Origin: an uncultured Acidimicrobiia bacterium
GTDB lineage: Bacteria; Actinomycetota; Acidimicrobiia; Acidimicrobiales; AC-14
Length of the DNA: 64,000 nt
Reading direction: 5' to 3'
Assembly (NCBI GenBank): GCA_963836205.1
Contig: CAWIIV010000011.1
Coordinates: 64,001 to 128,000 of the forward strand
The position numbers and the translations under genes are program-made. The notes below the pieces were generated by a model. The model made no database searches. It saw only the letters and a program-made list of their open reading frames with translations, and was not told where the DNA came from. Below are positions 1-64,000 of this stretch, piece after piece; the first letter of the stretch is position 1; each line of letters opens with the position of its first letter.

Positions 1-225
1 GCCGACGACGCCGACGACGCGGCGGAGGCGATCGAGGACCGGTCGATGCCCCCCGACCGCTACGTCCGCCTCCACCCCGGCGCCCGCCTGTCGGCCGAGG
101 AGCGGCGGGCGCTGGTCGCGGCCCTGCAGGCGATGGACGGGGCCGACGGCGGCGGCGGCGGGGGGAACAGCGGCCCCGGCGGGGGGAACAGCGGCCCCGG
201 CGGGGGGAACCGCGGCCCCGGTTAG
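1..225 (+). CDS. Partial (3' end) heme-binding-domain protein with Gly-rich GGGNSGP tail
   Basis: Frame 1 reads ...IEDRSMPPDRYVRLHPGARLSAEERRALV, resembling the MPPxxYxxxHPxAxLS motif of Haem_bd proteins; TAG at 223-225; 21-nt repeat x3 at the end. Confidence 0.55.
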   Translation, partial: ADDADDAAEAIEDRSMPPDRYVRLHPGARLSAEERRALVAALQAMDGADGGGGGGNSGPGGGNSGPGGGNRGPG

Positions 226-599
226 AAGGTCACGATGGTGATGGTCCCGCCGACGAACAGCAGTCCGCTCAGGCCGAACAGCACGCCCAGCACCAGCCGG
301 CGCAGGCCCGGGCGGCGGACGTAGTCGCCGACGATCCAGCGCAGGCCGTTGAGGCCGTGGGCCAGGGCCAGGGCCAGCAGCAGCCAGTCGAAGATCCGCC
401 ACAGCGGGTTCCCCCACCGGTCGGCCACGAAGTCGTAGTCGGTGTCGACGACGTCGTTGACGATATGGGTCACCGAGAAGTGAACGAGGGCGAGGAACAC
501 CAGGGCCAGTCCCGACAGGCGCATGAAGATCCACGACCACGTCTCGAGGTTGCGCTCCCGGCGGGGCGGCGCCGGCGACGGCTGCTCAGTGACGGTCAC
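222..599 (-). CDS. sdhD: Succinate dehydrogenase hydrophobic anchor subunit
   Basis: WIFMRLSG...LVH...HGLNGLR motifs; GTG overlaps the sdhC stop. Confidence 0.85.
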   Translation of the reverse strand: MTVTEQPSPAPPRRERNLETWSWIFMRLSGLALVFLALVHFSVTHIVNDVVDTDYDFVADRWGNPLWRIFDWLLLALALAHGLNGLRWIVGDYVRRPGLRRLVLGVLFGLSGLLFVGGTITIVTF

Positions 600-1021
600 C
601 CGAACCGCCCCTCGAGAAACGGCTTCATGATGATGAAGGCGCCCGGCAACCCGGCTGCGAGGGTGAGCACGACCACCGCGGTCAGCAGGCGGCGCTCGTT
701 GGCCACCTGTCCCGGGAAGAAGTCGACGACCACGATGCGCAGACCGTTGAGGGTGTGGAACAGCAGGGCGAAGAGCAGTCCCACCTCGAACGAGCGGAGC
801 AGGACGTTGCCGTAGAGGCGGTGGATCTCGTCGTACACGCCCGGCCAGCGGATGGTGGCCACGTCGACGATGTGCAGGAGCAGGAAGAAGAACACGAGGA
901 ACCCGCTCACCCGGTGGCCGACGAACGCCCACTGGCCGCCCTTGCCCTTGTAGACGGTGGCCCCCGACTTCACCTTGCCGCTCACCGGCGCGAGCGCCGC
1001 CGGTACCAACGATCGCTCCAC
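596..1021 (-). CDS. sdhC: Succinate dehydrogenase cytochrome b556 subunit
   Basis: YKGKGGQWAFVGHRVSG...LHIVD...FHTLNGLR. Confidence 0.88.
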   Translation of the reverse strand: MERSLVPAALAPVSGKVKSGATVYKGKGGQWAFVGHRVSGFLVFFFLLLHIVDVATIRWPGVYDEIHRLYGNVLLRSFEVGLLFALLFHTLNGLRIVVVDFFPGQVANERRLLTAVVVLTLAAGLPGAFIIMKPFLEGRFG

Positions 1022-1123
1022 CGGGTGGACGAGACAACGTACAGGCCGAAGCCGGTGATGAGGAGCGTGAGCGTGCCCAACGCGATCGAGAAGGCCAGCT
1101 GCGCCGGGGTCACCCGGTCGAAC

Positions 1124-1954
1124 CTAGTGGCCCGGCACTCCTGTGCGGACGTGGCCGCGGCCGAACAGCACCGACGTGATCCCGAAGGTGGCCGCCGCCA
1201 CCAGCACGATGGTGCCCCCCGGGGCCAGTCCCCAGATGCGGGCCGCGCCCAGCCCGATCACCACTGAGACCACACCGACCACCGCCGACAGCCACAGCGT
1301 CGCACGGAACGACCGGGCGATGGTCTGGGCGGTGGCGACCGGAAGAACCATCAGGGCCGCCACCAGGAGGATGCCGACCACCCGCATGGCGGCCACGACC
1401 GTCACCGCGGCCAAGGCCGCCAGCAGGCTGTTGAGCCCGTCCACCGGCAACCCGCCCACCCGGGACGACTCCTCGTCGAGCACCACCGCGAACAGGGCCC
1501 GCCCGCAGACGACCACCGCGGTCACGATCACCACGCCGAGGATGCCGACGACGAGCACGTCCTGGCGGGTCACGGTGAGGATGCCGCCGAACAGGTAGGT
1601 GAGGATCCCGGCGTTGAACGAGTCGGACAGGCCCACGAGGACCACTCCCGCGGCGATGCCCGAGTAGAGGAACAGGGCCAGGGCCAGGTCGGCCGAGGCC
1701 TTTCCCCGGGAGCGCAGGCGCTCGAGGCTGAGGGCGCCGGTGACGGCCACCACCAGGGCCGCCCACACCGGCCACACGCCCAGGAGGAGCCCGGCCGCCA
1801 CCCCGGCGAAGGCCAGGTGGCCGATCCCGTCGCCGAGCAGCGACAGCCGCCGCTGCACGAGGAACGTCCCGATCAGGGGCGCGCACGCTCCCACCACCAC
1901 GCCCGCCAGCAGGGCCAGCTGCATGTACTCCCGGTCGAAGGGGAACGGGAGCAT
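1124..1954 (-). CDS. znuB: Zn/Mn ABC transporter permease
   Basis: SLLGDGIGHLAFAG and VGILLVAALMVLP motifs; ATGA overlap with the ATPase stop. Confidence 0.85.
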   Translation of the reverse strand: MLPFPFDREYMQLALLAGVVVGACAPLIGTFLVQRRLSLLGDGIGHLAFAGVAAGLLLGVWPVWAALVVAVTGALSLERLRSRGKASADLALALFLYSGIAAGVVLVGLSDSFNAGILTYLFGGILTVTRQDVLVVGILGVVIVTAVVVCGRALFAVVLDEESSRVGGLPVDGLNSLLAALAAVTVVAAMRVVGILLVAALMVLPVATAQTIARSFRATLWLSAVVGVVSVVIGLGAARIWGLAPGGTIVLVAAATFGITSVLFGRGHVRTGVPGH

Positions 1955-2697
1955 CAGCCCAGGCCCTCCAGCCACAGGGGGAGGTCGGCCTGCTCGACCC
2001 CCAGGCGGACACCTGTGCCGGCCAGCTCCGACGGCGGGCCGTCGAAGATGATCCGCTGCTTGAGGACGAGCACCCGGTCGAGGACGTGGGCCACCGAGCC
2101 CAGCTCGTGGGAAACGAGGAGGACCCCGGCACCGTGCTCGTCGACCAGGTGGGTGAGGGAGTCGGCGAAGCGCTTCTGCGACTCGGCGTCGACGCCCGCC
2201 ACCGGCTCGTCGAGGACGAGCAGCTCGGGCTCGCTGGCCAGGGCCTTGGCGATGAACGAGCGCTGCTGCTGGCCGCCGGACAGCTCGCTCACCGGTCGGT
2301 CACGGAGGTCGAGGAGGGCGACCGCCTCCAAGGCGTGGTCGATGGCGATGCGGTCGGTGGGTCCCATCCGGCCCCGCCAGCCGCTGCGGGCCAGGCGGCC
2401 GGCGGCCACCACCTCCTGCACCGAGGCCGGCACCTCCCGGGCCAGGGCCGGGCGCTGGGGGACGTAACCCAGCCGCCACCGGTCGTGGAGGTCGCGGGGG
2501 TCCTCGCCGAAGACCCGCACCGTCCCCGAGGCGGGCCGCAAGAGGCCGAGGAGCACCCGCAGGAGGGTCGACTTGCCCGAGCCGTTGGGTCCGACCAGGG
2601 CGACGAACTCGCCCGCATCGAGGGAGAACGTGACGCCGTCGAGGACGACGTCGTTCCCGTAGGAGAACGACACGCCCTCGGCGCTCAGGATGGTCAT
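1954..2697 (-). CDS. znuC: Zn/Mn ABC transporter ATP-binding protein
   Basis: GPNGSGKST, LSGGQQQR, LDEP, GYVPQ. Confidence 0.88.
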   Translation of the reverse strand: MTILSAEGVSFSYGNDVVLDGVTFSLDAGEFVALVGPNGSGKSTLLRVLLGLLRPASGTVRVFGEDPRDLHDRWRLGYVPQRPALAREVPASVQEVVAAGRLARSGWRGRMGPTDRIAIDHALEAVALLDLRDRPVSELSGGQQQRSFIAKALASEPELLVLDEPVAGVDAESQKRFADSLTHLVDEHGAGVLLVSHELGSVAHVLDRVLVLKQRIIFDGPPSELAGTGVRLGVEQADLPLWLEGLG

Positions 2698-2718
2698 GGC
2701 CGTGCTCGCCCTTCCCAG

Positions 2719-2739
2719 GAATGAGAACCATCCTCATTC
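2719..2739. promoter_or_regulatory. Zur/Fur-family operator upstream of znuCB
   Basis: AT-rich palindrome GAATGAGAACCATCCTCATTC; a related copy lies upstream of znuA. Confidence 0.7.
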
Positions 2740-2777
2740 TACGCCGGCGTCGCCGCGCCGCGGCCGTCGATCGGGAC

Positions 2778-3410
2778 TCAGGGGCGGACGCCGGCGAGGA
2801 GCGCCATCTCCCGCCACTTCCAGTGGCAGTCGACGTCGTCGAAGCCGATCGCCCGCAACCACCGGAGCTGGTCCTCGACCGGCGCCAGCAGGTTGGACGG
2901 GTCGTCGTTGTCGGGATCGGCACCGACCGCGACGAGGAAGCGGTTGTGCAGGCGCTCCGTCGGTGAGGCCACGTGCTCCAGGTTGAGGAACGCCCCTCCC
3001 GGCCGCAGGAGCCCGAAGATCTCCTGGTAGAGGGCCTGCTTGCGTCCGTCGTCGACATGGTGGATGGCGAAGCTGGAGACCACCGCGTCGAAGGGCCCGC
3101 CGAGGTCGGGAAGGGCCTGGTCGAGGTCGTGGGCCAGGACGTCGACCCCGTCTACATCGTGGAAGCGGGCGGTGGCGGCCGCCAGCATGACCGGGGAGAA
3201 GTCCACCGCGATTCCGCCGGCGCCCGGGTGGGCGGCCCGTACGAGCGCCAGCAGCCGTCCGTCACCACAACCCAGGTCGAGCACCCGTTCGACCGTCGTG
3301 GGGAGCAGGTCGAGGAGCTCGGCCTCGCCTTCGTCCCGGTGGGGGATGGAGTCGGCCCGGGTGAGGTACCAGAGGGCGTGCTCGTCGGTGGGCCACAAGT
3401 TCTCCGCCAT
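2778..3410 (-). CDS. Class I SAM-dependent methyltransferase
   Basis: VLDLGCGDG, FDAVVSSFAIHH, LRPGG. Confidence 0.85.
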   Translation of the reverse strand: MAENLWPTDEHALWYLTRADSIPHRDEGEAELLDLLPTTVERVLDLGCGDGRLLALVRAAHPGAGGIAVDFSPVMLAAATARFHDVDGVDVLAHDLDQALPDLGGPFDAVVSSFAIHHVDDGRKQALYQEIFGLLRPGGAFLNLEHVASPTERLHNRFLVAVGADPDNDDPSNLLAPVEDQLRWLRAIGFDDVDCHWKWREMALLAGVRP

Positions 3411-3453
3411 GGGCGCCACGTTGTCACACCCTTCGGCCAGACTCGGGGGACAT

Positions 3454-3939
3454 ATGGCGACCTGGACCGACGTCGAAGCGGCCGCTCCCGAGCTGGCCGC
3501 CACCGCCCGGCAGCGCTTCGAGGCCCACGGCCTGGGGCTGCTGGCCACCCTCCGCCGCGACGGCTCACCCCGTATCAGCGGCATCGAACCGCTCTTCGCC
3601 CTGGGCGAGCTGTGGCTGGGGATGATGCCCGGCTCGCTCAAGGCGGCCGACGTGCAGCGCGACCCCCGGTTCGCCCTGCACAACGCCACCACCGACAAGA
3701 ACGTCACCGACGGCGACGCCAAGATCTGTGGGACGGTCGTGCTGGTCGACGACGAGGACGAGTTCGCCCGCTTCGTCGAGGCGTTCGCAGCCGCTTCCGG
3801 CTACCCGCCGCCGCCAGGGCCGTTCCCCCTGTTCAAGGCCGACGTCCGGGAGGTGTCGACGGTGAAGCCGGCGGGCGACCACCTCGATATCGAGTCGTGG
3901 CGGGAGGGCCGAGGCGTCAGGAAGGTCGAGCGGAGATAG
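3454..3939 (+). CDS. Pyridoxamine 5'-phosphate oxidase-like (split-barrel flavin/F420-binding) protein
   Basis: LATLRRDGSPRISGIE...K..D..RDPRFALH. Confidence 0.8.
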   Translation: MATWTDVEAAAPELAATARQRFEAHGLGLLATLRRDGSPRISGIEPLFALGELWLGMMPGSLKAADVQRDPRFALHNATTDKNVTDGDAKICGTVVLVDDEDEFARFVEAFAAASGYPPPPGPFPLFKADVREVSTVKPAGDHLDIESWREGRGVRKVERR

Positions 3940-5230
3940 CCGTCGCCCCGCCGAAAGAGGGCTGGAGGGCGGGCGGCAGGGCGATCGATCCGTCGGGTTG
4001 GCGGTGGGTCTCGACGACCGCGGCCCACACCCGGGGGACGGCGAGGGCGGAGCCGTTGAGGGTGTTGGCCACGACGGTGCCGGCGCCGTGGGCGCCGCCG
4101 CCGGTGCCGGGCGCCGGGCGGTAGCGGATGTTGGCCCGCCGGGCCTGGTAGTCGGAGAACCACGACACCGACGACGCCTCCAGCCACATGTCGCAACCGG
4201 GGGCGTAGACCTCGAGGTCGAAGGTGCGGGCCGACGACGCCCCCAGGTCGCCCGCGGCCAGGTCGAGCACCCGGTAGGCGAGGCCGAGGGCGGAGAGCGC
4301 GGCCTCGGCCCGGCGCAGGATGTCGGCGTGGACGTCGGCCGCCTGGGCCTCGGTGGCGTAGGCCAGGATCTCGACCTTGTCGAACTCGTGGACTCGGAGG
4401 AGGCCGCGGGTGTCCCGACCCGCCGACCCTGCCTCCCGCCGGAAGCAGGAGGTATGGGCCATGAGGCGGACCGGGAGGTCGGCCTCGTCGTACACGTGGT
4501 CGCGGCCGAGGGACGTGAGGGGGACCTCGGCGGTGGGGATGGCCCAGAGGTCGTCGCGCTCGAGGTGGTAGGCGTCGTCCTCGAACTTGGGCAGGTGGCC
4601 GGTGGACACCATGGTCTCGGTGCGGACGAGCGTGGGGGGTCTGATCTCCTCGTAGGCGTCGCGGTTGAGGTCGAGGGCGAGCTGGCAGAGTGCTCGTACC
4701 AGGCGGGCGCCCTCGCCCCGGTAGAGGGGGAACATCGAGCCGGACAGGCGGGCGCCGGCCTCGAGGTCGAGGATGCCCAGCTCGGTGCCGATGTCCCAAT
4801 GGGGGACGCGCTGGTGGGAGCCGTAGGCGTCCGCGACGAAGCCCTCGACCCGGACGACTTGGTTGTCGGCCTCGGTCAGCCCGTCGGGGGCGTCGGGCGA
4901 CGGGAGGTTGGGCGTGCGCAAGAGGACGTCCCGCAGCTCGGCCGCCACCGCCGCCGCCTCGGTGTCGACCGTCTTGCTCTCCTCGCCGACCGCCCTGCTC
5001 TCCGCCGCCCGCTCGTCGGCTGTGGCCACGTCGCCCGCCCGCCGGGCCTCGCCGACCTCCTTGGACAGGATCCTGACCCGCGCCCGCAGGTCGTCGGCCG
5101 TCGACTTGAGCATGCGCTCCCGCCGGTCGAGCTCGGCCAGCCGGTCGACCTCCTCGGCCGGGACGCCGCGCCGTCCGAGGGCGGCCTTGACCCCGTCGAG
5201 GTCGGTGCGCAGCCGGCGGGCGTCGATCAC
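3917..5230 (-). CDS. serS: Serine--tRNA ligase
   Basis: N-terminal coiled coil, IPTAEVP, CFRREAGS, GLLRVHEFDKVE, TLNGSALA. Confidence 0.97.
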   Translation of the reverse strand: MIDARRLRTDLDGVKAALGRRGVPAEEVDRLAELDRRERMLKSTADDLRARVRILSKEVGEARRAGDVATADERAAESRAVGEESKTVDTEAAAVAAELRDVLLRTPNLPSPDAPDGLTEADNQVVRVEGFVADAYGSHQRVPHWDIGTELGILDLEAGARLSGSMFPLYRGEGARLVRALCQLALDLNRDAYEEIRPPTLVRTETMVSTGHLPKFEDDAYHLERDDLWAIPTAEVPLTSLGRDHVYDEADLPVRLMAHTSCFRREAGSAGRDTRGLLRVHEFDKVEILAYATEAQAADVHADILRRAEAALSALGLAYRVLDLAAGDLGASSARTFDLEVYAPGCDMWLEASSVSWFSDYQARRANIRYRPAPGTGGGAHGAGTVVANTLNGSALAVPRVWAAVVETHRQPDGSIALPPALQPSFGGATAISARPS

Positions 5231-5306
5231 CCACGGGACCGTAGCGTCCGCAGGCCTGAGCCCCCGACGCCCCCGCCCAACCGGTGACGGCAGGTTCCGA
5301 CCCAGG

Positions 5307-5427
5307 CAACTGGTGACACTTTTCGGGGCCCTGGCAACCGAAAACGTCACCGGTTCGCAACGCCCGTCCAACCGGTGACACTTTTCGGGGCCCTGGCGAC
5401 CGAAAACGTCACCGGTTCGCTACGCCC
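5307..5427. repeat. Two 62-bp copies of a REP-like imperfect palindrome
   Basis: CAAC(T/C)GGTGACACTTTTCGGGGCCCTGGC(A/G)ACCGAAAACGTCACCGGTTCGC at 5307 and 5369; same family as 17696-18048. Confidence 0.85.
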
Positions 5428-5445
5428 GGCGGGCCGGGTCGGCGG

Positions 5446-5874
5446 CTACGGCCAGGGCCAGAGGCCGGCGCCTTTGACGGCCGCGACGACGTCGGCGTCC
5501 TCGCCTTTCGCGATGCGGCGGGCGGCCGGGTGCTCGCCTTCGGCCAGCCACTCCGGCTCCGAGAGTCCCCGGGCCAGGGCGTTGGCCACGCCGCCGGCCA
5601 GCTGCCACGCCCGGGGCCGGAGCTTGGCCTCCTGGGCCTTGCGCACCGCCGCCTCCTCCATCCGCCGGGCCTTCGACGCCACGTCGACCTCGTCGAGGAT
5701 CCACGCCTCGACCACGTCACCCGTCCACACCGGGCCGATGGTGAGGACTGTGGGCGGCGGCAACCGGCCCTCGTCCATCCACTTGGTGACCTCGTCCGGC
5801 GTCTTGTCGATGCGCGCGGCCAGCTCCACGATCCCGTAGGCCGGCGGCGGCGCGGACGGCCCGTCTGTCGTCAT
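5446..5874 (-). CDS. Hypothetical protein with AlpA/MerR-like HTH N-terminus
   Basis: GIVELAARI...W...GRLPPP...GPVW...VEAW; TAGCCT-N6-ATG leaderless-type start. Confidence 0.55.
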   Translation of the reverse strand: MTTDGPSAPPPAYGIVELAARIDKTPDEVTKWMDEGRLPPPTVLTIGPVWTGDVVEAWILDEVDVASKARRMEEAAVRKAQEAKLRPRAWQLAGGVANALARGLSEPEWLAEGEHPAARRIAKGEDADVVAAVKGAGLWPWP

Positions 5875-5883
5875 ACGTGCAGG

Positions 5884-7221
5884 CTACGCCCGTTCCCGGC
5901 CGGCCAGACCCTCCGGACCGGCCTCGATCCAGGCCCGGACGGTCCGGAACGCATCGGTCGCCCGGATGAGGTCGAAGTTGGGGTCGGCGTCGAGCACCTC
6001 GGTGTCGCGCCAGCCCAGTTCGACCGCCTTGTGCAGCCACGACAGGGCCTCCTGGGCGTCGCCCGCGCACGCCCAGCTGCAGGCGACGTTGTAGGCCACC
6101 ACGCCGGCCGGCGCCCGCCGGAAGAGCACCTCGCCCACCCGGGACGCCTCCCGGAACAGGTCGGAGTGGTGCAGGCCGAGCTGGAGGGCCCGCAGGGCGG
6201 TGACGGCCTGGCCCTCGGGCAGGGCGGCCACGTCCTCCAGGAGCTGGTCGAGGACGTCGTGCTCGACGACGACGCGCGCCGCCACCACCGCCCCCACCGA
6301 GTCCTCGCAGGTGCCGTAGGCGACGGCCAGCGACGGGGCCGGACGGCCGGCGGCCAGCTCGACCGAGGTGCGGACAAGGTGGCTGGCGGTGACTCCGCCC
6401 CCCAGCCGGTGGAGGGCGGCCTCGGCGTCGGCCGGCTGGCCCGCGGCCAGGTGGGACCAGGCCAGGAGCTCCATGCCCGCGGTCTGGACCCGCGCCGACG
6501 TCCGTCCCGCGGTGACCTCGCGGGCCACCTCGGCCGCGGCGACGGGGTCGCCCGCGAGGAGCGCGGCCCGCCCCTCGTTGATGCGCAGCAGGGCGGGGTG
6601 GTCGCGGGCCCGGGCCAGCACCTGCCAGTTCTGGAACCCGAAGAAGGCGGCGATCATGGCCACGTACGGCTCCTTGACCATGATGCCCACCACCGCCAGG
6701 GCCGCGGCCGCCACCAGCGAGACCACCCGGGCCGCCCGTTGGCCGCCGCCGCCGGTGGCCTGCTCCAGGGCCGATGCCATCACGTTGCCGCCGTCGAGGG
6801 GGAGGATCGGCAGGAGATTGAAGACACCCCAGGCCATGGTGACGAAGATCAGGTCCGAGAACGCACTGCGCAGCAGCTCCGAGTCGGTGCCGACCGACCG
6901 GTACAGCCAGATGCCCACCGCCCCCGCGGCGAACCCGGTGAGGGGACCGGCCAGGCTGACCACCATCGACCGGCGGGGAGGCTGGACCGCCCCGGTGGTG
7001 TAGCCGCCGAAGCCGTGGAGGGTGATCTCGGCGTCCGAGCCGAAGCGGCGGAAGGCGAGGGCGTGACCCAGCTCGTGGACGAGGATGCCGAACCCGGCCA
7101 CCACGATCCATTCGACGACGAACAGTCCCTCACGGCCGCCGGCCAGGCCGAACATGCCCATGATCAGGAAGAACAACGGCTCGACCCGGACCGGGAAGCC
7201 CAGGGCGCGAAAGCGGAGCAC
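5884..7221 (-). CDS. Site-2 (M50) membrane metalloprotease with C-terminal TPR region
   Basis: HELGH, LAGP, NLLPILPLDGG; C-terminal YNVACSWA...DPNF. Confidence 0.85.
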   Translation of the reverse strand: MLRFRALGFPVRVEPLFFLIMGMFGLAGGREGLFVVEWIVVAGFGILVHELGHALAFRRFGSDAEITLHGFGGYTTGAVQPPRRSMVVSLAGPLTGFAAGAVGIWLYRSVGTDSELLRSAFSDLIFVTMAWGVFNLLPILPLDGGNVMASALEQATGGGGQRAARVVSLVAAAALAVVGIMVKEPYVAMIAAFFGFQNWQVLARARDHPALLRINEGRAALLAGDPVAAAEVAREVTAGRTSARVQTAGMELLAWSHLAAGQPADAEAALHRLGGGVTASHLVRTSVELAAGRPAPSLAVAYGTCEDSVGAVVAARVVVEHDVLDQLLEDVAALPEGQAVTALRALQLGLHHSDLFREASRVGEVLFRRAPAGVVAYNVACSWACAGDAQEALSWLHKAVELGWRDTEVLDADPNFDLIRATDAFRTVRAWIEAGPEGLAGRERA

Positions 7222-7288
7222 AGGTGCAGGGTAAACGGGTGGCCGTGGCTGCGGAGGGTGATGCGGGTGACGCGCTAACCTCCGCATC

Positions 7289-7546
7289 ATGCGCACCACG
7301 GTGTCGATCGACGACGAGTTGCTCGGGGCGGCCAAGCGGCGCGCCCGTGAGCGGGGTCAGACGCTGGGCCAGGTGGTGGAGACCGCCCTCCGGAGGGAAC
7401 TGGCCGAGCCGGTCGTCGCCGGGTCGCTGACGCCCATCCCGGTGTTCACGGGGGGCGGCGGGCCGAGGCCCGGACTCGACCTGACGTCGAACCGGGCGTT
7501 GCACGAGGCGCTCGACGACGGCGTCGACCTCGACCGTCTGCGCTGA
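7289..7546 (+). CDS. vapB: VapB-type RHH antitoxin
   Basis: [12 protein letters not shown]...AKRRA; precedes a PIN gene. Confidence 0.8.
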
Positions 7547-7547
7547 C

Positions 7548-7979
7548 GTGCTCCTCGTCCTCGACGTCAACGTCGTCCTCGCCGCCCACCGCCAGGACCA
7601 TCCCTCCCACGGGTCCGTTCGCCCCTGGTTCGACGCGGTCGTGGCCGGCGACGACGATTTCGCGGTTCCGGACGGGGTCTGGGCCTCGTTCCTCCGCCTC
7701 GCCACCAACCGCCGCATCTTCGTCGTGCCGACCCCGCTCGCCGACGCGTTCCTCTTCCTCGACGCGACCATCGCCCAGCCCCGCCACCTTCGTCTGGGGC
7801 CCGGCCCTCGCCATCCGGCCCTCGTCCGCCGGCTCTGCGAGGAGGCCGAGGCCACCGGCGACCTCGTCCCCGACGCCGTGCTCGGCGCGATCGCGGTCGA
7901 GCACGGGGCCACCGTCGCGACGCTCGATCGCGACTTCGCCCGGTTCCCGTCCGTCGCCCACGTCCGTCCCGGGCGCTGA
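7548..7979 (+). CDS. vapC: VapC PIN-domain toxin
   Basis: [26 protein letters not shown]. Confidence 0.88.
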
Positions 7980-7988
7980 ACGCCGGAA

Positions 7989-8867
7989 TCAGCCCCGGCG
8001 GCAGCCGAGTGCGGTTTGCAGGGTGGCCAGGTTCTGGCGCATGAGCGAGAAGTAGTCGTCCTCGCCCTCGTTCTCCACGCCCTCGATGGTGTTCAGCACG
8101 GCCGTCGTCACCCCGGCCTCCCGGGCCAGGGTCTCCGCCACCTCGGGCGAGACCAGCTCCTCGGTGAAGATGGTGGTCACCCCCCGGCTCCTCACCAGGT
8201 CGGCCAGCTCGGCCAGGCGGCGGGGGTCGGGCTCGGCGTCGGGGGACAGGCCGGAGATGGCTACCTCCTCCAGGCCGTACCGGCGGACCAGGTAGCCGAA
8301 CGCCTGGTGGCTGGTGACGATGAGGCGGGAATCGCACTCGGCCAGGCCGGACCGGAGCTCGGCGTCGAGCTCGTCCAGCCGCCGGCGGTAGTCGTCGGCC
8401 CCCGCCCGGTAGGTGTCGGCATGGGCGGGGTCGACCTCGATCAGGGCCGCCTCGATCCCGTCGGCCACCTCGCCGAACACCACCGGGTCGAGCCACACGT
8501 GGGGGTCGTCCGCCTCCGCGCCGTCCAGGTCAGCCCGGAGGTCGACCGCGTTGGGTGTGAGCCGGGCCGCGTCCTCCACCGCCGGTTGAAAGCCGCCGCC
8601 CAGGTAGAACATGAGGTCGGCCGAGGCGATCCGGTCGAGCTGGCGGGGGTTGAGCTCGATGTCGTGGGGCTCGACGCCGGCCGGCGTGAGGTTGGCGACG
8701 TCGACCTGCTCACCGCCGACACCCCGGGTGGCATCGACCAGGGGGTAGAAGCTGGCCACCACCGACAGCCGCCCGTCGCCCGAGGACCCCGAGCCGCGCT
8801 CACCGCCGCACCCGCCCAACAGGACGGCGAGGGAGACGATGACGCCGACCGCCTGTGTTCTGCGCAT
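7989..8867 (-). CDS. znuA: Metal (Zn) ABC substrate-binding lipoprotein
   Basis: Lipobox LLGGC, EPHD, DPHVWLDP, SHQAFGY; TACCGT-N7-ATG. Confidence 0.88.
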   Translation of the reverse strand: MRRTQAVGVIVSLAVLLGGCGGERGSGSSGDGRLSVVASFYPLVDATRGVGGEQVDVANLTPAGVEPHDIELNPRQLDRIASADLMFYLGGGFQPAVEDAARLTPNAVDLRADLDGAEADDPHVWLDPVVFGEVADGIEAALIEVDPAHADTYRAGADDYRRRLDELDAELRSGLAECDSRLIVTSHQAFGYLVRRYGLEEVAISGLSPDAEPDPRRLAELADLVRSRGVTTIFTEELVSPEVAETLAREAGVTTAVLNTIEGVENEGEDDYFSLMRQNLATLQTALGCRRG

Positions 8868-8887
8868 GCCCGGCACGGTACCACGGT

Positions 8888-8907
8888 GATGGGAATGATT
8901 CTCATTC
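8888..8907. promoter_or_regulatory. Zur/Fur-family operator upstream of znuA
   Basis: GATGGGAATGATTCTCATTC, similar to the reverse complement of the znuC box. Confidence 0.7.
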
Positions 8908-8927
8908 GCTACCCGGGTCGAGCGACT

Positions 8928-9836
8928 CTAGGGCGGCGGCGGTTCCACCTTGGGGGCCGGTCCGAGGCGGGCCAGTTCCCGCTCCACGTCGTCCCAGAGC
9001 AGGAGGCCGTCGGCCTCGCCGTACTCCTTCTGGCTCGACTCCTCCCGGGAGTACCAGCGGAAGAAGATCACCGCGATCACGATCCACAGGTAGAACCCGG
9101 CCCCCACCTTCATGATCAGGCCCGCGAACAACTGGTCGTTGAGGGCCGAGATGTCCCACAGCCGGGGGAACGTCTCGTAGATCGGGTAAAGCGGCTTCTT
9201 GCCGAAGGTGAGGAAGGAGGCCGGCACCGTCGGGACCACCGTCTGGAGGAACAGGTAGAGCATCTGCACCGGCGGTTTCAACCGGGGGACCTCGGGCAGG
9301 GGGCTCAACACCGGGAACCACATGAGCACGGCCGAGGTCAGCAGCACCGCGTGGGCGATGAAATGCAGCGGGTGGTGGACCACCGTGGCCTCCACCACCG
9401 CCGGCCAGTGGCTCAGGACGAGGATCAGGTTGGCCTGGAACAGGGCGAGCGCGGGCTTGGAGAAGGCCCGCACGATCTTGAGCAGCCCCGGCGGGCTGAG
9501 CAGCCGCCGCATGAGCCAGCCGGGCGTTCCCAGCAGGAGCAGGGGCGCCACCACCAGCGTGAGCGTGAGGTGCTGGGCCATGTGGGCGCTGTAGAGGTAG
9601 CCCTCGGCCAGGTCGTGCACCGGCCAGTCGGAGACACCCCACATGACGGCCATCCCCAGGCCGAAGGCCCACAGCTGGCCGCGGGTGGCGACGGCCTCAG
9701 CGCCAGGTCCCCGGCGGGCCCGCTCCCGCCGCAGGGCGACGAGGTAGCCGAGGATGATGAGGGAGAAGAGCGCCCAGCTGTCGAAGTGGGCGTGCCAGGC
9801 GGGGAAGGGGACGGCCGCAGCCGCTATCGGTGCCAA
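8928..9836 (-). CDS. ctaG: caa3-type cytochrome c oxidase assembly factor
   Basis: YLYSAHMAQHL...APLLLLG...DQLFAGLIMK. Confidence 0.88.
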   Translation of the reverse strand: MAPIAAAAVPFPAWHAHFDSWALFSLIILGYLVALRRERARRGPGAEAVATRGQLWAFGLGMAVMWGVSDWPVHDLAEGYLYSAHMAQHLTLTLVVAPLLLLGTPGWLMRRLLSPPGLLKIVRAFSKPALALFQANLILVLSHWPAVVEATVVHHPLHFIAHAVLLTSAVLMWFPVLSPLPEVPRLKPPVQMLYLFLQTVVPTVPASFLTFGKKPLYPIYETFPRLWDISALNDQLFAGLIMKVGAGFYLWIVIAVIFFRWYSREESSQKEYGEADGLLLWDDVERELARLGPAPKVEPPPP

Positions 9837-10180
9837 ATGTGGAACGTCGACAACACGCTGACGTAGCAGAACAGGGCCAGGACGAGGCCGGTGACGAAGA
9901 AGCGGCGGAACAGCTTGCTGTCGAAGCGCAGGTGCATGAAGAACATCACGACCACGCTGAACTTCACGACCGCCATGATCACCAGGATGTAGACCAGCAG
10001 CCCCTCCAGGGCCTCCACGTAGTAGACGCCCACCTCGGCCGCGGTGACCACGGCCAGGAAGAGGGCGATGTAGACGTACTGGAGGTCGCTCGGGTGCTCG
10101 TGGGCGGCGCCGTGGGCCGGCCCCCCGTGCTCGGGCGGGGTGTCGACGACGGGCCCCCCGGTGGGGTCGGTAGCCGTCAT
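9824..10180 (-). CDS. Cytochrome c oxidase subunit IV (CyoD/caa3 type)
   Basis: HPS..QYV.IALFLAVVTAAEV...KF..V..FFMHLRFD. Confidence 0.85.
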   Translation of the reverse strand: MTATDPTGGPVVDTPPEHGGPAHGAAHEHPSDLQYVYIALFLAVVTAAEVGVYYVEALEGLLVYILVIMAVVKFSVVVMFFMHLRFDSKLFRRFFVTGLVLALFCYVSVLSTFHIWHR

Positions 10181-10824
10181 GGGATGAGGTACACGAGGGT
10201 GAAGATCACGATCCAGACGATGTCGACGAAGTGCCAGTAGAGGCCGATGAGCTCGACCACCTCGGCTTTGGCCGACGGTAGCTTCCCCTTCAGGGACATG
10301 CTCCAAAGCGACAGGAGCATGAGCACGCCGATGGTGACGTGGGCCCCGTGGAAGCCGGTCATGATGTAGAAGCTGCTGCCGAAGAGATTGGTGCGGAGGT
10401 TGAGGCCTTCCCGCACGAAGACGGTGAACTCGTAGGCCTGGCCGGCCACGAAGCTCCCGCCCAGCAGGGCGGTGGTGAGCAGCCACACCCGTAGGGCCCG
10501 GTGGTCGCCCCGCTGGATTGCCGACAGGGCCAGCACCATGGTGAGGCTGCTCATGAGCAGGACGAACGAGCTGACCGATGTGTAGGGGATGTCGAAGATG
10601 TCGGCCGGGTTGATCGTCCCCGGCTCGCTCTGGCCCTTATAGAGCAAATACGTCGATATCAGCCCCCCGAAGAGGAGGCACTCCGAGCCCAGGAAGGCCC
10701 ACATCGCCACCTTCTCGTTGCTGAGTCCGGTGGAGGTGGGGGGATGGCCGGGCTCCACCTCGTGGTGGCTGCCCTCGGAGCTGCTTTCGGGGGATGCGGA
10801 GACGTCGTGGTCGGTGACGGTCAT
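10177..10824 (-). CDS. ctaE: Cytochrome c oxidase subunit III
   Basis: WAFLGSE, TGFHGAHV, LYWHFVDIVW. Confidence 0.93.
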   Translation of the reverse strand: MTVTDHDVSASPESSSEGSHHEVEPGHPPTSTGLSNEKVAMWAFLGSECLLFGGLISTYLLYKGQSEPGTINPADIFDIPYTSVSSFVLLMSSLTMVLALSAIQRGDHRALRVWLLTTALLGGSFVAGQAYEFTVFVREGLNLRTNLFGSSFYIMTGFHGAHVTIGVLMLLSLWSMSLKGKLPSAKAEVVELIGLYWHFVDIVWIVIFTLVYLIP

Positions 10825-12968
10825 CCCTGGCCCACCGGCTGGAGGTCTTCGGACGGCGAGTCGTCGGGGGCCAGGGCGGCGTCGTGGCCGTTGGGCTCCT
10901 CCGGCGGCTCCGGCTCGGTGGCCGGCTCGAGTCCCCAGGAGTAGATGCCGCCGAGCATCCAGATGCCGCCGATCACGGCCACGACCCAGAACTTGTAGAT
11001 CATCCCGTAGCAGATGACCGCCAGTCCGACGGCGGTGAAGGCGGGCCAGTACGAGGGCGACGGCAGGTGGATGTGGACGTGCTCCTCGTGGTCGTCCCCG
11101 TGCTCGCCGTCGTGATCACCGTCGGGGCCGTCAGCGTGGTCGCCGTGATCAGCGTCGTGGCCGTCACCGTCGGCGAGGACGACGTCGGTGGACGCCTCCA
11201 CCTCGTCGGTGGCCTCCTCCTGGGGCGACACCTTGGCGTCGGCCGGGATGGGCTTGTCCCGCAGGACCGCCCGGCCGTGCTCGTCCTCGGTGTACTTCTG
11301 GTGCCAGAAGTCGTCGCGGGCGGTGACGGTGGGCACTTCCTTGAAGTTGTACTCGGGCGGCGGGGACGGGATGGTCCACTCCAGGGTGCGGGCGTCCCAG
11401 GGGTCGTCGCCGACGTGGGGACCCTTGCGGCTGACCCACAGGTTGTACATGAACACCATCACCGACAGGGCGATGAGGAACGAGCCCAGGGTGGCCACGA
11501 AGTTCCACACGTCCCAGCCCCGGCCCGTGGGGTACGTGTAGACCCGCCGGGGCATGCCCTGCAGGCCGAGGATGTGGAACGGGGCGAAGGTGGCGTTGAA
11601 CCCGATCATCGTCAGCCAGAAGTGGACCTTGCCCATGCGGTCGGACAGCATCCGCCCGGTGAGCTTGGGGTACCAGTAGTAGAGCCCGGCGAAGAGGCCG
11701 AAGATGCTGCCGCCGAAGAGCACGTAGTGGAAGTGGGCGACGATGTAGTAGGTGTCGGTCTGCTGGGTGTCGGAGGGGACGACGGCGTGGGTCACTCCCG
11801 ACAGCCCGCCGATGGTGAACATGGTCACGAACCCGACCGCGAACAGCAGGGGAGTGGTGAGGCGGATCTTGCCTTTCCACAGGGTGCTGATCCAGTTGAA
11901 GATCTTCACGCCGGTTGGCACCGCGATGAACATGGTGGAGGCGCTGAAGGCGGACAGGGCGACGGGGCCGAGGCCGGTGGCGAACATGTGGTGGGCCCAC
12001 ACGCCCCAGCCCATGAAGCCGATGGCGATGCCCGAGAACACCATGACCTGGTAGCCGAACAGGGGTTTCCGGGAGAACACCGGTAACACCTCGGACACGA
12101 TCCCCATCGCAGGGAGGATCAGGATATAGACCTCCGGATGGCCGAAGAGCCAGAAGAGGTGTTGCCAGAGCAGGGGGTCGGCCCCCGCCTCGGCGTTGAA
12201 GAAGTTGGTGGCGAAGAGCCGGTCGAAGCTGAGCAGGAACAGGGCCACGGTGATGACCGGGATGGCGAAGAGCAGCAGGAACTGGGCCACCAGCGACATC
12301 CACACGAAGATGGGCATCCGCATGAGGCTCATGCCCGGGGCCCGCATGTTGATGACGGTGACGATCAGGTTGACGGCACCGGTCAGCGAGGCGATGCCCA
12401 GGATCTGGAGGCCGAAGACCCAGTAGTCGATGTTGTGGCCGGGCATGTTGCGGGTGAGGGGGGCGTAGCCGAACCAGCCGCCGTTGGGCGCCCCGCCCAG
12501 GAAGAAGCTGGAGTACATGAACAGTCCGCCGACGATGAACACCCAGTAGCCGAAGGCGTTGAGCCGGGGAAACGCCACGTCGCGGGCACCGATCATGAGC
12601 GGCAGCAGGTAGTTGGCGAGCCCGGCCGACAGGGGCATGATCACCAGGAAGATCATGGTGGTGCCGTGCATGGTGAAGATCTGGTTGTAGGCGTCGGCGC
12701 TGAGGAAGGTGCTGTTGGGCGAACCCAGCTGGACTCGCAGCAGGAGGGCCTCGATGCCGCCGATCAGGAAGAAGATCATGGCCGAGACGGCGTAGAGGAC
12801 GCCGATCTTCTTGTGGTCGACGGTGGTGATCCACCCCCACAGGCCCTTGGCGTCGCCGGTGGGCCGCCGGAGGAGGCGGGTGGGGGCCTTGGCGTCGGGG
12901 GTGCCGGGTGCGCCAGGGCCGACGGGTGAGGCCGGGGCCGCGGGCGCCGGTTGGGTGACGATGGCCAT
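10821..12968 (-). CDS. ctaD: Cytochrome c oxidase subunit I (A1 type, catalytically complete) with C-terminal extension
   Basis: FTMHG, GHPEVY, WAHH, PTGVK, AHFHY and MPRR all intact. Confidence 0.97.
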   Translation of the reverse strand: MAIVTQPAPAAPASPVGPGAPGTPDAKAPTRLLRRPTGDAKGLWGWITTVDHKKIGVLYAVSAMIFFLIGGIEALLLRVQLGSPNSTFLSADAYNQIFTMHGTTMIFLVIMPLSAGLANYLLPLMIGARDVAFPRLNAFGYWVFIVGGLFMYSSFFLGGAPNGGWFGYAPLTRNMPGHNIDYWVFGLQILGIASLTGAVNLIVTVINMRAPGMSLMRMPIFVWMSLVAQFLLLFAIPVITVALFLLSFDRLFATNFFNAEAGADPLLWQHLFWLFGHPEVYILILPAMGIVSEVLPVFSRKPLFGYQVMVFSGIAIGFMGWGVWAHHMFATGLGPVALSAFSASTMFIAVPTGVKIFNWISTLWKGKIRLTTPLLFAVGFVTMFTIGGLSGVTHAVVPSDTQQTDTYYIVAHFHYVLFGGSIFGLFAGLYYWYPKLTGRMLSDRMGKVHFWLTMIGFNATFAPFHILGLQGMPRRVYTYPTGRGWDVWNFVATLGSFLIALSVMVFMYNLWVSRKGPHVGDDPWDARTLEWTIPSPPPEYNFKEVPTVTARDDFWHQKYTEDEHGRAVLRDKPIPADAKVSPQEEATDEVEASTDVVLADGDGHDADHGDHADGPDGDHDGEHGDDHEEHVHIHLPSPSYWPAFTAVGLAVICYGMIYKFWVVAVIGGIWMLGGIYSWGLEPATEPEPPEEPNGHDAALAPDDSPSEDLQPVGQG

Positions 12969-13020
12969 CAGGAGCGCCCGGCCGCGATAGGCCACGTCGG
13001 GGGAAGGAGGTGGTGTTCGG

Positions 13021-14040
13021 TCACTGCAACGTCTCCAGGTAGGCGATGAGCTGGTCGATCTCGTCGTCGGTGAGGCCCAGGTCGGGCATCAGCGAGCCGG
13101 GCTTGACCGCAGGCGGGTCCGCCAGCCAGGTGCGGAGGTTCTCCTCGTTGAGGTTGAAGATGCTGCCGGCGAAGGTCTTGCGGCTCTGGAAGTGGGTGAG
13201 GTCGGGACCGATCTTGCCCTGCGAGACCCCGGCCACCGTGTGGCAGCCGGCGCAGCCCTTGGCGCTGAAGAGAGCCAGGCCCTCGGCCGCGGGGCCGCCC
13301 GCGGGCGGGGTGACAGCGGCCGAGCGCTGTCGCGCCACCCAGGTGTCGAAGTTGGCCGGGGTGTGGGCGACGGCCTGGGCTCGCATGTTGGCGTGGGAGA
13401 GCCCGCAGAACTCGGTGCACTGCCCGAGGTAGGTGCCGGGCTTGTCGGCCTCGAAGCTCATATGGTTGACCCGGCCGGGGATGACGTCGGTCTTCCCGGC
13501 GAGGGGCGGGATCCAGTAGCTGTGGATGACGTCGACGCTCTCCAGGTTGAGCTCGACGGGCATGCCGGCGGGGATGTTGAGCTCGTTGGCGGTGGTGATG
13601 CCGAGATCGTCGTAGCGGTACTCCCACCAGTACTGGTGGCCGATGACGGTGACGTGGAGGGCGTTGGCCGGCTTCTCGGCCAGGTCGAAGATGGTGGCGA
13701 TCGTGGGGATGGCGATGGCGAACAGGATGAGGGCGGGGATGAGCGTCCAGCCCACCTCGAGCTTGGTGTTGCCGTGGATCTGCTCCGGCTCGGGCCCGGG
13801 CCGGTCACGGAACCTGATCACGCAGTAGAGGACGAGGGCGGGCACCAGCACGAGAAACACACCGGCGATGAGAAAAACCGGCTCGCTCAGGTCGAGGATC
13901 TTCTTGGCCACCGGACCCGCAGGCTCCATCGTGTCCTGGGGGGCCTTCTCGGCGCAGGCGCCGAGGGTGAGGAGGAGCCCGCCGCTGGCGAACGCGCCCA
14001 GACGCCGGAGCCCTCGGGCTGGACTCGTGAAGCCGTTCAC
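13021..14040 (-). CDS. ctaC: Cytochrome c oxidase subunit II with fused cytochrome c (caa3 type); start uncertain (14040-14085)
   Basis: Lipobox LGAC, DVIHS, CuA motif CTEFCGLSHANM, CAGCH and distal Met. Confidence 0.93.
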   Translation of the reverse strand: MNGFTSPARGLRRLGAFASGGLLLTLGACAEKAPQDTMEPAGPVAKKILDLSEPVFLIAGVFLVLVPALVLYCVIRFRDRPGPEPEQIHGNTKLEVGWTLIPALILFAIAIPTIATIFDLAEKPANALHVTVIGHQYWWEYRYDDLGITTANELNIPAGMPVELNLESVDVIHSYWIPPLAGKTDVIPGRVNHMSFEADKPGTYLGQCTEFCGLSHANMRAQAVAHTPANFDTWVARQRSAAVTPPAGGPAAEGLALFSAKGCAGCHTVAGVSQGKIGPDLTHFQSRKTFAGSIFNLNEENLRTWLADPPAVKPGSLMPDLGLTDDEIDQLIAYLETLQ

Positions 14041-14042
14041 AT
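14025..14042. promoter_or_regulatory. Rex operator-like site at the ctaC start
   Basis: TCGTGAAGCCGTTCACAT vs consensus TTGTGAAnnnnTTCACAA. Confidence 0.6.
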
Positions 14043-14101
14043 CAGTGACTCTCGCGGTTCGCTCCGCGCCCGTCCAATCCCTCATGCCAGCCCCTTGGCC
14101 C

Positions 14102-15103
14102 TCATGCCACCTTGGCCTTGCCGTTCATGTTGGGGTGGACGTCGCACTGGAAGAAGTACTCGCCCGGTGCCGGGCTGGCGAAGTGGTAGGTGACCTCGGC
14201 CGGACCGGCCACGATGTCGCCCTTGAAGATGGGGGGCGCGGTGGCGTCGGCACCGCCGTAGAGCGACACGTTGTGGGGAATCCCCGTGTCGTCGTTCTTG
14301 AGGACGATCTCGGCCTCGCCTGCCGGCAGGGAGAACTCCTTGAGGTCGAAGGCGATGTCGTCGGCCACGATCTCGACCGCGCCGGGGGCGTGGCCCTCCT
14401 GGCCCCCGCCGTGGTGCTCGATGTGGCGCTCGCCGGCACTGGCCGCCACCAGTCCCCCGGCGATCATGAGCACGCCGGCGACGCCGAGCACGGAGACCAT
14501 GGTGCGGGCCGAGATCGACGGCCGCAGGGCGAGCAGGGTGGCCATCCCGAGGATGACGACGGCCACCGCCAGCGCGATCCAGGTGGATGCCATCTCGGGC
14601 ACGGCCAGCAGGATGCGGGACATGAAGTACATCAGCGAGGCGATGCAGAACAGCCCCAGGACGGGGATGCCGATGGGCAGGAGGTTGATCTGGCGACCGG
14701 TGGTGTCGGCCGACACCCGGGCCAGCCAGCCGGCGACGGTGACCAGTCCCAGGCCGACGCCGAAGTAGGCGGGCAGGGGCCCCACCACCAGGCCGAGCAG
14801 GAGGAGGGTGATCGAGAGGGCGGCGGTGAAGGGCCAGGAGCCGCCGGCCGGAAGGGGCGCCCGGGCGACCTCGTGGTAGGCGGGCGGGTCGGCGTCGGGG
14901 GCGACCCACTCGGGCGCGTCGTTGACCCGGAATCCGGCGACGACGACCCCGGCGAAGCCGGCCACGCCGACCAGGAGCAGGTAGAGGGTGATGCCCAGCC
15001 AGTCGCCGGTGAAGGCGCCGTAGACGATGCTCAGGAGGAGGGACGCGGCCGAGACGGGCAGGAAGATCCGCGACGGCTGGGTGAGGACGGCCGACTTCGC
15101 CAT
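14102..15103 (-). CDS. Membrane protein: actinobacterial CtaF-like N-terminus, extra TM helices and C-terminal type-1 Cu cupredoxin
   Basis: RIF...YG..TGDWLGIT and SWPFTAAL resemble CtaF; PHNV...FQCDVHPNM copper ligands; ATGA overlap with the upstream gene. Confidence 0.75.
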   Translation of the reverse strand: MAKSAVLTQPSRIFLPVSAASLLLSIVYGAFTGDWLGITLYLLLVGVAGFAGVVVAGFRVNDAPEWVAPDADPPAYHEVARAPLPAGGSWPFTAALSITLLLLGLVVGPLPAYFGVGLGLVTVAGWLARVSADTTGRQINLLPIGIPVLGLFCIASLMYFMSRILLAVPEMASTWIALAVAVVILGMATLLALRPSISARTMVSVLGVAGVLMIAGGLVAASAGERHIEHHGGGQEGHAPGAVEIVADDIAFDLKEFSLPAGEAEIVLKNDDTGIPHNVSLYGGADATAPPIFKGDIVAGPAEVTYHFASPAPGEYFFQCDVHPNMNGKAKVA

Positions 15104-15762
15104 CAGCCGTTGACCCGGCTGAGCACGAACAGCACGGTGCCGATCGCGAACCAGATGGCATTGGTGTACTGGAAGAACAGGATGCCGCTGCGCAGCGGGT
15201 CGTGGTGGTCGGCGGTGAAGTGCCCGAGCAGCGAGCGTCCGGCCAGGAGCACGAGCAGGCCCATGGCCGTGAGCAGGTGCACCAGGTGGTAGCCGATGAG
15301 CACGTAGTAGAAGGTGCCGTAGGCGTGGTCGCCGACTCCGAAGCCGGCCTTGCCGAAGGCGGCCCACTCGGCGTTGGCCGCCGCCACCCCGAGGAACACG
15401 GTGAGGATCAGGGCGATGGCCACGTTGCGCTGGTCGTTCTCGCGCACCGCCCGGATCGCCCACATGGCCGCCGCGGAAGCCATGGTGACGGTGATGGTGA
15501 CGACGGAGGGGATGTAGGTGCCGACGCCGACGTCGACCGGCGGCCACGCCGACGACCCGTCCTTGACCGCGAAGTAGGCGGCCACGATGGTCGACAGCAC
15601 CATGGCGTCGGCCACCATGAACAGGTAGGTGCCGAGGGCCCGGGTGCGATCGGGGAGGACGCGGGCGGGCGTGGGCTTCACCCCGCTGGGCAGGGCGAGG
15701 GGCGCCGCGGGGGAGGCGGCCGGGGAGGCGTCGGTGCGGGCGGGCGCGGTGACGGCCGTCAC
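15103..15762 (-). CDS. Divergent heme-copper oxidase subunit III paralog
   Basis: LFMVADAM, YYVLIGYHLVH and FFQYTNAIW align to CtaE. Confidence 0.8.
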   Translation of the reverse strand: MTAVTAPARTDASPAASPAAPLALPSGVKPTPARVLPDRTRALGTYLFMVADAMVLSTIVAAYFAVKDGSSAWPPVDVGVGTYIPSVVTITVTMASAAAMWAIRAVRENDQRNVAIALILTVFLGVAAANAEWAAFGKAGFGVGDHAYGTFYYVLIGYHLVHLLTAMGLLVLLAGRSLLGHFTADHHDPLRSGILFFQYTNAIWFAIGTVLFVLSRVNG

Positions 15763-15778
15763 GAGCGATGAACCATCA

Positions 15779-17458
15779 TCAGGGCTGGGCCTCCGGTGGG
15801 GCCAGGTCGAGGAGGGGCGTCTCGGAGCGCACCTCGGGGAGGACGCGGAAGTTGTCGGCGGGCGGGGGCGACGTGGTGGTCCACTCCAGGGTGTGGCCGC
15901 CCCACGGATCGGATCCGGCGGCCTGACCCCGGCCGGCGAGCACACTGACCAGCAGGTTCAGGATCAGGAGCAGCACCCCGAACACGATGATCACCCCGCC
16001 GATGGAGGCGATGAGGTTGGCCGGCGCCCAGTTGCCGTCGGTGACGTAGCTGGCGGTGTGGGCGCCCATGTCCTGGATGCCGAGCACGAACATGGCCAGG
16101 AACGTGAGGTGCATGCCCCCCACCAGGGCCAGCCACTGGATGCGGCCGAGGCCCTCCGACAGGTGGCGGCCCCAGAGCTTGGGCGCCCAGTAGTAGATGG
16201 CGGCCACCGCGCCCGAGAGGGCAGCCCCGAAGAAGAGCGTGTGCTGGGTGGCGACGCCCCAGTAGTTGCGGTGGGAGCGGCCGCCGGCGTCGAGGCCGGC
16301 GATCAGCTCGCCGGCCAGGCCGATGGCGAGCAGGCTGATCATGCCCACCACGTGGAGCATCGGCACCGACCGCAGCCGCTGCTTGAGCGTCTTGTCCTTG
16401 CGGGCGGCGGTGACGATGGTGGCCAGCCAGTTCAGGATCAGGGAGGCCACCGGCAGCAGGACGAGGAGGACGCCGAGGGCGAACAGGGGCCGGGCCCGCC
16501 GCAGGTTGCCCACCTCGCTGCCCCAGCCGGCGAACGACAGGACCCCGATGGCGGCGATGGCGGCGATGGCCCGGGGGTGGCTGAAGAGCCGGCGGCGGGC
16601 GAACACGGGGATGATGTCGGACGCCGCCCCCAGGGCCGGCAGCAGGAGGGCCCACAGCAGGGGGAAGGCGCCGAACCAGAACAGCCGGGGCCACAGGAGA
16701 GGGTTGCCGCCCCGGGTGCCGGTGAACCCGTTGAAGACGTGGCCGCCGTAGTGGCGGTCGACGAAGAGCAGGAGGAGCACGCCCACCAGTACCGGGAGGG
16801 CCAGGAGCATCACCGCCGAGGACACGGTGGCGGACCAGCTGAACAGGGGGATGCGGGCCATGGTGAGGCCGGGCGCCCGCAGTTGGAGGACGGTGGCGAG
16901 CACGTTGATCGCCACCGTGATGGCCGCCACCGCCACCACGATCAGGCCCAGGATGAGCAGGTCGATGCCCTCGCCGGCGAAGGCGGCGCCCTCGGGGAGG
17001 GGCGAGCTGAGGGTCCATCCCCCCACCACGTCGGACACCAACGGGGCCGCCGCCACCATCGCCGCCCCGCCCAGGAACAGCCAGAGGGACAGGGCGTGGA
17101 CCCGGGGAAAGGCCATCCGGGTGGCGCCGATCTGGAGGGGCACCATGGCCGTGACCAGGCCCAGCCAGAGGGGGAGGAGGAAGAGGAACACCATCATCAC
17201 GCCGTGCATGGTGAAGAGCTGGCGGTAGGTGTTGCCGCCGACGACATCGAGGTCGGGGGCGGCCAGCTGCGACCGCATGATCATGGCCAGCACCCCGCCG
17301 GCCACGAGGAAGGCGAGGGAGGCGGCGATGAAGAGCGTGCCGATGACCTTGTGGTCGGTTCCGGCGGTGGAACCCTGGTCAACCTCGACCTCGACCGTCT
17401 CGGGCTCGGACGCGGCTCCGGGGGCGTCCGTCTCGGGACTGGCGTCGGTGATCGTCAT
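15779..17458 (-). CDS. Heme-copper oxidase subunit I paralog lacking the binuclear-centre ligands (pseudo-oxidase)
   Basis: Colinear with ctaD (DHKxIG, FTMHG, AFPR, YYWxPKLxGR, DPWxxxTLEW) but GHPEVY->AFPLLW, WAHH->WGSE, AHFH->ATQH. Confidence 0.85.
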   Translation of the reverse strand: MTITDASPETDAPGAASEPETVEVEVDQGSTAGTDHKVIGTLFIAASLAFLVAGGVLAMIMRSQLAAPDLDVVGGNTYRQLFTMHGVMMVFLFLLPLWLGLVTAMVPLQIGATRMAFPRVHALSLWLFLGGAAMVAAAPLVSDVVGGWTLSSPLPEGAAFAGEGIDLLILGLIVVAVAAITVAINVLATVLQLRAPGLTMARIPLFSWSATVSSAVMLLALPVLVGVLLLLFVDRHYGGHVFNGFTGTRGGNPLLWPRLFWFGAFPLLWALLLPALGAASDIIPVFARRRLFSHPRAIAAIAAIGVLSFAGWGSEVGNLRRARPLFALGVLLVLLPVASLILNWLATIVTAARKDKTLKQRLRSVPMLHVVGMISLLAIGLAGELIAGLDAGGRSHRNYWGVATQHTLFFGAALSGAVAAIYYWAPKLWGRHLSEGLGRIQWLALVGGMHLTFLAMFVLGIQDMGAHTASYVTDGNWAPANLIASIGGVIIVFGVLLLILNLLVSVLAGRGQAAGSDPWGGHTLEWTTTSPPPADNFRVLPEVRSETPLLDLAPPEAQP

Positions 17459-17695
17459 TGCGTCGCGGACTGTAGTGGGCGGCCTCCTGGGTATTCGAAC
17501 TGAGAACCCCCGGTCGGCGACGGTCGCTCGCCACGGCGGACGGAAAAATTACTGTCTGCAGGGGTGCGGACGATGGTGCGAGCTCGAGCGTGCGCCGCCT
17601 TTCTGCGCCGGACGGTCGCCGGCCGACAAGACCGTTCGGTGACCCCGCCCTGCGAACGGGTGACGGTGAACGTCCTCTCCCGGCGGCGGAGGCGA

Positions 17696-18048
17696 GCCGT
17701 CTGCGAACCGGGGACGGATCCGGTGGCCAGGACCACCGAAAGTGTCACCGGTTGGAGGTGGGGCGGCGCCGTCTGCGAACCGGGGACGGATCCGGTGGCC
17801 AGGACCACCGAAAGTGTCACCGGTTCGAGGTGGGGCGGCGCCGTCTGCGAACCGGGGACGGATCCGGTGGCCAGGACCACCGAAAGTGTCACCGGTTGGA
17901 GGTGGGGGCGCGCCGTCTGCGAACTGGTGACGGATCTGGTGGCCAGGACCACCAGAAACGTCACCGGTTGGAGGTGGGGGCGCGCCGTCTGCGAACTGGT
18001 GACGGATCTGGTGGCCAGGACCACCAGAAACGTCACCGGTTGGAGGTG
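17696..18048. repeat. Five tandem 72-bp REP-like palindromic units
   Basis: Units start at 17696, 17768, 17840, 17912, 17984; three of variant A, two of variant B; no unique spacers. Confidence 0.92.
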
Positions 18049-18054
18049 CAGGCG

Positions 18055-18954
18055 GTGAGTGTGCCTTCGGCGCCTGAGTGGCCGGGGGTTCTGGCCGCGT
18101 GGACGTTCGAGCCGGTGACGGTCGCGGGCCTGGCCTCGGCGGCGGTGGCCTACGGGCAGGCGTGCCGGGTGGCCCGGTCGCTCACTCCCCGCCACCCGGT
18201 CGACGCATGGCGGCGGGCGGCGTTCTTCGGCGGGCTGGCGGTGGTGGGGGTCGCCCTCCTCTCGCCGGTCGACACCTACGCCGACGCCCTCCTGTCGGTC
18301 CACATGGCCCAGCACGTGCTGCTGACCCTCGTGGCCGCGCCCCTGCTCCTCCTGGGCCGGCCGGGGGAGCTGGCCCTGCGGGTGGTGTCGCCCGCCCGCC
18401 GGCGGCGGTGGCTGCGGGCCGGCCACTCCCCGGCCGTCCGGCTGGCGTCGGCACCCCTCGTGGCCTGGACCGTCTTCGCCGCCGCGGGCTGGGTTGTCCA
18501 CTTCTCGCCCCTGTTCGACGCCGCCCTCCGGTCCCAGCAGGTGCACGTCGCCGAGCACGCCCTGTTCCTGGGCACCGCCCTGTTGTTCTGGTGGCCGGTC
18601 GTGGGCGGCCATCCCGGCCGGCGTCCACTGGCCCACCCTGTCCGCCTCCTCTACCTGGGGGTGGCGATGCCCCAGAACACGTTCTTGGCCCTGGCCATCC
18701 TCGGGGCCAACGGGGTCCTCTACTCCCACTACGCCGATCTGGCCCGCTCGTGGGGACCGTCGCCCTTGGCCGACCAGCGCCAGGGGGCGGGGCTCATGTG
18801 GGTGGCCGGCGACCTGATCCTGCTGGTGTCGGTGCTGTTGGTGGCCGCCGCGTGGGCCCGCCACGAGCAGCGGGCGACGGAGCGGGCCGAGCGGGCGGAG
18901 GACGCGGCCGCGGCCGAGGCCGAGGCCGGCGCGGGCGCCCCCGGTTCTCCTTAG
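18055..18954 (+). CDS. ctaG: Second caa3-type CtaG assembly factor
   Basis: SVHMAQHVLL...APLLLLGRP...EHALF...DQRQGAGLMW. Confidence 0.85.
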   Translation: MSVPSAPEWPGVLAAWTFEPVTVAGLASAAVAYGQACRVARSLTPRHPVDAWRRAAFFGGLAVVGVALLSPVDTYADALLSVHMAQHVLLTLVAAPLLLLGRPGELALRVVSPARRRRWLRAGHSPAVRLASAPLVAWTVFAAAGWVVHFSPLFDAALRSQQVHVAEHALFLGTALLFWWPVVGGHPGRRPLAHPVRLLYLGVAMPQNTFLALAILGANGVLYSHYADLARSWGPSPLADQRQGAGLMWVAGDLILLVSVLLVAAAWARHEQRATERAERAEDAAAAEAEAGAGAPGSP

Positions 18955-19835
18955 TGGGGCAGGAGCTGGTCGACGGCCATGGCGCCGAACAGGAGGGTGA
19001 TGTAGGTGATCGACCACCCGAACAGCCGCATGGCCTTCTCGTAGGTGCCGCTGCGGGCCAGGGCCACCGCATGCCAGGTGAAGATGGCGCCCAGGACGAT
19101 CGCCGCCCCCCCGTAGAGCAGGCCCATCTCGCCCACCGGCCAGAAGGCGAGGCTGATCGCCCACAGGATGAGGGTGTAGGCCACGATCCGGCGGGACGTG
19201 AACTCGAAGCTGGCCACCGACGGGAGCATGGGGACTCCGGCGGCCGAGTAGTCGTCGCGGTAGCGGACGGCGAGGGCCCAGAAGTGGGGCGGGGTCCAGG
19301 CGAAGATGATGCCGAAGAGCACGACCGGGGCCCAGCTCAGCGTCCCGGTGACTGCGGCCCAGCCGACCAGCACCGGCACCGCCCCCGCGGCCCCGCCGAT
19401 CACGATGTTCTGGGTCGACGTCCGCTTGAGCCACAGGCTGTAGACGAAGACGTAGAAGAGGGTGGCCGACACCGCCAGCAGGGCGCTCAGGGGGTTCACC
19501 GTCAGCCACAGGACCGCCGCCGCCAGCAGCTCGAGGGCGATGGCGAACACCAGGGCGTTGCGGGGCGTGATCTCGCCGGTGACCAGGGGGCGCTTCTGGG
19601 TGCGCTGCATGATCGTGTCGATGTCGCGGTCGATGACCATGTTGGTGGCGTTGGCGCCGGCCGCGGCCAGGGTGCCGCCGACCAGGGTGGCGAAGATGAG
19701 CCACACCTCCGGCATCCCCCGCTGGGCCACCACCATCGTCGGCACCGTGGTCACCAGGAGCAGCTCGATGATGCGCGGCTTGGTGAGCGCCAGGTAGGCC
19801 GCGAAACGGGAACGGGTGGTGAGAACGGCGGTCAT
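18951..19835 (-). CDS. ctaB: Protoheme IX farnesyltransferase (heme o synthase)
   Basis: LTKPRI, DRDID..MQRT.KRPL, WTPPHFWAL. Confidence 0.95.
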   Translation of the reverse strand: MTAVLTTRSRFAAYLALTKPRIIELLLVTTVPTMVVAQRGMPEVWLIFATLVGGTLAAAGANATNMVIDRDIDTIMQRTQKRPLVTGEITPRNALVFAIALELLAAAVLWLTVNPLSALLAVSATLFYVFVYSLWLKRTSTQNIVIGGAAGAVPVLVGWAAVTGTLSWAPVVLFGIIFAWTPPHFWALAVRYRDDYSAAGVPMLPSVASFEFTSRRIVAYTLILWAISLAFWPVGEMGLLYGGAAIVLGAIFTWHAVALARSGTYEKAMRLFGWSITYITLLFGAMAVDQLLPH

Positions 19836-19896
19836 CCGGGCCTGAGACTACGGCCGGCCCGGCCGCAACCTCAAAGTAGCCCCCGGCCGTCGACCG

Positions 19897-20874
19897 TCAC
19901 GGGGCAACGGTGGGCGCGGCCGGCGCGGCCGGCGCGGCCGCCGTGCCCCGCCAGTCGGGTACGTAGTCCTGGCCCTGCTCGCCGCTGGTGAGGGCGGTCA
20001 CGCCCCCGTTGGCCACGTCGAGGACGAAGATCCGGGTGCCCCCGCCCCGGCCGCTCTGGAAGGCGATGAAGCGCCCGTCGGGCGCCCACGACGGGGCGAA
20101 GTCGCCGCTTCCGGCCTTGGTCTGGCGCTTCTCGCCGCTGCCGTCGACGTTGGCGGTGTAGATGTCGAAGTTGTTGCCCTGGGAACGCTGGAAGGCGAGC
20201 TGGGTGCCGTCGGCGGAGAAGACGGGCAGCTGGTCCTCGCCCTCGTCGTTGGTGACCCGGGTGACACCGGTGCCGTCGGGGTTGGTGAGGAAGATCTCGG
20301 AGTTGCCCTCCCGCACGCCGTGGAAGGCGATCCGGGAGCCGTCGGGCGACCACGAGGGGGCGAAGTCCGACGTCGCCTCGGTGGTGACCCGGGACGGGTT
20401 GGAGCCGTCGGCCCCCATCACGTAGATCTCGAAGTTGCCGTCGCGGTAGCTGGTGAAGGCGATGCGGGACCCGTCGGGCGACCAGGCCGGGAACTGGTCG
20501 ATGGCGCCGTGCTCGGTGATCCGCTTCTGGTCGGTTCCGTCGGCGGCCATCGTGTAGATCTCGAAGTTGCCGTCGCGGTCGGACTCGAAGGCGATCCTCG
20601 ACCCGTCGGGCGACCACGACGGGGTGGAGTCGTCGGTGGGACTGTCGGTCAGCCGGGTCTGGTTCCGCCCGGAGGCGTCCATGGAGTAGATCTCGAGGTT
20701 GCCGTCGCGGGTGCTGGCGAAGACGATCTGGCCCTGGAGCTGGGCGACGTCGGGGCCGGGCGACGTCGTGGTCTTGAACAGGATCACCGCCACCGCCGCC
20801 ACCAGGAGGAGGGCGACCGCCCCCGCCAGGTTGACGACCTGCGTGCGCTGGCTCCGGTCCAGGTCGGAAAGCAC
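19897..20874 (-). CDS. Membrane-anchored TolB-like beta-propeller (PD40 repeats)
   Basis: Repeated PxWSPDGSRIAF..RDGNFEIY after one TM helix. Confidence 0.85.
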   Translation of the reverse strand: MLSDLDRSQRTQVVNLAGAVALLLVAAVAVILFKTTTSPGPDVAQLQGQIVFASTRDGNLEIYSMDASGRNQTRLTDSPTDDSTPSWSPDGSRIAFESDRDGNFEIYTMAADGTDQKRITEHGAIDQFPAWSPDGSRIAFTSYRDGNFEIYVMGADGSNPSRVTTEATSDFAPSWSPDGSRIAFHGVREGNSEIFLTNPDGTGVTRVTNDEGEDQLPVFSADGTQLAFQRSQGNNFDIYTANVDGSGEKRQTKAGSGDFAPSWAPDGRFIAFQSGRGGGTRIFVLDVANGGVTALTSGEQGQDYVPDWRGTAAAPAAPAAPTVAP

Positions 20875-20878
20875 GGGT

Positions 20879-21937
20879 TCAGTGTGACCGATCGAGGGTC
20901 GGCTGTGGGGAGGGAGCTGTCTTTCCGCGCAGCCATTCACCGACGCCGGCCGCGAACAGGGCCGGTGAGCCCCCGGTGTGGAGGAAAACGGTTCTGGTGC
21001 GGGGGTCGATCCGCCCGTCGGCCCGAGCCGCGATCAGCCCGGCCATGGCCTTGCCGGTGTAGACGGGGTCGAGGAGGAGCCCCTCGGTGCGGGCGGCGAG
21101 GACGATGGCGTCGCGGCAGGCGTCGGTGAGGTCGGCGTAGCGCCGGCCGACCTGGTCGTGGTCGACGACGACGGTGCCAGTCGGCTCCGGCCGCCCGGCC
21201 AGGGCCGCCGCCTGGGCGGCCTTGCCCGGGAGGACGTCCTCGACGTCGGGCCGGGCGCCCACGTCGACGCCCAGGATGCGGTCGTGGTCGCCGATGCCGA
21301 CGGCCAGGCCGGCATGGGTGCCACCCGAGCCGTCGGCCACGACGATGAGGTCGGGCTCGGCCCCCGTGGCCTCGACCGCCTGCCGGAGGATCTCGGTACC
21401 CGCCCCCACGTAGCCGAGGGCGCCCACCGGGCTGGCCCCGCCCACCGGGATGCCGTAGGGGCGACGGCCGTCGGCGACCAGGCGCTCGGTGGTGGCCACG
21501 ATGGCGGCTTCGACGGCGTAGTAGTCGAGACCCCCACCGTTTTCGCCGCCGCCGTCGCCGATGCGGACGACCTCGGGCCCGAAGAGCTCGTCGAGGACGA
21601 CGTTGCCGGTGGCCACTGCGGGCGCGTCGCCAGGGACGACCACGACGCACGCCAGTCCCAGGCGATTGGCGGCGGCGGCCGTCATCCGGACGTGGTTGCT
21701 CTGCTGGCCGCCGCCGGTGACCAGGACGTCGCAGCCCCGGGCGATGGCGTCGGCGCAGAGGAACTCGAGCTTGCGGGCCTTGTTGCCTCCGCCGCCGAGG
21801 CCGGTGACGTCGTCCCGCTTCACCCACAGCGTGCCCGGCGCCATGCCCAGGGCGGCACCGAGGCGGGGGAGGGGTTCGAAGGGGGTGGGCAGGGTCACCA
21901 ACGGGATCCGCCGCTCGAGCGCAGGGCCGGTGAACAT
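20879..21937 (-). CDS. PLP-dependent D-cysteine desulfhydrase-family protein
   Basis: KRDD...GGNKARKLEF, QSNH; DPVYTGK and HTGG rather than the YEGK/HLGG of ACC deaminase. Confidence 0.85.
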   Translation of the reverse strand: MFTGPALERRIPLVTLPTPFEPLPRLGAALGMAPGTLWVKRDDVTGLGGGGNKARKLEFLCADAIARGCDVLVTGGGQQSNHVRMTAAAANRLGLACVVVVPGDAPAVATGNVVLDELFGPEVVRIGDGGGENGGGLDYYAVEAAIVATTERLVADGRRPYGIPVGGASPVGALGYVGAGTEILRQAVEATGAEPDLIVVADGSGGTHAGLAVGIGDHDRILGVDVGARPDVEDVLPGKAAQAAALAGRPEPTGTVVVDHDQVGRRYADLTDACRDAIVLAARTEGLLLDPVYTGKAMAGLIAARADGRIDPRTRTVFLHTGGSPALFAAGVGEWLRGKTAPSPQPTLDRSH

Positions 21938-22034
21938 CCGCTCCGACGGTATCGGCCGCTGCGGGGAGGGTCGTGAATGCGCAGGTGAACGAGGTGTGAA
22001 CGGGGCGAGGGCCGACCTTGACCATGACGGGAAT

Positions 22035-25000
22035 ATGATCGTGGCCGTGAGCGACACAGAGCCCCAGGGGGGCCCTGGGCGCCCGCGTGACGCCGGTGGT
22101 CAGGTGCTGGTGTGGATGCGGGACGAATTCGAGGCCCTGCGCCGACAGGTCCACGCGCTCGCATCCAGCGTGGCCCAGCAACGCGCCATGCTCACCGAGC
22201 TGGGCGGGAACCGGGTCGCGGAGCTGTCCACGTCGCTGGCCGAGCTGGAGGGCTGCGCCGCCGCCCTGCGCAACGAGGCCGCCCGCCTCCAGTCCATCGA
22301 GCGCTCCCTCGGAGACCGGCTGGCGGCGGTGGTGGGCGAGGCCGTGTCACAGCAGGTGGGCGAGATGTCACTCAAGGGTATGGAGACGCTCCTGCAGGAC
22401 CGGCTCACCGACGTGGTCGCCGACGCCGTCCGTCCCCAACTGCGGGCCGCCATCGCCGCCCGCCTGCCGGAGCTGGTCAACGAGGTGGTCCAACCCCAGG
22501 TGAAGGCGGCGCTGGCCGAGCTCCACGGGTGCACGACCGAGCTGCGAACGGAGTACGCCAACCTCCGAGCCTTGCGCGACGACCTCCTGGTCCGCTTTCC
22601 CCGGCTGGTGGAGACCTCGGTCGAGCGGGTGCTGGCCCGCCAGGCCGCCTCCATCACCGCCAACGCGGCCAACGCGGGACGGGCCGCGGCGGCCGCGTTG
22701 ATCGCCGCCCCTCCCACCGCCGCGCCACCCGCCCCGGCCGCGGCCGCGGGCTCGCAGTCCGCCGCCGCCGGGCCCGGCTCGCAGTCCGCCGCCGCCGAGC
22801 CCGGCCAGCAGTCCGCCGCCGTCGAGCCCGGCCCGCAGGCCGCGGCCGGCGCCCCGCCCGTCCCCGCAGCCGCGCCGGTGCCGACCGGCTCGGCGGCCTC
22901 GACGGGCCTGCCCACCCCCGCCGGGGCGACCCCGCCCGTGGCTTCGCCGCCCTTGCACGGGGCACCGCCGGCTACCGATGTTCCGCCCGCCCCGCCCGCG
23001 CCGCCCTCCGCCGCTCCGACCGGGCCCGGTGTCGGCCCGCACGCCTCGGCGTCGCCGTCCACCGGCACGGTCCCCGGCCCTCCGCCGCCCACGGGCGTGA
23101 GCCCGGCGGCCCCGGGTCCGGCCGCCTCCTCCGGCACACGCACCGCGCCACCTGCCGCGGGCGGAGCGAACGCTCCGGGCACCCCCGACCCCCCTTCCAC
23201 GGTTCGCCCATCGGCCACGTCGCCCGCCGATCCCTTCGGGGCCGGACGCCCGGCCACCACTCCCCCGGTTGACCGCGGCGCTTCGGGCCTGCCCACGACT
23301 TCGCCCGCCGGGCCGCCGCCGGCGTCGACACCGACCCCGGCCTCGACCGCACCGGCGGAGCCGGCCGCCCCGTCGGCGGTCGTCGTCGATACCGCGCCAC
23401 CCCGGCCCCCCGAGGCCCCGTCCCAGCCGGCGACCGCCCCGGCGACTGCGTCGAGCCCGTCGGCGGCGCCCGTCACCGGCCCGCCGGCCGCCCCCGCCGA
23501 GGCGGCCCGCACCGAGGTCATCTCCACCCCCTCCGTGCCCGTCCCGACCACCACCGACCCGACCGCCAACGGGCCCGCTCCCGGCACTGTCCGGTACGCG
23601 GAAGAGGCGGCCGCCGCGGCCGCGGCCGCCGCCGCCGACGCGGCCGACGGGATCGCCTGCGTCCTGCCGGGCATGGTCGTCGGACCGTCCCTCGCCGTCG
23701 GGGTGGCCGAGGCGCTCGGCCGGGCCCGCCTGCGCCGCCGGCGCCGCCGCCGGGCGGCTCCCCCCGCGGCCGGCCTCTACCGCCGCGACCCGTTCGCCGG
23801 ACACGTCACCCGTCGCCTCGAGCGATTCGCCCGGGGCCGGGCCACCCCGCCCACAACCGGCCGGGCCATGGGTGCCGGGGGATGGGCCAACGTCGTCGTC
23901 GGCGAGCGGGAGGCGGCCGAGGTGGGCGTCGACCTGTCGGCCGGTGGACTCGTCCTGGCCGGCCCCAGCGCGGCCGACGTCGTCCGGGCCGCCGTCACCG
24001 GGCTCCTGGCCGACCAGGGCCCGTCCACCATGGCGGCCGTCGTGGCCGGCGACCTCCTCCCGGCGGTTCCCCCGTTCCCCGGTCTGGCCCAGACGGTGGT
24101 GCTCGGACCGGCCATCGACGAGCTCACCAGCGAGGTCGGCCGGCGGGTCCAGCTCCTGGCCGACGACCACGTTCCTGACGCCGGCGCCTACCGGGCCAAG
24201 CATCCCGACGCCAACTTCCCGATGATCGTCCTCGCCGCGGCCGACGTCGGTCCCGACGATCTCGAGCGGGTGCGGGCCCTGTTCGCCGAGGGGGCCCGGG
24301 CCGGCGTGTCCGGAATCGTCGTCCCCGCCGCCGACCCGAACGGCGCCGACATCCTTCTGGCACCGGGCGGGATGGTGGCCGAGGCCCGGTCCGACGCCCT
24401 CGGCGACCGCCTCAACGGCGCCCGCCTGTTCCGCATGGAGCCCCAGGTGGCGGCCGAGCTGCTGGCCGTGCTGGCCTCGGCCCGCACCGACGGCGAGCAC
24501 ATGCGCCCCGTCCCCGACGACGACGAGTCGTTCATGCCGGCCACGTCGGCCGCCACCGCGCCGGTGGCGGTGCAGCTGCTCGGCGTCTACCGGATCGAGG
24601 TCGACGGCACCGAGATCAAGAGCGGGCTGCGGGCCAAGGCCAAGGAGCTGCTGGCCTTCTACCTGCTCCACCCGGAGGGGGCCACCCTCGACGACGCGGT
24701 CGAGGCCCTGTGGCCGGAGGCCGATCCCCGCCGGGGCTCGGAGTGGTTCTGGACCGCCCTCGGCAACCTCCGCACCAAGCTGCGCCAGGCGACGGGCCAG
24801 AAGGAGCTCAAGGTCATCGACCGCGACGGCGACCTCTACCGCATCGAGGACGTGTTCGACGTCGACCTGTGGAGCCTCCAGCACGCCCTGCGGGAAGGGG
24901 CCCAGAGCCGCGACGACGCCGTCCGCCAGTCGGCGCTCGACCGGGCGGTGGCCGACTACGACGGTGAGCTGCTGGTGGGCCTCGACTGGTTCTGGCTGGA

Positions 25001-25295
25001 GACGCCCCGCGAGGACCTTCGCCAGCGGATGGTCGACGTGTTGGTGTGGCTGGGCGACCGCCGGTGGGCCTCGGGCGACGCCCGGGCGGCGTGGGCCGCG
25101 TTGCAGCGGGCGCTGGAGGTCGACCCCTACGCCGAGCAGATCTACCGGCGGATCATGCGCCTCCAGGGCAAGCTCTCCCGCCCCGACGACGCCGACGTCA
25201 CCTACCGGCGGTTGCTCGCCAAGCTCCAGGAGGTCGACCTCGTCCCGACCTCCGAGACCGACAAGCTCCACGCCGAGGTCTGCCCCCAGGCATAG
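22035..25295 (+). CDS. Large protein: coiled coil, Pro/Ala linker, degenerate ATPase-like region, C-terminal wHTH-BTAD
   Basis: VQLLG...KELLAFYLLHP...EALWPE...VDLW...Y.GELL...DPYAEQIYRRIMRL. Confidence 0.7.
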   Translation: MIVAVSDTEPQGGPGRPRDAGGQVLVWMRDEFEALRRQVHALASSVAQQRAMLTELGGNRVAELSTSLAELEGCAAALRNEAARLQSIERSLGDRLAAVVGEAVSQQVGEMSLKGMETLLQDRLTDVVADAVRPQLRAAIAARLPELVNEVVQPQVKAALAELHGCTTELRTEYANLRALRDDLLVRFPRLVETSVERVLARQAASITANAANAGRAAAAALIAAPPTAAPPAPAAAAGSQSAAAGPGSQSAAAEPGQQSAAVEPGPQAAAGAPPVPAAAPVPTGSAASTGLPTPAGATPPVASPPLHGAPPATDVPPAPPAPPSAAPTGPGVGPHASASPSTGTVPGPPPPTGVSPAAPGPAASSGTRTAPPAAGGANAPGTPDPPSTVRPSATSPADPFGAGRPATTPPVDRGASGLPTTSPAGPPPASTPTPASTAPAEPAAPSAVVVDTAPPRPPEAPSQPATAPATASSPSAAPVTGPPAAPAEAARTEVISTPSVPVPTTTDPTANGPAPGTVRYAEEAAAAAAAAAADAADGIACVLPGMVVGPSLAVGVAEALGRARLRRRRRRRAAPPAAGLYRRDPFAGHVTRRLERFARGRATPPTTGRAMGAGGWANVVVGEREAAEVGVDLSAGGLVLAGPSAADVVRAAVTGLLADQGPSTMAAVVAGDLLPAVPPFPGLAQTVVLGPAIDELTSEVGRRVQLLADDHVPDAGAYRAKHPDANFPMIVLAAADVGPDDLERVRALFAEGARAGVSGIVVPAADPNGADILLAPGGMVAEARSDALGDRLNGARLFRMEPQVAAELLAVLASARTDGEHMRPVPDDDESFMPATSAATAPVAVQLLGVYRIEVDGTEIKSGLRAKAKELLAFYLLHPEGATLDDAVEALWPEADPRRGSEWFWTALGNLRTKLRQATGQKELKVIDRDGDLYRIEDVFDVDLWSLQHALREGAQSRDDAVRQSALDRAVADYDGELLVGLDWFWLETPREDLRQRMVDVLVWLGDRRWASGDARAAWAALQRALEVDPYAEQIYRRIMRLQGKLSRPDDADVTYRRLLAKLQEVDLVPTSETDKLHAEVCPQA

Positions 25296-25311
25296 AGGCC
25301 GGCCATCGCGG

Positions 25312-25812
25312 TCACACCTCGTGGATCGTTGGGGCGACGATGTGCCCGTCCTCCACGTCGAAGGTGGCCAGGGTGTGGACGGGTTGGCGGCGGCGCTCGG
25401 TGGGCGAGCCCGGGTTGAGGAGGAGCTGGCCGTCGACGCCCGGCTCCAACCACGGGATGTGACTGTGGCCGAAGACCACCAGGTCTCGGTCGGGGAACTT
25501 CCGCCGCATCCGCCGGGCCCGGCCGGACGCGTCGCCGCTGTCGTGCACCATCCCCACCCGCACTCCGTCGAGGTCGATCTCCAGGACCTCGGGCAGCAGG
25601 CCCACCAGCTCGTGGTCGTTGTTGCCGAGGACGGCGTGGACGGGAGCGAAGCCGGCCAGCTCGTCGAGGACCGCGCCCGTCACCACGTCGCCCGCGTGGA
25701 GGATGACGTCGGCCCGGCCGAGGTGGGCGTAGGCGGCGTCGGGCAGCCGCCGGGACCCGCCCCGGTGGATGTGGGTGTCGGACAGGACGACGACGCGACG
25801 CACGGAAGCCAT
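25312..25812 (-). CDS. YfcE-like metallophosphoesterase
   Basis: SDTH, HAGD, GNND, FGHSH, NPGS. Confidence 0.9.
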   Translation of the reverse strand: MASVRRVVVLSDTHIHRGGSRRLPDAAYAHLGRADVILHAGDVVTGAVLDELAGFAPVHAVLGNNDHELVGLLPEVLEIDLDGVRVGMVHDSGDASGRARRMRRKFPDRDLVVFGHSHIPWLEPGVDGQLLLNPGSPTERRRQPVHTLATFDVEDGHIVAPTIHEV

Positions 25813-25846
25813 CCTTCCCCAAAGCCCATGGGTAGCCTCGGAGCCA

Positions 25847-26890
25847 ATGGACCCGGTCGCCGCCCTCCAGCGCATCGCCTACCTGCTCGAGAAGGCGGGG
25901 GCGCCCACCTACCGGGTGCGCGCCTTCCGGTCGGCGGCGTCGACCCTCGCCGAGCTCGGCCCCGACGGCGTCCGGGAGCGGGCGGCGACGGGCCGGCTGC
26001 GCGATCTCCCCGGCGTCGGCCAGACCACCGAGGCCGTCGTGCAGGAGGCGCTGGCCGGGGGCGTTCCCGCCTACCTCAAGAAGCTGGAGGACGAGCTCGT
26101 CTCGTCCCTGACCGACGGGGAGGACGAGCAGGGCGAGCACCCGGCCACCCTGGCCATCCGGGCCGCCCTCAAGGGCGACCTCCACACCCACTCCGACTGG
26201 TCCGACGGGGGCAGCAGCATCGACGAGATGGCCCGCACCGGCCGCGACCTGGGCCACGACTACATGGCCCTCACCGACCACTCGCCCCGGCTGACGGTGG
26301 CCCGGGGCCTGTCCCCCGAGCGCCTGCGCCGGCAGCTCGACGTGGTGGCCGAGGTCAACGAGCGCCTGGCCCCGTTCCGGCTGCTCACGGGCATCGAGGT
26401 CGACATCAACGAGGACGGGTCCCTCGATCAGGAGGACGAGCTGCTGGCCCGTCTCGACGTGGTGGTGGCCAGCGTCCACTCCAAGCTGCGGATGGAGTCG
26501 GCCCTCATGACCCCCCGCATGATCAAGGCCGTCCGCAACCCGTACACCGACATCCTCGGCCACTGCACCGGCCGGCTGGTGGCGGGGAAGGGCCGGCCCG
26601 AGTCGGCGTTCGACGCGGCCGCCGTGTTCGCGGCCTGCGCCGAGACCGACACCGCGGTGGAGATCAACAGCCGGCCCGAGCGACTCGACCCGCCCCGGCG
26701 GCTACTGCGAATGGTGGTGGCGGCGGGCTGCAAGGTGGCCATCGACACCGACGGCCACGCCCCCGGCCAACTGGAGTGGCAGATGAACGGCTGCCGCCGA
26801 GCCGCCGAGTGCCAGGTCCCGCAAGAGGCGATCGTGAACACCTGGTCGGCCGACGAGCTCCTGGCCTGGACGGCCAGCCACCAGGCGTAG
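25847..26890 (+). CDS. PHP-domain protein with PolX-like HhH N-terminus
   Basis: YRVRAFR, LPGVG, GDLHTHSDWSDG, TDHS, IDTDGH. Confidence 0.88.
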   Translation: MDPVAALQRIAYLLEKAGAPTYRVRAFRSAASTLAELGPDGVRERAATGRLRDLPGVGQTTEAVVQEALAGGVPAYLKKLEDELVSSLTDGEDEQGEHPATLAIRAALKGDLHTHSDWSDGGSSIDEMARTGRDLGHDYMALTDHSPRLTVARGLSPERLRRQLDVVAEVNERLAPFRLLTGIEVDINEDGSLDQEDELLARLDVVVASVHSKLRMESALMTPRMIKAVRNPYTDILGHCTGRLVAGKGRPESAFDAAAVFAACAETDTAVEINSRPERLDPPRRLLRMVVAAGCKVAIDTDGHAPGQLEWQMNGCRRAAECQVPQEAIVNTWSADELLAWTASHQA

Positions 26891-26916
26891 CGGGGGAGGG
26901 CGACGCTGCCCCCCCG
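26891..26916. terminator. GC hairpin between convergent genes
   Basis: CGGGGG-AGGGCGACGCTGCC-CCCCCG. Confidence 0.4.
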
Positions 26917-26920
26917 CCGG

Positions 26921-27331
26921 CTACGACGCGATGCGGATGTGGCTGACGGTGGCCAGCTCGGGCTCGGACTCGATGTCCTCCAGGAGGATGTCGGTGCCGA
27001 TGGCCCAGCCGTCCAGCTCCTCGACCTCGACCGACTCCACGATGGCGGTGGCGGCGGCGGGGCTGAGGTTGCACGTCCACCAGGGCCGGTTGTCCTCGTC
27101 CTTCTTCGACGCCCGGAGGGCGGCCCAGAGGACGTGACCGGCGAAGGTCGTGGGGATCAGCCCACCGCGCTCGAGCCGGCAGTGGCCGTCGAACACCAAC
27201 GGCACCGACCAGTCGGTAACCCGCAGCGGACCCCGGAAGGAGATCGACCCCCGGTGGGCTTTGAAGGGGATGCTGAGCAGACGGGTGAGGTCCTCAGCCA
27301 GATCGTCAAGTTGTGCCTGCTTGATCGCCAT
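26921..27331 (-). CDS. Hypothetical protein
   Basis: Plausible codon use and globular composition (MAIKQAQLDDL...). Confidence 0.6.
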   Translation of the reverse strand: MAIKQAQLDDLAEDLTRLLSIPFKAHRGSISFRGPLRVTDWSVPLVFDGHCRLERGGLIPTTFAGHVLWAALRASKKDEDNRPWWTCNLSPAAATAIVESVEVEELDGWAIGTDILLEDIESEPELATVSHIRIAS

Positions 27332-27395
27332 ATCCGACGTATCGGCAGTCCTGGACGAGAACATTAGGGATTGGGGGCGGGAGGGAGGAAGGTTC

Positions 27396-28763
27396 TCAGC
27401 CGAGGTGGCGGGGCGACCAGAAACCGGGCTCCGGGCGCCCATGGCGGCCGCCCGTGGCGTAGGCGCGAAGCCGCTCTCGACCGTCTGTCGAGAGGATCTC
27501 GGCGGCATCGAAGAACCCGGCCCGGCCCACGCCCTTGAGGACCCGGGCGGCGGCTTCTTTGGCGGCCGGGAGGTGGCTCGTGAGCAGGACCAGGGGGCGG
27601 AGGCCGGCGGCGGCGACCACCGACGCCCGGCCCAGCGCCTCCCATGCCTCGCCGGTGCGGGCCAGCCCGGCCCGGGGCGTGGTGAGGGCGCCCGAGACGT
27701 CGAAGTACCAGCGGGTGCCTGCCCGGTCGAGGGCGGTGAGGTCGACGGTGAGGCCGGTGCCCCGGATCGAGGGGCCCGGGGCGACCTCGGTGAAGCCGGC
27801 CTCGGCCAGGACGTCGACCGCCAACCGCCCGATTCCAAGTGGCTGCGGCACCCCAACGCCAGCCGCCGGCACCTCGGCCGCCACCCGTCTCCGGGCCGCC
27901 TCCACGTAGGCCGCGTCGGTGTCGTAGCCCGCCCACCGCCGGCCGGTGCGGGCTGCGGCCACGGCCGTCGATCCCGACCCGAGGAAGGGGTCGAGGACGA
28001 GGTCGCCCCGGTAGGTGTACAGCTCGATCAGGCGCTGGGGCAGCTCGACCGGGAAGGGGGCGGGGTGGCCCACCCGGCGGGCGCTCTCGGGGGCGATGCG
28101 CCACACGTCGAGGGTGGACTCGAGGAACTCGTCGGAGGTGACGGTGGCCTCCGACGGCAGCCCCTCGGCCCGCCGGCGGGCGGGGGGACGGGCCCGGTCG
28201 AAGCGACCCTTGCTGGCCACCACCACCCGCTCGCTGACGTCGCGCAGCACCGGGTTGGCCGGGCTGCGGTACGACCCCCAGGCGCACGAACCGGTCGCCC
28301 CCTCCGCCTTCACCCACACGATCTCGCCCCGCAGGAGCAACCCGAGGTCGTCCTGGAGGATGCGGATCACGTCGGAGGCCAGGCTCCGGTACGGCCGCCG
28401 GCCGAGGTTGGCCACGTTCACCGCCATGCGCCCGCCCGGCTCCAACACCCGCCGGCACTCCTCGAAGACGTCGCGCAGCATGCCCAGGTAGTCGAGGTAC
28501 GAGGCGGGCACGCCGCCGACGCCGACCGCCTGCTCGTACTCCTTGCCCGCGTAGTAGGGGGGTGACGTGACCACGAGGGCGACGCAGTCGTCCTTGAGGT
28601 CGTCCATGTGGCGGGCGTCGCCGCACACCAGGGCCGGCTCGGGATCGAAGGCCACCACGCCGTCGTCGGTGCTGATCTCGGGCGGACGGAAGCGGGCGTA
28701 GAACTCGCGGGCGTCGTGGCCCTCCCGCTTGCCGACGCCGAACGGCGAGGTGGAGGTGCCCAC
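27396..28763 (-). CDS. Beta-class N4/N6 DNA methyltransferase with C-terminal restriction-fold-like domain
   Basis: TSPPY precedes HPAPFP and LDPFLGSG; TATGTT-N6-GTG start. Confidence 0.85.
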   Translation of the reverse strand: MGTSTSPFGVGKREGHDAREFYARFRPPEISTDDGVVAFDPEPALVCGDARHMDDLKDDCVALVVTSPPYYAGKEYEQAVGVGGVPASYLDYLGMLRDVFEECRRVLEPGGRMAVNVANLGRRPYRSLASDVIRILQDDLGLLLRGEIVWVKAEGATGSCAWGSYRSPANPVLRDVSERVVVASKGRFDRARPPARRRAEGLPSEATVTSDEFLESTLDVWRIAPESARRVGHPAPFPVELPQRLIELYTYRGDLVLDPFLGSGSTAVAAARTGRRWAGYDTDAAYVEAARRRVAAEVPAAGVGVPQPLGIGRLAVDVLAEAGFTEVAPGPSIRGTGLTVDLTALDRAGTRWYFDVSGALTTPRAGLARTGEAWEALGRASVVAAAGLRPLVLLTSHLPAAKEAAARVLKGVGRAGFFDAAEILSTDGRERLRAYATGGRHGRPEPGFWSPRHLG

Positions 28764-28807
28764 AGCCGAAACATAGCCGTGGGCGCGGCCGGGGGGAACG
28801 ACCCTGC

Positions 28808-29647
28808 TCAGCCGCCGGAGAGGGTGTGGCGGCGGAAGAAGTCGACGGCCAGGGCCGGCACCGCGGTGGGGATCTCGTGCCCGCCCGGGTGGACGTAGGT
28901 GGCCAGCTCGAGGTTGCCCCGACCCGGCTCCAGCTGGAGGTACCCGGAGACCGTGGCCCGGTCGGGGCTGGCGCCGAGCTTCCTCTCCGCGGGCGGGATG
29001 CTCAGCTTCTGGAGGGCGTAGGGGACGATCGGGTCGGCCCGGCCCATCACCATGAACATCGATCGGGCGGGGGAGGCGTCGAGGAGGCGGGCCGAGGGCT
29101 GGGCCGAGACGGTGGCCGCCGAGGCGACGGTCGTCCCCCGCCGGCTGACCAGGAGGGATGCGAACGCGGCCCCGTTCGAGTGTCCGAAGAGGTGGACCCG
29201 ATCGGGGTCGACGGGGAAGTTCGAGCGGAGGGTGGCGAGGATGGTGTCGTAGAAGGCGAGGTCGCGGTCGCCGAGCTCGCCGGCCGCGGTCTGCCAGCCC
29301 GACAGCAGGCCTTGGGGGTCGGTGTTGCCCTTGTGACCGGGGATCCCGTCGGGGTAGACGACGACCGCTCCGGGCCACCGGGCCTGGAGACCGGTGTTGC
29401 GCTCCAGCCAGGCGCCGGTGCCTCCGTGGCCGTGGAAGGCGAACACCACCGGCAGCGGACGGGAGAGGTCGGTCGGTACCACCACGATGGCGGTGCGGCG
29501 GACGCCGGCCACCTGGAACGAGTTGGCGTGCCGGCCGGGGGCGTAGTCGGTCGAGGCGGCCGCGGCCGCGGTGGGCCAGGCTCCGACCGCGGCCGTCCCT
29601 ATCGCCGCCAACAGCACAGGCCACAGGCAACGCCGAATTCGTCTCAT
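28808..29647 (-). CDS. Secreted alpha/beta-hydrolase (PHB depolymerase/LpqC-like esterase)
   Basis: Signal peptide, FHGHGG, VVYPDG, GHSNG. Confidence 0.8.
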   Translation of the reverse strand: MRRIRRCLWPVLLAAIGTAAVGAWPTAAAAASTDYAPGRHANSFQVAGVRRTAIVVVPTDLSRPLPVVFAFHGHGGTGAWLERNTGLQARWPGAVVVYPDGIPGHKGNTDPQGLLSGWQTAAGELGDRDLAFYDTILATLRSNFPVDPDRVHLFGHSNGAAFASLLVSRRGTTVASAATVSAQPSARLLDASPARSMFMVMGRADPIVPYALQKLSIPPAERKLGASPDRATVSGYLQLEPGRGNLELATYVHPGGHEIPTAVPALAVDFFRRHTLSGG

Positions 29648-29727
29648 GTCCCGATTGTCGGCGGCCGGAGCCGGCGTCCTGAGCCCCGTCTCAGGACGTT
29701 CCCAGTTTTGTGGCCCATGCTGGAGGG

Positions 29728-30702
29728 GTGGACGACTACCCGACCGCGCCCGCCGGGGCGACCGCCGGAGTTCCGGGCTGGTATCCCGACCCGTGGTCGG
29801 GCACCCGCCGCCGCTGGTGGACGGGCGAGGTGTGGACGTTCTCCACCATCGAGCTGGGCGAGGACCAGCCCCTCCCCCCGCCCCCGCCGGCACCGGAGCC
29901 GCTCACCGCCCCTCCACCGACCCCGGCTCCGCCATCCCGGGGTGGCCTCGTCATCGCCCTCCTTCTCGCCCTCGGCCTGGTCGCGGGCGTGCTCGGGGCC
30001 ACGCTCCTGGGCAACGACTCCAAGGAGCGGGCGTCCGACGTCGTCCCGACGACGCCGACCACGGGCCTGATCCGGCCGCCGTCGTCCTCGACCACGACCA
30101 CCATCGACCCCCTCGAGTCCGCCCTCCTCTCGCTCGTCGTCCTCCCGGAAGACGTGTCCCCGTCACACACGGTGGGGCTGCTCCCCGGCGGTGACGGCCT
30201 GTTGCAGCCCACCCTCGACGTCTGCAACGGCACGTACCCCAGCGAGGCCCTGCGGGAGGCCCGCCTGCAGGACGTGGTGGTCGACGACCAGGACGAGGTC
30301 TCGCTGAGCACGGAGGCGGTGCTCTACCGCGACGGGGCGGCGGCCGCCCAGGCGTTGGCCGAGCTGCGGTCGGTGGCCGCCGCCTGCCCGGCGGAGCCGG
30401 TGCCCAGTCCCGTCGGCGCGCCGACCGTCACCACCCGCTTCGCCGCCGCCCCCGACGGCGACTGGCCCCAGACCGACACCGTCACCCGGTTGGCCTTCGA
30501 CCTCACGACCACCGACGCCACCGGCCTGACCCGACACTCGATCGCGGTCTACCTCCAACGGGGCCGGGTGCTGCTGGGCGTTTACTTCCCCTCGCCCGAC
30601 GGGCCGCAGTCGCCGATCGCGGGCGAGACCACGATCCGGGGGATCGTCGGCGTGTTCGCCGGGCGGGTGGCGGCCCTGCCGGCGTCGGTCGTCGGGCCCT
30701 GA
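29728..30702 (+). CDS. DUF2510-type membrane protein with extracellular domain
   Basis: PGWYPDPW...RWWTG..WT, Pro-rich linker, one TM helix. Confidence 0.75.
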   Translation: MDDYPTAPAGATAGVPGWYPDPWSGTRRRWWTGEVWTFSTIELGEDQPLPPPPPAPEPLTAPPPTPAPPSRGGLVIALLLALGLVAGVLGATLLGNDSKERASDVVPTTPTTGLIRPPSSSTTTTIDPLESALLSLVVLPEDVSPSHTVGLLPGGDGLLQPTLDVCNGTYPSEALREARLQDVVVDDQDEVSLSTEAVLYRDGAAAAQALAELRSVAAACPAEPVPSPVGAPTVTTRFAAAPDGDWPQTDTVTRLAFDLTTTDATGLTRHSIAVYLQRGRVLLGVYFPSPDGPQSPIAGETTIRGIVGVFAGRVAALPASVVGP

Positions 30703-30706
30703 TCGG

Positions 30707-31171
30707 GTGGAGGTCCGCTCCGACCGGACGTTCACGTTCCCGGTCGGCCCGGCGGAACTGTGGTCGGCGCTGACGAGCGTCGAGCGGTACCGCTCGTGGT
30801 GGCCGTGGCTGCGCCGGTTCGACGGGGTCTCGTTCTCGGAGGGCGCCCACTGGACGTGCGCCGTTCGGGCCCCGCTCCTCTACCCGGTCCGGTTCGTGGT
30901 CGTCCTGGAGGAGGTGGTGGCGGGGCGGTCGGCCGCGGCGGTGGTGACGGGTGACATCGCCGGCCACGCCCGCCTCGACGTGGTCGCGGCCGGGGTCGGC
31001 GGCGGCCTCGGCAGCGAGCTGCGGCTGCGGTCGACGCTTGCATCGCGGCGCTGGCTGCTGCGGGCCATCGCCCGCCTGGCCCCGCCGGTGGCCCGCTTCG
31101 GCCACGACCGCCTCCTCGACACCGGCGTCCGCCAGTTCCGGAAGCGGGCACTCGCCGGGCCCGGTGCGTAG
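30707..31171 (+). CDS. SRPBCC family protein
   Basis: ELWSALT..ERYRSWWPW. Confidence 0.65.
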   Translation: MEVRSDRTFTFPVGPAELWSALTSVERYRSWWPWLRRFDGVSFSEGAHWTCAVRAPLLYPVRFVVVLEEVVAGRSAAAVVTGDIAGHARLDVVAAGVGGGLGSELRLRSTLASRRWLLRAIARLAPPVARFGHDRLLDTGVRQFRKRALAGPGA

Positions 31172-31182
31172 CGTGGAGGGCA

Positions 31183-33978
31183 GTGAGCGGCGGCCAAGGC
31201 TGGGACGTGTTCGTGGCCTACGCCTCGCCCGACCGCGACCGGGCCCGTTCGCTGCACCAAGCGCTGACCACGGCCGGCCTGTCGGTGTTCTTCGACCAGA
31301 CCGCGCTCCGGCCCGGCGACAACTGGCAGCGGGATCTGCCCGGGCACCTGCGCTCCTCGACGGTGGTCGTGGCCCTCATCTCCGCCCACACCGCGGCGGC
31401 CACCTTCGAGAACGAGGAGATCCTGACCGCGCTCGACCAGATCCGGCTGGAGGTGGCCGGCTGGTCCCGCTGCGCCTCGACGCCCTGGCCATGCTGCCGT
31501 TCGGGACCAAGGCGCTCCACGCGGTGGATTTCTTCGACGACGGTGGGATCGCGATTGTGGTCGACCGCATCGTGGACGTCGTCCGCAACCCGGCGAAGGT
31601 GCCGGCGCTGGTGGGTACCCAGGTCTGGTGCGGGCGGATACCAGCCCTGCCGGTCGTCTTCGCCGGTCGCGACGTCCTTCTGGAGGAGTTGGGCGCGTCG
31701 ATCTCTGGTGGCACCGGGGCGGTGCTGACCCAGACGATCAATGGCATGGGCGGCGTCGGGAAGACGACCGTCGCCGCCGCGCTGGCCGAGGCCCACCGCC
31801 ACCGGCTCGACGTGGTGTGGTGGGTCCGAGCCGAGCAGTCGTCGGTGCTGGTTTCCGACTTGGCCGAGCTCGCGCCCAGGGTGGGGGTGCCCATCGACGA
31901 CAACCCGGCCGTGACCGCAGTCGCGGTACGGGACTGGCTGGAGTCGACGACTCGCCCGTGGCTGATGGTGTTCGACAACGTCCCCGAGGAGTCCGCCATC
32001 GTCCCCTGGCGGCCACGGCGGGGGCGGGGGGCAACGGTCGTCACCTCCCGCAATCGCAACATGCGCCGCCTCGGCCGTGTCCTGACGGTCGACACCTTTC
32101 CCCCCGACGTGGCCGAGAGGTTCCTGTGGGACCGGGTGCGAGACGGCAACCCGGAGGCCGCGTCCGAGGACGTCGCTGAGGTCCTCGAGCGGCTGGTCGG
32201 GCTGCCGTTGGCTCTGGAACAGGCCGCGGCCTGGGTGGACCGCGTTCCGAACCGCCGGTTCCGCCGATACGTGGAGCTCTTCGACGACGCTGCCCGCGAG
32301 CCATTCCCCGACGGAACCCGCCCGCTCGAGTACGAACACACTGCCACCACCGCCTGGCGAGTATCGATCGACGCGGCCACGACCGAGGCCCCCTGTGCCG
32401 GACGACTCCTGGCCGTTCTCTCCTACCTTGCCCCCGACGAACTACCGTGCTCGTGGCTTCGGGATCTCGCCGATGCCGGTGACGCCTACCTCGCGGCCTC
32501 AGGGGCCGAGGTCGACGACGGTTTGGCGGCCCTCCACGGCTACTCCCTGGTCGAGGTGAGCTCCATCGACACTGTGGGCGTGCACCGGGTCATCCAGGCC
32601 GCTACGCGGCGCAGCGCGGGGGCGAACGCCGCCGGCTGCGCCATCGCCCTGCTCCGCGCCCAAGTCGACGGCGACGCGTCCAACCACCTCCGTTGGCCAA
32701 CCCTCGCCGCCCTCGTCCCCCACGCCGCCGCCGTCGTTGCCAACGCCAGCCTCGCGTTCGCCGACCGCTCCGAGGACCTGTCGTGGATCCTGGACGACCT
32801 CACCGTCTACCACCGGTCCCGTGGCGCCATCGCCGACGCAATCGGCGCGGGCCTCGTGGCCGTCGGCTTTGCCACGGCCCATCGCGGCCCGGACCATCCC
32901 GACACCCTCGCCAGCCGCAACAACCTCGCCTGCGCCTACGAGTCGGCGGGCGACCTGGGCCGGGCCATCCCCCTCCTCGAGGCGACCCTGGCCGACTACG
33001 AGCGGGTCCTGGGCCCGGACCACCCCGACACCCTCACCAGCCGCAACAACCTCGCCTACGCCTACCAGTCGGCGGGCGACCTGGGCCGGGCCATCCCCCT
33101 CTACGAGGCGACCCTGGCCGACAACGAGCGGGTCCTGGGCCCGGACCACCCCGACACCCTCACCAGCCGCAACAACCTCGCCTCCGCCTACCAGTCGGCG
33201 GGCGACCTGGGCCGGGCCGATCCCCCTCCACGAGGCGACCCTGGCCGACCGCGAGCGGGTCCTGGGCCCGGACCACCCCGACACCCTCGTCAGCCGCAAC
33301 AACCTCGCCTACGCCTACGAGTCGGCGGGCGAGGTGGGCCGGGCCATCCCCCTCCACGAGGCGACCCTGGCCGACTTCGAGCGGATCCTGGGCACGGACC
33401 ACCCCGACACCCTCACCAGCCGCAACAACCTCGCCTACGCCTACGAGTCGGCGGGCGAGGTGGGCCGGGCCATCCCCCTCCACGAGGCGACCCTGGCCGA
33501 CCGCGAGCGGGTCCTGGGCCCGGACCACCCCGACACCCTCACCAGCCGCAACAACCTCGCCTACGCCTACGAGTCGGCGGGCGACTTGGACCGGGCCATC
33601 CCCCTCCACGAGGCGACCCTGGCCGACTTCGAGCGGGTCCTGGGCCCGGACCACCCCGACACCCTCACCAGCCGCAACAACCTCGCCTCCGCCTACGAGT
33701 CGGCGGGCGACCTGGGCCGGGCCGTCCCCCTCCACGAGGCGACCCTGGCCGACCGCGAGCGGGTCCTGGGCCCGGACCACCCCGACACCCTCGCCAGCCG
33801 CAACAACCTCGCCTCCGCCTATCGGGCAGCGGGCGACCTGGGCCGGGCCGTCTCCCTCTTCGAGGCGACCCTGGCCGACTGCGAGCGGGTTCTGGGCCCG
33901 GACCACCCCCACACCCTCACCAGCCGCAACAACCTTGAGCGTGCCCGTAGGGAGTCGGAGTCTCGTCGCCGTCCCTGA
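31183..33978 (+). CDS. TIR-NB-ARC-TPR (STAND/NLR-like) protein, broken by two probable sequencing indels (~31452, 33219)
   Basis: WDVFVAYA..DR...F.D...PGD.W...NEE; GMGGVGKTT; LMVFDN; GLPLALEQAAA; GPDHPDTL repeats. Confidence 0.85.
32885..33935 (+). repeat. About 8.4 copies of a 126-bp (42-aa) TPR unit with very high nucleotide identity
   Basis: GPDHPDTL.SRNNLA.AY.SAG..GRAIPL.EATLAD.ERVL. Confidence 0.93.
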
Positions 33979-34106
33979 CAACGGCGGGTGGTCCCGGCTC
34001 CCACCGTCCGCCGGCCACCGACGCGACCGGGGCTAGAGGGCCGGGCCCAGGTACTGTCGGGATCAGGCCGTCCCGGTGTTCCTGACGGTGTCGAAGGAGC
34101 AAACTC

Positions 34107-34376
34107 ATGGCCGACCTGTCCCCGCAACTGTTCGACGACCTCGTCGCGCTCGACGTCTTCATGTCCGACCGGGTCGATGGCAAGGCGCTCGGTTCCCGAT
34201 CAGTGCTCGACCAGGCGACGGGGCTGCTCATGACCGGGTTGGGCTACGACGCCTTCGAGGCGTTCGACCTCCTGCGTAGCGAATCCCGGTACTCGCACCT
34301 CACGGTCGACAGCGTCGCCCAGGGGGTCGTCGACTCCGAGGCCCGCGCCCGGCAGCTCTGCGCCGCTTCCAGCTGA
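34107..34376 (+). CDS. Stand-alone ANTAR-domain protein
   Basis: SRSVLDQATGLLM...EAFDLLRSES...VA. Confidence 0.75.
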   Translation: MADLSPQLFDDLVALDVFMSDRVDGKALGSRSVLDQATGLLMTGLGYDAFEAFDLLRSESRYSHLTVDSVAQGVVDSEARARQLCAASS

Positions 34377-34383
34377 CCGCCGC

Positions 34384-35826
34384 TCAGAAGATGAGCGGGC
34401 CGGGGTCGGCGGCGATCTCGGCCGACGATCCCTCGGAGATGATGCGGCCCCGCTCCATCACGTAGGCCCGGGAGGCGAGGGCGAGGGCGACGTGGAGGTG
34501 CTGCTCTACCAGCAGGACTCCCGTGCCCTCATCCGCGACCACCTCCCGGAGCACCTTGCCCAGGTCGTTGACGACCCGGGGACCGAGGCCGAGGCTCAAC
34601 TCGTCGACCAGGAGGACCTTTGGGTGGCGGGCGAGGGCTCGCGCCAGGGCCACCATGCGCTGCTCGCCGCCCGAGAGGAGGCCGGCCCGGCGGCCGAGGA
34701 GGTCGGCCAGGGCGGGGAAGCGCTCGACGGCGCGGGCGGTCTCGGCCGCCAGCGCCCGCCGGCCGCCCGCCACAGCGAGGCGGAGGTTCTCCGCCACCGA
34801 CAGCTGGGTGAACAGCGACCGCTCCTGGGGCACGCACGCCAACCCCCGGCGGGCGGCGAAGTGGGGACGTCCCGACGGCACCTCGTAATCGGCGACCCGG
34901 ACCTCGCTCGCCGGGGGGCGGGGGATGGCCCCGGCCGTGGCCAGCACCGTCGTCGTCTTGCCCGCCCCGTTGAGCCCGAGAAGGGCCACCATCTCGCCCG
35001 CGGCGACGGCGAGGTCGACGTTGTGCACCACCTCGTTCCCGCCGTAGCCGGCGGACAGCCGGTGGACTTCGAGCACGGGCGCCCCGTCGGACGCGGCCCC
35101 CGCGGTCCCGGCACCCCCCTCAGGCCCCCCGGCTGGCTCCCCGAGGTAGGCCGCCCGCACCCGGGGGTCGGACCGAAGCGACGCCGGCGAGCCGGTGGCG
35201 ATGACGCGGCCCCGGTCGAGGACGGTGACCCCGTCGCACACGTCGAGCACGAGGTCGAGGTCGTGGTCGACGAGGAGGATGGCCGCGCCGTCGTCGGCCA
35301 GCCGCCGCAGCCGCCGGCCGAGGGCGTGACGGCCGGCAGGGTCGAGTCCGGCCGCGGGCTCGTCGAGCAAGAGCACCGTCGGGCGACCGGCGACGGCCCG
35401 GGTCAGCGCCACCAACCGCCGCTGGGCGTTCGACAGCTGCGCCGGCAGGAGGTCGGCGGTCGGGCCCAGTCCACCGGGGCCGTCCCCCGCCCATTCCGCC
35501 CCGCCGCCCGCCGCCTCGGCCGCCACCAGCAGGTTCTCGCCCACGGTGAGGTCCTCGAACAGCTCCAGCGACTGGAACGTCCGCCCCAGGCCGAGCCGGG
35601 CCCGGGAGTGGGCGGGCAGCCGCTCGACCGTCCGGCCGTCGAGGGAGATGGTCCCCGACGACACCGGCACGAAGCCGGTGAGGGCGTCGATCACCGTGGT
35701 CTTGCCCGCCCCGTTCGGCCCGATGAGGCCGGTCACGGTGCCCGCGGCCAGGTCGAGGTCGACATCGGTCACGGCCGCCACCGGCCCGAACCGCACGGTC
35801 AGCCCGCGCACCTCCAGGAGGCTCAC
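34384..35826 (-). CDS. Fused LivG-LivF ABC ATPase
   Basis: Two Walker A motifs (GPNGAGKTT, GLNGAGKTT), RTFQ, LSGGEQRM. Confidence 0.88.
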   Translation of the reverse strand: MSLLEVRGLTVRFGPVAAVTDVDLDLAAGTVTGLIGPNGAGKTTVIDALTGFVPVSSGTISLDGRTVERLPAHSRARLGLGRTFQSLELFEDLTVGENLLVAAEAAGGGAEWAGDGPGGLGPTADLLPAQLSNAQRRLVALTRAVAGRPTVLLLDEPAAGLDPAGRHALGRRLRRLADDGAAILLVDHDLDLVLDVCDGVTVLDRGRVIATGSPASLRSDPRVRAAYLGEPAGGPEGGAGTAGAASDGAPVLEVHRLSAGYGGNEVVHNVDLAVAAGEMVALLGLNGAGKTTTVLATAGAIPRPPASEVRVADYEVPSGRPHFAARRGLACVPQERSLFTQLSVAENLRLAVAGGRRALAAETARAVERFPALADLLGRRAGLLSGGEQRMVALARALARHPKVLLVDELSLGLGPRVVNDLGKVLREVVADEGTGVLLVEQHLHVALALASRAYVMERGRIISEGSSAEIAADPGPLIF

Positions 35827-37632
35827 CGGGCTCGTCCCACGATGCCCTGGGGCCGGGCGATCGCCACCAGGATCAAGGCCAATCCGGTGATCAGGAGCTG
35901 GTACTTGCCGTCGACGATCGTGAACACCAGCCCGCTCGGCACCAGCAGTCCCCCGACGAGCGCCCCCGACACCGACGCGATCCCGCCCAGGTAGGCGGCG
36001 GCCAGGTACGAGAGCGACACGAACACGCCGAACGAGCCGAACGACAGTCGCCCCTGGCCATAGCCGAGCAGGGCGCCGCCGAGCCCGGCGACGAGGGCCG
36101 ACAGGGCGAACGCGGTCAGCTTGGTGGTGGTGAGTCCGACCCCGCAGGCGGCCGCCGCCCGCTCGTTGGCCCGTACCGCGAGGAACCTCCGCCCGAGGCG
36201 CCCCCGCCGCAACCAGACCACGCCCAGTCCCACCGCCACCAGCACCGCCAGCGCCACCAGTCCGAAGCCCACGGTGCCGGCCCGGCCCACGCCCGGCAGC
36301 GTCGGCACCCGGGTGCCCTCGAAGCCGCCGGTGAGCGCCGGGGCCTTGAACACCGCCTCCTCCACCGCCACCGCCGCGGCCAGCGTCACCACCGCCAGGC
36401 TCAGTCCCCGCAGGCGGAGGGCGGGCAGTCCCACCGCCACCCCCACCACCGCCGCCAGCCCGGCCGCCACCAGGGGGGCGACGGGAAAGGGCACGTCCCA
36501 CGCCGAGATCAGCTTGGCCAGCGAGAAGCCGGCCGCCCCCGCGAACGCCATCTGGGCCAGCGAGATCTGGCCGACGTACCCGGTCAGCACCACCAGCGAC
36601 AGGCAGATGACGGCGCCGACCAGGCTGTTCACCAGTCCCAGCCGGTACTGGCCGCTCAGGGCCAACAGCCCCATCGCTCCCACCGCCACCCCCACGCCGG
36701 CCCACACGCCCGGCCGGCGGACCCTGGTGGCCAGGGGCAGGGGCCGCTCCACCGGCGCGCCCCGGCCCAGGTTGCGACCGGCCCCCAGGGCGAGGGCGAC
36801 GAGGATCACCACCAACGGCAGCGCCTCCCGGACGCCGGCCCGGGGGATCCACGAGAAGTCGTCCTGCAGCTTGAGCATGGCCGATTGGCCCATCCCGAGG
36901 GCGAGGGCGGCCGCCACCGTCGCCCCGAACGACGCCAGCCGGCCGGCCAGCGCCGCGGCCAAGGCGGGCACCACGAGCAGGGTCGTGGTGGCCGGGTCGA
37001 GGCCCGTCAACGGCCCGACCAGGATGCCCCCCAGGCCGGCCAGCACGCTGGCCAGCACCCAGTTGACGGCGGAGACGGTGTCGGGCGAACACCCGAGCAG
37101 TCGCCGCCGAGGTCTGGTCCTCGGCGGTGGCCCGGCTGGCCAGGCCGAAGCGGGTGAAACGGTAGAGAGCCCACAGCCCGGCCGCAGCCAGCACGACAAG
37201 CGCGGCCAGGAGGAGGCGGTCACGAGGCACGTCGACCCCGAGGATGGCGACGGGCCGGTTCGGGAGGAGCGACGGCACCGGCCGGCTGTCGGCGCCGAAC
37301 CACAGGACGGCGAGGGCCTGGAGGGTGGCCAGGAGTCCCACCGAGGCCACCACCCGGGCGAGGGCGGGCGCCGTCCGCAGGGGGCGGAAGACGAGGACGT
37401 GGACCACCAGCCCGAGGGCGGCGGCGGCCACCAGGCTGACGGCCAACGCCGGCCACAACCCGAGGTCGGGACGGAGCTCCACGAAGGCGTAGGTGACGAG
37501 CATCGCCATCGCCCCGTGGGCGAAGTTCACGACCCCCGACGCCCGGTGGACGAGCACCAGCCCGAGCCCGAGCGCCGCGTAGACGGCCCCCGGGCCCAGC
37601 CCCAGGAGCAGGAAGACCAGGTAGCCGTCGAC
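35823..37632 (-). CDS. Fused LivH-LivM ABC permease (indel near 37100; start codon reads GTC)
   Basis: GVVNFAHG, GYVGQISLAQ, AVRANERAA; TAGCCT-N6 before the presumed start. Confidence 0.8.
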
Positions 37633-37710
37633 CGACGCAGGCTACGGGCTCATCCCACCCGCCGCCCGCCGCCCGCCGACGGTGCTCGACAGACGGGGGA
37701 CAATTGGGGC

Positions 37711-38925
37711 GTGACCCTCAGGCACCGGTCCCGAACGAGGTGGGTGGCGCCGGCGGTGGCGCTCATGACCCTCGCCGCCTGCAGCGGCGGCGGCTCGGGC
37801 GGCGGCGACCCGGCTGACCTCGACGGCGGACTCACCGGCCCGCCCGTCGTCGTCGGCCTGCTCAACCAGGAGGACGCCCCCATCGGCTCCTTCCCCGACC
37901 TGCGGAAGGGGGCGGAGGCGGCCGTGCTCCACGTCAACGCCGACCTCGGCGGCGTCGATGGCCGTCCCATCCGCCTCCAGGCCTGCGCCACCCGGGGCAC
38001 GGCCGAGTCGTCGCAGGCGTGCGCGACCAAGCTCGCCGGCGACCACCCCGTCGCCGTCATCGGCGGGGTCGACCTGGGCTCGGCCGCGTCCCTCCCCGTC
38101 CTCGAGGACGCCGGCATCCCGTACGTCGGCTCGCTTCCCCAACTGGGGGAGGAGCTCACGTCCGACGGCGCCTTCATGTTGGCCGGCGGCACGGTCGCCG
38201 ACCTCCTGGGCCAGGCCGACTACGCCCTCGACGTCCTCCACGCCAAGCGCATCGGCGCCCTCTACGTCGATCTCCCGGGCGTGCTCACCACCGTGGTGCG
38301 GGCGGCCGAGATCGTCCTCAAGGCCCGGGGCGCCACCGACGTGAAGCTGGTGGCGGCCAAGGCCGACGAGGCCGACTTCACCCCCGCCCTCAAGGCCGCC
38401 ACCGCCGGCGACCCGGAGGTGGTCTTCGTCGTCTTCCCGGCCCAGGCGTGCGCCCGCATCATGCAGGCCGGCCAATCCCTGTCCGTTGAGGCGGCGATGT
38501 TCTTCCCCAGTGCCTGCGCCGAGCGGAAGGTGGTCGACGCCGCCGGCGACGCGGCCGACGGCGCCTACTTCGGCTCCGCCTACCTCCCGTTCGGCGACCC
38601 GTCCCCCGAGGTCGAGGCGTGGCGGTCGCGGACGAAGTCGGAGGGGGTCCTGTCCCAGGCCGGGTTCAGCGCGGTGATGAACGTCCACCGCATCCTCACC
38701 GAAGCCGCCGACGCCACCCCGGCGGCGGTCACCGCCGCCCTGGCCGGGGCCCGTGACCACCCCGGCTTCATGACCCACGCCTACACGTGCGACGGCAGGC
38801 AGGTGCCGATCATGAAGGCGGTCTGCAACCCCCACGTCCGCATCCTCCGCCTCCAGGACGGTCGCTTCGAGGACGTGGTGGGCGACTGGGTCGACGGCGC
38901 CGACCTGGTGAAGCTGTTCGGCTGA
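37711..38925 (+). CDS. Branched-chain-type ABC substrate-binding lipoprotein
   Basis: Lipobox LAAC; VNADLGGVDGRPIRL. Confidence 0.85.
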   Translation: MTLRHRSRTRWVAPAVALMTLAACSGGGSGGGDPADLDGGLTGPPVVVGLLNQEDAPIGSFPDLRKGAEAAVLHVNADLGGVDGRPIRLQACATRGTAESSQACATKLAGDHPVAVIGGVDLGSAASLPVLEDAGIPYVGSLPQLGEELTSDGAFMLAGGTVADLLGQADYALDVLHAKRIGALYVDLPGVLTTVVRAAEIVLKARGATDVKLVAAKADEADFTPALKAATAGDPEVVFVVFPAQACARIMQAGQSLSVEAAMFFPSACAERKVVDAAGDAADGAYFGSAYLPFGDPSPEVEAWRSRTKSEGVLSQAGFSAVMNVHRILTEAADATPAAVTAALAGARDHPGFMTHAYTCDGRQVPIMKAVCNPHVRILRLQDGRFEDVVGDWVDGADLVKLFG

Positions 38926-38943
38926 GGCGGGGGGCCAGGCCCG

Positions 38944-40977
38944 TCAGGGGGAGGGCAGGGCCGGCGGCGGGCCGATCGGGTAGTCACCCGAGACGCCCCA
39001 GCTCAGGGAGGTCGTGCCCCCCGCGCTGCGCTGGACATGCCATGCCCCGTTCGATGGCCGGAAGACGGCCAGATCGGACTTGCCGTCGCCGTCGAAGTCG
39101 CCGGATTGGGGGATGTCGCCGGGCGATCCCCAGCTCACCGCCGTCGTGCCGCCACCACTCCGGGAGATGTACCAGACGCCGGTGGACGGCCGGTAGACCG
39201 CGAGGTCGGTCCTGCTGTCGCCGTCGAAGTCGCCGGCCCGGGGGACGTCGCCGCTCGTGCCCCAGCCCTGCGCGGTCGTGCCGCCGGCGCTGCCCTGGAC
39301 GTACCAGATCCCGGTCGAAGGGCGGAACACGGCGACGTCCGCCTTGGCGTCGCCGTCGAAGTCGCCGGAGACGGGGACATCCCCCGCCGTGCCCCAGTTC
39401 ACGGCCGTCGTGCCGCCACCACTCCGGGAGATGTGCCAGCTGCTCGTGGAGGGGCGGTAGACGGCGGTGTCGGCCCGCCCGTCGCCGTCGTAGTCGGCGG
39501 GCATCGGCCGGTCGCCGTTCGTCCCCCAGTTGACGGCCGAGGTGCCGCCCGCGCTGCGCTGGACGAACCAGGACCCGGTGGAGGGCCGGAAGACCACGAC
39601 GTCGATGCGGCGGTCTCCGTCGAAGTCCCCTGAGGCGGGGATGTCGCCCGGCGTCCCCCAGCTCGCGGTGGTGCTGCCGCCGCTGCTCCGGGAGACGTAC
39701 CAGAACCCGTTCGACGGGCGGAACACGGCAGTGTCGCTGAGCCCGTCGCCGTCGAAGTCGGCCGGCGGTGCGGGCGGCCCGGCCGGGAAGGCGATCTTGC
39801 GCACCTCGCCGCCGCCGGCATACGTCGAGTAGTACAGCGCCCGGTCGGGTCCGAACTCCATGTGGACGGCACTGGACCCGCCCAAGCCGGTGGCGAAGTC
39901 CCGCACCGTCGTCCCGTCGAGCAGGAACATCTTCCCGCAGATGTAGTCGGCGAAGAGATACCGGCCGGCGTAGGCGGGCGACCAGGCCCCGGCGGGGATG
40001 AACGCGGCGCCCGTAATCGACCGGCACCCGGTGGACGACGCATAGTCGTGGACCGGGTTGGTCGCTCCCGGGAGGACGCAGCCGCCGGCGATGGAGGGGT
40101 TGGCGATCGTGCCCTCCCTGCAGTTCCACCCGTAGTCGGCGCCGGCCGCCCCGACGTCGACCTCCTCCCTCGCCCCCTGGCCGACGTCGTTGACGTGCAG
40201 CAGGCCGTCGGCCCGGAAGGCGAACCGGAACGGGTTCCGCAACCCCCAGGCCCAGGTCTCGCTGCACAACGCCGTGCTTCCGGGATTGGTGTCGCCCGCG
40301 GGGTGGCCGCAACGGCGCGTGCTCGTGGGGGCGTACGGGTTGTCGGCGGGAACCGTCCCGTCCTGGTTCAGGCGCAGGATCTTGCCCAGCAGGTGCGTGC
40401 GGCTGCGGGCATTGTCGTTCAGCCCCCCGCATCCGAGACCACCGAGCTGGCAGCCGCCGTCGCCGACCGAGACGTAGAGCTTCCCGTCCGGCCCCAGGTT
40501 GAGGTCGCCGGCGTTGTGGTTGGTGGCGGGCGTGGGAATCCAGTCGAGAAGCACGACCTCGCCGCTGAGCAGGTTGTTCGACCCCAGCGTGAACCGGGAG
40601 ACGCGGTTCCAGCAGTCGCCGTCGTGGTTCGACGTGTAATAGAGGAAGACCTGGTTGGTGGCCGAGATCGCCGATCCGAGCAGTCCCTGTTCCCCGCTGG
40701 CACAGGGCGACAGTGTCAGCGCCGCCGTGGGCAGCAGCGTCCCGTTCACCACCATGCGCACGGTGCCGCCCTGGGTCGTGACCAGCATTCGGCCATCGAG
40801 GGCGAAGGAGATCGACGTGGGGGCCCCGATCTGGACGACCGGCGCGTCGGTGAAGCCGGGGTCGTTCGGGAACGTGGCCGCCTGGGCGGGCGGTGCGAAC
40901 GCCGGTACGAGGCCGAGGGCGAGCGTGCAACTCGCGACCAGCGACCTGCCCCAAGGGTGTCGTCTCCTACTGCGCAC
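38944..40977 (-). CDS. Secreted PQQ-dependent sugar dehydrogenase-like protein with five FG-GAP/VCBS repeats
   Basis: GEQGLLG, NHNAG, GKILR, GLRNPFR; D(F/Y)DGD...D..V(F/Y)RPS...W x5. Confidence 0.88.
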
Positions 40978-41093
40978 GCGTCATGCATCCCCCGGAAGAG
41001 CCACTGGTGATCATTCTGGCAGCCGGGGGCCGTGCGGACGGTCGCGGGAAACGGCTTGCCCCCCTTCCCCGATGGGACAACAGTGGGCGCGGC

Positions 41094-41837
41094 ATGTTCG
41101 AGCGGTTCACCGATCGGGCCCGGCGGGTCGTGGTGCTGGCGCAGGAGGAAGCCCGCCTGCTCAACCACAACTACATCGGCACCGAGCACGTCCTCCTCGG
41201 GCTGATCCACGAAGGCGAAGGGGTGGCGGCCAAGGCGCTGGAGGAGCTGGGCATCTCGCTGGAGGCCGTCCGCCGTGAGGTGGAGGAGATCATCGGCGAG
41301 GGCGCCTCGTCCCCCAGCGGGCACATCCCGTTCACTCCTCGGGCCAAGAAGGTCCTCGAGCTGTCGCTACGGGAAGCTCTCCAGCTCGGTCACAACTACA
41401 TCGGGACGGAGCACATCCTCCTCGGGCTGATCCGGGAAGGTGAGGGGGTGGCGGCCCAGGTCCTGGTCAGGCTGGGCGCCGACCTCAACCGGGTCCGGCA
41501 CCAGGCGATCCAACTCCTTTCCGGCTACCCCGGCGCCGCCACCGGCGCCCACAGCTTCGCCAGCCATGAGATCAGGAACACCGGCCGTCGGCTGCACCTG
41601 AAGGTCATGGCCGGCCGCATCATCCTGAGCATCGACGATCCGAGCCTGGGCGAGCTCAACGAGCTCGACCTGGTCGTGCGGAATCCCGATCTCACGCCGG
41701 AGGACTCCCGGGCGATCTACCAGACGGTCCGCAACCTCGTCCGCCAGCTCGACGAGCGGCTGGCCGAGCTCGAGCCCACGATCGGCTTCGACGACCCGCC
41801 CCAGGAAGCGTCGTCGCCGGCCGACCCGCCCGCGTAG
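41094..41837 (+). CDS. Stand-alone ClpC N-terminal domain protein with no AAA+ module
   Basis: [21 protein letters not shown]...HNYIGTEH x2, then an unrelated ~100-aa tail. Confidence 0.88.
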
Positions 41838-41863
41838 CGCCCCGTCAGTCGGGGAGAATCCTG

Positions 41864-42277
41864 TCAGTCCGGGAGAATCCGGAAGCGCCCGCCGCCGAGG
41901 GGACGAAGGGCCTCGAAGCGGCGCCGGTCGAGGGTGAGCACCGATCGGGTCTGGTACTGCTCGGCCAGCACCACCAGCGAGGCGTCGGCGATGCCGATCC
42001 GCTGGTCGCGGTGGCGCTCGACCACCGATCGGGCCTGGCCGAGCTGCTCCGCGGCGAGGGCGGCCAGGAGGTATGCCCCCCCGGCCAACTCGGCCAGCAC
42101 CGCCAGCTCGGCTTCCACGCCGAGGCGGCTGCCGACCAGGTCGTCGAGCTCCGCCACCACGTACGGAGACACGACCATGGGCTCGACCTCGGCCGCCACC
42201 ACCGCCCGCACCGCCTCGTGGGCCGGCTCGCGCCGGTTGAACATGGCGAGCAGGCCGCTGGTGTCGGCGACGATCAC
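41864..42277 (-). CDS. vapC: VapC PIN-domain toxin
   Basis: IVADTSG, VVAE, IADAS, TLDRR. Confidence 0.88.
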   Translation of the reverse strand: MIVADTSGLLAMFNRREPAHEAVRAVVAAEVEPMVVSPYVVAELDDLVGSRLGVEAELAVLAELAGGAYLLAALAAEQLGQARSVVERHRDQRIGIADASLVVLAEQYQTRSVLTLDRRRFEALRPLGGGRFRILPD

Positions 42278-42483
42278 TGCTCGCCGAAACCGGCGAGCAG
42301 TGCGTCGACCTGATCGGCGAACGGCTCACCAGCGACGATGCCGGCGTTCGGCGTGGGCGCATGGACCGCCGCGGCCACCGCCCGGCGGATGACCTCCGCC
42401 TCCGAGCACCCCTGCCGCTTCGCCTCCCGTTCGACCGCCGCCTTGAGCGAGTCGGTGAGATAGATCGTGGTCCTGCGGGCCAT
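42274..42483 (-). CDS. vapB: RHH/CopG antitoxin
   Basis: RTTIYL...SEAEVIRRAV...GFG; overlaps the vapC start. Confidence 0.82.
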   Translation of the reverse strand: MARRTTIYLTDSLKAAVEREAKRQGCSEAEVIRRAVAAAVHAPTPNAGIVAGEPFADQVDALLAGFGEQ

Positions 42484-42519
42484 GCCACCTATGGTGCCAG
42501 CGGTGGCACCGTGCGCGGC

Positions 42520-43011
42520 CTACACGACCTCTTCGAGCTTGCCGTTCTGGACGTTGTAGACGAAGCCCCGGACGGCGTCGGTGTGGGGGATGAAGGGGCT
42601 GGCCTTGATGCGCGCGATCGACTGGCGGACGTCGTCGTGGGCGTCGGGGAACGCCTCCAGGGCGAACGACGGGCGGATGCCGACATCGTCCTGGATCTGC
42701 TGCTTCACCGCGTCGTCGGAGAAGGTGACCATCCCGCAGTCGGTGTGGTGGATGAGGATGATCTCGGAGGTGCCGAGCAGGCGCTGGGAGATCGTCAGCG
42801 ACCGGATGACGTCCTCCGTCACCACCCCACCGGCGTTGCGGATGACGTGGGCGTCCCCCTCGTGAAGGCCGAGGATCCCGTACGGGTTCAACCTGGCGTC
42901 CATGCAGGCGAGCACGGCGACGTGCTGGCCGGGGGGCATGGGCAGGTCGCCCTGGTCGAAGGCGGCGGCGTACTGCTCACTGTTCTGGAGCAGCTTCTCG
43001 GTCACGGTCAT
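42520..43011 (-). CDS. Beta-carbonic anhydrase, Rv1284/clade D type
   Basis: CMDARL, HVIRNAGG, SQRLLGT, HHTDCG. Confidence 0.93.
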   Translation of the reverse strand: MTVTEKLLQNSEQYAAAFDQGDLPMPPGQHVAVLACMDARLNPYGILGLHEGDAHVIRNAGGVVTEDVIRSLTISQRLLGTSEIILIHHTDCGMVTFSDDAVKQQIQDDVGIRPSFALEAFPDAHDDVRQSIARIKASPFIPHTDAVRGFVYNVQNGKLEEVV

Positions 43012-43050
43012 GGGGACGACCTCCTGGGGCCTGTGGTGGTGGGTATCGAC

Positions 43051-43075
43051 AATACCTATCAAACTAGTCGGGAAT
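43051..43075. promoter_or_regulatory. Rrf2-family (IscR/CymR-like) operator candidate
   Basis: AT-rich AATACCTATCAAACTAGTCGGGAAT between divergent genes. Confidence 0.45.
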
Positions 43076-43108
43076 TGCACAAGGCCGTGTCGGGGCTACC
43101 GTCCAGGC

Positions 43109-43573
43109 ATGGCCGCCGCAGGGGAAGCCCGGATCCGCATCTCGGCCGCGCCGGGAAAGGTATGGAACATGGTGGCCGACGTCACCCGCATGGGCGAATG
43201 GAGTCCGGAGACGGTCTCCTGCGAGTGGATCGACCCCGCCACCGGCCCGGCGGTGGGCGCCCGGTTCAAGGGCCACAACAAGCGGGGCCGCGGTCGGTGG
43301 ACACGGCCCTGCGAGGTGACGGCCTGCGTGCGGGGCAAGGAGTTCGCGTTCGTGGTCCGGCCCGACGATCCCGAGACCCTGTGGCGCTACGAGTTCAGCC
43401 CCGCCGCCGGGGGGACGGAGGTGGTCGAGACGTTCGAGCTGATCAAGCCCATCTCCCGGTTCCGCCGGCTGCAGACGATCGTCGGCTTCGGCGTGAAGGA
43501 CCGGGTGCCCGACCTGGTCGACGGGATGCGCCAGACCCTCGAACGGTTGCGGGCCGCGGCCGAGGCCGGCTGA
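43109..43573 (+). CDS. SRPBCC family protein
   Basis: VW.MVADVTRMGEWSPE...GARFKGHN. Confidence 0.85.
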   Translation: MAAAGEARIRISAAPGKVWNMVADVTRMGEWSPETVSCEWIDPATGPAVGARFKGHNKRGRGRWTRPCEVTACVRGKEFAFVVRPDDPETLWRYEFSPAAGGTEVVETFELIKPISRFRRLQTIVGFGVKDRVPDLVDGMRQTLERLRAAAEAG

Positions 43574-44028
43574 TGGCCGACCACGACGACGCCCGCCCGG
43601 AAGCGCAGCCCGAGATCCTCGTCGACAACGGTGCCCGCAAGCTCACCCTCGACGAGCTGGGCAAGAGCCAGCCGGGGATGGGCCGGCTCATGCCCGAGGT
43701 GGGGGCCCGGACGTGGAAGGCCTGGTACGCGGCCCAGGCCGGGAACTGGCGCCTGGCCCGCTGGCAGCTCAGCGAGGCGGCCAAGCTCATGGACCTGGGC
43801 GCGTTCGTCCGGCCCAAGTACCAGGTGAGCATGACGAAGTTCCTCACCGACGACTTCGACCCCGTCCGCCAGGCGGTCGAGGACCGCGACTGGGAGGCGT
43901 TCGAGGGCCACTTCACCCGCATGGTGGTGCGGGCGAACTACTACCACGACGTCTTCGACAAGGGCTTCATCCAATGGAAGCTGCCCGACATGCCCCCGCC
44001 CGACCTCGACCTGACGCCCCGCGACTGA
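43573..44028 (+). CDS. Hypothetical helical protein, cytochrome c'/b562-like with ANYYH in place of CxxCH
   Basis: PGMGRLM...WYAAQAGNW.LA...ANYYH...FI.W..P. Confidence 0.55.
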   Translation: MADHDDARPEAQPEILVDNGARKLTLDELGKSQPGMGRLMPEVGARTWKAWYAAQAGNWRLARWQLSEAAKLMDLGAFVRPKYQVSMTKFLTDDFDPVRQAVEDRDWEAFEGHFTRMVVRANYYHDVFDKGFIQWKLPDMPPPDLDLTPRD

Positions 44029-44069
44029 CTCTTCTCGGCGAGGGCGCAGGAATCGGGCATCCTGGGGCG

Positions 44070-46352
44070 ATGGGTGCGTCGACCTCGTCCGACCACCCCG
44101 ACCCCGTCATGCCGGACCCGGTGGCGGTCGTGTTGCGGGCGGCGGAGGTGGCGGCCACCGCCGCCACCCTCGAGGAGGCGGCCGAAGTGGTGCTCGCCGA
44201 CCTCTGCCGGCTGGCCGGGTGGCCGGTCGGGCACCTGTTCGTGGCCAACGGACCGGCGTCGCTCGCACCCACCGCCACCTGGCACCTGGCCGACCCCGAG
44301 CGCTACCGGGTGCTGCGCCAGGTGGCCCAGGCCATCGCCGTCGCCGCCGGACCGGCCGGCGGCCTGCCGGGACGGGTGCTGGCCAGCGGGCAACCGGAGG
44401 CGGCCGACGACGTCGGCGAGGCGGCGGTCCAGGCCGGCCTCACCACCGCGGTGGCCGTGCCCGTGGTGTGCGGTGGCGACGTGGTCGCCCTCCTCCACCT
44501 GCTCGGCCCGGCCGGGCCCGCCGACGGCGCGGCCGCACTCCTCCAGACCGCGGCCGTGGCCGCCGAGCAGTTGGGCCGGGTGGTCGACCGCCGCCGGGCC
44601 GCCACCGCCCAGGACGACCGTCGCCGCCTCATCGAGACGGCCCACGACGCCTTCGTCCGGCTCGACGCGGCCGGCGCCATCCTCGACTGGAACGTCCAGG
44701 CCGAGGCCATGTTCGGCTGGATGCGGGCGGAGGTGCTCGGCCGGCGCATGAGCGAGATCGTGATCCCCGTCCGCTACCGGGCCGCCCACGACGACGGCTT
44801 CCGGCGGGCCCTGGCCGGCACCGAGGGCCCGTCGATCTCGAAGCGGGAGCTGGCCGCCGTCCACCGCTCGGGGGCCGAGTTCCCGGTGGAGGTCACCGTC
44901 TGGGGGTCATACGACGACCAGCGGCAGGTGGTCGACGGGTTCGTGCGCGACATCAGCGAGCGGCGCCGGTTCGAGGTCCAGCTCGCCCGCCAGGCCCTCC
45001 ACGACCGCCTCACCGGCCTGCCCAACCGGGTCCTGCTCCGGGACCGGCTGGAGAACGCGCTGGCCCGCACCCTGCGCAACCGGTCCACCGTCGCCCTCCT
45101 CATCCTCGACATCGACCGCTTCAAGGTGATCAACGACAGCCTCGGCCACGATGGCGGCGACCGGTTGCTGGTGGCGGTGGCCGAGCGCCTGAGCCGCCTC
45201 CTCCGCCCGGGCGACACCCTGGCCCGGATGGGCGGCGACGAGTACGCCATGCTCTGCGAGGACGTCGCCGGGCGGGACGAGGCCGCCGCCCTCGCCGGCC
45301 GGGTGCTCGACTCCTTCGAGCCCCACTTCCCCGTGGTCACCACCGGCTCCGACGCCACCGACGTCGCCGTCAGCGTCAGCGTCGGGGTCGCCATGGCCGC
45401 GGGCGACGAGTCGGATCCCGACCTCCTCCTGCGCGACGCCGACGTGGCCATGTACCGGGCCAAGCAGCGGGGCCGGGGCCGCTTCGAGGTGTTCGACGAG
45501 GCCATGCGCCACGAGGCCGTCGACCGCCTCTCGGTGGAGAACGACCTCCGCCGGGCCATCCGCCAGGGCCAGCTGCGGCTCTTCTACCAGCCCATCGTCC
45601 ACATCGACACCGGCCAGATCGCCGGCTTCGAGGCCCTCGTCCGCTGGCAGCACCCGGTGCGGGGGCTGCTGTCGCCGGCCGACTTCATCCCCCCGGCGGA
45701 GGACACCGGCCTCATCGTCCCCCTCGGACGGTGCGTCCTCAGCGAGGCCTGTCTCCAGGCCGCGGCCTGGCAGCGGCGGCGGGGCGTCGACCGGCCCCTG
45801 CGCATGAGCGTGAACGTCTCCGCCAAGCAGCTCCAGTACCCCGGTTGGGCGGCGGAGGTGGCGGCTACCCTGGCCGAGTCCGGCCTGGAGCCGGGCCACC
45901 TGGTCCTGGAGATCACCGAGAGCGTGCTGATGGAGGACGCGGAGGCGTCGGCGGGCCCCCTGGAGGAGCTGCGCCGGCTGGGCGTGCGGGTCGCCATCGA
46001 CGACTTCGGGACGGGCTACTCCTCCCTCGGCTACCTGCGGCGGTTGCCGGTCGACATCCTCAAGATCGACAAGTCGTTCATCGACGGGGTGGCCAAGGGT
46101 CCCCACGAGTCGGCCCTGGCCCGGGCCGTCGTCAAGCTGGCCCGCACCCTCGGGCTCGACGCGGTGGCCGAGGGGGTCACCGACCGCCGCCAGCTGGCCG
46201 AGCTGCGCCGGCTGCGCTGCCCGTACGGCCAGGGCTACCTCTTCTCCCGGCCCCAGCCGCCGGAGGTGGTGGCCCAGCTGCTGGAGGTCGCCACCCTTCC
46301 GCTGGCCTCGGCCCCCGGCGAGTCGGCGGTCGACGAGCCGGTCGCCGGCTGA
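44070..46352 (+). CDS. GAF-PAS-GGDEF-EAL c-di-GMP enzyme
   Basis: HDRLTGLPNR, GGDEY, FEALVRW, DDFGTGYSS. Confidence 0.93.
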   Translation: MGASTSSDHPDPVMPDPVAVVLRAAEVAATAATLEEAAEVVLADLCRLAGWPVGHLFVANGPASLAPTATWHLADPERYRVLRQVAQAIAVAAGPAGGLPGRVLASGQPEAADDVGEAAVQAGLTTAVAVPVVCGGDVVALLHLLGPAGPADGAAALLQTAAVAAEQLGRVVDRRRAATAQDDRRRLIETAHDAFVRLDAAGAILDWNVQAEAMFGWMRAEVLGRRMSEIVIPVRYRAAHDDGFRRALAGTEGPSISKRELAAVHRSGAEFPVEVTVWGSYDDQRQVVDGFVRDISERRRFEVQLARQALHDRLTGLPNRVLLRDRLENALARTLRNRSTVALLILDIDRFKVINDSLGHDGGDRLLVAVAERLSRLLRPGDTLARMGGDEYAMLCEDVAGRDEAAALAGRVLDSFEPHFPVVTTGSDATDVAVSVSVGVAMAAGDESDPDLLLRDADVAMYRAKQRGRGRFEVFDEAMRHEAVDRLSVENDLRRAIRQGQLRLFYQPIVHIDTGQIAGFEALVRWQHPVRGLLSPADFIPPAEDTGLIVPLGRCVLSEACLQAAAWQRRRGVDRPLRMSVNVSAKQLQYPGWAAEVAATLAESGLEPGHLVLEITESVLMEDAEASAGPLEELRRLGVRVAIDDFGTGYSSLGYLRRLPVDILKIDKSFIDGVAKGPHESALARAVVKLARTLGLDAVAEGVTDRRQLAELRRLRCPYGQGYLFSRPQPPEVVAQLLEVATLPLASAPGESAVDEPVAG

Positions 46353-46378
46353 ACCCGCTTCGCTAGCCTGCGCAACCA

Positions 46379-47173
46379 ATGGCAACCAGGCTGGAGATCG
46401 TGGGTGGGGGCCGGATGGGCGAGGCCCTGGTCGCGGGGCTGCTCGGCGCGGGATGGGCCGAGGTGGAAGAGATCGTGGTGGTGGAGCCGGTGGCCGCCCG
46501 CCGCGACCAGTTGGCCGTTCGCTTTTCCGGACTGGGCCTGTCGGGCATCGCCGTCGAGGCCGACGGGGCGGTGCTGGCGGTCAAGCCGGGCGACGTGGAG
46601 GCGGCCTGCCGTTCGATCGCGGGTGCGGGCGTGGCCCGGGTGCTGTCGATCGCGGCGGGTGTCCCCACCGCCCGCATCCAGGAGTGGCTCGGCTCCGACG
46701 TGCCCGTGGTGCGGGCCATGCCCAACACGCCGGCCCTGGTGGGGGCGGGCGCGGCCGCCATCTCGCCGGGGGCGACCGCGGGCGAGGCCGACCTCGACTG
46801 GGCCGAGGGCATCCTGGGCGCGGTGGGCGTGGTGCAGCGGGTGCCCGAGTCGGCCCTCGACGCCGTCACCGGCCTGTCCGGCTCGGGGCCGGCCTACGTG
46901 TTCCTGGTGGCGGAGGCCCTCATCGAGGCGGGGGTGCTCAACGGGCTGCCCCGACCCACCGCCACCGCGCTGGCGATCCAGACCCTCGTCGGGTCGGCCC
47001 GGCTGCTGGCCGAGTCGGGCGACACCCCCGAGGGCCTGCGGGCGGCGGTCACGTCACCCGGGGGCACCACCGCCGCCGGCCTGCGGGTTCTCGAGGGCAA
47101 CGGCGTGCGCAGCGCCTTCCTGGAGGCGGTGACAGCCGCCACCGAGCGGTCGCGGGAGCTGGGCCGGGGCTGA
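46379..47173 (+). CDS. proC: Pyrroline-5-carboxylate reductase
   Basis: GGGRMG, RAMPNTP, SGSGPAY, VTSPGGTT. Confidence 0.96.
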   Translation: MATRLEIVGGGRMGEALVAGLLGAGWAEVEEIVVVEPVAARRDQLAVRFSGLGLSGIAVEADGAVLAVKPGDVEAACRSIAGAGVARVLSIAAGVPTARIQEWLGSDVPVVRAMPNTPALVGAGAAAISPGATAGEADLDWAEGILGAVGVVQRVPESALDAVTGLSGSGPAYVFLVAEALIEAGVLNGLPRPTATALAIQTLVGSARLLAESGDTPEGLRAAVTSPGGTTAAGLRVLEGNGVRSAFLEAVTAATERSRELGRG

Positions 47174-47235
47174 CCGGAGCCGCCCCACTTTCCTCACCAG
47201 CCCCACGCGAATACATTGCCCCCAGGCGAAGAGGG

Positions 47236-47451
47236 GTGATCCCACTGGCACAACCAACAGATCGGGCAAGCGCCCGGGGTCGTTTTCTGACCGTGGCCGA
47301 GGTCGCGGGCATCCTGCGGGTGTCCACCATGACCGTCTACCGGCTGATCAAGGCGGGAAACCTGCCCGCGGTGCGGGTCGGCAAGTCGTACCGGGTGCGG
47401 GAGGACGACGTCGACTCCTACCTGGCCCGCTCGTACACCGAGGCCGGATAA
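47236..47451 (+). CDS. Excisionase-family HTH DNA-binding protein (usual proC neighbour in Actinobacteria)
   Basis: FLTVAEVA..LRVS.MTVYRLI..G.LPAVRVG. Confidence 0.88.
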   Translation: MIPLAQPTDRASARGRFLTVAEVAGILRVSTMTVYRLIKAGNLPAVRVGKSYRVREDDVDSYLARSYTEAG

Positions 47452-47482
47452 CAGCCACCGCTCCTGCTCTTAGGGTGGTCGG

Positions 47483-48301
47483 GTGGCCCCGCCTCTCGAC
47501 ACCGTGTGGTTCCTGTCCGACTACGGCCTCGACGACGAGTTCGTCGGGGTCGTCAAAGGGGTGGTCAAGAGCATCGCCCCCCAGGTGACGGTCGTCGACC
47601 TGTCCCACCAGATCCCGGCCTACGACATCCGGGCCGGGTCGCTCGCCCTCGCCCGCAGTATGCAGTACCTGGCCCCCGGTGTTGTCCTGGCCGTGGTCGA
47701 CCCGGGGGTGGGCTCGGCCCGGCGGGCGGTGGCGGTGGAGGTAGGTAGCGACGACGTCACCGCCTTCCTCGTCGGTCCCGACAACGGGCTGCTGGCGCCG
47801 GCCGTGGCCATGGTCGGTGGGGCCCGCCGGGCGGTGTCGCTCACCAACGTCGACTACCACCTTCCCGCGCCCGGACCCACGTTCGCCGGCCGCGACGTCA
47901 TGGCTCCTGCCGCCGCCCACCTGTGCGCCGGGCTCGAGCTCGACCTGCTGGGGGAGCCGGTGGACCCGCTGTCGCTGCTGCCGGGCCTCATCCCCCTCAG
48001 CCGCCAGGAGGACGGGAAGACGGTGGGCGAGGTCCTCTGGATCGACCGCTTCGGCAACGCCCAGCTCAACGTCGACCCCGACGAGATCGCGGCCATCGAG
48101 GGCCCCGTCCTCGTCCGCGCCGGCGACCAGGCGAGGGTCGCGGCCCGGGTGGCGAGCTTCTCCGAGCTCAAGCCGGGCCAGGTGGGCGTGATGATCGACT
48201 CCTACGGCCTGCTGGCGGTGGTCCTCGACCAGCGCTCGGCGGCCGACGAGCTCCGCCTCCACACCGGCAGCGCCGTCACCCTGGAGCCCGTACCCGACTG
48301 A
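47483..48301 (+). CDS. SAM hydroxide adenosyltransferase/halogenase family (DUF62)
   Basis: SDYG.DD.FVG, VVDPGVGS.RR, GPDNGLL, IDRFGN. Confidence 0.9.
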   Translation: MAPPLDTVWFLSDYGLDDEFVGVVKGVVKSIAPQVTVVDLSHQIPAYDIRAGSLALARSMQYLAPGVVLAVVDPGVGSARRAVAVEVGSDDVTAFLVGPDNGLLAPAVAMVGGARRAVSLTNVDYHLPAPGPTFAGRDVMAPAAAHLCAGLELDLLGEPVDPLSLLPGLIPLSRQEDGKTVGEVLWIDRFGNAQLNVDPDEIAAIEGPVLVRAGDQARVAARVASFSELKPGQVGVMIDSYGLLAVVLDQRSAADELRLHTGSAVTLEPVPD

Positions 48302-48359
48302 CAGACCGGGGGGGCGCCGCGGCCGGCGCCGGACGACCCGGCGGTACCCTGGCTCATCC

Positions 48360-49448
48360 GTGTGGACACGGCGGTCGCGCGGCCCCCGAATGGGCTCGCT
48401 GGCGGTCGGCCTGTTCGTGCTCGTGGCCTGTGGCGGCCGGGACACGGCGACGACGGCCCCCGTCCGCACCACCCCGGCGCCGACCTCGACGGTCGCCCCC
48501 CGCTCCACCACCTCCCGTCCGGTCCCGACGACCCGAGCGCCCCGACCGACCACCAGCACCACCTCGACCACCGTCCGCCGCGCCCCGAGGACGACCACGA
48601 CGGCCGCGGCCGGCACAGCACGCGTCATCCCCCTCGGCCCGTACACCGACTGGCTGTGGCCGGAACCGGCTCCCGCATCGAGCTACACCGCCCAGACGCT
48701 CAACCTGACGGTGCTGTCGGACCCCGGGCCGGACACCCCGTACTTCTTCGCCTACCAGTTCGGCTTCGCCAACGGCGTCGGTGGTTACGTGGGTCTCCAG
48801 ACCCGAGCCCACGTCGCTCCCGGCCCCGACGCGCCCATGGGAAAGATCGCCCTCTTCTCCATGTTCGGCGGCTGCGACGACCGCACCGCCACGTCCGGCT
48901 GCCAGGCGCCGCTGCCGCTCATCGGCGCCAGCGCTCAGCCGGCCCTGCTCAACGGCTCGTCCTGCTCGCCCCTCACCAGCCCGTCCGGCAGCGCTCCCGA
49001 AGGCCCGGGCGCCACCTGCCGCGTCCCGTTCGAGTGGCGGGAGGGTGTCACGTACGGCCTCCAGGTCGTCCGATCGCTTCCCGACCAGTGGGAGGCCAGG
49101 ATCGTCGACGCCGGCTCGGGGCGGGTCACCGTGATCGGCCGGATCGGCGTCCCCGAGGGTTGGGGCGGCCTGTCGACGTTCGCGGTGAGCTGGATCGAGT
49201 ACTACGGCGACACCGGCGCGCTCGCCAACTGCCGGGCCATTCCTGTGGCGCGGGTGCGGTGGGACGGGGCCGCGGGCTCGGTGTCGACCCCCGGCGGCCT
49301 GCTCGGACTCGGTTCCACGACGTCGGCCGTGCAGCCGTCGTCGTTGCACAACCACCTCGCGGTCGGCACCGGCCTGTGCCGGAACTCTTCGATCGACGAC
49401 GTCGGCCCGACCGGGTCGGCGGTGGTCCACGTGGTCGGCGGACCGTAG
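48360..49448 (+). CDS. Putative lipoprotein with Thr-rich linker and beta-rich, Cys-containing domain
   Basis: LVAC lipobox; GGYVGLQT, WIEYYG. Confidence 0.65.
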   Translation: MWTRRSRGPRMGSLAVGLFVLVACGGRDTATTAPVRTTPAPTSTVAPRSTTSRPVPTTRAPRPTTSTTSTTVRRAPRTTTTAAAGTARVIPLGPYTDWLWPEPAPASSYTAQTLNLTVLSDPGPDTPYFFAYQFGFANGVGGYVGLQTRAHVAPGPDAPMGKIALFSMFGGCDDRTATSGCQAPLPLIGASAQPALLNGSSCSPLTSPSGSAPEGPGATCRVPFEWREGVTYGLQVVRSLPDQWEARIVDAGSGRVTVIGRIGVPEGWGGLSTFAVSWIEYYGDTGALANCRAIPVARVRWDGAAGSVSTPGGLLGLGSTTSAVQPSSLHNHLAVGTGLCRNSSIDDVGPTGSAVVHVVGGP

Positions 49449-49469
49449 CCGACGGTCTACGGTGTCGGC

Positions 49470-49559
49470 GTGCGCCTCGGGACCACGATCGTGCTGGCCG
49501 TCGTCCTCGTCGCGATCCTGCTGGCCGCCTTCATCCAGTTCGTCGTGATCGGGATCTAG
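49470..49559 (+). CDS. 29-aa single-TM small protein (not in the ORF track)
   Basis: TACGGT-N6-GTG; MRLGTTIVLAVVLVAILLAAFIQFVVIGI; third codon positions are G/C. Confidence 0.65.
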   Translation: MRLGTTIVLAVVLVAILLAAFIQFVVIGI

Positions 49560-49565
49560 GACGCC

Positions 49566-49943
49566 TCAGAAGAGGCTGGCGCACAGGCGGCTGATCTCGC
49601 GTTCCAGCGACGCCAGGCCCTCCACCTTGCCGATGCACAGGGAGATGCCGGCGTCGGCCGCCTCCCGTTCGAGCTTCTCGTCGATGTAGGCGGTGTAGAG
49701 GATCATCACCTGGTCGGGGCGGGCGGCCCGGATGCCGCGGGCGGTGGCGAGGCCGTCCATCCCCGGCATCTTGTAGTCGACGACCACCACGTCGGGATCG
49801 GCCTGCTCGACGTTCTCGATGGCCTGCGGTCCGTCCGCGGCGTTTCCCACCACCTCGAAGCCGTCGAGGCTGAGCATCGACGTGAGCATGCGGCGGACGT
49901 GGTCGGTGTCGTCAACGACCATCACCCGAATGGGCCGGGTCAC
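49566..49943 (-). CDS. Stand-alone response regulator receiver
   Basis: VMVVDD, DYKMPGMDG, YTAY. Confidence 0.88.
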   Translation of the reverse strand: MTRPIRVMVVDDTDHVRRMLTSMLSLDGFEVVGNAADGPQAIENVEQADPDVVVVDYKMPGMDGLATARGIRAARPDQVMILYTAYIDEKLEREAADAGISLCIGKVEGLASLEREISRLCASLF

Positions 49944-50008
49944 GACCGGAGAGCCTACCCCCCTGACCCGAGCGCCTTGTCGAGGTCTCGACCTGTCCGA
50001 CCGGATGA

Positions 50009-50026
50009 TTGTGAAGGGAAGCACGA
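50009..50026. promoter_or_regulatory. Rex operator upstream of the rex-hem operon
   Basis: TTGTGAAGGGAAGCACGA. Confidence 0.65.
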
Positions 50027-50116
50027 GACCGATCGAGGTCGGTAGACTGGGATCAGTGAGATTGCCGTCCTGCGAATCAAGCGGGAGGGCGACCCACGGC
50101 AGAGGGGGGTTCGACG

Positions 50117-50899
50117 GTGGCTGAGGCAATGGGACCGGGTACACCGCCGGGCTCGAACGGCCAGCGGGGCGACGACGGCGACGGTGCCGACGCCGCGGTC
50201 GCGGCGGGCCTGCCGTCCCGTATGCTCCGCAACAGCCGCCGCATCCCGGAGGCAACCGTCGCCCGCCTCCCGGTCTACCTCCGGTGCCTGCTCGAGGTGG
50301 TCGACGCCAAGACGCCCACCATCTCCTCCGAGCGGCTGGCGGAGATGGCCGGGGTCAACGCGGCCAAGGTGCGCAAGGACCTCTCCTACCTCGGCTCCTA
50401 CGGCACCCGGGGCGTCGGCTACGACGTCGAGTACCTCTTCCTCCACATCAACCGCGTCCTCGGCCTCACCCAGGACTGGCCGGTGGTCATCGTCGGCGTC
50501 GGCAACCTGGGCCACGCCCTGGCCAACTACGGGGGGTTCTCGGCCCGCGGCTTCCGCATCGTCGCCCTGCTCGATGCCGACCGCCGGCGGGTGGGGGAGA
50601 TGATCGGCGACGTCGCCGTCCGCCACGTCGACGACCTGTCCGACGTGGCCGCCGACCACGACATCGCCATCGGCATCATCGCCACGCCCGCGGCCGCGGC
50701 CCAGGACGTGGCCGACCGGCTGGTGGCAGTGGGCGTCAACTCCATCCTCAACTTCGCCCCGGCCGTGATCACGGTGCCGCCCGACGTGTCGTTGCGCAAG
50801 GTCGACCTGTCGATCGAGCTCCAGATCCTCGCCTTCTACCAGCAGCGCCGGGCGGGCGGGGGCAGCGGCCCGCCGCCATCGGTGGCCACCTTCGGATGA
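50117..50899 (+). CDS. rex: Redox-sensing repressor Rex
   Basis: IPEATVARLPVY, VRKDLSYLG..GTRGVGY, GVGNLG, ILNFAP. Confidence 0.96.
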   Translation: MAEAMGPGTPPGSNGQRGDDGDGADAAVAAGLPSRMLRNSRRIPEATVARLPVYLRCLLEVVDAKTPTISSERLAEMAGVNAAKVRKDLSYLGSYGTRGVGYDVEYLFLHINRVLGLTQDWPVVIVGVGNLGHALANYGGFSARGFRIVALLDADRRRVGEMIGDVAVRHVDDLSDVAADHDIAIGIIATPAAAAQDVADRLVAVGVNSILNFAPAVITVPPDVSLRKVDLSIELQILAFYQQRRAGGGSGPPPSVATFG

Positions 50900-51546
50900 C
50901 GCGAACCGGAACCGGTGCCGGCACGTACCAGTATCCGGTGAATCTGGTTCTGGAAGGTCGAAAAGTCCTGGTGGTGGGGGGTGGCGCCATCGCCCTGCGC
51001 AAGGTCGAAGGACTGCTGGCGTGCGGGGCCGTGGTCACCGTGGTCGCGCCCGAGGTCGACGAGCGCCTGCGGGCCCTTCCCGACGTCACCATCGAGGAGC
51101 GTCCCTACCGGGCGGGCGAGGTCGCCGGCTACCGGCTGGCCATCGCCGCCACCGACTCGTCCGCCGTCAACGCGGCCGTGTTCGAGGATGGGGAGAACGC
51201 AGGCGTGTGGGTGAACGGTGCCGACGACCCCGCCCACTGCTCGTTCACCCTCCCTGCCGTCGTGCGCCGGGGCCCGCTCATGGTCACCGTCTCCACCGGC
51301 GGCCGCAGCCCGGCGCTCGCCCGCTGGCTCCGGCAGCGGTTGGAGGACGAGATCGGCCCCGAGTTCGAGATCCTGCTCGACTTCCTGGCGTCCGAACGCG
51401 ACCGGCTGAAGGCCCAGGGGCGGTCCACCGAGGGGCCAGGTTGGCAGAACGCCCTCGACTCCGACATGCTCGCACTCATCAGAAACGGTGACCTCACCTC
51501 CGCGCGCGAACATCTTCAGGCATGTCTCTCGTCGTCGTCGGACTGA
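50896..51546 (+). CDS. Precorrin-2 dehydrogenase/sirohydrochlorin ferrochelatase (CysG N-terminal type)
   Basis: YPVNL...VLVVGGG.IA.RK, VN.ADDP, STGGRSP. Confidence 0.9.
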   Translation: MTRTGTGAGTYQYPVNLVLEGRKVLVVGGGAIALRKVEGLLACGAVVTVVAPEVDERLRALPDVTIEERPYRAGEVAGYRLAIAATDSSAVNAAVFEDGENAGVWVNGADDPAHCSFTLPAVVRRGPLMVTVSTGGRSPALARWLRQRLEDEIGPEFEILLDFLASERDRLKAQGRSTEGPGWQNALDSDMLALIRNGDLTSAREHLQACLSSSSD

Positions 51547-52799
51547 GCCACCGCACGGTTCCGCTCGAAATCCTCGAGCGGATGACCGTGTCGGCCGAAC
51601 ATCTGCCCAAGGCCCTGGGCGACTTGGTGAGCCGCGACTTCGTCAGCGAGGCCGTCATCCTGTCGACGTGCCACCGCACCGAGATCTACGTGGTGGCCGA
51701 GCGCTTCCACGGCGGCGTGCAGGACATCCGCCACTTCCTCACCGGCCTGGCGTTCCTTCCGCCGGAGGATTTCAGCGACCACCTGTTCACCTACCACGAC
51801 GAGTCGGCCGCGTCCCACCTGTTCAGCGTGACTGCGGGCCTGGAGTCGGTGGTGCTGGGCGAGAGCCAGATCCTGGGCCAGGTCCGCACCGCCTGGGAAC
51901 GGGCCCGCGACGAGGGCGCGGCCGGGTCCCGGCTGTCGGCCCTGTTCCGCCACGCTCTTGAGGTCGGCAAGCGGGTCCGCTCCGAGACCGCCATCGGCCG
52001 GGGGGTGACGTCGCTGTCGCAGGCGGCGGTGGCGCTGGCCACCGACCGGCTGGGGACGCTCGAGGGGCGCAAGCTGGTCCTCCTGGGCGCAGGCGAGATG
52101 GGCGAAGGCATGGCCGACGACCTGGCCGCCGTTGCCGACGCCTCCGCCGGCGACGGACCCGAGGTCGTCGTCGCCAGCCGCACCCGCCTGCGGGCGGTCA
52201 AGGTGGCGGAGAAGGTGGGGGCCCAGGTCGTCGACATCGACGAGCTGCCGTCGGCCCTGGCCACCGCCGACGTGCTGCTGAGCTCCACCGGTTCGGCCAC
52301 GGTCGTGCTGGGCGCGGCCGACCTGGCCCCGGTGATGGCCACCCGGCCCGACCGGCCGCTGCTCATCGTCGACATGGGCATGCCCCGCGACATCGACCCC
52401 GCCGTCCGTTCGCTGGCGGGCGTCACCCTGCTCGACCTCGCCGACCTGCAGACGTTCGTGGAGGCGGGCCTCGACGAGCGGCGCAAGGAGGTGGGCCGGG
52501 TCCGGGCCATCGTCGACGACGAGGTCGGCCGCTTCCAGGAAGCGGTCGCCGAGCGCCAGGCGGCACCGCTGGTGACCGCCCTGCGGGAGCGGGCCGACGA
52601 CCTCCGCCTGGCCGAGCTGGCCCGCTACAGGAACCGGCTCGAGGGACTCGACCCCCGCCAGCAGGAGGCGGTCGCCGCCCTCACCCGCAGCATCCTGGGC
52701 AAGCTCCTCCACGAGCCCACTGTCCGGCTCAAGGAGTCGGCCGGATCGGCCCGGGGCGAGCGCCTGGCGGAAGCCATCCAAGAGCTCTTCGACCTCTGA
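51522..52799 (+). CDS. hemA: Glutamyl-tRNA reductase
   Basis: GLSHRT, STCHRTE, GESQILGQV, GAGEMG. Confidence 0.95.
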   Translation: MSLVVVGLSHRTVPLEILERMTVSAEHLPKALGDLVSRDFVSEAVILSTCHRTEIYVVAERFHGGVQDIRHFLTGLAFLPPEDFSDHLFTYHDESAASHLFSVTAGLESVVLGESQILGQVRTAWERARDEGAAGSRLSALFRHALEVGKRVRSETAIGRGVTSLSQAAVALATDRLGTLEGRKLVLLGAGEMGEGMADDLAAVADASAGDGPEVVVASRTRLRAVKVAEKVGAQVVDIDELPSALATADVLLSSTGSATVVLGAADLAPVMATRPDRPLLIVDMGMPRDIDPAVRSLAGVTLLDLADLQTFVEAGLDERRKEVGRVRAIVDDEVGRFQEAVAERQAAPLVTALRERADDLRLAELARYRNRLEGLDPRQQEAVAALTRSILGKLLHEPTVRLKESAGSARGERLAEAIQELFDL

Positions 52800-53731
52800 T
52801 GGCGAGCCCGCCCGCCGGCCAGCGGCTGCGGGCGGCCACCCGGGCGAGCAACCTGGCCCGGGTCCAGACGGCGGCCGTCTCCGACATGCTGGCCGCGGCA
52901 TGGGGCCTCGACGTGGAGGCGGTCGTGGTCGACACCCACGGCGACCGCCGCACCGACGCCCCCATCTGGGCCATCGGCGGCCAGGGGGTGTTCGTCAAGG
53001 AGGTGCAGGCGGCGGTGCTCGACGGCCGGGCCGACATCGCCGTCCACTCGTCCAAGGACCTCCCCTCCAAGCCCACCGACGGGCTGGTGATCGGCGCCTT
53101 CCCGCCCCGGGCCGACCCCCGCGACGCTCTCGTCGGCGGCACCCTGGCCACCCTGCCGGCGGGGGCGCGCATCGGCACCGGCTCCATCCGCCGGCGGGCG
53201 CAGCTGGCCTGGCTGCGGCCCGACCTCACCTTCGCCGGCCTGCGGGGGAACATGGAGACCCGCCTGGCCAAGGCGTCCAACTTCGATGCCATCGTGGTCG
53301 CCGCCGCCGCCCTCCAGCGGCTGGGGCGCAGCGCCGAGCGGTCGGAGGTCCTCGACCCCGAGCTGGTCGTGCCCCAGGTGGGACAGGGGGCGATGGCCGT
53401 CGAGTGCCGGGAGGACGACGCCGCCACCCGGGAGCTGCTCGCCGCCATCGACCACCGGCCCACGCGCCTGGCGGTGGAGGCGGAACGGGCCTTCCTCCGC
53501 GAGATCGGCGGCTCGTGCGACCTGCCGGTCGGGGCGTACGCGACGGTGGCCGACGGGAGTGGCACCATCCGCCTGGAGGGGATGCTGGCCACGGGCGACG
53601 GTCGCATCGTCATCCGCCAGCGGGACGACGACACCGACCCGGTCGAGCTCGGGCGGCGGGTCGCCCGCTACCTCCTCGACGACGCCGGCGGCGCCGCTCT
53701 CCTCGACCTCGGCGTCACCAGCTCGCCGTGA
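52799..53731 (+). CDS. hemC: Hydroxymethylbilane synthase
   Basis: ATRAS.LA, GVFVKE, VHSSKDLP, GGSC. Confidence 0.95.
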   Translation: MASPPAGQRLRAATRASNLARVQTAAVSDMLAAAWGLDVEAVVVDTHGDRRTDAPIWAIGGQGVFVKEVQAAVLDGRADIAVHSSKDLPSKPTDGLVIGAFPPRADPRDALVGGTLATLPAGARIGTGSIRRRAQLAWLRPDLTFAGLRGNMETRLAKASNFDAIVVAAAALQRLGRSAERSEVLDPELVVPQVGQGAMAVECREDDAATRELLAAIDHRPTRLAVEAERAFLREIGGSCDLPVGAYATVADGSGTIRLEGMLATGDGRIVIRQRDDDTDPVELGRRVARYLLDDAGGAALLDLGVTSSP

Positions 53732-53798
53732 CCCCCCGGATGTACGCCGCGCCGTGACACGTCGGAGGGGGCGAAGGCGCCGATTCTCGCCCGCCGCG

Positions 53799-55261
53799 AT
53801 GACGGTCTACCTGGTCGGGGCGGGACCCGGGCGACCCGGGACTGATCACCGTCCGGGGGGCCCAGGTGCTGGCCGGGGCCGACGTCGTGGTCCACGACCG
53901 GCTGGCGGAGGCCTCGCTCCTCGACCAGGCCCCGGCCACCGCCGAGCGCATCGACGTGGGCAAGTCCCCCGGCGGCCCCGTCCGCCAGGACGAGATCAAC
54001 GCCCTCCTCGTGGCCCGGGGACGGGCCGGGCAGTCGGTCGTCCGCCTCAAGGGAGGAGACCCGTTCGTCTTCGGGCGGGGGGGCGAGGAGGCGGCCGCCC
54101 TGCTGGCCGCGGGGGTGCCCGTTCGAGGTGGTGCCCGGCATCTCGGCCGCGGTGGGCGTCCCCGCCTACGCCGGCATCCCCGTCACCCACCGGGGGCCTG
54201 TCCACCTCGTTCACCGTCGTCACCGGCCACAGCCGCCATGCGGTCGACGACGACATCGACTGGGACGCCCTGGCCCGGGTGGGCGACACCCTCGTGATCC
54301 TCATGGGCGTGGCCCACCGGGCGGAGATCGCCACCGGCTGATGGCGGGGGGCGCGCCGGCGGAAACGCCGGTGGCGGCCGTCCGGTGGGGCACCCGTCCC
54401 GACCAGCGCACCGTCCGCACCACCCTGGGCGAGCTGCACGCCTGCCCCCTGGAGCCACCGGTGACGATCGTGATCGGCCAGGTGGCGGCGTTGAACCTGC
54501 CCTGGTTCGAGTCCCGGCCCCTGTTCGGCCGGCGGGTGGTGGTGACCCGGGCCCGCCACCAGGCGTCGGGGCTGGTGGAGCGGCTGCGGGCGGTGGGGGC
54601 GGAGCCGGTGGAGGTGCCGACCATCGAGATCGCCGACCCCGACGACGGGGGCGACGGTCTGCGGGCGGCCGCCGCCCGGTTGCGGGAGTACGACTGGGCC
54701 TGCTTCACCTCGGCCAACGCGGTCGAACGGTTCTTCGCCTGTGTCGACGACGCCCGTGCCTTCGGCGACGTGCGGGTGGCGGCCGTCGGCCCGGGCACCG
54801 CCGCCGCCCTGGCCGCGGCCGGCATCGTCGCCGACCTGGTGCCCGAGCGGTCGCTGGCCGAGGGCCTGGTCGACGCCTTCCCCCGGGGCCCGGGTCGGGT
54901 GTTGTTGCCCCAGGCGGCGGCCGCCCGGCCGGTGTTGGCCGAGGGCCTGCGGGCCAAGGGGTGGACGGTCGACGTGGCCGTCGCCTACCGCACGGTGCCC
55001 TCCACCCCGGGCGCCGACCTCCTGGCCACCGCGGCCAAGGCCGACGCCATCGCGTTCACGTCGGCGTCCACCGTCACGTCCTACCTGGCCGCCGCCGGCC
55101 CCGCGGCCGTCCCCCCCGTCGTCGCCTGCATCGGCCCCGTCACCGCCGCCACCGCCGAGTCCGAGGGCGTCGCCGTCACCGTCACCGCCACCGACCACAC
55201 CCTCGACGGCCTGGTCGCCGCCCTCGTCGCAGCCCTCGCCCGACCGCCCCACGAGGTTTGA
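53799..55261 (+). CDS. cobA/hemD: Uroporphyrinogen-III methyltransferase/synthase fusion (about four indels: ~53830, 54120, 54195, 54335)
   Basis: [49 protein letters not shown] across frames. Confidence 0.88.
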
Positions 55262-55445
55262 ATCACCCGGGGAGGGGTGGAATCGCCCTCGACAGCACCG
55301 ATCACACCCCTACCGACGCATGAAACCGAGCCGCGCCCGCTGCGAGAACTTCCGCCGGCACGGAGTGGCTGCCAGCCGCCGCGGAAGCGCGGACCTGACC
55401 GGCGCCGATACGCCATCGCGGGCACCCGGCCTACGATCGCGGGCT

Positions 55446-56430
55446 ATGAGCTTTCCCGCCCGGCGGCTGCGGCGGCTGCGGCGCACGCCTGCCCTGCGCC
55501 GGTTGGTGGCCGAGACCCGGCTGACGGTCGACGACCTGGTGGCGCCCCTGTTCGTCCGGGCCGGTATCGCCGAGCCGGCACCCATCCCATCGATGCCGGG
55601 GGTCGTCCAGCACACCCGAGAGTCGTTGCGCAAGGAGGTCCGGGCTCTCGCCGACCTCGGCGTCCCGGGCGTCATCCTCTTCGGCGTCCCGTCCCCCGAC
55701 AGCAAGGACGCCGAGGGCTCCCAGGCCTGGGCCGCCGACGGCATCGCCCAGCTCGCCCTGCACGACATCCGCCACGAGGTCGGCGACGAGCTGGTGGTGA
55801 TGGCCGACCTCTGCCTCGACGAGTACACCGACCACGGCCACTGTGGCCTGCTCACGGCCGCCGGCGAGGTCGACAACGACGCCACCCTCGACCGTTACGC
55901 CCGGGTGGCGGTGGCCCAGGCCGACGCCGGCGCCGACGTGGTGGCCCCCTCGGGGATGATGGACGGCCAGGTCGCGGCCATCCGCCGGGCCCTCGACGCC
56001 GCCGGCCACACACCAGACCGCCATCCTCGCCTACGCGGCCAAGTACGCCTCCGCCTACTACGGCCCCTTCCGCGACGCGGTCGACGTCCGCATCGCCGGC
56101 GGTGGCGACCGCACCGGCTACCAGCAGGACTTCCGCAACGCCCGGGAGGCCCTGGCCGAGGTCGCCCTCGACATCGAGGAGGGCGCCGACATGGTGATGG
56201 TGAAGCCGGCCGTCCCCTACCTCGACGTGATCGCCGCCGTCCGCGCCCGGTTCGACGTCCCCGTCGCCGCCTACCACGTGTCCGGCGAGTACTCCATGGT
56301 CAAGGCCGCGGCCGAGCGGGGATGGGTCGACGGCACCGCGGTGGCGATCGAGCAGCTCACCGCGGTCAAGCGGGCGGGGGCCGACGTCATCATCACCTAC
56401 TTCGCGTCCGAGCTGGCCCAGGCCCTTTGA
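55446..56430 (+). CDS. hemB: Porphobilinogen synthase (indel near 56010)
   Basis: [37 protein letters not shown]. Confidence 0.93.
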
Positions 56431-57700
56431 CGACCAACGGAGCGTCCAATCAGTCCTGTTCAGGCGGGCGTGCGAGCGTCATCCCCGGCGGCGTCGACTC
56501 GCCCGTGCGGGCCTTCGGCAAGGTCGGCGGCACCCCCTACTTCGTGGCCCGGGCCGAGGGCGCCTACGTCTGGGACGTCGAGGGCCGCAAGTACACCGAC
56601 TTCGTCCAGTCGTGGGGGGCGTCGATCCTCGGCCACGCCCACCCAAGGTGGTCGAGGCCATCCAGAAGGCGGCGACGCAGGGCACGTCGTACGGCGCCCC
56701 CACCGAGCGGGAGGTCCTGCTGGCCGAGGCCATCCGCGAGCGGGTGCCGTCGTGCCGGCGCATCCGCCTCGTCTCCAGCGGCACCGAGGCCTGCATGTCG
56801 GCGGTGCGGGTGGCCCGGGGCTTCACCGGCCGCGACCGCATCGTGGTCTTCGACGGCTGCTACCACGGCCACGCCGACCACCTCCTGGCCGCGGGGGGGA
56901 GCGGACTGGCCACCCTCGGCCTGCCCGGCTCCGCCGGCGTGCCCAAGCAGGCCGTGGCCGACACGCTCGTCGTCCCCTACAACGTCGTACCCGAGATCGG
57001 CGCCGACGTGGCCGCGGTGATGGTCGAGCCCGTCGCCGCCAACATGGGCCTCGTCCCCCCCGCCGAAGGCTTCCTCCACGGCCTCCGCCAGGCGTGCGAT
57101 CGCGCCGGCGCCCTCCTGATCTTCGACGAGGTCATCACCGGCTTCCGCCTCGGCCCCGGTGGCGCCCAGGGCCGCTTCGGCGTCACCCCCGACCTCTCCA
57201 CCTTCGGCAAGATCATCGGCGGCGGATTGCCCCTGGCCGCCTTCGGGGGCCGGGCCGACGTGATGTCGGTCCTCGCCCCCGAGGGACCCGTCTACCAGGC
57301 GGGCACCCTGTCGGGGAACCCCCTTGCCACCGCCGCCGGCCTGGCCGTCCTCGACCTCCTCGACGACGCCGCCTACGTGCAGCTGGCGGGACGGGCGGCC
57401 GAGCTGGCGGCCAACCTCACCACCGTTATCACCGATGCCGGCCTCCCGGTGCAAATCCCTGTCGTCGGCCCCCTCATGGGCCTCTTCTTCGCCGACCGCC
57501 AGCCCCACGACTACGACTCCGCCAAACAGGCCGACGGCGCCCGCTACGCCCGCTTCTTCCACCACATGCTCGACCGGGGCGTGGCCCTGGCGCCCAGCCC
57601 GTTCGAGGCCCTCTTCCCCAGCCTGGCCCACACCAAGGAGGAGCTGGAGCGCACCGTCGACCTGGCCGCGGCTGCCGCCCGCGCGACCGCTGCCGGTTAG
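56427..57700 (+). CDS. hemL: Glutamate-1-semialdehyde aminomutase (indels near 56455-56470 and 56645)
   Basis: [37 protein letters not shown]. Confidence 0.93.
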
Positions 57701-58215
57701 TTCGCCAGCTCCTCGCCGGCCGAGCCCTCCTTCTCCTCCTCCGGCTCTCGCTCCTTGCGCCGCACCAGGAACGTGGCCACCGACAGGAGCAGGACGATGC
57801 CGCCGAGGACGCCGATGCCGGTCATGGCGTGGCGGAACCCTTCGCCTTCCTTACCGACGAAGTCGGCCGCCTCCAGGCTGAGGACGATGATCTCCTTGAT
57901 GGAGGCGATGATCCCCGCCACGAGGAACGGCTCCGCCACCAGCCGGTGCTCCACCATCGTGGCCCGCACCGCGGCCAGCAGCTCGAGCAGGATGAACACC
58001 AGGAGCAGCCCGTCGAGCGAGTGGGTGACGGCGGTGGCGACCCCGTCGTCGAGCTCCTGGACCAGGCCGTAGCCGATCTCGCCCAGCACGGCCACCGCGC
58101 CCGCCAGCAGCAGGAGAGCAGAGACCGTGTACAACACGTTCTCGGCGAAGGTGAGGGCCCGGTCGATCGGGCCCACCATCTGCTCCTCTTTCTCGTCGTT
58201 CTGGTCGCTGCTCAC
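57697..58215 (-). CDS. PsiE-family membrane protein
   Basis: LD.LLLVFI.LELL..VR...EPFL..GIIASIKEII. Confidence 0.75.
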   Translation of the reverse strand: MSSDQNDEKEEQMVGPIDRALTFAENVLYTVSALLLLAGAVAVLGEIGYGLVQELDDGVATAVTHSLDGLLLVFILLELLAAVRATMVEHRLVAEPFLVAGIIASIKEIIVLSLEAADFVGKEGEGFRHAMTGIGVLGGIVLLLSVATFLVRRKEREPEEEKEGSAGEELAN

Positions 58216-58226
58216 GCCCACCCCCC

Positions 58227-58571
58227 TCAGGCCCAGCCCAGCTCGTCGAGGCGGTCGTCGTCGATGCCGAAGTGGTGGGCGACCTCGTGGATCATCGTGT
58301 CGCGCACCGTCTCGACCACCTCGTCCTCCGTCTCGCACATCTCGCAGATCGGCCGCCGGTAGATGGTGATGCGGTCGGGGAGGACCATCCCGCCGTACGC
58401 GTCCCGCTCGGTGAGGGGCACGCCTTCGTAGAGCCCGAGCAGGTCTTCGCCCCGCGCCCGCTCCTCCACCAGCACCCACACATTGTCCATGTGCCGGCCC
58501 AGGGCTTCGGGGATGCTGTCGAGGGCGTCGGCCACCAGCTCCTCGAACCGGGCCCGGGCGACGTCGATCAC
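58227..58571 (-). CDS. Zincin-like minimal metallopeptidase
   Basis: LLGLYEGVPL, PDRITIYR, HEVAHHFG. Confidence 0.88.
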   Translation of the reverse strand: MIDVARARFEELVADALDSIPEALGRHMDNVWVLVEERARGEDLLGLYEGVPLTERDAYGGMVLPDRITIYRRPICEMCETEDEVVETVRDTMIHEVAHHFGIDDDRLDELGWA

Positions 58572-58756
58572 CCGCGCACCGCAAGCCCCCGCGCCACCGC
58601 AAGCCCCCGCGCCACCGCAAGCCCCCGCGCCACCGCAAGCCCCCGCGCCACCGCAAGCCCCCGCGCCACCGCAAGCACCCGCGCCACCGCAAGCACCCGC
58701 GCCACCGCAAGCACCCGCGCCACCGCAAGCACCCGCGCCACCGCAAGCACCCGCGC
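58571..58756. repeat. Intergenic 18-bp tandem repeat x10
   Basis: CCGCAAGC(C/A)CCCGCGCCA; five C-type then five A-type units. Confidence 0.95.
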
Positions 58757-58764
58757 GCGACCGC

Positions 58765-60102
58765 TCAGCGGGAGGGCGCCAACCGAGCGATGGCGGCCAC
58801 CGCCCGGTAGGCGGCCTCCGCGGGACCCCGCTCGTCCTCCCGCAGGAGGTTGGCCATGATGCGCAGCACCCATTCCATGAGCGTGCGCGACCGCATCCCG
58901 GTGCCGACCAGCATCCGCATGAGCTGGGGGTGGCCGATGATCTTCACGAACGCCCGCGCCACCCGGTAGTAGAGGTCGTACTCGGCCCGCAGCCGGTCCT
59001 CGTAGGTGCGCAGGGCCGCCGCCTGGCCGGTGTCGAGGGCCTGGTGGACGGCCTCGGCCGCGTACCGGCCCGTCTCGTAGGCGTAGGCGATGCCCTCACC
59101 GTTGAAGGGGTTGATGGCTCCGGCGGCGTCGCCGGTGGTGAGCCACGTCGGTCCGAACGACGGCCCCACCGACAGGCCCATGGGGAGCTTGCCCCCGGTG
59201 GGCGGGCCGAGCGACGTCTCCGGCGAGATGCCCCACGAGGCGGGGGCGTAGTCGACGAAGGCGTCCATCAGCTTGGACGTGTTGACTTCCTTCCACTGCT
59301 TGAACGTGGAGAGCAGGCCCACGCCCACGTTCACCCGGCCGTCGCCCAGGGGGAAGATCCACCCGTAGCCGGGCAGGACGTGGCCGTTGGCGTCGCGCAC
59401 GTCGAGGTGGGACTCGATCCACGGCTCGTTCGACCGGGGAGACGTGAAGTACCCCCGGATCGCCATGCCCAGGGGGTAGGCCCGGTCGCGGGAGCAGCCG
59501 AGGGCCCGCCCGAACCTGCTGTTGGCCCCGTCGGCGACCACGGTGTAGGTGGCCCGGATGGTGGTGGTGTCGCCCGTGTCCTTGTTCTTGACGACCGCGC
59601 CCCGGGGGATGCCGCCGTCGAGGTTGGGCTCGATCGCCTCCATCCCCTGGAGGACGAGCGCACCCGCCTTCTCCGCCCGCTCGGCCACCATCTGGTCGAG
59701 GTCGTGGCGGGTGATGACGTAGCCGTGGCGGGGGAAGCCGGGCCGCTCGGGCCACTTGAGCTCGATGGTCTTGCCGAAGGCGATCGACCGCAGGCCGTCG
59801 AAGCGGTGGGCCCCGACCGCCAGGCCGTCGGCCAGGCCCATGTCGTCGAGCTGCTTGACCGCCCGCGGGGTCAGCCCGTCGCCGCAGGTCTTGACCCGGG
59901 GGAAGTGCTTCTTCTCCACGACCACCACGTCGTGGCCCATCTCGGCCAGCCAGTAGGCGCAGGCCGCCCCCGAGGGACCGCCACCGACCACCAGGACTTC
60001 GTGGTCGGTCCCTGGGTGGCCGGTCCCTGGGTGGCCGGTCCCTGGGTGGCCGGTCCCTGGGTGGTCGGTCCCTGGGTGGTCGGTCCCTGGGTGGTCGGCC
60101 AC
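58765..60102 (-). CDS. Geranylgeranyl reductase family (MenJ-like menaquinone reductase)
   Basis: VGGGPSG, K.CGDGLTPRA, YGWIFP, GDAAG.INPFNGEGI; TAAAGT-N6-GTG. Confidence 0.88.
   Translation of the reverse strand: MADHPGTDHPGTDHPGTGHPGTGHPGTGHPGTDHEVLVVGGGPSGAACAYWLAEMGHDVVVVEKKHFPRVKTCGDGLTPRAVKQLDDMGLADGLAVGAHRFDGLRSIAFGKTIELKWPERPGFPRHGYVITRHDLDQMVAERAEKAGALVLQGMEAIEPNLDGGIPRGAVVKNKDTGDTTTIRATYTVVADGANSRFGRALGCSRDRAYPLGMAIRGYFTSPRSNEPWIESHLDVRDANGHVLPGYGWIFPLGDGRVNVGVGLLSTFKQWKEVNTSKLMDAFVDYAPASWGISPETSLGPPTGGKLPMGLSVGPSFGPTWLTTGDAAGAINPFNGEGIAYAYETGRYAAEAVHQALDTGQAAALRTYEDRLRAEYDLYYRVARAFVKIIGHPQLMRMLVGTGMRSRTLMEWVLRIMANLLREDERGPAEAAYRAVAAIARLAPSR
60004..60096 (-). repeat. 15-bp coding tandem repeat, (D/G)HPGT x6
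   Basis: GTGG(T/C)CGGTCCCTGG units. Confidence 0.9.
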
Positions 60103-60111
60103 AGTCGGACT

Positions 60112-60762
60112 TTAGAGCCCTTCGCGCTCGTACTGTACGACGAGGGTGATCTCTTCCTCGGTGAGCTGGCCTGCGAACGCCGGCATGCCCCCCGAGGCGG
60201 CGGTGTGCTGTCCACCTTCGCGGGCGGGGTCGCCGTAGGGCTGCCCCTTGATCTTCGACGAACCCTCGGACACGAACTTGACGTGGTCCTCTTCGTTGGG
60301 GAAGGTCTTGGCCACCTCGCCACCGGCGAGCGGGGGACCGACGCCACCCTGGCCCTGGGCCCCGTGGCAGTTGACGCAGCCCGCGGTCTGGAAGATCTCC
60401 TCGCCGGTGGCGGGCCCGGCGGCGGTGCTCGACTCGCCGAACGCCCCCAGGTAGACGATGGCCCACAGCGGCAGCAGCAGGATCACCGGCATCATCCACA
60501 CCGGGATCCCGCTGCGGGGACCGGCGGGGGCGACGTAGGTGGGCAGTGCCTCGGTGGGGCGGGCCGAGGGCGCGGCGGGAGCGCTCGGAGCGCTCGCCGC
60601 GGCCGCGGGTGCCGGTGCGGGGGCCGACCCGGCGGTGGCAGGAGCGGCGTCGCCCCCCGAGCCCTCGTCCGCCGGCGCGGGCGCGTCGCCGCCTCCCCCG
60701 AGGCCCAGCGCCGCCCGCCGGGCGCGTGAACGTTCGAGTAGGTAGTCGGGGACCTCGGTCAT
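60112..60762 (-). CDS. Membrane-anchored monoheme cytochrome c
   Basis: TM helix, CVNCH, GGMPAF. Confidence 0.88.
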   Translation of the reverse strand: MTEVPDYLLERSRARRAALGLGGGGDAPAPADEGSGGDAAPATAGSAPAPAPAAAASAPSAPAAPSARPTEALPTYVAPAGPRSGIPVWMMPVILLLPLWAIVYLGAFGESSTAAGPATGEEIFQTAGCVNCHGAQGQGGVGPPLAGGEVAKTFPNEEDHVKFVSEGSSKIKGQPYGDPAREGGQHTAASGGMPAFAGQLTEEEITLVVQYEREGL

Positions 60763-60911
60763 AACGCCCTGAATGTAAACCGGCAGTACCCGCGAGAGCG
60801 AAGTGGAGGCCCCACAGGGAGGGCGCCGCCCCCCGTGGCGCCCGCCGCCACCGAGGGGACGCGGCGCGTCCCGCCCCCGCACCACCGTCCCCGGGCTCCG
60901 GCCTCCCGGTG

Positions 60912-61222
60912 TGTCGAGACGGTGGCGACCTGGCTTCGTGGGCATGAAAAGGGGCGCCCGACGCCCCTTTTCATGCCCACGAACAGCGGACGCGCCAGCG
61001 TCCCCGGACGCGGCACGGTCTCTCCGGCAGGGCTGGCGACAAAGGGGCCGGTGACGCAGGCCGGAACAGGAAGACGGCGCCCTTCGGGTCACGGTCTCGG
61101 GCCCATGTCGAGACGGTGGCACCCGATCGGGACGCGCCAGGGTCCCCGGAAGCGGCCCGGTCCTTCCGGCAGGGCTGGCGACGAAGGAGCCGGTGCGCCT
61201 GCCGGCACAGAAAGGCAGCCCG
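60912..61222. repeat. Imperfect ~115-130-nt direct duplication with a perfect 22-bp hairpin in copy 1
   Basis: TGTCGAGACGGTGGC...GGACGCGCCAG.GTCCCCGGA...TCCGGCAGGGCTGGCGAC at ~60912 and ~61106; stem 60935-60956/60962-60983. Confidence 0.8.
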
Positions 61223-61336
61223 CCGAAGGCGGCCCGCGCCTTCGACTCCGGGGAGGCGCCCCAACTGTTCTCCGGCGGGGGCGTCGTGGTAAGAACCGCA
61301 GCAAGCCTCCAGATCGATTCGAGGCTGTCTTCCGGG

Positions 61337-61358
61337 TACAATGTGATCGCGTTCACGA
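61337..61358 (+). promoter_or_regulatory. -10 box TACAAT overlapped by a Rex-like operator
   Basis: TACAAT at 61337-61342; ATGTGATCGCGTTCACGA at 61341-61358; GGAGG follows. Confidence 0.6.
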
Positions 61359-61370
61359 GGGGAGGTACCG

Positions 61371-61826
61371 GTGGTCGCGCTAGTGGTTTCCACAGTGGCT
61401 CTGATCGCCGGGATCGCCCTCGTCTTCGCCGTCGGCCGGCGCCGACCGCCGGGCACGCCCGTCACCTGGGGTGAGGCCTTCGTCGGGGGCACCTTCATCT
61501 TCGCCCTGCTGCTCCTCGGCTACGGCATCGTCCCCCACCAGTGGCTCACGTTCGCCGACAACGACCTGTTGTGGCGGCCCGACAAGCTCATGCTCGGTAT
61601 CTCGGGCGACGGGGTCAAGCTCGGCAACGCGGCGTCGGACTTGGGGGGCACGGGTCGTATCATCGTGAATGCCCAGGCGGTGCGAGACATCGTCGCCGCC
61701 ACGATTTACATCGTCCTCCTGGTGATCCAGGTCTGGCTCTGGTCTGTCTGGCAGAAGCGAGGACGCAAGGCTCCGGAGGTCGAGCTCAGCTCGAGGTTCG
61801 GTCGCCCGGTGATGAGGAAGGCCTGA
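61371..61826 (+). CDS. Three-TM hypothetical protein, first gene of the cytochrome b operon
   Basis: TWGEA..G...YGIVPHQWL.FADN; RBS present. Confidence 0.75.
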   Translation: MVALVVSTVALIAGIALVFAVGRRRPPGTPVTWGEAFVGGTFIFALLLLGYGIVPHQWLTFADNDLLWRPDKLMLGISGDGVKLGNAASDLGGTGRIIVNAQAVRDIVAATIYIVLLVIQVWLWSVWQKRGRKAPEVELSSRFGRPVMRKA

Positions 61827-61866
61827 GAGTGGTCCGAACAGTGGTCCAGATGGTGGTGATGAACTG

Positions 61867-62280
61867 ATGGGAAAGAACGACGCCAACCCGCCCATGCCGA
61901 CGTTCAGCGGCGACTACGTCCTGCAGGAGATCCCCAGCGACGAGCTGGCCAAGTCGGTCAAGCCCAAGCAGTTCCTGCACATCGACCAGTCCGAGTGCAT
62001 CATGTGCGAGGGCTGCGTCGACATCTGCCCCTGGAAGTGCATCCACATGCTGTCCACCGACAGCATCTCCGAGGCGCTCAACACCACCGGCCCCGGTGAG
62101 GACCCCGACGACCACGTCGTCTTCATCGTCGACGAGGACGTCTGCACCCGCTGCGGGCTCTGCGTCGACCGCTGCCCCACCGGCGTGATCATCATGGGCA
62201 AGGCCGGCGTCGCCGCCCGCGACGGCGACGCCCACCAGCGAGACGGCAAGCACGGCTACGCCTACGGGATGCGGTTCTAG
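61867..62280 (+). CDS. 2x[4Fe-4S] ferredoxin
   Basis: CIMCEGCVDICP and CTRCGLCVDRCP. Confidence 0.93.
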   Translation: MGKNDANPPMPTFSGDYVLQEIPSDELAKSVKPKQFLHIDQSECIMCEGCVDICPWKCIHMLSTDSISEALNTTGPGEDPDDHVVFIVDEDVCTRCGLCVDRCPTGVIIMGKAGVAARDGDAHQRDGKHGYAYGMRF

Positions 62281-62287
62281 GGTCCCG

Positions 62288-63100
62288 GTGGCGAAGCGAC
62301 TTTCCAGCAACGGGAACGGCAGCGGGGACGGCAACGGGCATCGCCCGTCGTTCCCGGAGAAGCTGGCCGAAGTAGGCGAGAAGATGCGGGGCTCCCAGGC
62401 GTGGGCCTCGATCTTCCGGCCCGGTTCCATCTTCCGCAAGGGCTACACCGACAGCCCCCGTAACCGGTCCTACGTCGTCATGAACAGCCTCATCTACCAC
62501 CTGCACCCGGTGAAGGTGAAGCGCCACGCGGTGAAGGTCAGCTACACGCTGTGCCTGGGCGGGCTGTCGTTCTTCCTCTTCCTGATCCTCACCGTCACCG
62601 GCATCTTCCTGATGTTCTTCTACCGGCCCACGGAGGTGCAGGCGTGGGCCGACATCCGAACGCTCGAGACCTCGGTCACGTTCGGCCTCCTGGTGCGGAA
62701 CATGCATCGATGGGGTGCCCACCTCATGGTGATCACCGTGTTCCTGCACATGGCCCGGGTCTTCTACCACGGCGCCTACAAGCCGCCGCGGGAGTTCAAC
62801 TGGGTGATCGGGGTGATCCTGCTCACCCTCACCCTGCTCCTGTCGTTCACCGGCTACCTGCTGCCCTGGGACCAGTTGGCCCTGTGGGCGGTCACGGTGG
62901 GCACGAACATGATCGGCTATACACCCGTCTTCGGGAATCAGGTGCGCTTCGTCCTGCTGGGCGGAGTGGAGATCAGCACCGAAACTCTGCTCCGATGGTA
63001 CGTACTCCATGTCCTGCTGTTCCCGTTCGTCATCGTCATCTTCATGGCCATCCACTTCTGGCGTGTCCGCAAGGACGGCGGCATCTCGGGGCCGTTGTAG
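62288..63100 (+). CDS. Cytochrome b6-type N-terminal subunit (PetB-like)
   Basis: CLGG, RNMHRW...LHM.RVF, GYLLPWDQ, H-x14-H, ends GISGPL. Confidence 0.92.
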   Translation: MAKRLSSNGNGSGDGNGHRPSFPEKLAEVGEKMRGSQAWASIFRPGSIFRKGYTDSPRNRSYVVMNSLIYHLHPVKVKRHAVKVSYTLCLGGLSFFLFLILTVTGIFLMFFYRPTEVQAWADIRTLETSVTFGLLVRNMHRWGAHLMVITVFLHMARVFYHGAYKPPREFNWVIGVILLTLTLLLSFTGYLLPWDQLALWAVTVGTNMIGYTPVFGNQVRFVLLGGVEISTETLLRWYVLHVLLFPFVIVIFMAIHFWRVRKDGGISGPL

Positions 63101-63124
63101 GCCCGCCGAGGAGGTAAGGAGCAC

Positions 63125-63895
63125 ATGAGCGACGTCCCCGACCACCTACTCCGCCGATCCGCCGAGCGCCGCGCCGCGCTGGGCGGTGGGGCCGCGGGCG
63201 GCGGCCCTCCGGCTGGCGGCGACGGCGGCGACTCCGGCGCGGCCCCGGCCGACGACGGCGAGAAGATCCCGGCCCACCTCCTCCAGCGCTCGGCCACCGG
63301 CACGCAGGCGGTCGGCACCGCCACCCAGACCGCGGCCCCGCCCGCAGCCGCGGCCACAGCCGTCGCCACCGCGCCCGCCCCTGTGGCCAAGGGCCCCGAG
63401 GGTCACACCCAGCGCCTGCTCACCGTGGTCAAGGCGGGCTCGATCCAGGACGTCAAGGCCACCCCCACCGACAAGGTCCACGTGTGGCCCCACCTGCTGG
63501 TGGGCGAGTTCGTGGCCTCCCTGGCCATGACCGCCTTCCTGCTCGTCTTCTCGGCCGTGGTCAACGCCCCGTTCCTGGCCGCGGCCAACTTCAACTTCAC
63601 GCCCAACCCGTCCAAGGCGCCGTGGTACTTCCTCGGCCTCCAGGAGCTGCTCACCATGTTCCACCCCATGGTCGCCGGGGTGACCATCCCGGGCATGGGC
63701 ATCTTCGGCCTCATGCTGGTGCCGTACACCGACAAGAACCCCAGCAACCATCCCGAAGACCGCAAGCTCGCCATCGCCATCATGACCCTGTTCCTGATGT
63801 TCTGGTCGGTGCTGGTGATCATCGGCTGCTTCTTCCGGGGGCCCGGGTTCAACTTCACGTTCCCGTGGCGCGACGGCGTCTTCTTCGACCTGTAG
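63125..63895 (+). CDS. Cytochrome b subunit IV (PetD-like) with low-complexity N-terminus
   Basis: VWPHLL, TPNPSKAPWYFLGLQELL, PYTDKNP. Confidence 0.88.
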   Translation: MSDVPDHLLRRSAERRAALGGGAAGGGPPAGGDGGDSGAAPADDGEKIPAHLLQRSATGTQAVGTATQTAAPPAAAATAVATAPAPVAKGPEGHTQRLLTVVKAGSIQDVKATPTDKVHVWPHLLVGEFVASLAMTAFLLVFSAVVNAPFLAAANFNFTPNPSKAPWYFLGLQELLTMFHPMVAGVTIPGMGIFGLMLVPYTDKNPSNHPEDRKLAIAIMTLFLMFWSVLVIIGCFFRGPGFNFTFPWRDGVFFDL

Positions 63896-63904
63896 GAGCT
63901 CACG

Positions 63905-64000
63905 TTGGAAAGCGCAACCATCCTCCTCGTCGTCCTGGCCGCCCTTGCCGTCCTGATGGCGGGCTTCCTCTACGCCACCGCCCGCCGGCGGGACACCACC
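63905..64000 (+). CDS. Partial ORF, TM N-terminus; possibly the Rieske subunit (context only)
   Basis: GGAG RBS, TTG, hydrophobic helix; runs off the window. Confidence 0.45.
   Translation, partial: MESATILLVVLAALAVLMAGFLYATARRRDTT

Follow-up and report, generated by a model that had tools for sequence, protein, structure and literature searches.

The module and its surroundings

The window analysed here, a stretch of 64,000 nucleotides from an uncultured bacterium of the class Acidimicrobiia, contains on its minus strand, from 17458 down to 14102, a pseudo-oxidase module of three tightly coupled genes, g1, g2 and g3 in this order. As read from the sequence, 16 nucleotides separate the stop codon of g1 from the first candidate start of g2, the stop of g2 overlaps the start of g3 in TGATG, and 16 nucleotides lie between the stop of g3 and the ATG of ctaC, so that the preliminary description of three intact, co-oriented, tightly packed reading frames upstream of a full ctaC-D-E-IV-G operon is borne out. 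The features are as follows.

15779..17458, minus strand: g1, COX1-like pseudo-subunit I (559 aa; Pfam COX1)
15103..15762, minus strand: g2, COX3-like pseudo-subunit III, short five-helix form (Pfam COX3; start uncertain, GTG 15762 or GTG 15681)
14102-15103, minus strand: g3 entire, a seven-helix protein of 333 aa made up of a CtaF-like half, a three-helix anchor and a type-1 cupredoxin
14699..15103, minus strand: g3 residues 1-135, CtaF-like (actinobacterial subunit IV) four-helix half (PF12270, solved CtaF chains)
14420..14698, minus strand: g3 residues 136-228, three-helix membrane anchor (alignment)
14102..14419, minus strand: g3 residues 229-333, His/Gly-rich flexible linker followed by a type-1 cupredoxin (Pfam, AF2, Foldseek)
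13021..14085, minus strand: ctaC, subunit II with fused cytochrome c, caa3 type (Pfam COX2, COX2_TM, Cytochrom_C)
10821..12995, minus strand: ctaD, canonical subunit I with a CtaF-like hairpin at the C-terminus (Pfam COX1, 4.7e-161)
10177..10824, minus strand: ctaE, canonical subunit III (Pfam COX3, 2.6e-19)
9824..10177, minus strand: subunit IV, COX4_pro type (Pfam COX4_pro, 4.3e-12; start inferred from translation)
8928..9836, minus strand: ctaG, assembly factor (Caa3_CtaG) closing the operon (NCBIfam caa3_CtaG 1.3e-30, under the cut-off; BLAST synteny)
17590..18954, plus strand: second Caa3_CtaG-like gene, divergently transcribed (Pfam Caa3_CtaG, 7.3e-66)
18951..19835, minus strand: ctaB, haem O synthase, upstream of the module on the same strand (NCBIfam NF003349, 407.5 bits, cut-off 246; Pfam UbiA, 7e-65)

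The neighbouring ctaD has every key residue of a working subunit I, and its residues 645-685 give a weak match to PF12270. Within the divergent Caa3_CtaG-like frame the Pfam domain spans residues 188-424, and the initial ~150 codons, which lie over a tandem repeat, are probably non-coding; a similar divergent gene is found also at many loci of the host's family. The module was held beforehand to have no CuA subunit II of its own, and indeed none of g1-g3 matches PF00116 (COX2, CuA), both COX2 loci of the genome belonging to its two canonical oxidases; the whole genome contains three COX1-like genes and two COX2 genes.

A subunit I without its catalytic centre

That g1 belongs to the COX1 family follows from its match to PF00115 (E=2.1e-84, profile positions 2-436 of 436 covered) and from a profile search of solved structures, in which CtaD of M. 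smegmatis came out best (6adq_F, 2.7e-141, covering 30-552). The protein is 34% identical to the neighbouring ctaD in a pairwise alignment; it is not a duplicate of that gene. In the subunit I phylogeny that had been called for, the COX1 copies of the module form a single clade (79 sequences, support 1.0). It falls below the equivalog cut-offs of NCBIfam, scoring 409.2 vs 670.75 for CtaD_CoxA and 382.1 vs 880 for cyt_aa3_Actin, and public records call proteins of this type 'cytochrome c oxidase subunit I' or 'cbb3-type cytochrome c oxidase subunit I'.

The pairwise alignment with ctaD shows where g1 has departed from a working enzyme: GHPEVY has become AFPLLW, HH has become SE, AHFHY has become ATQHT and PRR has become GAH, with FTMHG retained. 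The third of these changes removes the haem a3 histidine and leaves the second haem a histidine in place, and the low-spin haem pair, H85 and H406, aligns with the canonical ligands. Missing are the three CuB histidines, the cross-link Tyr, the haem a3 His, the key residues of the D- and K-channels and the Arg pair. The CuB ligands and the cross-link Tyr are replaced as H to F/Y, HH to S-E and Y to W, and the proton-channel residues as D to R, N to H/Q, E to L/M/V/T and K to L; the position of the haem a3 His is Thr in g1 and, in the 119 closest 90%-clusters, Gln in 66, Thr in 46, Glu in 6 and Tyr in 1. The corresponding column tables comprise 133 COX1-like reading frames, namely 80 complete canonical copies, 52 pseudo copies and one further non-canonical row (L056_9237), which was set aside and excluded from the pseudo copies as a frameshifted canonical ctaD. 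Among the canonical copies, all 14 key positions are near-invariant; of the 52 pseudo copies, not one has the CuB triad, the K-channel Lys or the D-channel Asp.

What defines a haem-copper oxidase is its binuclear centre. As judged from these columns, g1 is unable to build a haem a3-CuB centre, in agreement with the preliminary description, and, lacking CuB, the haem a3 ligand, the Tyr and the channels, it would neither reduce O2 or NO nor pump protons by the known routes. The nitric oxide reductases of the superfamily (cNOR, qNOR, eNOR and others) share with g1 the subunit I fold, the absence of the cross-link Tyr and altered channels; however, they retain the His of the high-spin haem and, as FeB ligands, three His (plus Glu), of which g1 has none. 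The B-family/eNOR enzymes are treated in Murali et al. 2024 (PMC11214002).

Subunits III and IV and a tethered cupredoxin

The second gene matches Pfam COX3 (PF00510) with E=2.8e-18 (67.2 bits vs a gathering score of 23.8) and shares 22% identity with ctaE; its best NCBIfam model is aa3_CtaE_Actin, at 42.3 bits, far below the cut-off of 190. The N-terminal half of g3 reaches 20.8 bits against PF12270 (cut-off 26.9) over positions 5-123 of 132, and its profile matches solved CtaF chains at 1e-4 to 8e-3 (9wcx_m 1.2e-4, 7q21_F 6.5e-4, 6adq_H 7.2e-4) as well as the C-terminal extensions of ctaD and small CtaF-like reading frames in other genomes. In the alignment of the anchor half, P143, P147, S162-R163, G217 and G224 are invariant and R226 is near-invariant. 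The last domain scores 29.8 bits with Cupredoxin_1 (cut-off 27) and 22.9 with Copper-bind (cut-off 21.2), and it presents the type-1 copper ligands H277, C320, H323 and M326 (C-x2-H-x2-M), a set that is full in 16/16 cupredoxin-bearing orthologues and invariant in a second alignment too. In an AF2 model, the pLDDT of the linker stays under 50 and that of the beta sandwich lies at 81-91; a Foldseek search finds auracyanin (6kol, 7.5e-6), followed by amicyanin and plastocyanin, and the SoxE family of Pfam is matched by one of 18 members. It appears from the sequence that g3 carries a complete predicted type-1 copper site on a flexible tether, and that the three genes encode a catalytically dead oxidase core, with subunits I', III' and IV'/CtaF', the last fused to a membrane-anchored blue-copper protein.

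A model of the g1-g3 complex scored 0.77 (best control, 0.00), a value attained by 58/80 solved complexes and 2/110 mismatched pairs, and since the modelled interface resembles that of solved CtaD-CtaF complexes, the pass may reflect likeness rather than binding. Three runs share at least 78% of the contacts, with a partner pLDDT of at least 76. The confident contacts of g1 are confined to g3 residues 8-130, i.e., to the CtaF-like half; the cupredoxin makes no confident contact with g1 in the model, which amounts to absence of support only.

Among the closest known counterparts is the actinobacterial aa3 core CtaD-CtaE-CtaF of the bcc-aa3 supercomplexes (M. smegmatis 6adq, 6hwh; C. glutamicum 7q21), to which all three proteins point: g1 by its best structure match, g2 by its best model, g3 by its N-terminal half, and the modelled interface by running through the CtaF-like part. 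Unlike that core, the module lacks subunit II, CuB, the haem a3 ligand, the Tyr and the D/K channels, its CtaF' has three extra helices and a cupredoxin fused to it, no equivalog cut-off is reached, and it lies beside an operon of the caa3 type instead of an aa3 operon.

Conservation, selection and loss of sites

An orthologue is present in 24/24 genomes of the host's family (46-84% identity), and every one of the 32 loci (L024-L055) of the synteny survey proposed at the outset, which spans the host order, has the genes arranged as g1-g2-g3; ctaC directly follows the module in 29 of them, is separated from it in two, and in one the locus ends. For ten pairs from five members of the genus, the NG86 dN/dS is 0.355 for g1, 0.365 for g2 and 0.320 for g3, comparable to ctaC (0.361), with 0.271 for ctaD and 0.227 for ctaE, all these values being raised by the high GC3 and informative only in comparison with the adjacent genes. 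Both haem histidines are kept in 119/119 of the closest 90%-clusters, in which the replacements are fixed as well (Tyr to Trp in 119, HH to S in 113 and to E in 116, D to R in 118).

One could suppose that the trio is a decaying duplicate, a non-functional remnant of an oxidase operon. All catalytic residues are lost, the haem ligands have been lost repeatedly in other families, and in one relative (G016, locus L043) g2 is frameshifted and a His of g1 has become Asn. Nevertheless, the reading frames are intact, the synteny is order-wide, the dN/dS values are close to that of ctaC, the replacements are fixed and non-random across the 119 clusters, and the structural motifs are retained throughout the 79-member clade. 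Decay is therefore very improbable; by these sequence measures, the trio is under purifying selection.

In the other families of the host order, the haem ligands and/or the cupredoxin have been lost repeatedly, with the scaffold kept. The cupredoxin is absent from one large subclade (loci L024-L027 and L030-L033), it is retained together with a COX1 copy devoid of haem histidines at three loci, and the haem ligands are retained without it at two; the cupredoxin-less g3 proteins end in His/Asp-rich tails. Thus, of the low-spin haem and type-1 copper attributed to the module in the preliminary description, the ligands are indeed in place throughout the host's family, but neither site is needed family-wide. 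Since the cupredoxin-less subclade keeps the scaffold, anchoring of a carrier cannot be the family-wide function, and since sister lineages keep the scaffold but have no haem ligands or copper, what the whole family does in common would be based on the protein scaffold.

What could the module do?

For the host's family, we tentatively prefer, at somewhat less than even confidence, a platform derived from an oxidase, itself non-catalytic, by which a blue-copper electron carrier is tethered to the caa3 branch. The trio would assemble as CtaD, CtaE and CtaF do and would be co-produced with the caa3 oxidase from one operon, serving as an accessory membrane platform of this branch that keeps the carrier near the oxidase. 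The carrier, in turn, would collect electrons at a cytochrome bc-type complex and deliver them to caa3 at its cytochrome c/CuA entry; a bc-type donor exists, given that cytochrome b genes are present in the genome. The haem retained in I' would most likely be structural, at most a side relay, although the invariance of its His pair in the host's family (119/119) speaks for a haem that matters beyond a purely structural reading.

By analogy, the nearest solved folds of the cupredoxin, all of them electron shuttles, favour a carrier role. Halocyanin and sulfocyanin SoxE (the latter in the SoxM complex of Sulfolobus) are membrane-anchored blue-copper carriers linked to oxidases, and g3 resembles carriers of this kind, such as auracyanin, in its type-1 H/C/H/M site, its membrane anchor and its being encoded with terminal-oxidase genes; in contrast to them, it is neither a free lipoprotein nor a single-helix protein, its fusion partner being a subunit-IV-like component from a dead oxidase core. 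The full-length fusion occurs in 30/35 genomes of the host order vs 0/115 others in the class sample, and in the phylum sample, too, it is confined to the host order, the halves being separate elsewhere. The anchor plus cupredoxin half is found alone across the phylum, often as the last gene of a caa3 operon, and in 49/80 related loci a shorter relative of g3 (anchor with one to three cupredoxins) directly follows ctaC-D-E-IV-G, with no pseudo-oxidase there. Such free-standing anchored cupredoxins at the ends of caa3 operons in other lineages favour a carrier over a fixed copper-to-haem wire.

A wire of this kind was among the roles proposed earlier, a true electron-transfer complex that does not reduce O2, in which the type-1 copper would exchange electrons with the low-spin haem of I' and the haem would pass them on, with caa3, the bc complex or a quinone as its partner. 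Conservation of the two redox sites is strict in the host's family, the former binuclear pocket has acquired a fixed new set of residues (Tyr/Phe, Trp, Ser, Glu, Gln/Thr), and a cupredoxin over the haem of subunit I would mimic the CuA-to-haem a arrangement. Still, we regard such a relay as rather unlikely, because the Arg pair bridging CuA and the haem propionates has been lost, the cupredoxin is attached by a long linker of low confidence without a confident modelled contact to g1 (again, absence of support only), and there is no evident acceptor for the haem electron; moreover, the three loci with a cupredoxin and no haem ligands, together with the two converse ones, indicate that the copper and haem sites are not obligately coupled.

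Somewhat less improbable, if still unlikely, is a platform for biogenesis, i.e., a holdase or chaperone that would take haem A (through the bis-His site) and/or copper (through the cupredoxin or the His-rich tails of the relatives) and pass them, or part-assembled subunits, to the nascent caa3, partly replacing Surf1 in the host's family. The genomic setting, with ctaB and the second CtaG-like gene just upstream, ctaA adjoining the module in at least eight relatives and a redoxin/TlpA-like gene inserted between g3 and ctaC at two loci (L028, L029), fits biogenesis equally well, and the His/Asp-rich tails of the cupredoxin-less g3 proteins point the same way. Furthermore, Surf1 (PF02104) was found in 0/41 genomes of the host's family, of which 19 have a completeness of 90% or more, with haem A synthase CtaA in 37/41, and families of the order with a haem-ligand-bearing COX1 copy tend to be without Surf1: four families lack Surf1 and have the haem His, one lacks both (f5), three have both, and six have Surf1 without the haem His. 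Among the exceptions, one family (f9) has Surf1 along with the haem His pair and the cupredoxin. This pattern, however, tracks three subclades of the tree and so reflects only about two or three events, and, class-wide, Surf1 is absent also from lineages devoid of any pseudo-oxidase, so that its absence may reflect the type of oxidase. It also counts against biogenesis that many members are conserved without a haem ligand and a copper site, that the module genes come first, translationally coupled, in a structural operon, known assembly factors lying at the operon end, and that type-1 sites serve electron transfer and are not typical copper donors.

Finally, the module could be a docking adaptor, a dead oxidase descended from the bcc-linked aa3 oxidase of Actinomycetota that has kept its seat at the bc complex or is paired beside caa3, with the tethered blue copper (plus the low-spin haem in the host's family) wiring complex III to a separate live caa3. 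We consider this improbable; if true, it would be a respiratory supercomplex with a pseudo-enzyme as its electron-transfer bridge.

Implications

Literature searches found no description of such a module, in line with the initial impression that no system of this architecture had been reported. The module would clearly exemplify the loss of the entire centre and of both proton channels from an A-family-like subunit I that was nonetheless maintained through the history of an entire bacterial order, the dead subunit I' retaining its subunit III- and IV-like partners inside the operon of a working oxidase. Acidimicrobiia are abundant in soil and water metagenomes. Because public records name the pseudo copies as oxidase subunit I, metabolic reconstructions of these bacteria probably over-count terminal oxidases.

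Judging by its genes, the module appears to be an uncharacterised respiratory accessory complex present throughout one order of Acidimicrobiia. If it tethers a carrier, it would offer a new, testable answer to the question of how electrons are delivered to the oxidase in cells of the Gram-positive type that have no soluble cytochrome c; if it is a haem A chaperone in a Surf1-less lineage, it would offer one to the question of how the oxidase is assembled. The natural series of variants, which have two haem sites, one or none and do or do not have copper, offers a ready-made experiment in what the subunit I scaffold does once its chemistry is gone.

A three-gene module directly upstream of the caa3 operon

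In this high-GC window, open reading frames were accepted as genes only with family support. On that footing, the module and the flanking genes are as follows:

15779-17458, minus strand: g1, a COX1-like pseudo-subunit I (I') of 559 aa, matching Pfam COX1 over its full length (E=2.1e-84, profile 2-436 of 436)
stop at 15103, start at either of two GTG candidates (15762, 15681), minus strand: g2, a COX3-like protein (III'; Pfam COX3, 2.8e-18)
14102-15103, minus strand: g3, 333 aa, a CtaF-like half (IV') and a three-helix anchor with a C-terminal cupredoxin (Pfam)
18951-19835, minus strand: ctaB, haem O synthase, convergent with a second CtaG-like gene and overlapping its end by 4 nt
7989-8876, minus strand: a gene for a ZnuA-type metal-binding lipoprotein, just downstream of the cta operon

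The stop codon of g2 overlaps the start of g3 (TGATG), and ctaC begins 16 nt past the g3 stop; ctaC (with cytochrome c), ctaD, ctaE, the COX4_pro subunit IV and Caa3_CtaG come next, overlapping or closely spaced. By their spacing, the module genes appear packed as one operon; a promoter and terminator scan of window positions 8500-18300 gave no signal above chance. Upstream of g1 lie a tandem repeat, the divergent second CtaG-like gene and ctaB. The repeat, a 72-bp unit in 4.9 copies (96% matches; 17696-18048), occupies the intergenic space between the g1 start and the divergent gene and gives the reading frame 17590-18954 a spurious N-terminal extension. The C-terminus of g3 scores 29.8 bits with Cupredoxin_1 (cut-off 27) and 22.9 with Copper-bind (cut-off 21.2). 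The genome encodes three COX1-like proteins and two COX2 proteins, the latter both outside the module. The preliminary description of a three-gene module at these coordinates, with no CuA subunit II of its own, is therefore correct.

The neighbouring ctaD, the canonical subunit I gene of the adjacent operon, encodes a long, acidic His/Asp/Gly-rich insert (residues ~590-645, window ~11060-11230), which in the translation sits between the COX1 domain and a C-terminal CtaF-like hairpin and is possibly a metal-binding segment.

Loss of the binuclear centre and retention of the low-spin haem site

Pairwise, g1 shares 34% identity with the neighbouring ctaD. In an alignment of 133 COX1-like reading frames from the window and related loci, 14 key positions were tabulated. 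At these, the 80 canonical copies hardly vary, apart from gaps and one aberrant row; one more non-canonical row, a frameshifted canonical ctaD, was set aside. By comparison, all 52 g1-type copies lack the three CuB histidines, the intact Arg pair, the Lys of the K channel and the Asp of the D channel, for which Arg is the usual replacement. In the window copy, relative to ctaD, GHPEVY has become AFPLLW, HH has become SE, the haem a3 His is a Thr and PRR reads GAH. These losses support the earlier claim that this subunit I cannot build a haem a3-CuB centre. g1 also falls under every cut-off of the NCBIfam oxidase equivalogs. For g1, activity as any known kind of O2 or NO reductase is ruled out.

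Both low-spin haem histidines, H85 and H406, are retained in g1, which bears out the proposal of one predicted low-spin haem site. The pair is present in 119 of the 119 closest 90%-identity clusters of a 5.8-billion-protein collection, these being 55-91% identical to g1. The same clusters have common replacements, namely Trp for the Tyr (119), Ser (113) and Glu (116) for HH, Arg for the D-channel Asp (118), and Tyr (108) or Phe (11) for the first CuB His; their source names read "cytochrome c oxidase subunit I" or "cbb3-type cytochrome c oxidase subunit I".

Conservation of the module

An orthologue of g1 occurs in 24/24 other genomes of the source organism's family, AC-14, at 46-84% identity, as against at most ~43% for canonical copies. 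The order g1-g2-g3 is kept in all 32 loci fetched from 32 relatives, 19 from the AC-14 family and 13 from the other Acidimicrobiales families; ctaC is directly downstream in 29 of them and separated in two (L045, L052), while one locus ends. For the 10 pairs among 5 genomes of the genus, NG86 dN/dS is 0.355 for g1, 0.365 for g2 and 0.320 for g3, similar to ctaC (0.361) and above ctaD (0.271) and ctaE (0.227), these ratios being meaningful only between genes because high GC3 lowers dS. Judged by its sequences, the module is conserved and not decaying; the view of it as a decaying duplicate, a non-functional oxidase remnant, is contradicted by these conservation data.

At one locus (L043, genome G016), a frameshift splits g2 (3447-4002) and the second haem His of g1 (1663-3339) is an Asn, a sign of decay at this locus or of a fault in the assembly. 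At two others, a gene for a redoxin/TlpA-like thiol-disulfide oxidoreductase stands between g3 and ctaC (L028:5723-6418, minus; L029:4789-5337, plus).

Unpublished genomes (G008, G009, G015, G017, G021, G023, G200 and eight phylum-level genomes) enter the family counts (24/24, and 0/41 and 37/41 below), the 32-locus synteny, the ligand tables, the phylum tally and rows of the alignments A1-A4. No conclusion depends on them alone, and the genus dN/dS, the 119-cluster result and the order/class/phylum pattern remain valid without them.

The third gene: a CtaF-like protein fused to a cupredoxin

The AF2 model of g3 (pLDDT 73.8, pTM 0.33) comprises seven helices and a confident beta sandwich, joined by a linker (residues 229-248) with pLDDT below 50; the loop charges fit an N-in, C-out topology, which would place the cupredoxin outside the cell membrane. 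The profile of the membrane part matches, over positions 9-120, the solved actinobacterial CtaF (9wcx_m, 1.2e-4; 7q21_F, 6.5e-4; 6adq_H, 7.2e-4) and, over positions 82-134, helices 1 and 2 of long subunit III; Pfam PF12270 falls just under threshold. The predicted type-1 copper site, also part of the preliminary description, is backed by a ligand set present in 16/16 cupredoxin-bearing orthologues, and the solved folds closest to it belong to electron shuttles, namely auracyanin (6kol, 7.5e-6), amicyanin and plastocyanin. In one AC-14 family member (L054, 5747-6421), g3 carries a pair of cupredoxin domains.

The same profile, run over 151 genomes of the class, found full-length g3 in 30/35 other Acidimicrobiales genomes and 0/115 genomes of other orders, where only the anchor half (~133-225) or the CtaF half occurs, the latter as small reading frames or as a C-terminal extension of ctaD. 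Among 251 genomes of the phylum, 8/10 genomes of the order have full-length g3, and halves only were found in 68 genomes outside it (one in the same class). The fusion was thus not found outside the order among the class and phylum genomes searched. The 8-row alignment A2 retrieved 80 g3-related loci from species-representative genomes. The module is present in 21 of these (L056-L073, L092, L096, L120), some fragmentary, and the module-bearing records are titled as Acidimicrobiia or Acidimicrobiales MAGs. In 49, the pseudo-oxidase is missing and ctaC-D-E-IV-G is directly followed by a short g3 relative composed of the anchor and a cupredoxin part; the remaining ten are archaeal, cupredoxin-only matches. 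Cupredoxin number is variable, these free-standing anchored relatives after ctaG (L074-L134) having one to three.

A two-chain model of g1 and g3 reached an ipSAE of 0.77 (runs 0.76, 0.78, 0.77), whereas the highest of three controls was 0.00; the mark of the model was attained by 58/80 solved complexes and 2/110 mismatched pairs; the runs share at least 78% of contacts, with partner pLDDT of at least 76. The modelled interface involves only residues 8-130 of g3, the CtaF-like half, and residues 113-134, 163-174 and 187-223 and the C-terminal tail of g1. The anchor helices and the cupredoxin make no confident contact to g1, which is evidence neither way. The model supports, rather than demonstrates, binding of g1 to g3 via the CtaF-like half; its pass may, however, reflect likeness to CtaD-CtaF, because such complexes have been solved.

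Phylogeny of the subunit I copies

In a library of 1.84 billion representatives, 75 of the best 150 matches (of 12,238) lack the complete binuclear ligand set by a column test, in which slips of the alignment could account for some calls. A tree of 254 sequences, made with FastTree after fragments below 430 residues and duplicates had been dropped, unites the g1-type proteins from all loci and 38 representatives in one clade of 79 (support 1.0), so that the g1-type copies are monophyletic. Several more groups without the complete set by the same slip-prone test fall outside this clade (P0144, P0048, P0093, P0080, P0079, P0123, P0091, P0099, P0087 and others); some of their proteins have 770-850 aa and are possibly I+III fusions.

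Descent of g1 as a recent duplicate of the neighbouring ctaD was rejected, the identity being 36-37% as against ~40-42% to the genome's other oxidase type. This is the second canonical oxidase of the source genome (contig C15, ~225.5-229.2 kb), with COX2 and a COX1 bearing a CtaF-like extension, and it resembles g1 more than the neighbouring ctaD does. In the tree, the smallest clade that contains both the C15 COX1 and the pseudo clade includes 0/69 neighbouring-type ctaD, the deeper placement being poorly supported. One of the two cytochrome b genes of the genome lies beside this oxidase, on the opposite strand. The best solved relative of g1 is mycobacterial CtaD.

The pseudo clade has three subclades. 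That of the AC-14 family keeps the haem His pair and the cupredoxin and has no a3 His. In the second, locus members have no cupredoxin; L032 and L033 keep the His pair, which is missing from several branches (L024-L027, L030, L031). In the third, all three haem histidines are found in L034-L036, the pair in L029 and none in L028, L092, L096 and L120. Strict coupling of cupredoxin and haem ligands was rejected, all four combinations being found. A true relay between the type-1 Cu and the I' haem, for which the AC-14 subclade has both predicted sites, seems unlikely to us; across the clade the two sites are not obligately coupled, because L092, L096 and L120 (cupredoxin, no haem His) and L032 and L033 (His pair, no cupredoxin) each keep one only. 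The residues conserved clade-wide are structural motifs common with canonical subunit I, namely DHK, PLQxG, AFPR, RAPG, YWxPK and DPWxxxTLEWxxxSPPPxxNF; on this comparison, a scaffold is what the whole g1 family has in common.

A role in biogenesis, or an accessory platform

A role of the module in oxidase biogenesis is somewhat unlikely. In its favour, Surf1 (PF02104) is found in 0/41 AC-14 family genomes, yet haem A synthase CtaA is found in 37/41, for which reason an absence of haem A was rejected as the cause of the missing Surf1; CtaA was not found in the source genome, which is 88.6% complete. Two other Acidimicrobiales families have Surf1 in 17/17 and 8/8 genomes, as do 10/16 single-family representatives, and ctaA adjoins the module in at least eight relatives. 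However, the Surf1 pattern follows the subclades of the pseudo clade with exceptions, and it also tracks lineages without any pseudo-oxidase. As a sign of Surf1 replacement by the module, the pattern would be a lead, not evidence, and replacement is kept only as a rival, phylogeny and oxidase type both being confounders of the anti-correlation.

In line with the preliminary description, no described system with the architecture of the module was found in the full text of the literature searched; such a family could still be listed in supplements, for instance in the SI datasets of Murali et al. 2024. The consulted portions of Murali et al. 2024 (PMC11214002) and Hederstedt 2022 (PMC9145763) describe no such module. 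We regard it as a branch of pseudo-enzymes within the haem-copper oxidase superfamily that carries a new fusion partner.

Taken together, the sequence comparisons establish an oxidase core (I', III', IV') that is conserved although catalytically dead. It has a single predicted low-spin haem site, a predicted type-1 copper domain is tethered to it, and it is co-operonic with caa3. The family-wide role would have to be scaffold-based, because cupredoxin-less and haem-less relatives exist. Quite possibly, the module is an accessory platform of the caa3 branch that holds a blue-copper carrier near the oxidase: a carrier that is free-standing in other lineages would here be kept close to caa3, and the haem of I' would be structural or serve as a side relay.

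What the first reader, a model, noticed from the sequence alone, without database searches (positions are those of the whole stretch)
15779..17458. Subunit I paralog selectively keeps only the low-spin heme ligands
Seen, by alignment to ctaD in this window. Kept: helix II His (FTMHG, ~17204), the second helix X His (ATQH, ~16241) and the helix I Arg (MRSQL). Lost: CuB His/Glu/Tyr (GHPEVY->AFPLLW), the CuB His pair (WAHH->WGSE), heme a3 His (AHFH->ATQH), D-channel Asp/Asn (ARDVAFPRLN->ATRMAFPRVH), K-channel Lys (PTGVK->PVASL) and the Arg pair (MPRR->MGAH). The 559-aa frame is uninterrupted and structural motifs persist. Inference: loss is confined to catalytic and proton-pumping residues, which suggests neofunctionalisation rather than decay. 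NO reductases keep these His ligands, so it is not an NOR.
Basis: partly seen in the sequence, partly recalled or inferred. Interest (0 to 1): 0.85.

Follow-up and report, generated by a model that had tools for sequence, protein, structure and literature searches.

The report
Heme-only dead oxidase subunit paralog
This gene encodes an intact, strongly conserved copy of the catalytic subunit of cytochrome c oxidase that can no longer reduce oxygen but keeps one heme site, and it travels with a blue-copper membrane protein inside a real oxidase operon, so it is probably a non-catalytic helper module of respiration that has not been described.

Summary
The 559-aa minus-strand ORF (15779-17458, here X1) is a full COX1-fold protein that keeps both low-spin heme histidines (H85, H406) and the helix I Arg. 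It has lost all three CuB His, the Tyr, the Glu, the heme a3 His, the D- and K-channel residues and the Arg pair.

It is not decay. All 36 other genomes searched in its taxonomic family carry an ortholog. 120 of 120 database relatives keep both His. The replacement residues are themselves conserved, and dN/dS resembles that of neighbouring oxidase genes.

X1 is the first gene of a conserved trio. X3 is COX3-like. X4 has seven TM helices plus an auracyanin-like type-1 copper domain. The trio lies between heme O synthase (ctaB) and a complete caa3 operon.

A tree places X1 in a well-supported clade of 54 sequences that all lack CuB. One sister subfamily has the same gene order but has mostly lost the heme ligands, and its X4 lacks the copper domain.

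Best reading: a catalytically dead "pseudo-oxidase" accessory to caa3, whose heme and blue copper form a small electron relay. A role in heme A handling or assembly is the main rival. Seven full-text searches found nothing in print.

The parts
15779..17458 (-). X1: COX1-fold paralog, 559 aa. It keeps R62, H85 and H406 (the low-spin heme site). It lacks the CuB ligands, the heme a3 ligand, the D/K channels and the Arg pair.
15103..15762 (-). X3: COX3-like five-helix protein, 219 aa from a GTG 16 nt after the X1 stop. The start is inferred.
   Evidence: PF00510 E 8.4e-19. The best NCBIfam hit is aa3_CtaE_Actin at 43.4 bits, against a cut-off of 190. It is syntenic in 19 of 20 loci.
14102..15103 (-). 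X4: seven TM helices plus a C-terminal type-1 (blue) copper domain, 333 aa. Its ATG overlaps the X3 stop.
   Evidence: Cupredoxin_1 and Copper-bind hits. H277, C320, H323 and M326 are invariant in 19 of 19 sequences. The AF2 model has 7 helices plus a beta sandwich. Auracyanin B matches at Z 12.9, rmsd 3.1, 98 aligned. Predicted to bind X1.
13021..14085 (-). caa3 subunit II with fused cytochrome c (ctaC), starting 16 nt after X4.
   Evidence: PF00116, PF02790 and PF00034. TIGR02866 at 198 bits, above the cut-off of 147.7.
10821..12995 (-). Real ctaD (caa3 subunit I) with all ligands. The start codon is uncertain and there is a C-terminal extension.
   Evidence: PF00115 E 4.7e-161. TIGR02891 at 736.4 bits, above the cut-off of 670.75. 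Ligand pattern RHDNHEYHHKHHRR (L003).
10177..10824 (-). caa3 subunit III.
   Evidence: PF00510.
9824..10240 (-). caa3 subunit IV (start uncertain).
   Evidence: PF03626. TIGR02229 at 33 bits, below the cut-off of 37.25.
8928..9836 (-). Caa3_CtaG assembly factor, the last gene of the row.
   Evidence: PF09678 E 1.1e-46.
18951..19835 (-). ctaB, heme O synthase. It lies upstream of X1 in every locus examined.
   Evidence: NF003349 at 407.5 bits, above the cut-off of 246. Synteny.
18151..18954 (+). Second Caa3_CtaG paralog, divergent from X1 (start uncertain; the ORF opens at 17590).
   Evidence: PF09678 E 7.3e-66. Present at this place in 6 of 20 loci.
17696..18048 (.). 72-bp tandem repeat, 4.9 copies, in the X1 upstream region. 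It is a copy of a repeat dispersed over the genome and is not specific to this operon.

Best explanation
X1 is a catalytically dead, oxidase-derived membrane protein. It binds a single bis-His low-spin heme and has no CuB, no high-spin heme and no proton channels.

Together with X3 (subunit III-like) and X4 it forms a 'pseudo-oxidase' complex. That complex is made from the same operon as a real caa3 oxidase and its cofactor and assembly genes, and it works as an accessory to that oxidase.

X4 docks on X1 through its N-terminal transmembrane helices and carries an auracyanin-like type-1 copper domain on the outer face of the membrane. In this subfamily the blue copper and the X1 heme form a two-centre electron relay (an input or buffer) beside caa3.

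**Shown:** the fold, the ligand pattern, conservation, gene order, and the copper ligands of X4.
**Supported by a model only:** X1-X4 binding.
**Inferred:** heme occupancy, contact with caa3, and electron flow between copper and heme.
For: 1. **Ligand pattern and fold.** Searches give the ligand pattern. The AF2 model has pLDDT 86.7, pTM 0.89 and 12 TM helices. Foldseek gives TM 0.82-0.88 to solved subunit I.
2. **Maintained by selection.** All 36 other genomes of the own taxonomic family have an ortholog at 46-84% identity. 210 positions are at least 90% conserved in 122 family sequences, against 196 in 30 canonical ones. Replacement residues are fixed: R114 119/120, Y/F265 120/120, W269 120/120, S314 114/120, E315 117/120, H467 114/120. 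dN/dS against genome G302 is X1 0.34, X3 0.27, X4 0.28, ctaD 0.22, ctaC 0.27.
3. **Conserved gene order.** The order ctaB-X1-X3-X4-ctaC-ctaD-ctaE-ctaF-ctaG holds in the 20 loci examined wherever the contig reaches. This includes five loci at about 40% identity from other families. Intergenic gaps in the window are 16 nt or less, or overlaps.
4. **X4 copper site.** The type-1 copper ligands H277, C320, H323 and M326 are invariant in 19 of 19. The domain matches auracyanin B at Z 12.9, rmsd 3.1, 98 aligned. Seven helices place it outside the cell if the X1-contacting loop is cytoplasmic.
5. **Predicted X1-X4 complex.** Score 0.64, best of 3 controls 0.00. That mark was reached by 58 of 80 solved complexes and 2 of 110 mismatched pairs. 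The runs agree in at least 92% of contacts, and the partner pLDDT is at least 72. The interface is X4 residues 10-130 against X1 helices III/IV, the 113-126 loop (which includes R114) and the C-terminal tail.
6. **Heme and copper co-vary.** In the sister P0160/P0303 subfamily, X1 has R62 in 0/120, H85 in 42/120, H406 in 20/120 and both His in 19/120. In the 6 loci with an X4 gene, that gene ends after the TM domain with no cupredoxin, although the gene order is the same.
Against: - The cupredoxin domain is not part of the confident interface in the predicted complex, so its position over the heme is not supported.
- Heme binding is inferred from ligands only.
- The co-loss of heme ligands and the copper domain rests on essentially one contrast between two clades. 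Kin are not independent.
- G316 keeps the copper ligands of X4 while its X1 has lost H406.
- The Arg pair that carries electrons from CuA to heme a in real oxidases is gone.
- Nothing tested here shows contact with caa3.
- X1 always follows ctaB, and SURF1 was not found in 45 of 46 X1-bearing genomes. Both fit an assembly role at least as well.
Confidence: 0.4

Rival explanations
1. X1-X3-X4 is an assembly or heme A handling scaffold. It acts as a stand-in for subunit I that takes heme O/A from CtaB/CtaA at its preserved heme a pocket and passes it to nascent CtaD. This is a Surf1-like role. Alternatively, it serves as a redox partner for heme A synthesis.
For: - X1 directly follows ctaB in all 20 loci of this subfamily that reach it and in 7 of 7 loci of the sister subfamily.
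- ctaA lies just upstream of ctaB in some relatives, for example G336, G331, G311 and G312.
- The Arg at the position of R38 in canonical subunit I, which by recollection contacts heme a, is kept in 119/120.
- SURF1 (PF02104) was found in 0 of 41 genomes of the own family and in 1 of 5 X1-bearing genomes of other families, against 66 of 100 other genomes of the class.
- A passage in 10.1101/2020.03.01.968255 says the electron donors of CtaA are undetermined.
Against: - The sister subfamily lacks the heme ligands yet keeps the same position.
- Other families without X1 also lack SURF1, for example f23 0/7, f35 0/3 and f36 0/3.
- A type-1 copper domain has no obvious use in a heme chaperone.
- Family counts are not independent.
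Confidence: 0.3
2. X1 is a purely structural pseudo-subunit. The heme is only a folding relic, and X4's copper domain is an independent, membrane-tethered electron carrier for caa3 (like auracyanin or AcoP) that merely uses X1/X3 as an anchor.
For: - 21 of 54 tips of the CuB-less clade lack at least one low-spin His, so the clade's common role does not need heme.
- X4 lies directly before ctaC, the position of the cupredoxin gene cup in the Acidithiobacillus rus operon (passage).
- AcoP matches at Z 9.9.
- The confident X1-X4 interface is transmembrane only.
Against: - Both His, R62 and H467 are near-invariant in this subfamily.
- All of them are lost in the subfamily whose X4 has no copper domain. 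That argues the heme is used together with the copper.
Confidence: 0.2
3. X1 is a new enzyme. The rebuilt pocket (R258, Y/F265, W269, S314, E315, Q/T404, D463, H467) binds a new metal or substrate next to the heme.
For: The replacements at former ligand positions are fixed, not random: Y/F265 120/120, W269 120/120, S314 114/120, E315 117/120, R258 120/120, D463 114/120.
Against: - Ser, Glu and Tyr/Phe make a poor metal site, and 12 of 120 have Phe at 265.
- Many neighbouring changes go to larger hydrophobic residues (G381L, A334L, V268L, V408L, K340L, T337V). That looks like pocket filling and channel closure.
- No coordinates were available to measure a cavity.
Confidence: 0.07
4. X1 is a decaying pseudogene or an assembly artefact.
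For: G316 has Asn at 406 and a split X3. G306 has a fragmented X1.
Against: - The frame is intact, and orthologs occur in all 36 other genomes of the own family.
- Conservation equals that of canonical CtaD.
- In G306 the real ctaD, ctaC, CtaG and PD40 genes are fragmented too, so that assembly is poor throughout.
Confidence: 0.03

Closest known systems
A-family heme-copper oxygen reductase subunit I, actinobacterial aa3 type (CtaD; PDB 8hcr_F, 6adq_F)
   Same: - 12-helix fold (TM 0.86-0.88).
- Low-spin heme His pair and helix I Arg.
- It is the best sequence match (E 9.9e-97), and X1 is 40% identical to the genome's own aa3-type CtaD against 36% to the caa3 CtaD.
- It comes with subunit III- and possibly IV-like partners.
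   Different: - No CuB His, Tyr or Glu; no heme a3 His; no D/K channel residues; no Arg pair.
- It scores 409 bits against the 670.75 cut-off of TIGR02891.
- It has no subunit II of its own.
Nitric oxide reductases of the HCO superfamily (cNOR, qNOR, eNOR, bNOR, sNOR, gNOR, nNOR; PMC11214002, passages read)
   Same: Members of the superfamily that have given up O2 reduction and the Tyr cofactor.
   Different: The passages read say NORs keep a high-spin heme and a second metal held by three His. Only gNOR changes one of these His, to Asp. X1 has none of these.
Auracyanin / amicyanin, and the oxidase-associated cupredoxin AcoP ('cup') of the Acidithiobacillus rus operon (for X4)
   Same: - Type-1 copper His-Cys-His-Met site and cupredoxin fold (auracyanin B Z 12.9, AcoP Z 9.9).
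- Membrane tethered.
- The gene lies directly before oxidase subunit II (passage in 10.1101/2020.03.01.968255).
- That auracyanin and AcoP act as electron carriers for respiratory complexes is recalled, not read here.
   Different: X4 has seven TM helices, and its N-terminal part is predicted to bind an oxidase-like subunit I. Auracyanin and AcoP have a single anchor, and no dead oxidase partner is known for them.
Cofactor-less COX1 paralogs noted earlier in this scan (AI notes e1-4321123, e1-1067560, e1-3014388; unchecked leads)
   Same: - Intact subunit I paralogs without the binuclear centre.
- They lie inside oxidase operons of Acidimicrobiia or next to ctaB or copper proteins.
   Different: The subfamily here keeps exactly one heme site and is paired with a type-1 copper fusion. 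The Acidimicrobiia case noted earlier lost all ligands and matches the sister subfamily found.

Membership tests
A-family heme-copper oxygen reductase subunit I (CtaD/CoxA, TIGR02891) | 12-helix COX1 fold (PF00115) | tested here: met
   PF00115 E 2.1e-84. AF2 model pTM 0.89. Foldseek TM 0.82-0.88.
A-family heme-copper oxygen reductase subunit I (CtaD/CoxA, TIGR02891) | Two His ligands of the low-spin heme (helices II and X) | tested here: met
   H85 and H406 are both present in 120 of 120 relatives.
A-family heme-copper oxygen reductase subunit I (CtaD/CoxA, TIGR02891) | Axial His of the high-spin heme | tested here: not met
   T404 in the window. His in 0 of 120 relatives (Q 66, T 47, E 6, Y 1).
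A-family heme-copper oxygen reductase subunit I (CtaD/CoxA, TIGR02891) | Three CuB His and the cross-linked Tyr | tested here: not met
   F265, S314, E315 and W269 in the window. His at none of the three positions and Tyr at 269 in 0 of 120.
A-family heme-copper oxygen reductase subunit I (CtaD/CoxA, TIGR02891) | D-channel Asp/Asn and Glu; K-channel Lys | tested here: not met
   R114, H121, L267 and L340.
A-family heme-copper oxygen reductase subunit I (CtaD/CoxA, TIGR02891) | Curated NCBIfam score cut-off | tested here: not met
   409.2 bits against 670.75. NF050116 gives 382.1 against 880. The window's real ctaD passes with 736.4.
HCO-superfamily nitric oxide reductase | High-spin heme His plus three His (and Glu) for the second metal | tested here: not met
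   The same positions as above are not His. The feature is taken from passages of PMC11214002.
Type-1 (blue) copper cupredoxin (X4 C-terminal domain) | His-Cys-His-Met ligand set in a cupredoxin fold | tested here: met
   H277, C320, H323 and M326 are invariant in 19 of 19. PF13473 at 29.8 bits, above 27. Auracyanin B Z 12.9, rmsd 3.1, 98 aligned. Copper binding itself is not testable here.
Actinobacterial oxidase subunit IV (CtaF, PF12270) (X4 N-terminal helices) | Match to the family profile or fold | tested here: inconclusive
   PF12270 E 0.024, 15.2 bits against a cut-off of 26.9. The structure searches were filled by the cupredoxin domain.
Oxidase subunit III (COX3, PF00510) (X3) | Match above the Pfam cut-off | tested here: met
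   68.9 bits against 23.8. It is far below the NCBIfam aa3_CtaE_Actin cut-off (43.4 against 190).
SURF1 heme a chaperone | Homology to PF02104 | tested here: not met
   The Pfam scan of X1 lists PF00115 only. Any Surf1-like role would be by analogy, not by membership.

The most novel reading that the evidence does not exclude
A whole clade of Acidimicrobiia carries a previously unrecognised respiratory accessory complex. It is a 'fossil' aa3-type oxidase (subunits I, III and IV-like) stripped of its oxygen chemistry and re-used as the membrane dock of a blue-copper/heme electron relay that feeds or buffers a co-encoded caa3 oxidase. The heme and the copper domain were gained or lost together in different subfamilies. 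A bolder variant is that this relay is the missing electron donor for heme A synthase, and that it replaces Surf1.
Probability: 0.3. Interest if true: 0.8.

Novelty: new variant of a known kind. Interest (0 to 1): 0.66.

Why it matters
**Annotation.** Heme-copper oxidase subunit I is treated as an enzyme whose six His ligands define it. Annotation pipelines name these proteins 'cytochrome c oxidase subunit I' or 'cbb3-type oxidase subunit I' (names). Metabolic reconstructions of widespread soil and freshwater Acidimicrobiia therefore count an oxidase that cannot work.

**Biology.** A conserved dead oxidase paired with a blue-copper protein would be a new kind of respiratory accessory module. 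It would also be a natural experiment on what the subunit I scaffold and its low-spin heme can do without the binuclear centre.

**Open questions it could address.** How caa3 oxidases of Gram-positive bacteria get their electrons, how heme A is delivered where Surf1 is missing, and what donates electrons to heme A synthase.

Tried and rejected
**Hypotheses dropped**
- *CtaA replacement.* CtaA (PF02628) was not found in the own genome, which is 88.6% complete. It is present in 37 of 40 other genomes of the own family, so the idea that X1 replaces heme A synthase was dropped.
- *The 749-aa ORF 17455-19704 (-)* that overlaps the X1 start has no Pfam hit and an Arg/Pro/Gly-rich translation. I treated it as spurious. 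The region really holds ctaB (-), a second ctaG (+) and a repeat.

**Searches that gave nothing usable**
- *Expression.* No RNA holder was listed for window 13000-17500.
- *Pocket volume.* The structure tools return no coordinates (one search shows none in /data). Whether the a3/CuB pocket is filled could not be measured.
- *CtaF-like fold of the X4 helices.* Foldseek and VIA-align lists were filled by cupredoxins, so this stayed inconclusive.
- *More independent cases of heme and copper co-loss.* P0160 was found in 0 of 151 class genomes at E 1e-120. P0189 gave only 2 of 301 order genomes at E 1e-110, both at 45% identity and of the already known type. The other heme-less subclades therefore remain without gene context.
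- *SURF1 against X1 presence.* This is suggestive but not clean. Several families without X1 also lack SURF1, and G171 has both.
- *Promoters and terminators.* The scan of 7900-18300 gave 0 promoter-like sites and 3 terminator-like sites, against 3.1 expected. It was not informative.

**Literature**
- Seven searches gave no paper on ligand-less subunit I paralogs.
- I read passages only of PMC11214002, PMC9145763 and 10.1101/2020.03.01.968255. Their supplements were not seen and may list such sequences.

**Earlier findings and failed calls**
- Earlier findings by place and by sequence returned nothing.
- (MAFFT) timed out and was rerun with faster settings.
- Searches failed on argument format.
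Full report
**1. What is there**

The window is 72% G+C. On the minus strand a tight row of genes runs from 19835 down to 8928:
- ctaB, heme O synthase (18951-19835; NF003349 407.5 bits)
- X1 (15779-17458)
- X3, COX3-like (15103-15762)
- X4 (14102-15103)
- ctaC, subunit II with a fused cytochrome c (13021-14085)
- the real ctaD (10821-12995)
- subunit III (10177-10824)
- subunit IV (9824 to about 10240)
- a Caa3_CtaG assembly factor (8928-9836)

Gaps from X1 to ctaC are 16 nt or overlaps. Between ctaB and X1 this genome also has a second, divergent CtaG paralog and a 72-bp tandem repeat. The 749-aa ORF that overlaps the X1 start is an out-of-frame artefact.

**2.

X1 is an uninterrupted 559-aa protein. 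It matches PF00115 over its whole length but falls far below the curated cut-offs for subunit I: TIGR02891 409 against 670.75, and NF050116 382 against 880. The real ctaD passes with 736.

- Kept: R62, H85, H406.
- Lost: CuB His1, Glu and Tyr (GHPEVY to AFPLLW); the His pair (WAHH to WGSE); the heme a3 His (AHFH to ATQH); the D-channel Asp and Asn; the K-channel Lys; and the Arg pair (MPRR to MGAH).

The coordinates given for the two His codons are correct.

**3. It is a maintained family, not decay**

*Database relatives.* A search of the 5.8-billion-protein collection gave 702 proteins at E 1e-20 or better among 8000 scored candidates. The 120 listed are 55-100% identical, well above the 34-40% to canonical CtaD. 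Their sources call them cytochrome c oxidase subunit I or 'cbb3-type' subunit I of Acidimicrobiia, Acidimicrobiales or Actinomycetota MAGs.

*Ligand positions in those 120.*
- Both low-spin His are present in 120, and R62 in 119.
- His at the a3 position occurs in 0.
- The replacements are fixed: R114 119, Y/F265 108+12, W269 120, S314 114, E315 117, L340 113, H467 114, R258 120, D463 114.

*Overall conservation.* 210 positions are at least 90% conserved in 122 family sequences, against 196 in 30 canonical sequences. 86 positions are shared, and 29 are conserved in both sets but with different residues.

*Whole genomes.*
- The own genome has three subunit I homologs: X1, the caa3 ctaD, and an aa3-type ctaD next to a cytochrome b on another contig.
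- All 36 other genomes of the same taxonomic family have an X1 ortholog at 46-84% identity.
- The 29 best loci all show the degenerate pattern, with H85 in 29 of 29 and H406 in 28 of 29. Seven of these 29 are unpublished genomes (L039, L044, L045, L053, L057, L058, L061). Without them the count for H406 is 21 of 22.
- The exception is G316, which reads Asn at 406 and whose X3 is in two pieces. This may be local decay or an assembly error.
- G306 has a fragmented X1, but its real oxidase genes are fragmented too.
- In named genome contigs, 47 of 79 loci are degenerate, all from Acidimicrobiia-type MAGs. H406 is present in 47 of 47 and H85 in 45 of 45 that reach it. The other 32 loci, all at 40% identity or less, are canonical.

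*Selection.* Nei-Gojobori dN/dS against the same-genus genome G302 is 0.34 for X1, 0.27 for X3 and 0.28 for X4. For comparison it is 0.22 for ctaD, 0.27 for ctaC and 0.24 for ctaG. dS is compressed by the extreme GC3, so all ratios are inflated. The comparison between genes is the useful part.

**4. Fold**

AlphaFold2 with a 68-row alignment gives pLDDT 86.7, pTM 0.89 and twelve transmembrane helices. Foldseek finds solved subunit I chains at TM 0.82-0.88, with rmsd 2.1-2.8 Angstrom to Paracoccus and Rhodobacter enzymes. No coordinates are returned, so I could not measure whether the a3/CuB pocket is filled.

At sequence level many family-specific changes around helices VI-X go to larger or apolar residues: G381L, A334L, V268L, V408L, Y269W, K340L and T337V. 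I read this as pocket filling and channel closure, which is an inference.

**5. The partners**

*X3* is a COX3-family protein (PF00510, 68.9 bits). It is closest to the actinobacterial CtaE model, though far below its cut-off.

*X4* has seven helices followed by a confidently modelled beta sandwich.
- Its His-Cys-His-Met type-1 copper ligands (H277, C320, H323, M326) are invariant in 19 of 19 orthologs, as is an SRxLL motif in helix 5.
- The domain is most like auracyanin B (Z 12.9, rmsd 3.1, 98 aligned), azurin and amicyanin. AcoP, the oxidase-bound cupredoxin of Acidithiobacillus, scores Z 9.9.
- Its first helices give only a weak hit to actinobacterial subunit IV (PF12270, E 0.024).

*Predicted X1-X4 complex.* A prediction of X1 (30-559) with X4 and a heme riding along supports binding. 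The score is 0.64 and the best of 3 controls is 0.00. That mark was reached by 58 of 80 solved complexes and 2 of 110 mismatched pairs. The runs agree in at least 92% of contacts and the partner pLDDT is at least 72.
- The confident interface joins X4 residues 10-130 to X1 helices III and IV, the loop 113-126 and the C-terminal tail.
- R114, which replaces the D-channel Asp, is part of this interface. The X4 loop facing it is acidic. The former proton entrance may therefore have become a subunit contact, which is an inference.
- If that loop is cytoplasmic, seven helices put the copper domain outside the cell. This also fits the positive-inside rule.
- The copper domain itself is not in the confident interface.

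*Origin.* X1 and X3 are closer to the actinobacterial aa3 type than to the neighbouring caa3 genes. The trio therefore looks like a duplicated aa3 core (I, III and perhaps IV) that lost its subunit II and its chemistry.

**6. Gene order elsewhere**

In 20 loci fetched around X1 orthologs, the order ctaB-X1-X3-X4-ctaC-ctaD-ctaE-ctaF-ctaG is kept wherever the contig reaches.
- In two genomes of one genus, about 5 kb including a ZnuA-like gene separates the trio from caa3.
- In one genus X4 has two tandem cupredoxin domains.
- Five of the 20 loci come from other families of the order, at about 40% identity. Their X1 keeps both helix X His (HxH), and mostly Glu and Tyr, but has Arg, Ala and Gly at the three CuB positions. 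The copper site was therefore lost first, and the a3 His later in the lineage of this window.

**7. A wider clade**

A full HMMER search of 1.84 billion representatives gave 12238 proteins at E 0.001 or better and 765 at E 1e-30 or better. I classified 159 sequences: 141 of the best 150 representatives (nine shorter than 480 aa were dropped), the 15 X1 loci, P0001 and the two real ctaD genes.
- 70 have all six His.
- 33 keep only the low-spin pair.
- 12 keep the low-spin pair and the a3 His.
- 30 lack at least one low-spin His.
- 14 are mixed.

In a FastTree tree (LG+gamma, 549 columns, midpoint rooted), X1 falls in a 54-tip clade with SH-like support 0.993 that contains no canonical sequence. 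The window's type (14 tips, support 0.998) is sister to a 40-tip group. Low-spin His were lost several times within the clade. The sampling is biased towards relatives of X1.

Other degenerate lines exist outside this clade. One is a 62-member Solirubrobacterales cluster without any of the six His.

**8. The informative contrast**

One sister subfamily (P0160/P0303 type; 914 proteins at E 1e-40 or better among scored candidates; again named Acidimicrobiales) has Arg at position 62 in 0 of 120, H85 in 42, H406 in 20 and both His in 19.

Seven metagenome loci of this type show ctaB directly upstream. Where the contig reaches, they show the same X3-like, X4-like and caa3 genes downstream. In all six loci that hold the X4-like gene, it ends after the transmembrane part with a short acidic tail and has no cupredoxin domain. 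None of the seven X1 copies has His at position 406.

So the dead-oxidase trio inside the caa3 operon is the constant. The heme ligands of X1 (with R62 and H467) and the copper domain of X4 appear together or not at all. This is the main argument that heme and copper work as a pair here. It is essentially one contrast between two clades, and G316 is a counter-example in the making.

**9. Function**

I commit to a non-catalytic pseudo-oxidase that is an accessory of caa3 and that, in this subfamily, carries a blue-copper/heme electron relay.

I hold the core with roughly 0.75 confidence: no O2 or NO chemistry, maintained by selection, one heme site, partners X3 and X4, and linkage to caa3. I hold the relay itself with about 0.35. 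The overall figure of 0.4 reflects the whole statement.

The main rival is a role in heme A delivery or assembly.
- X1 always follows ctaB.
- ctaA sits just upstream in some relatives.
- SURF1 was found in 0 of 41 genomes of the own family and in 1 of 5 X1-bearing genomes elsewhere, against 66 of 100 other class genomes.
- Against it: families without X1 also lack SURF1, counts over kin are not independent, and the heme-less sister subfamily does not fit a heme carrier.

A new-enzyme reading and decay are unlikely, for the reasons given under the rival explanations.

**10. Known or new**

Seven full-text searches found nothing on subunit I paralogs without the binuclear centre. In the passages I read:
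- PMC11214002 describes the active-site His as conserved in all families except one His in gNOR.
- PMC9145763 lists no such assembly factor.
- 10.1101/2020.03.01.968255 describes a cupredoxin gene just before COX2 in the rus operon, but no dead subunit I.

Supplements were closed and may hold relevant lists.

Earlier AI notes of this scan report similar ligand-less paralogs in other genomes, including one inside oxidase operons across Acidimicrobiia and one beside copper proteins. These are leads, not evidence. The first agrees with the sister subfamily I found independently.

I rate this a new variant of a known kind.

**11. Unpublished genomes**

Counts include genomes G212, G254, G275, G308, G309, G315, G317, G321, G323 and G335. 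No conclusion rests on them alone.

Noticed in passing
window 17696-18048 (also about 5308-5420): A 72-bp tandem repeat with 4.9 copies at 96% match lies upstream of X1. It belongs to a dispersed repeat family that matches on both strands, with 62 matches across the own genome. It looks like a REP- or MITE-like intergenic element.
   Followed up: partly
window 17590/18151-18954 (+): A second Caa3_CtaG paralog (PF09678 E 7.3e-66) lies divergent from X1, in addition to the one ending the operon. It is present at this place in 6 of 20 related loci. Whether it serves the copper site of X4 is open.
   Followed up: partly
own genome and relatives: SURF1 (PF02104) was not found in any of 41 genomes of the own taxonomic family. 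It was found in 66 of 100 other genomes of the class sample. Of five X1-bearing genomes from other families, only G171 has it.
   Followed up: partly
own genome: Heme A synthase CtaA (PF02628) was not found in the own assembly, which is 88.6% complete. It is present in 37 of 40 other genomes of the own family, so it probably lies in an assembly gap.
   Followed up: yes
window 60112-63895: A b6-type split cytochrome b (62288-63100 and 63125-63895) follows a 2x[4Fe-4S] ferredoxin gene (61867-62280) and an unassigned 151-aa ORF (61371-61826). A cytochrome c protein lies on the other strand (60112-61356). This may be a second bc-type complex that could reduce X4 or caa3.
   Followed up: no
window 51522-57700: Heme biosynthesis genes: glutamyl-tRNA reductase, porphobilinogen deaminase, a uroporphyrinogen-III synthase/methylase fusion, and an aminotransferase (hemL-like). 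They lie on the same contig as the oxidase cluster.
   Followed up: no
L070 5741-7135 and L071 5789-7201 (genus g151): X4 orthologs of 464-470 aa carry two tandem cupredoxin domains, each with the His-Cys-His-Met set.
   Followed up: no
L073 (G316) 4163-6505: The X1 ortholog has Asn instead of the second low-spin His and Asp at the H467 position. Its X3 is in two pieces, while X4 keeps its copper ligands. This may be a lineage in which the module is decaying, or it may reflect assembly errors.
   Followed up: partly
L062-L066 (other families of the order): X1 homologs in the same gene order keep both helix X His, and mostly Glu and Tyr, but have Arg/Ala/Gly at the three CuB positions. This is a probable two-heme, copper-less intermediate form.
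   Followed up: partly
protein P0146 and its cluster: A 62-member cluster named Solirubrobacterales 'cbb3-type subunit I' has lost all six His, including the low-spin pair. It lies outside the 54-tip clade, so it is an independent degenerate line.
   Followed up: no
window 10821-12995: The real ctaD ORF is 724 aa, with about 150 residues beyond the COX1 domain. These give a weak hit to the SCO2097 family (24 bits against a cut-off of 110).
   Followed up: no
window 7548-7979 (+) and 41864-42277 (-): Two PIN-domain genes, probably toxin-antitoxin toxins.
   Followed up: no
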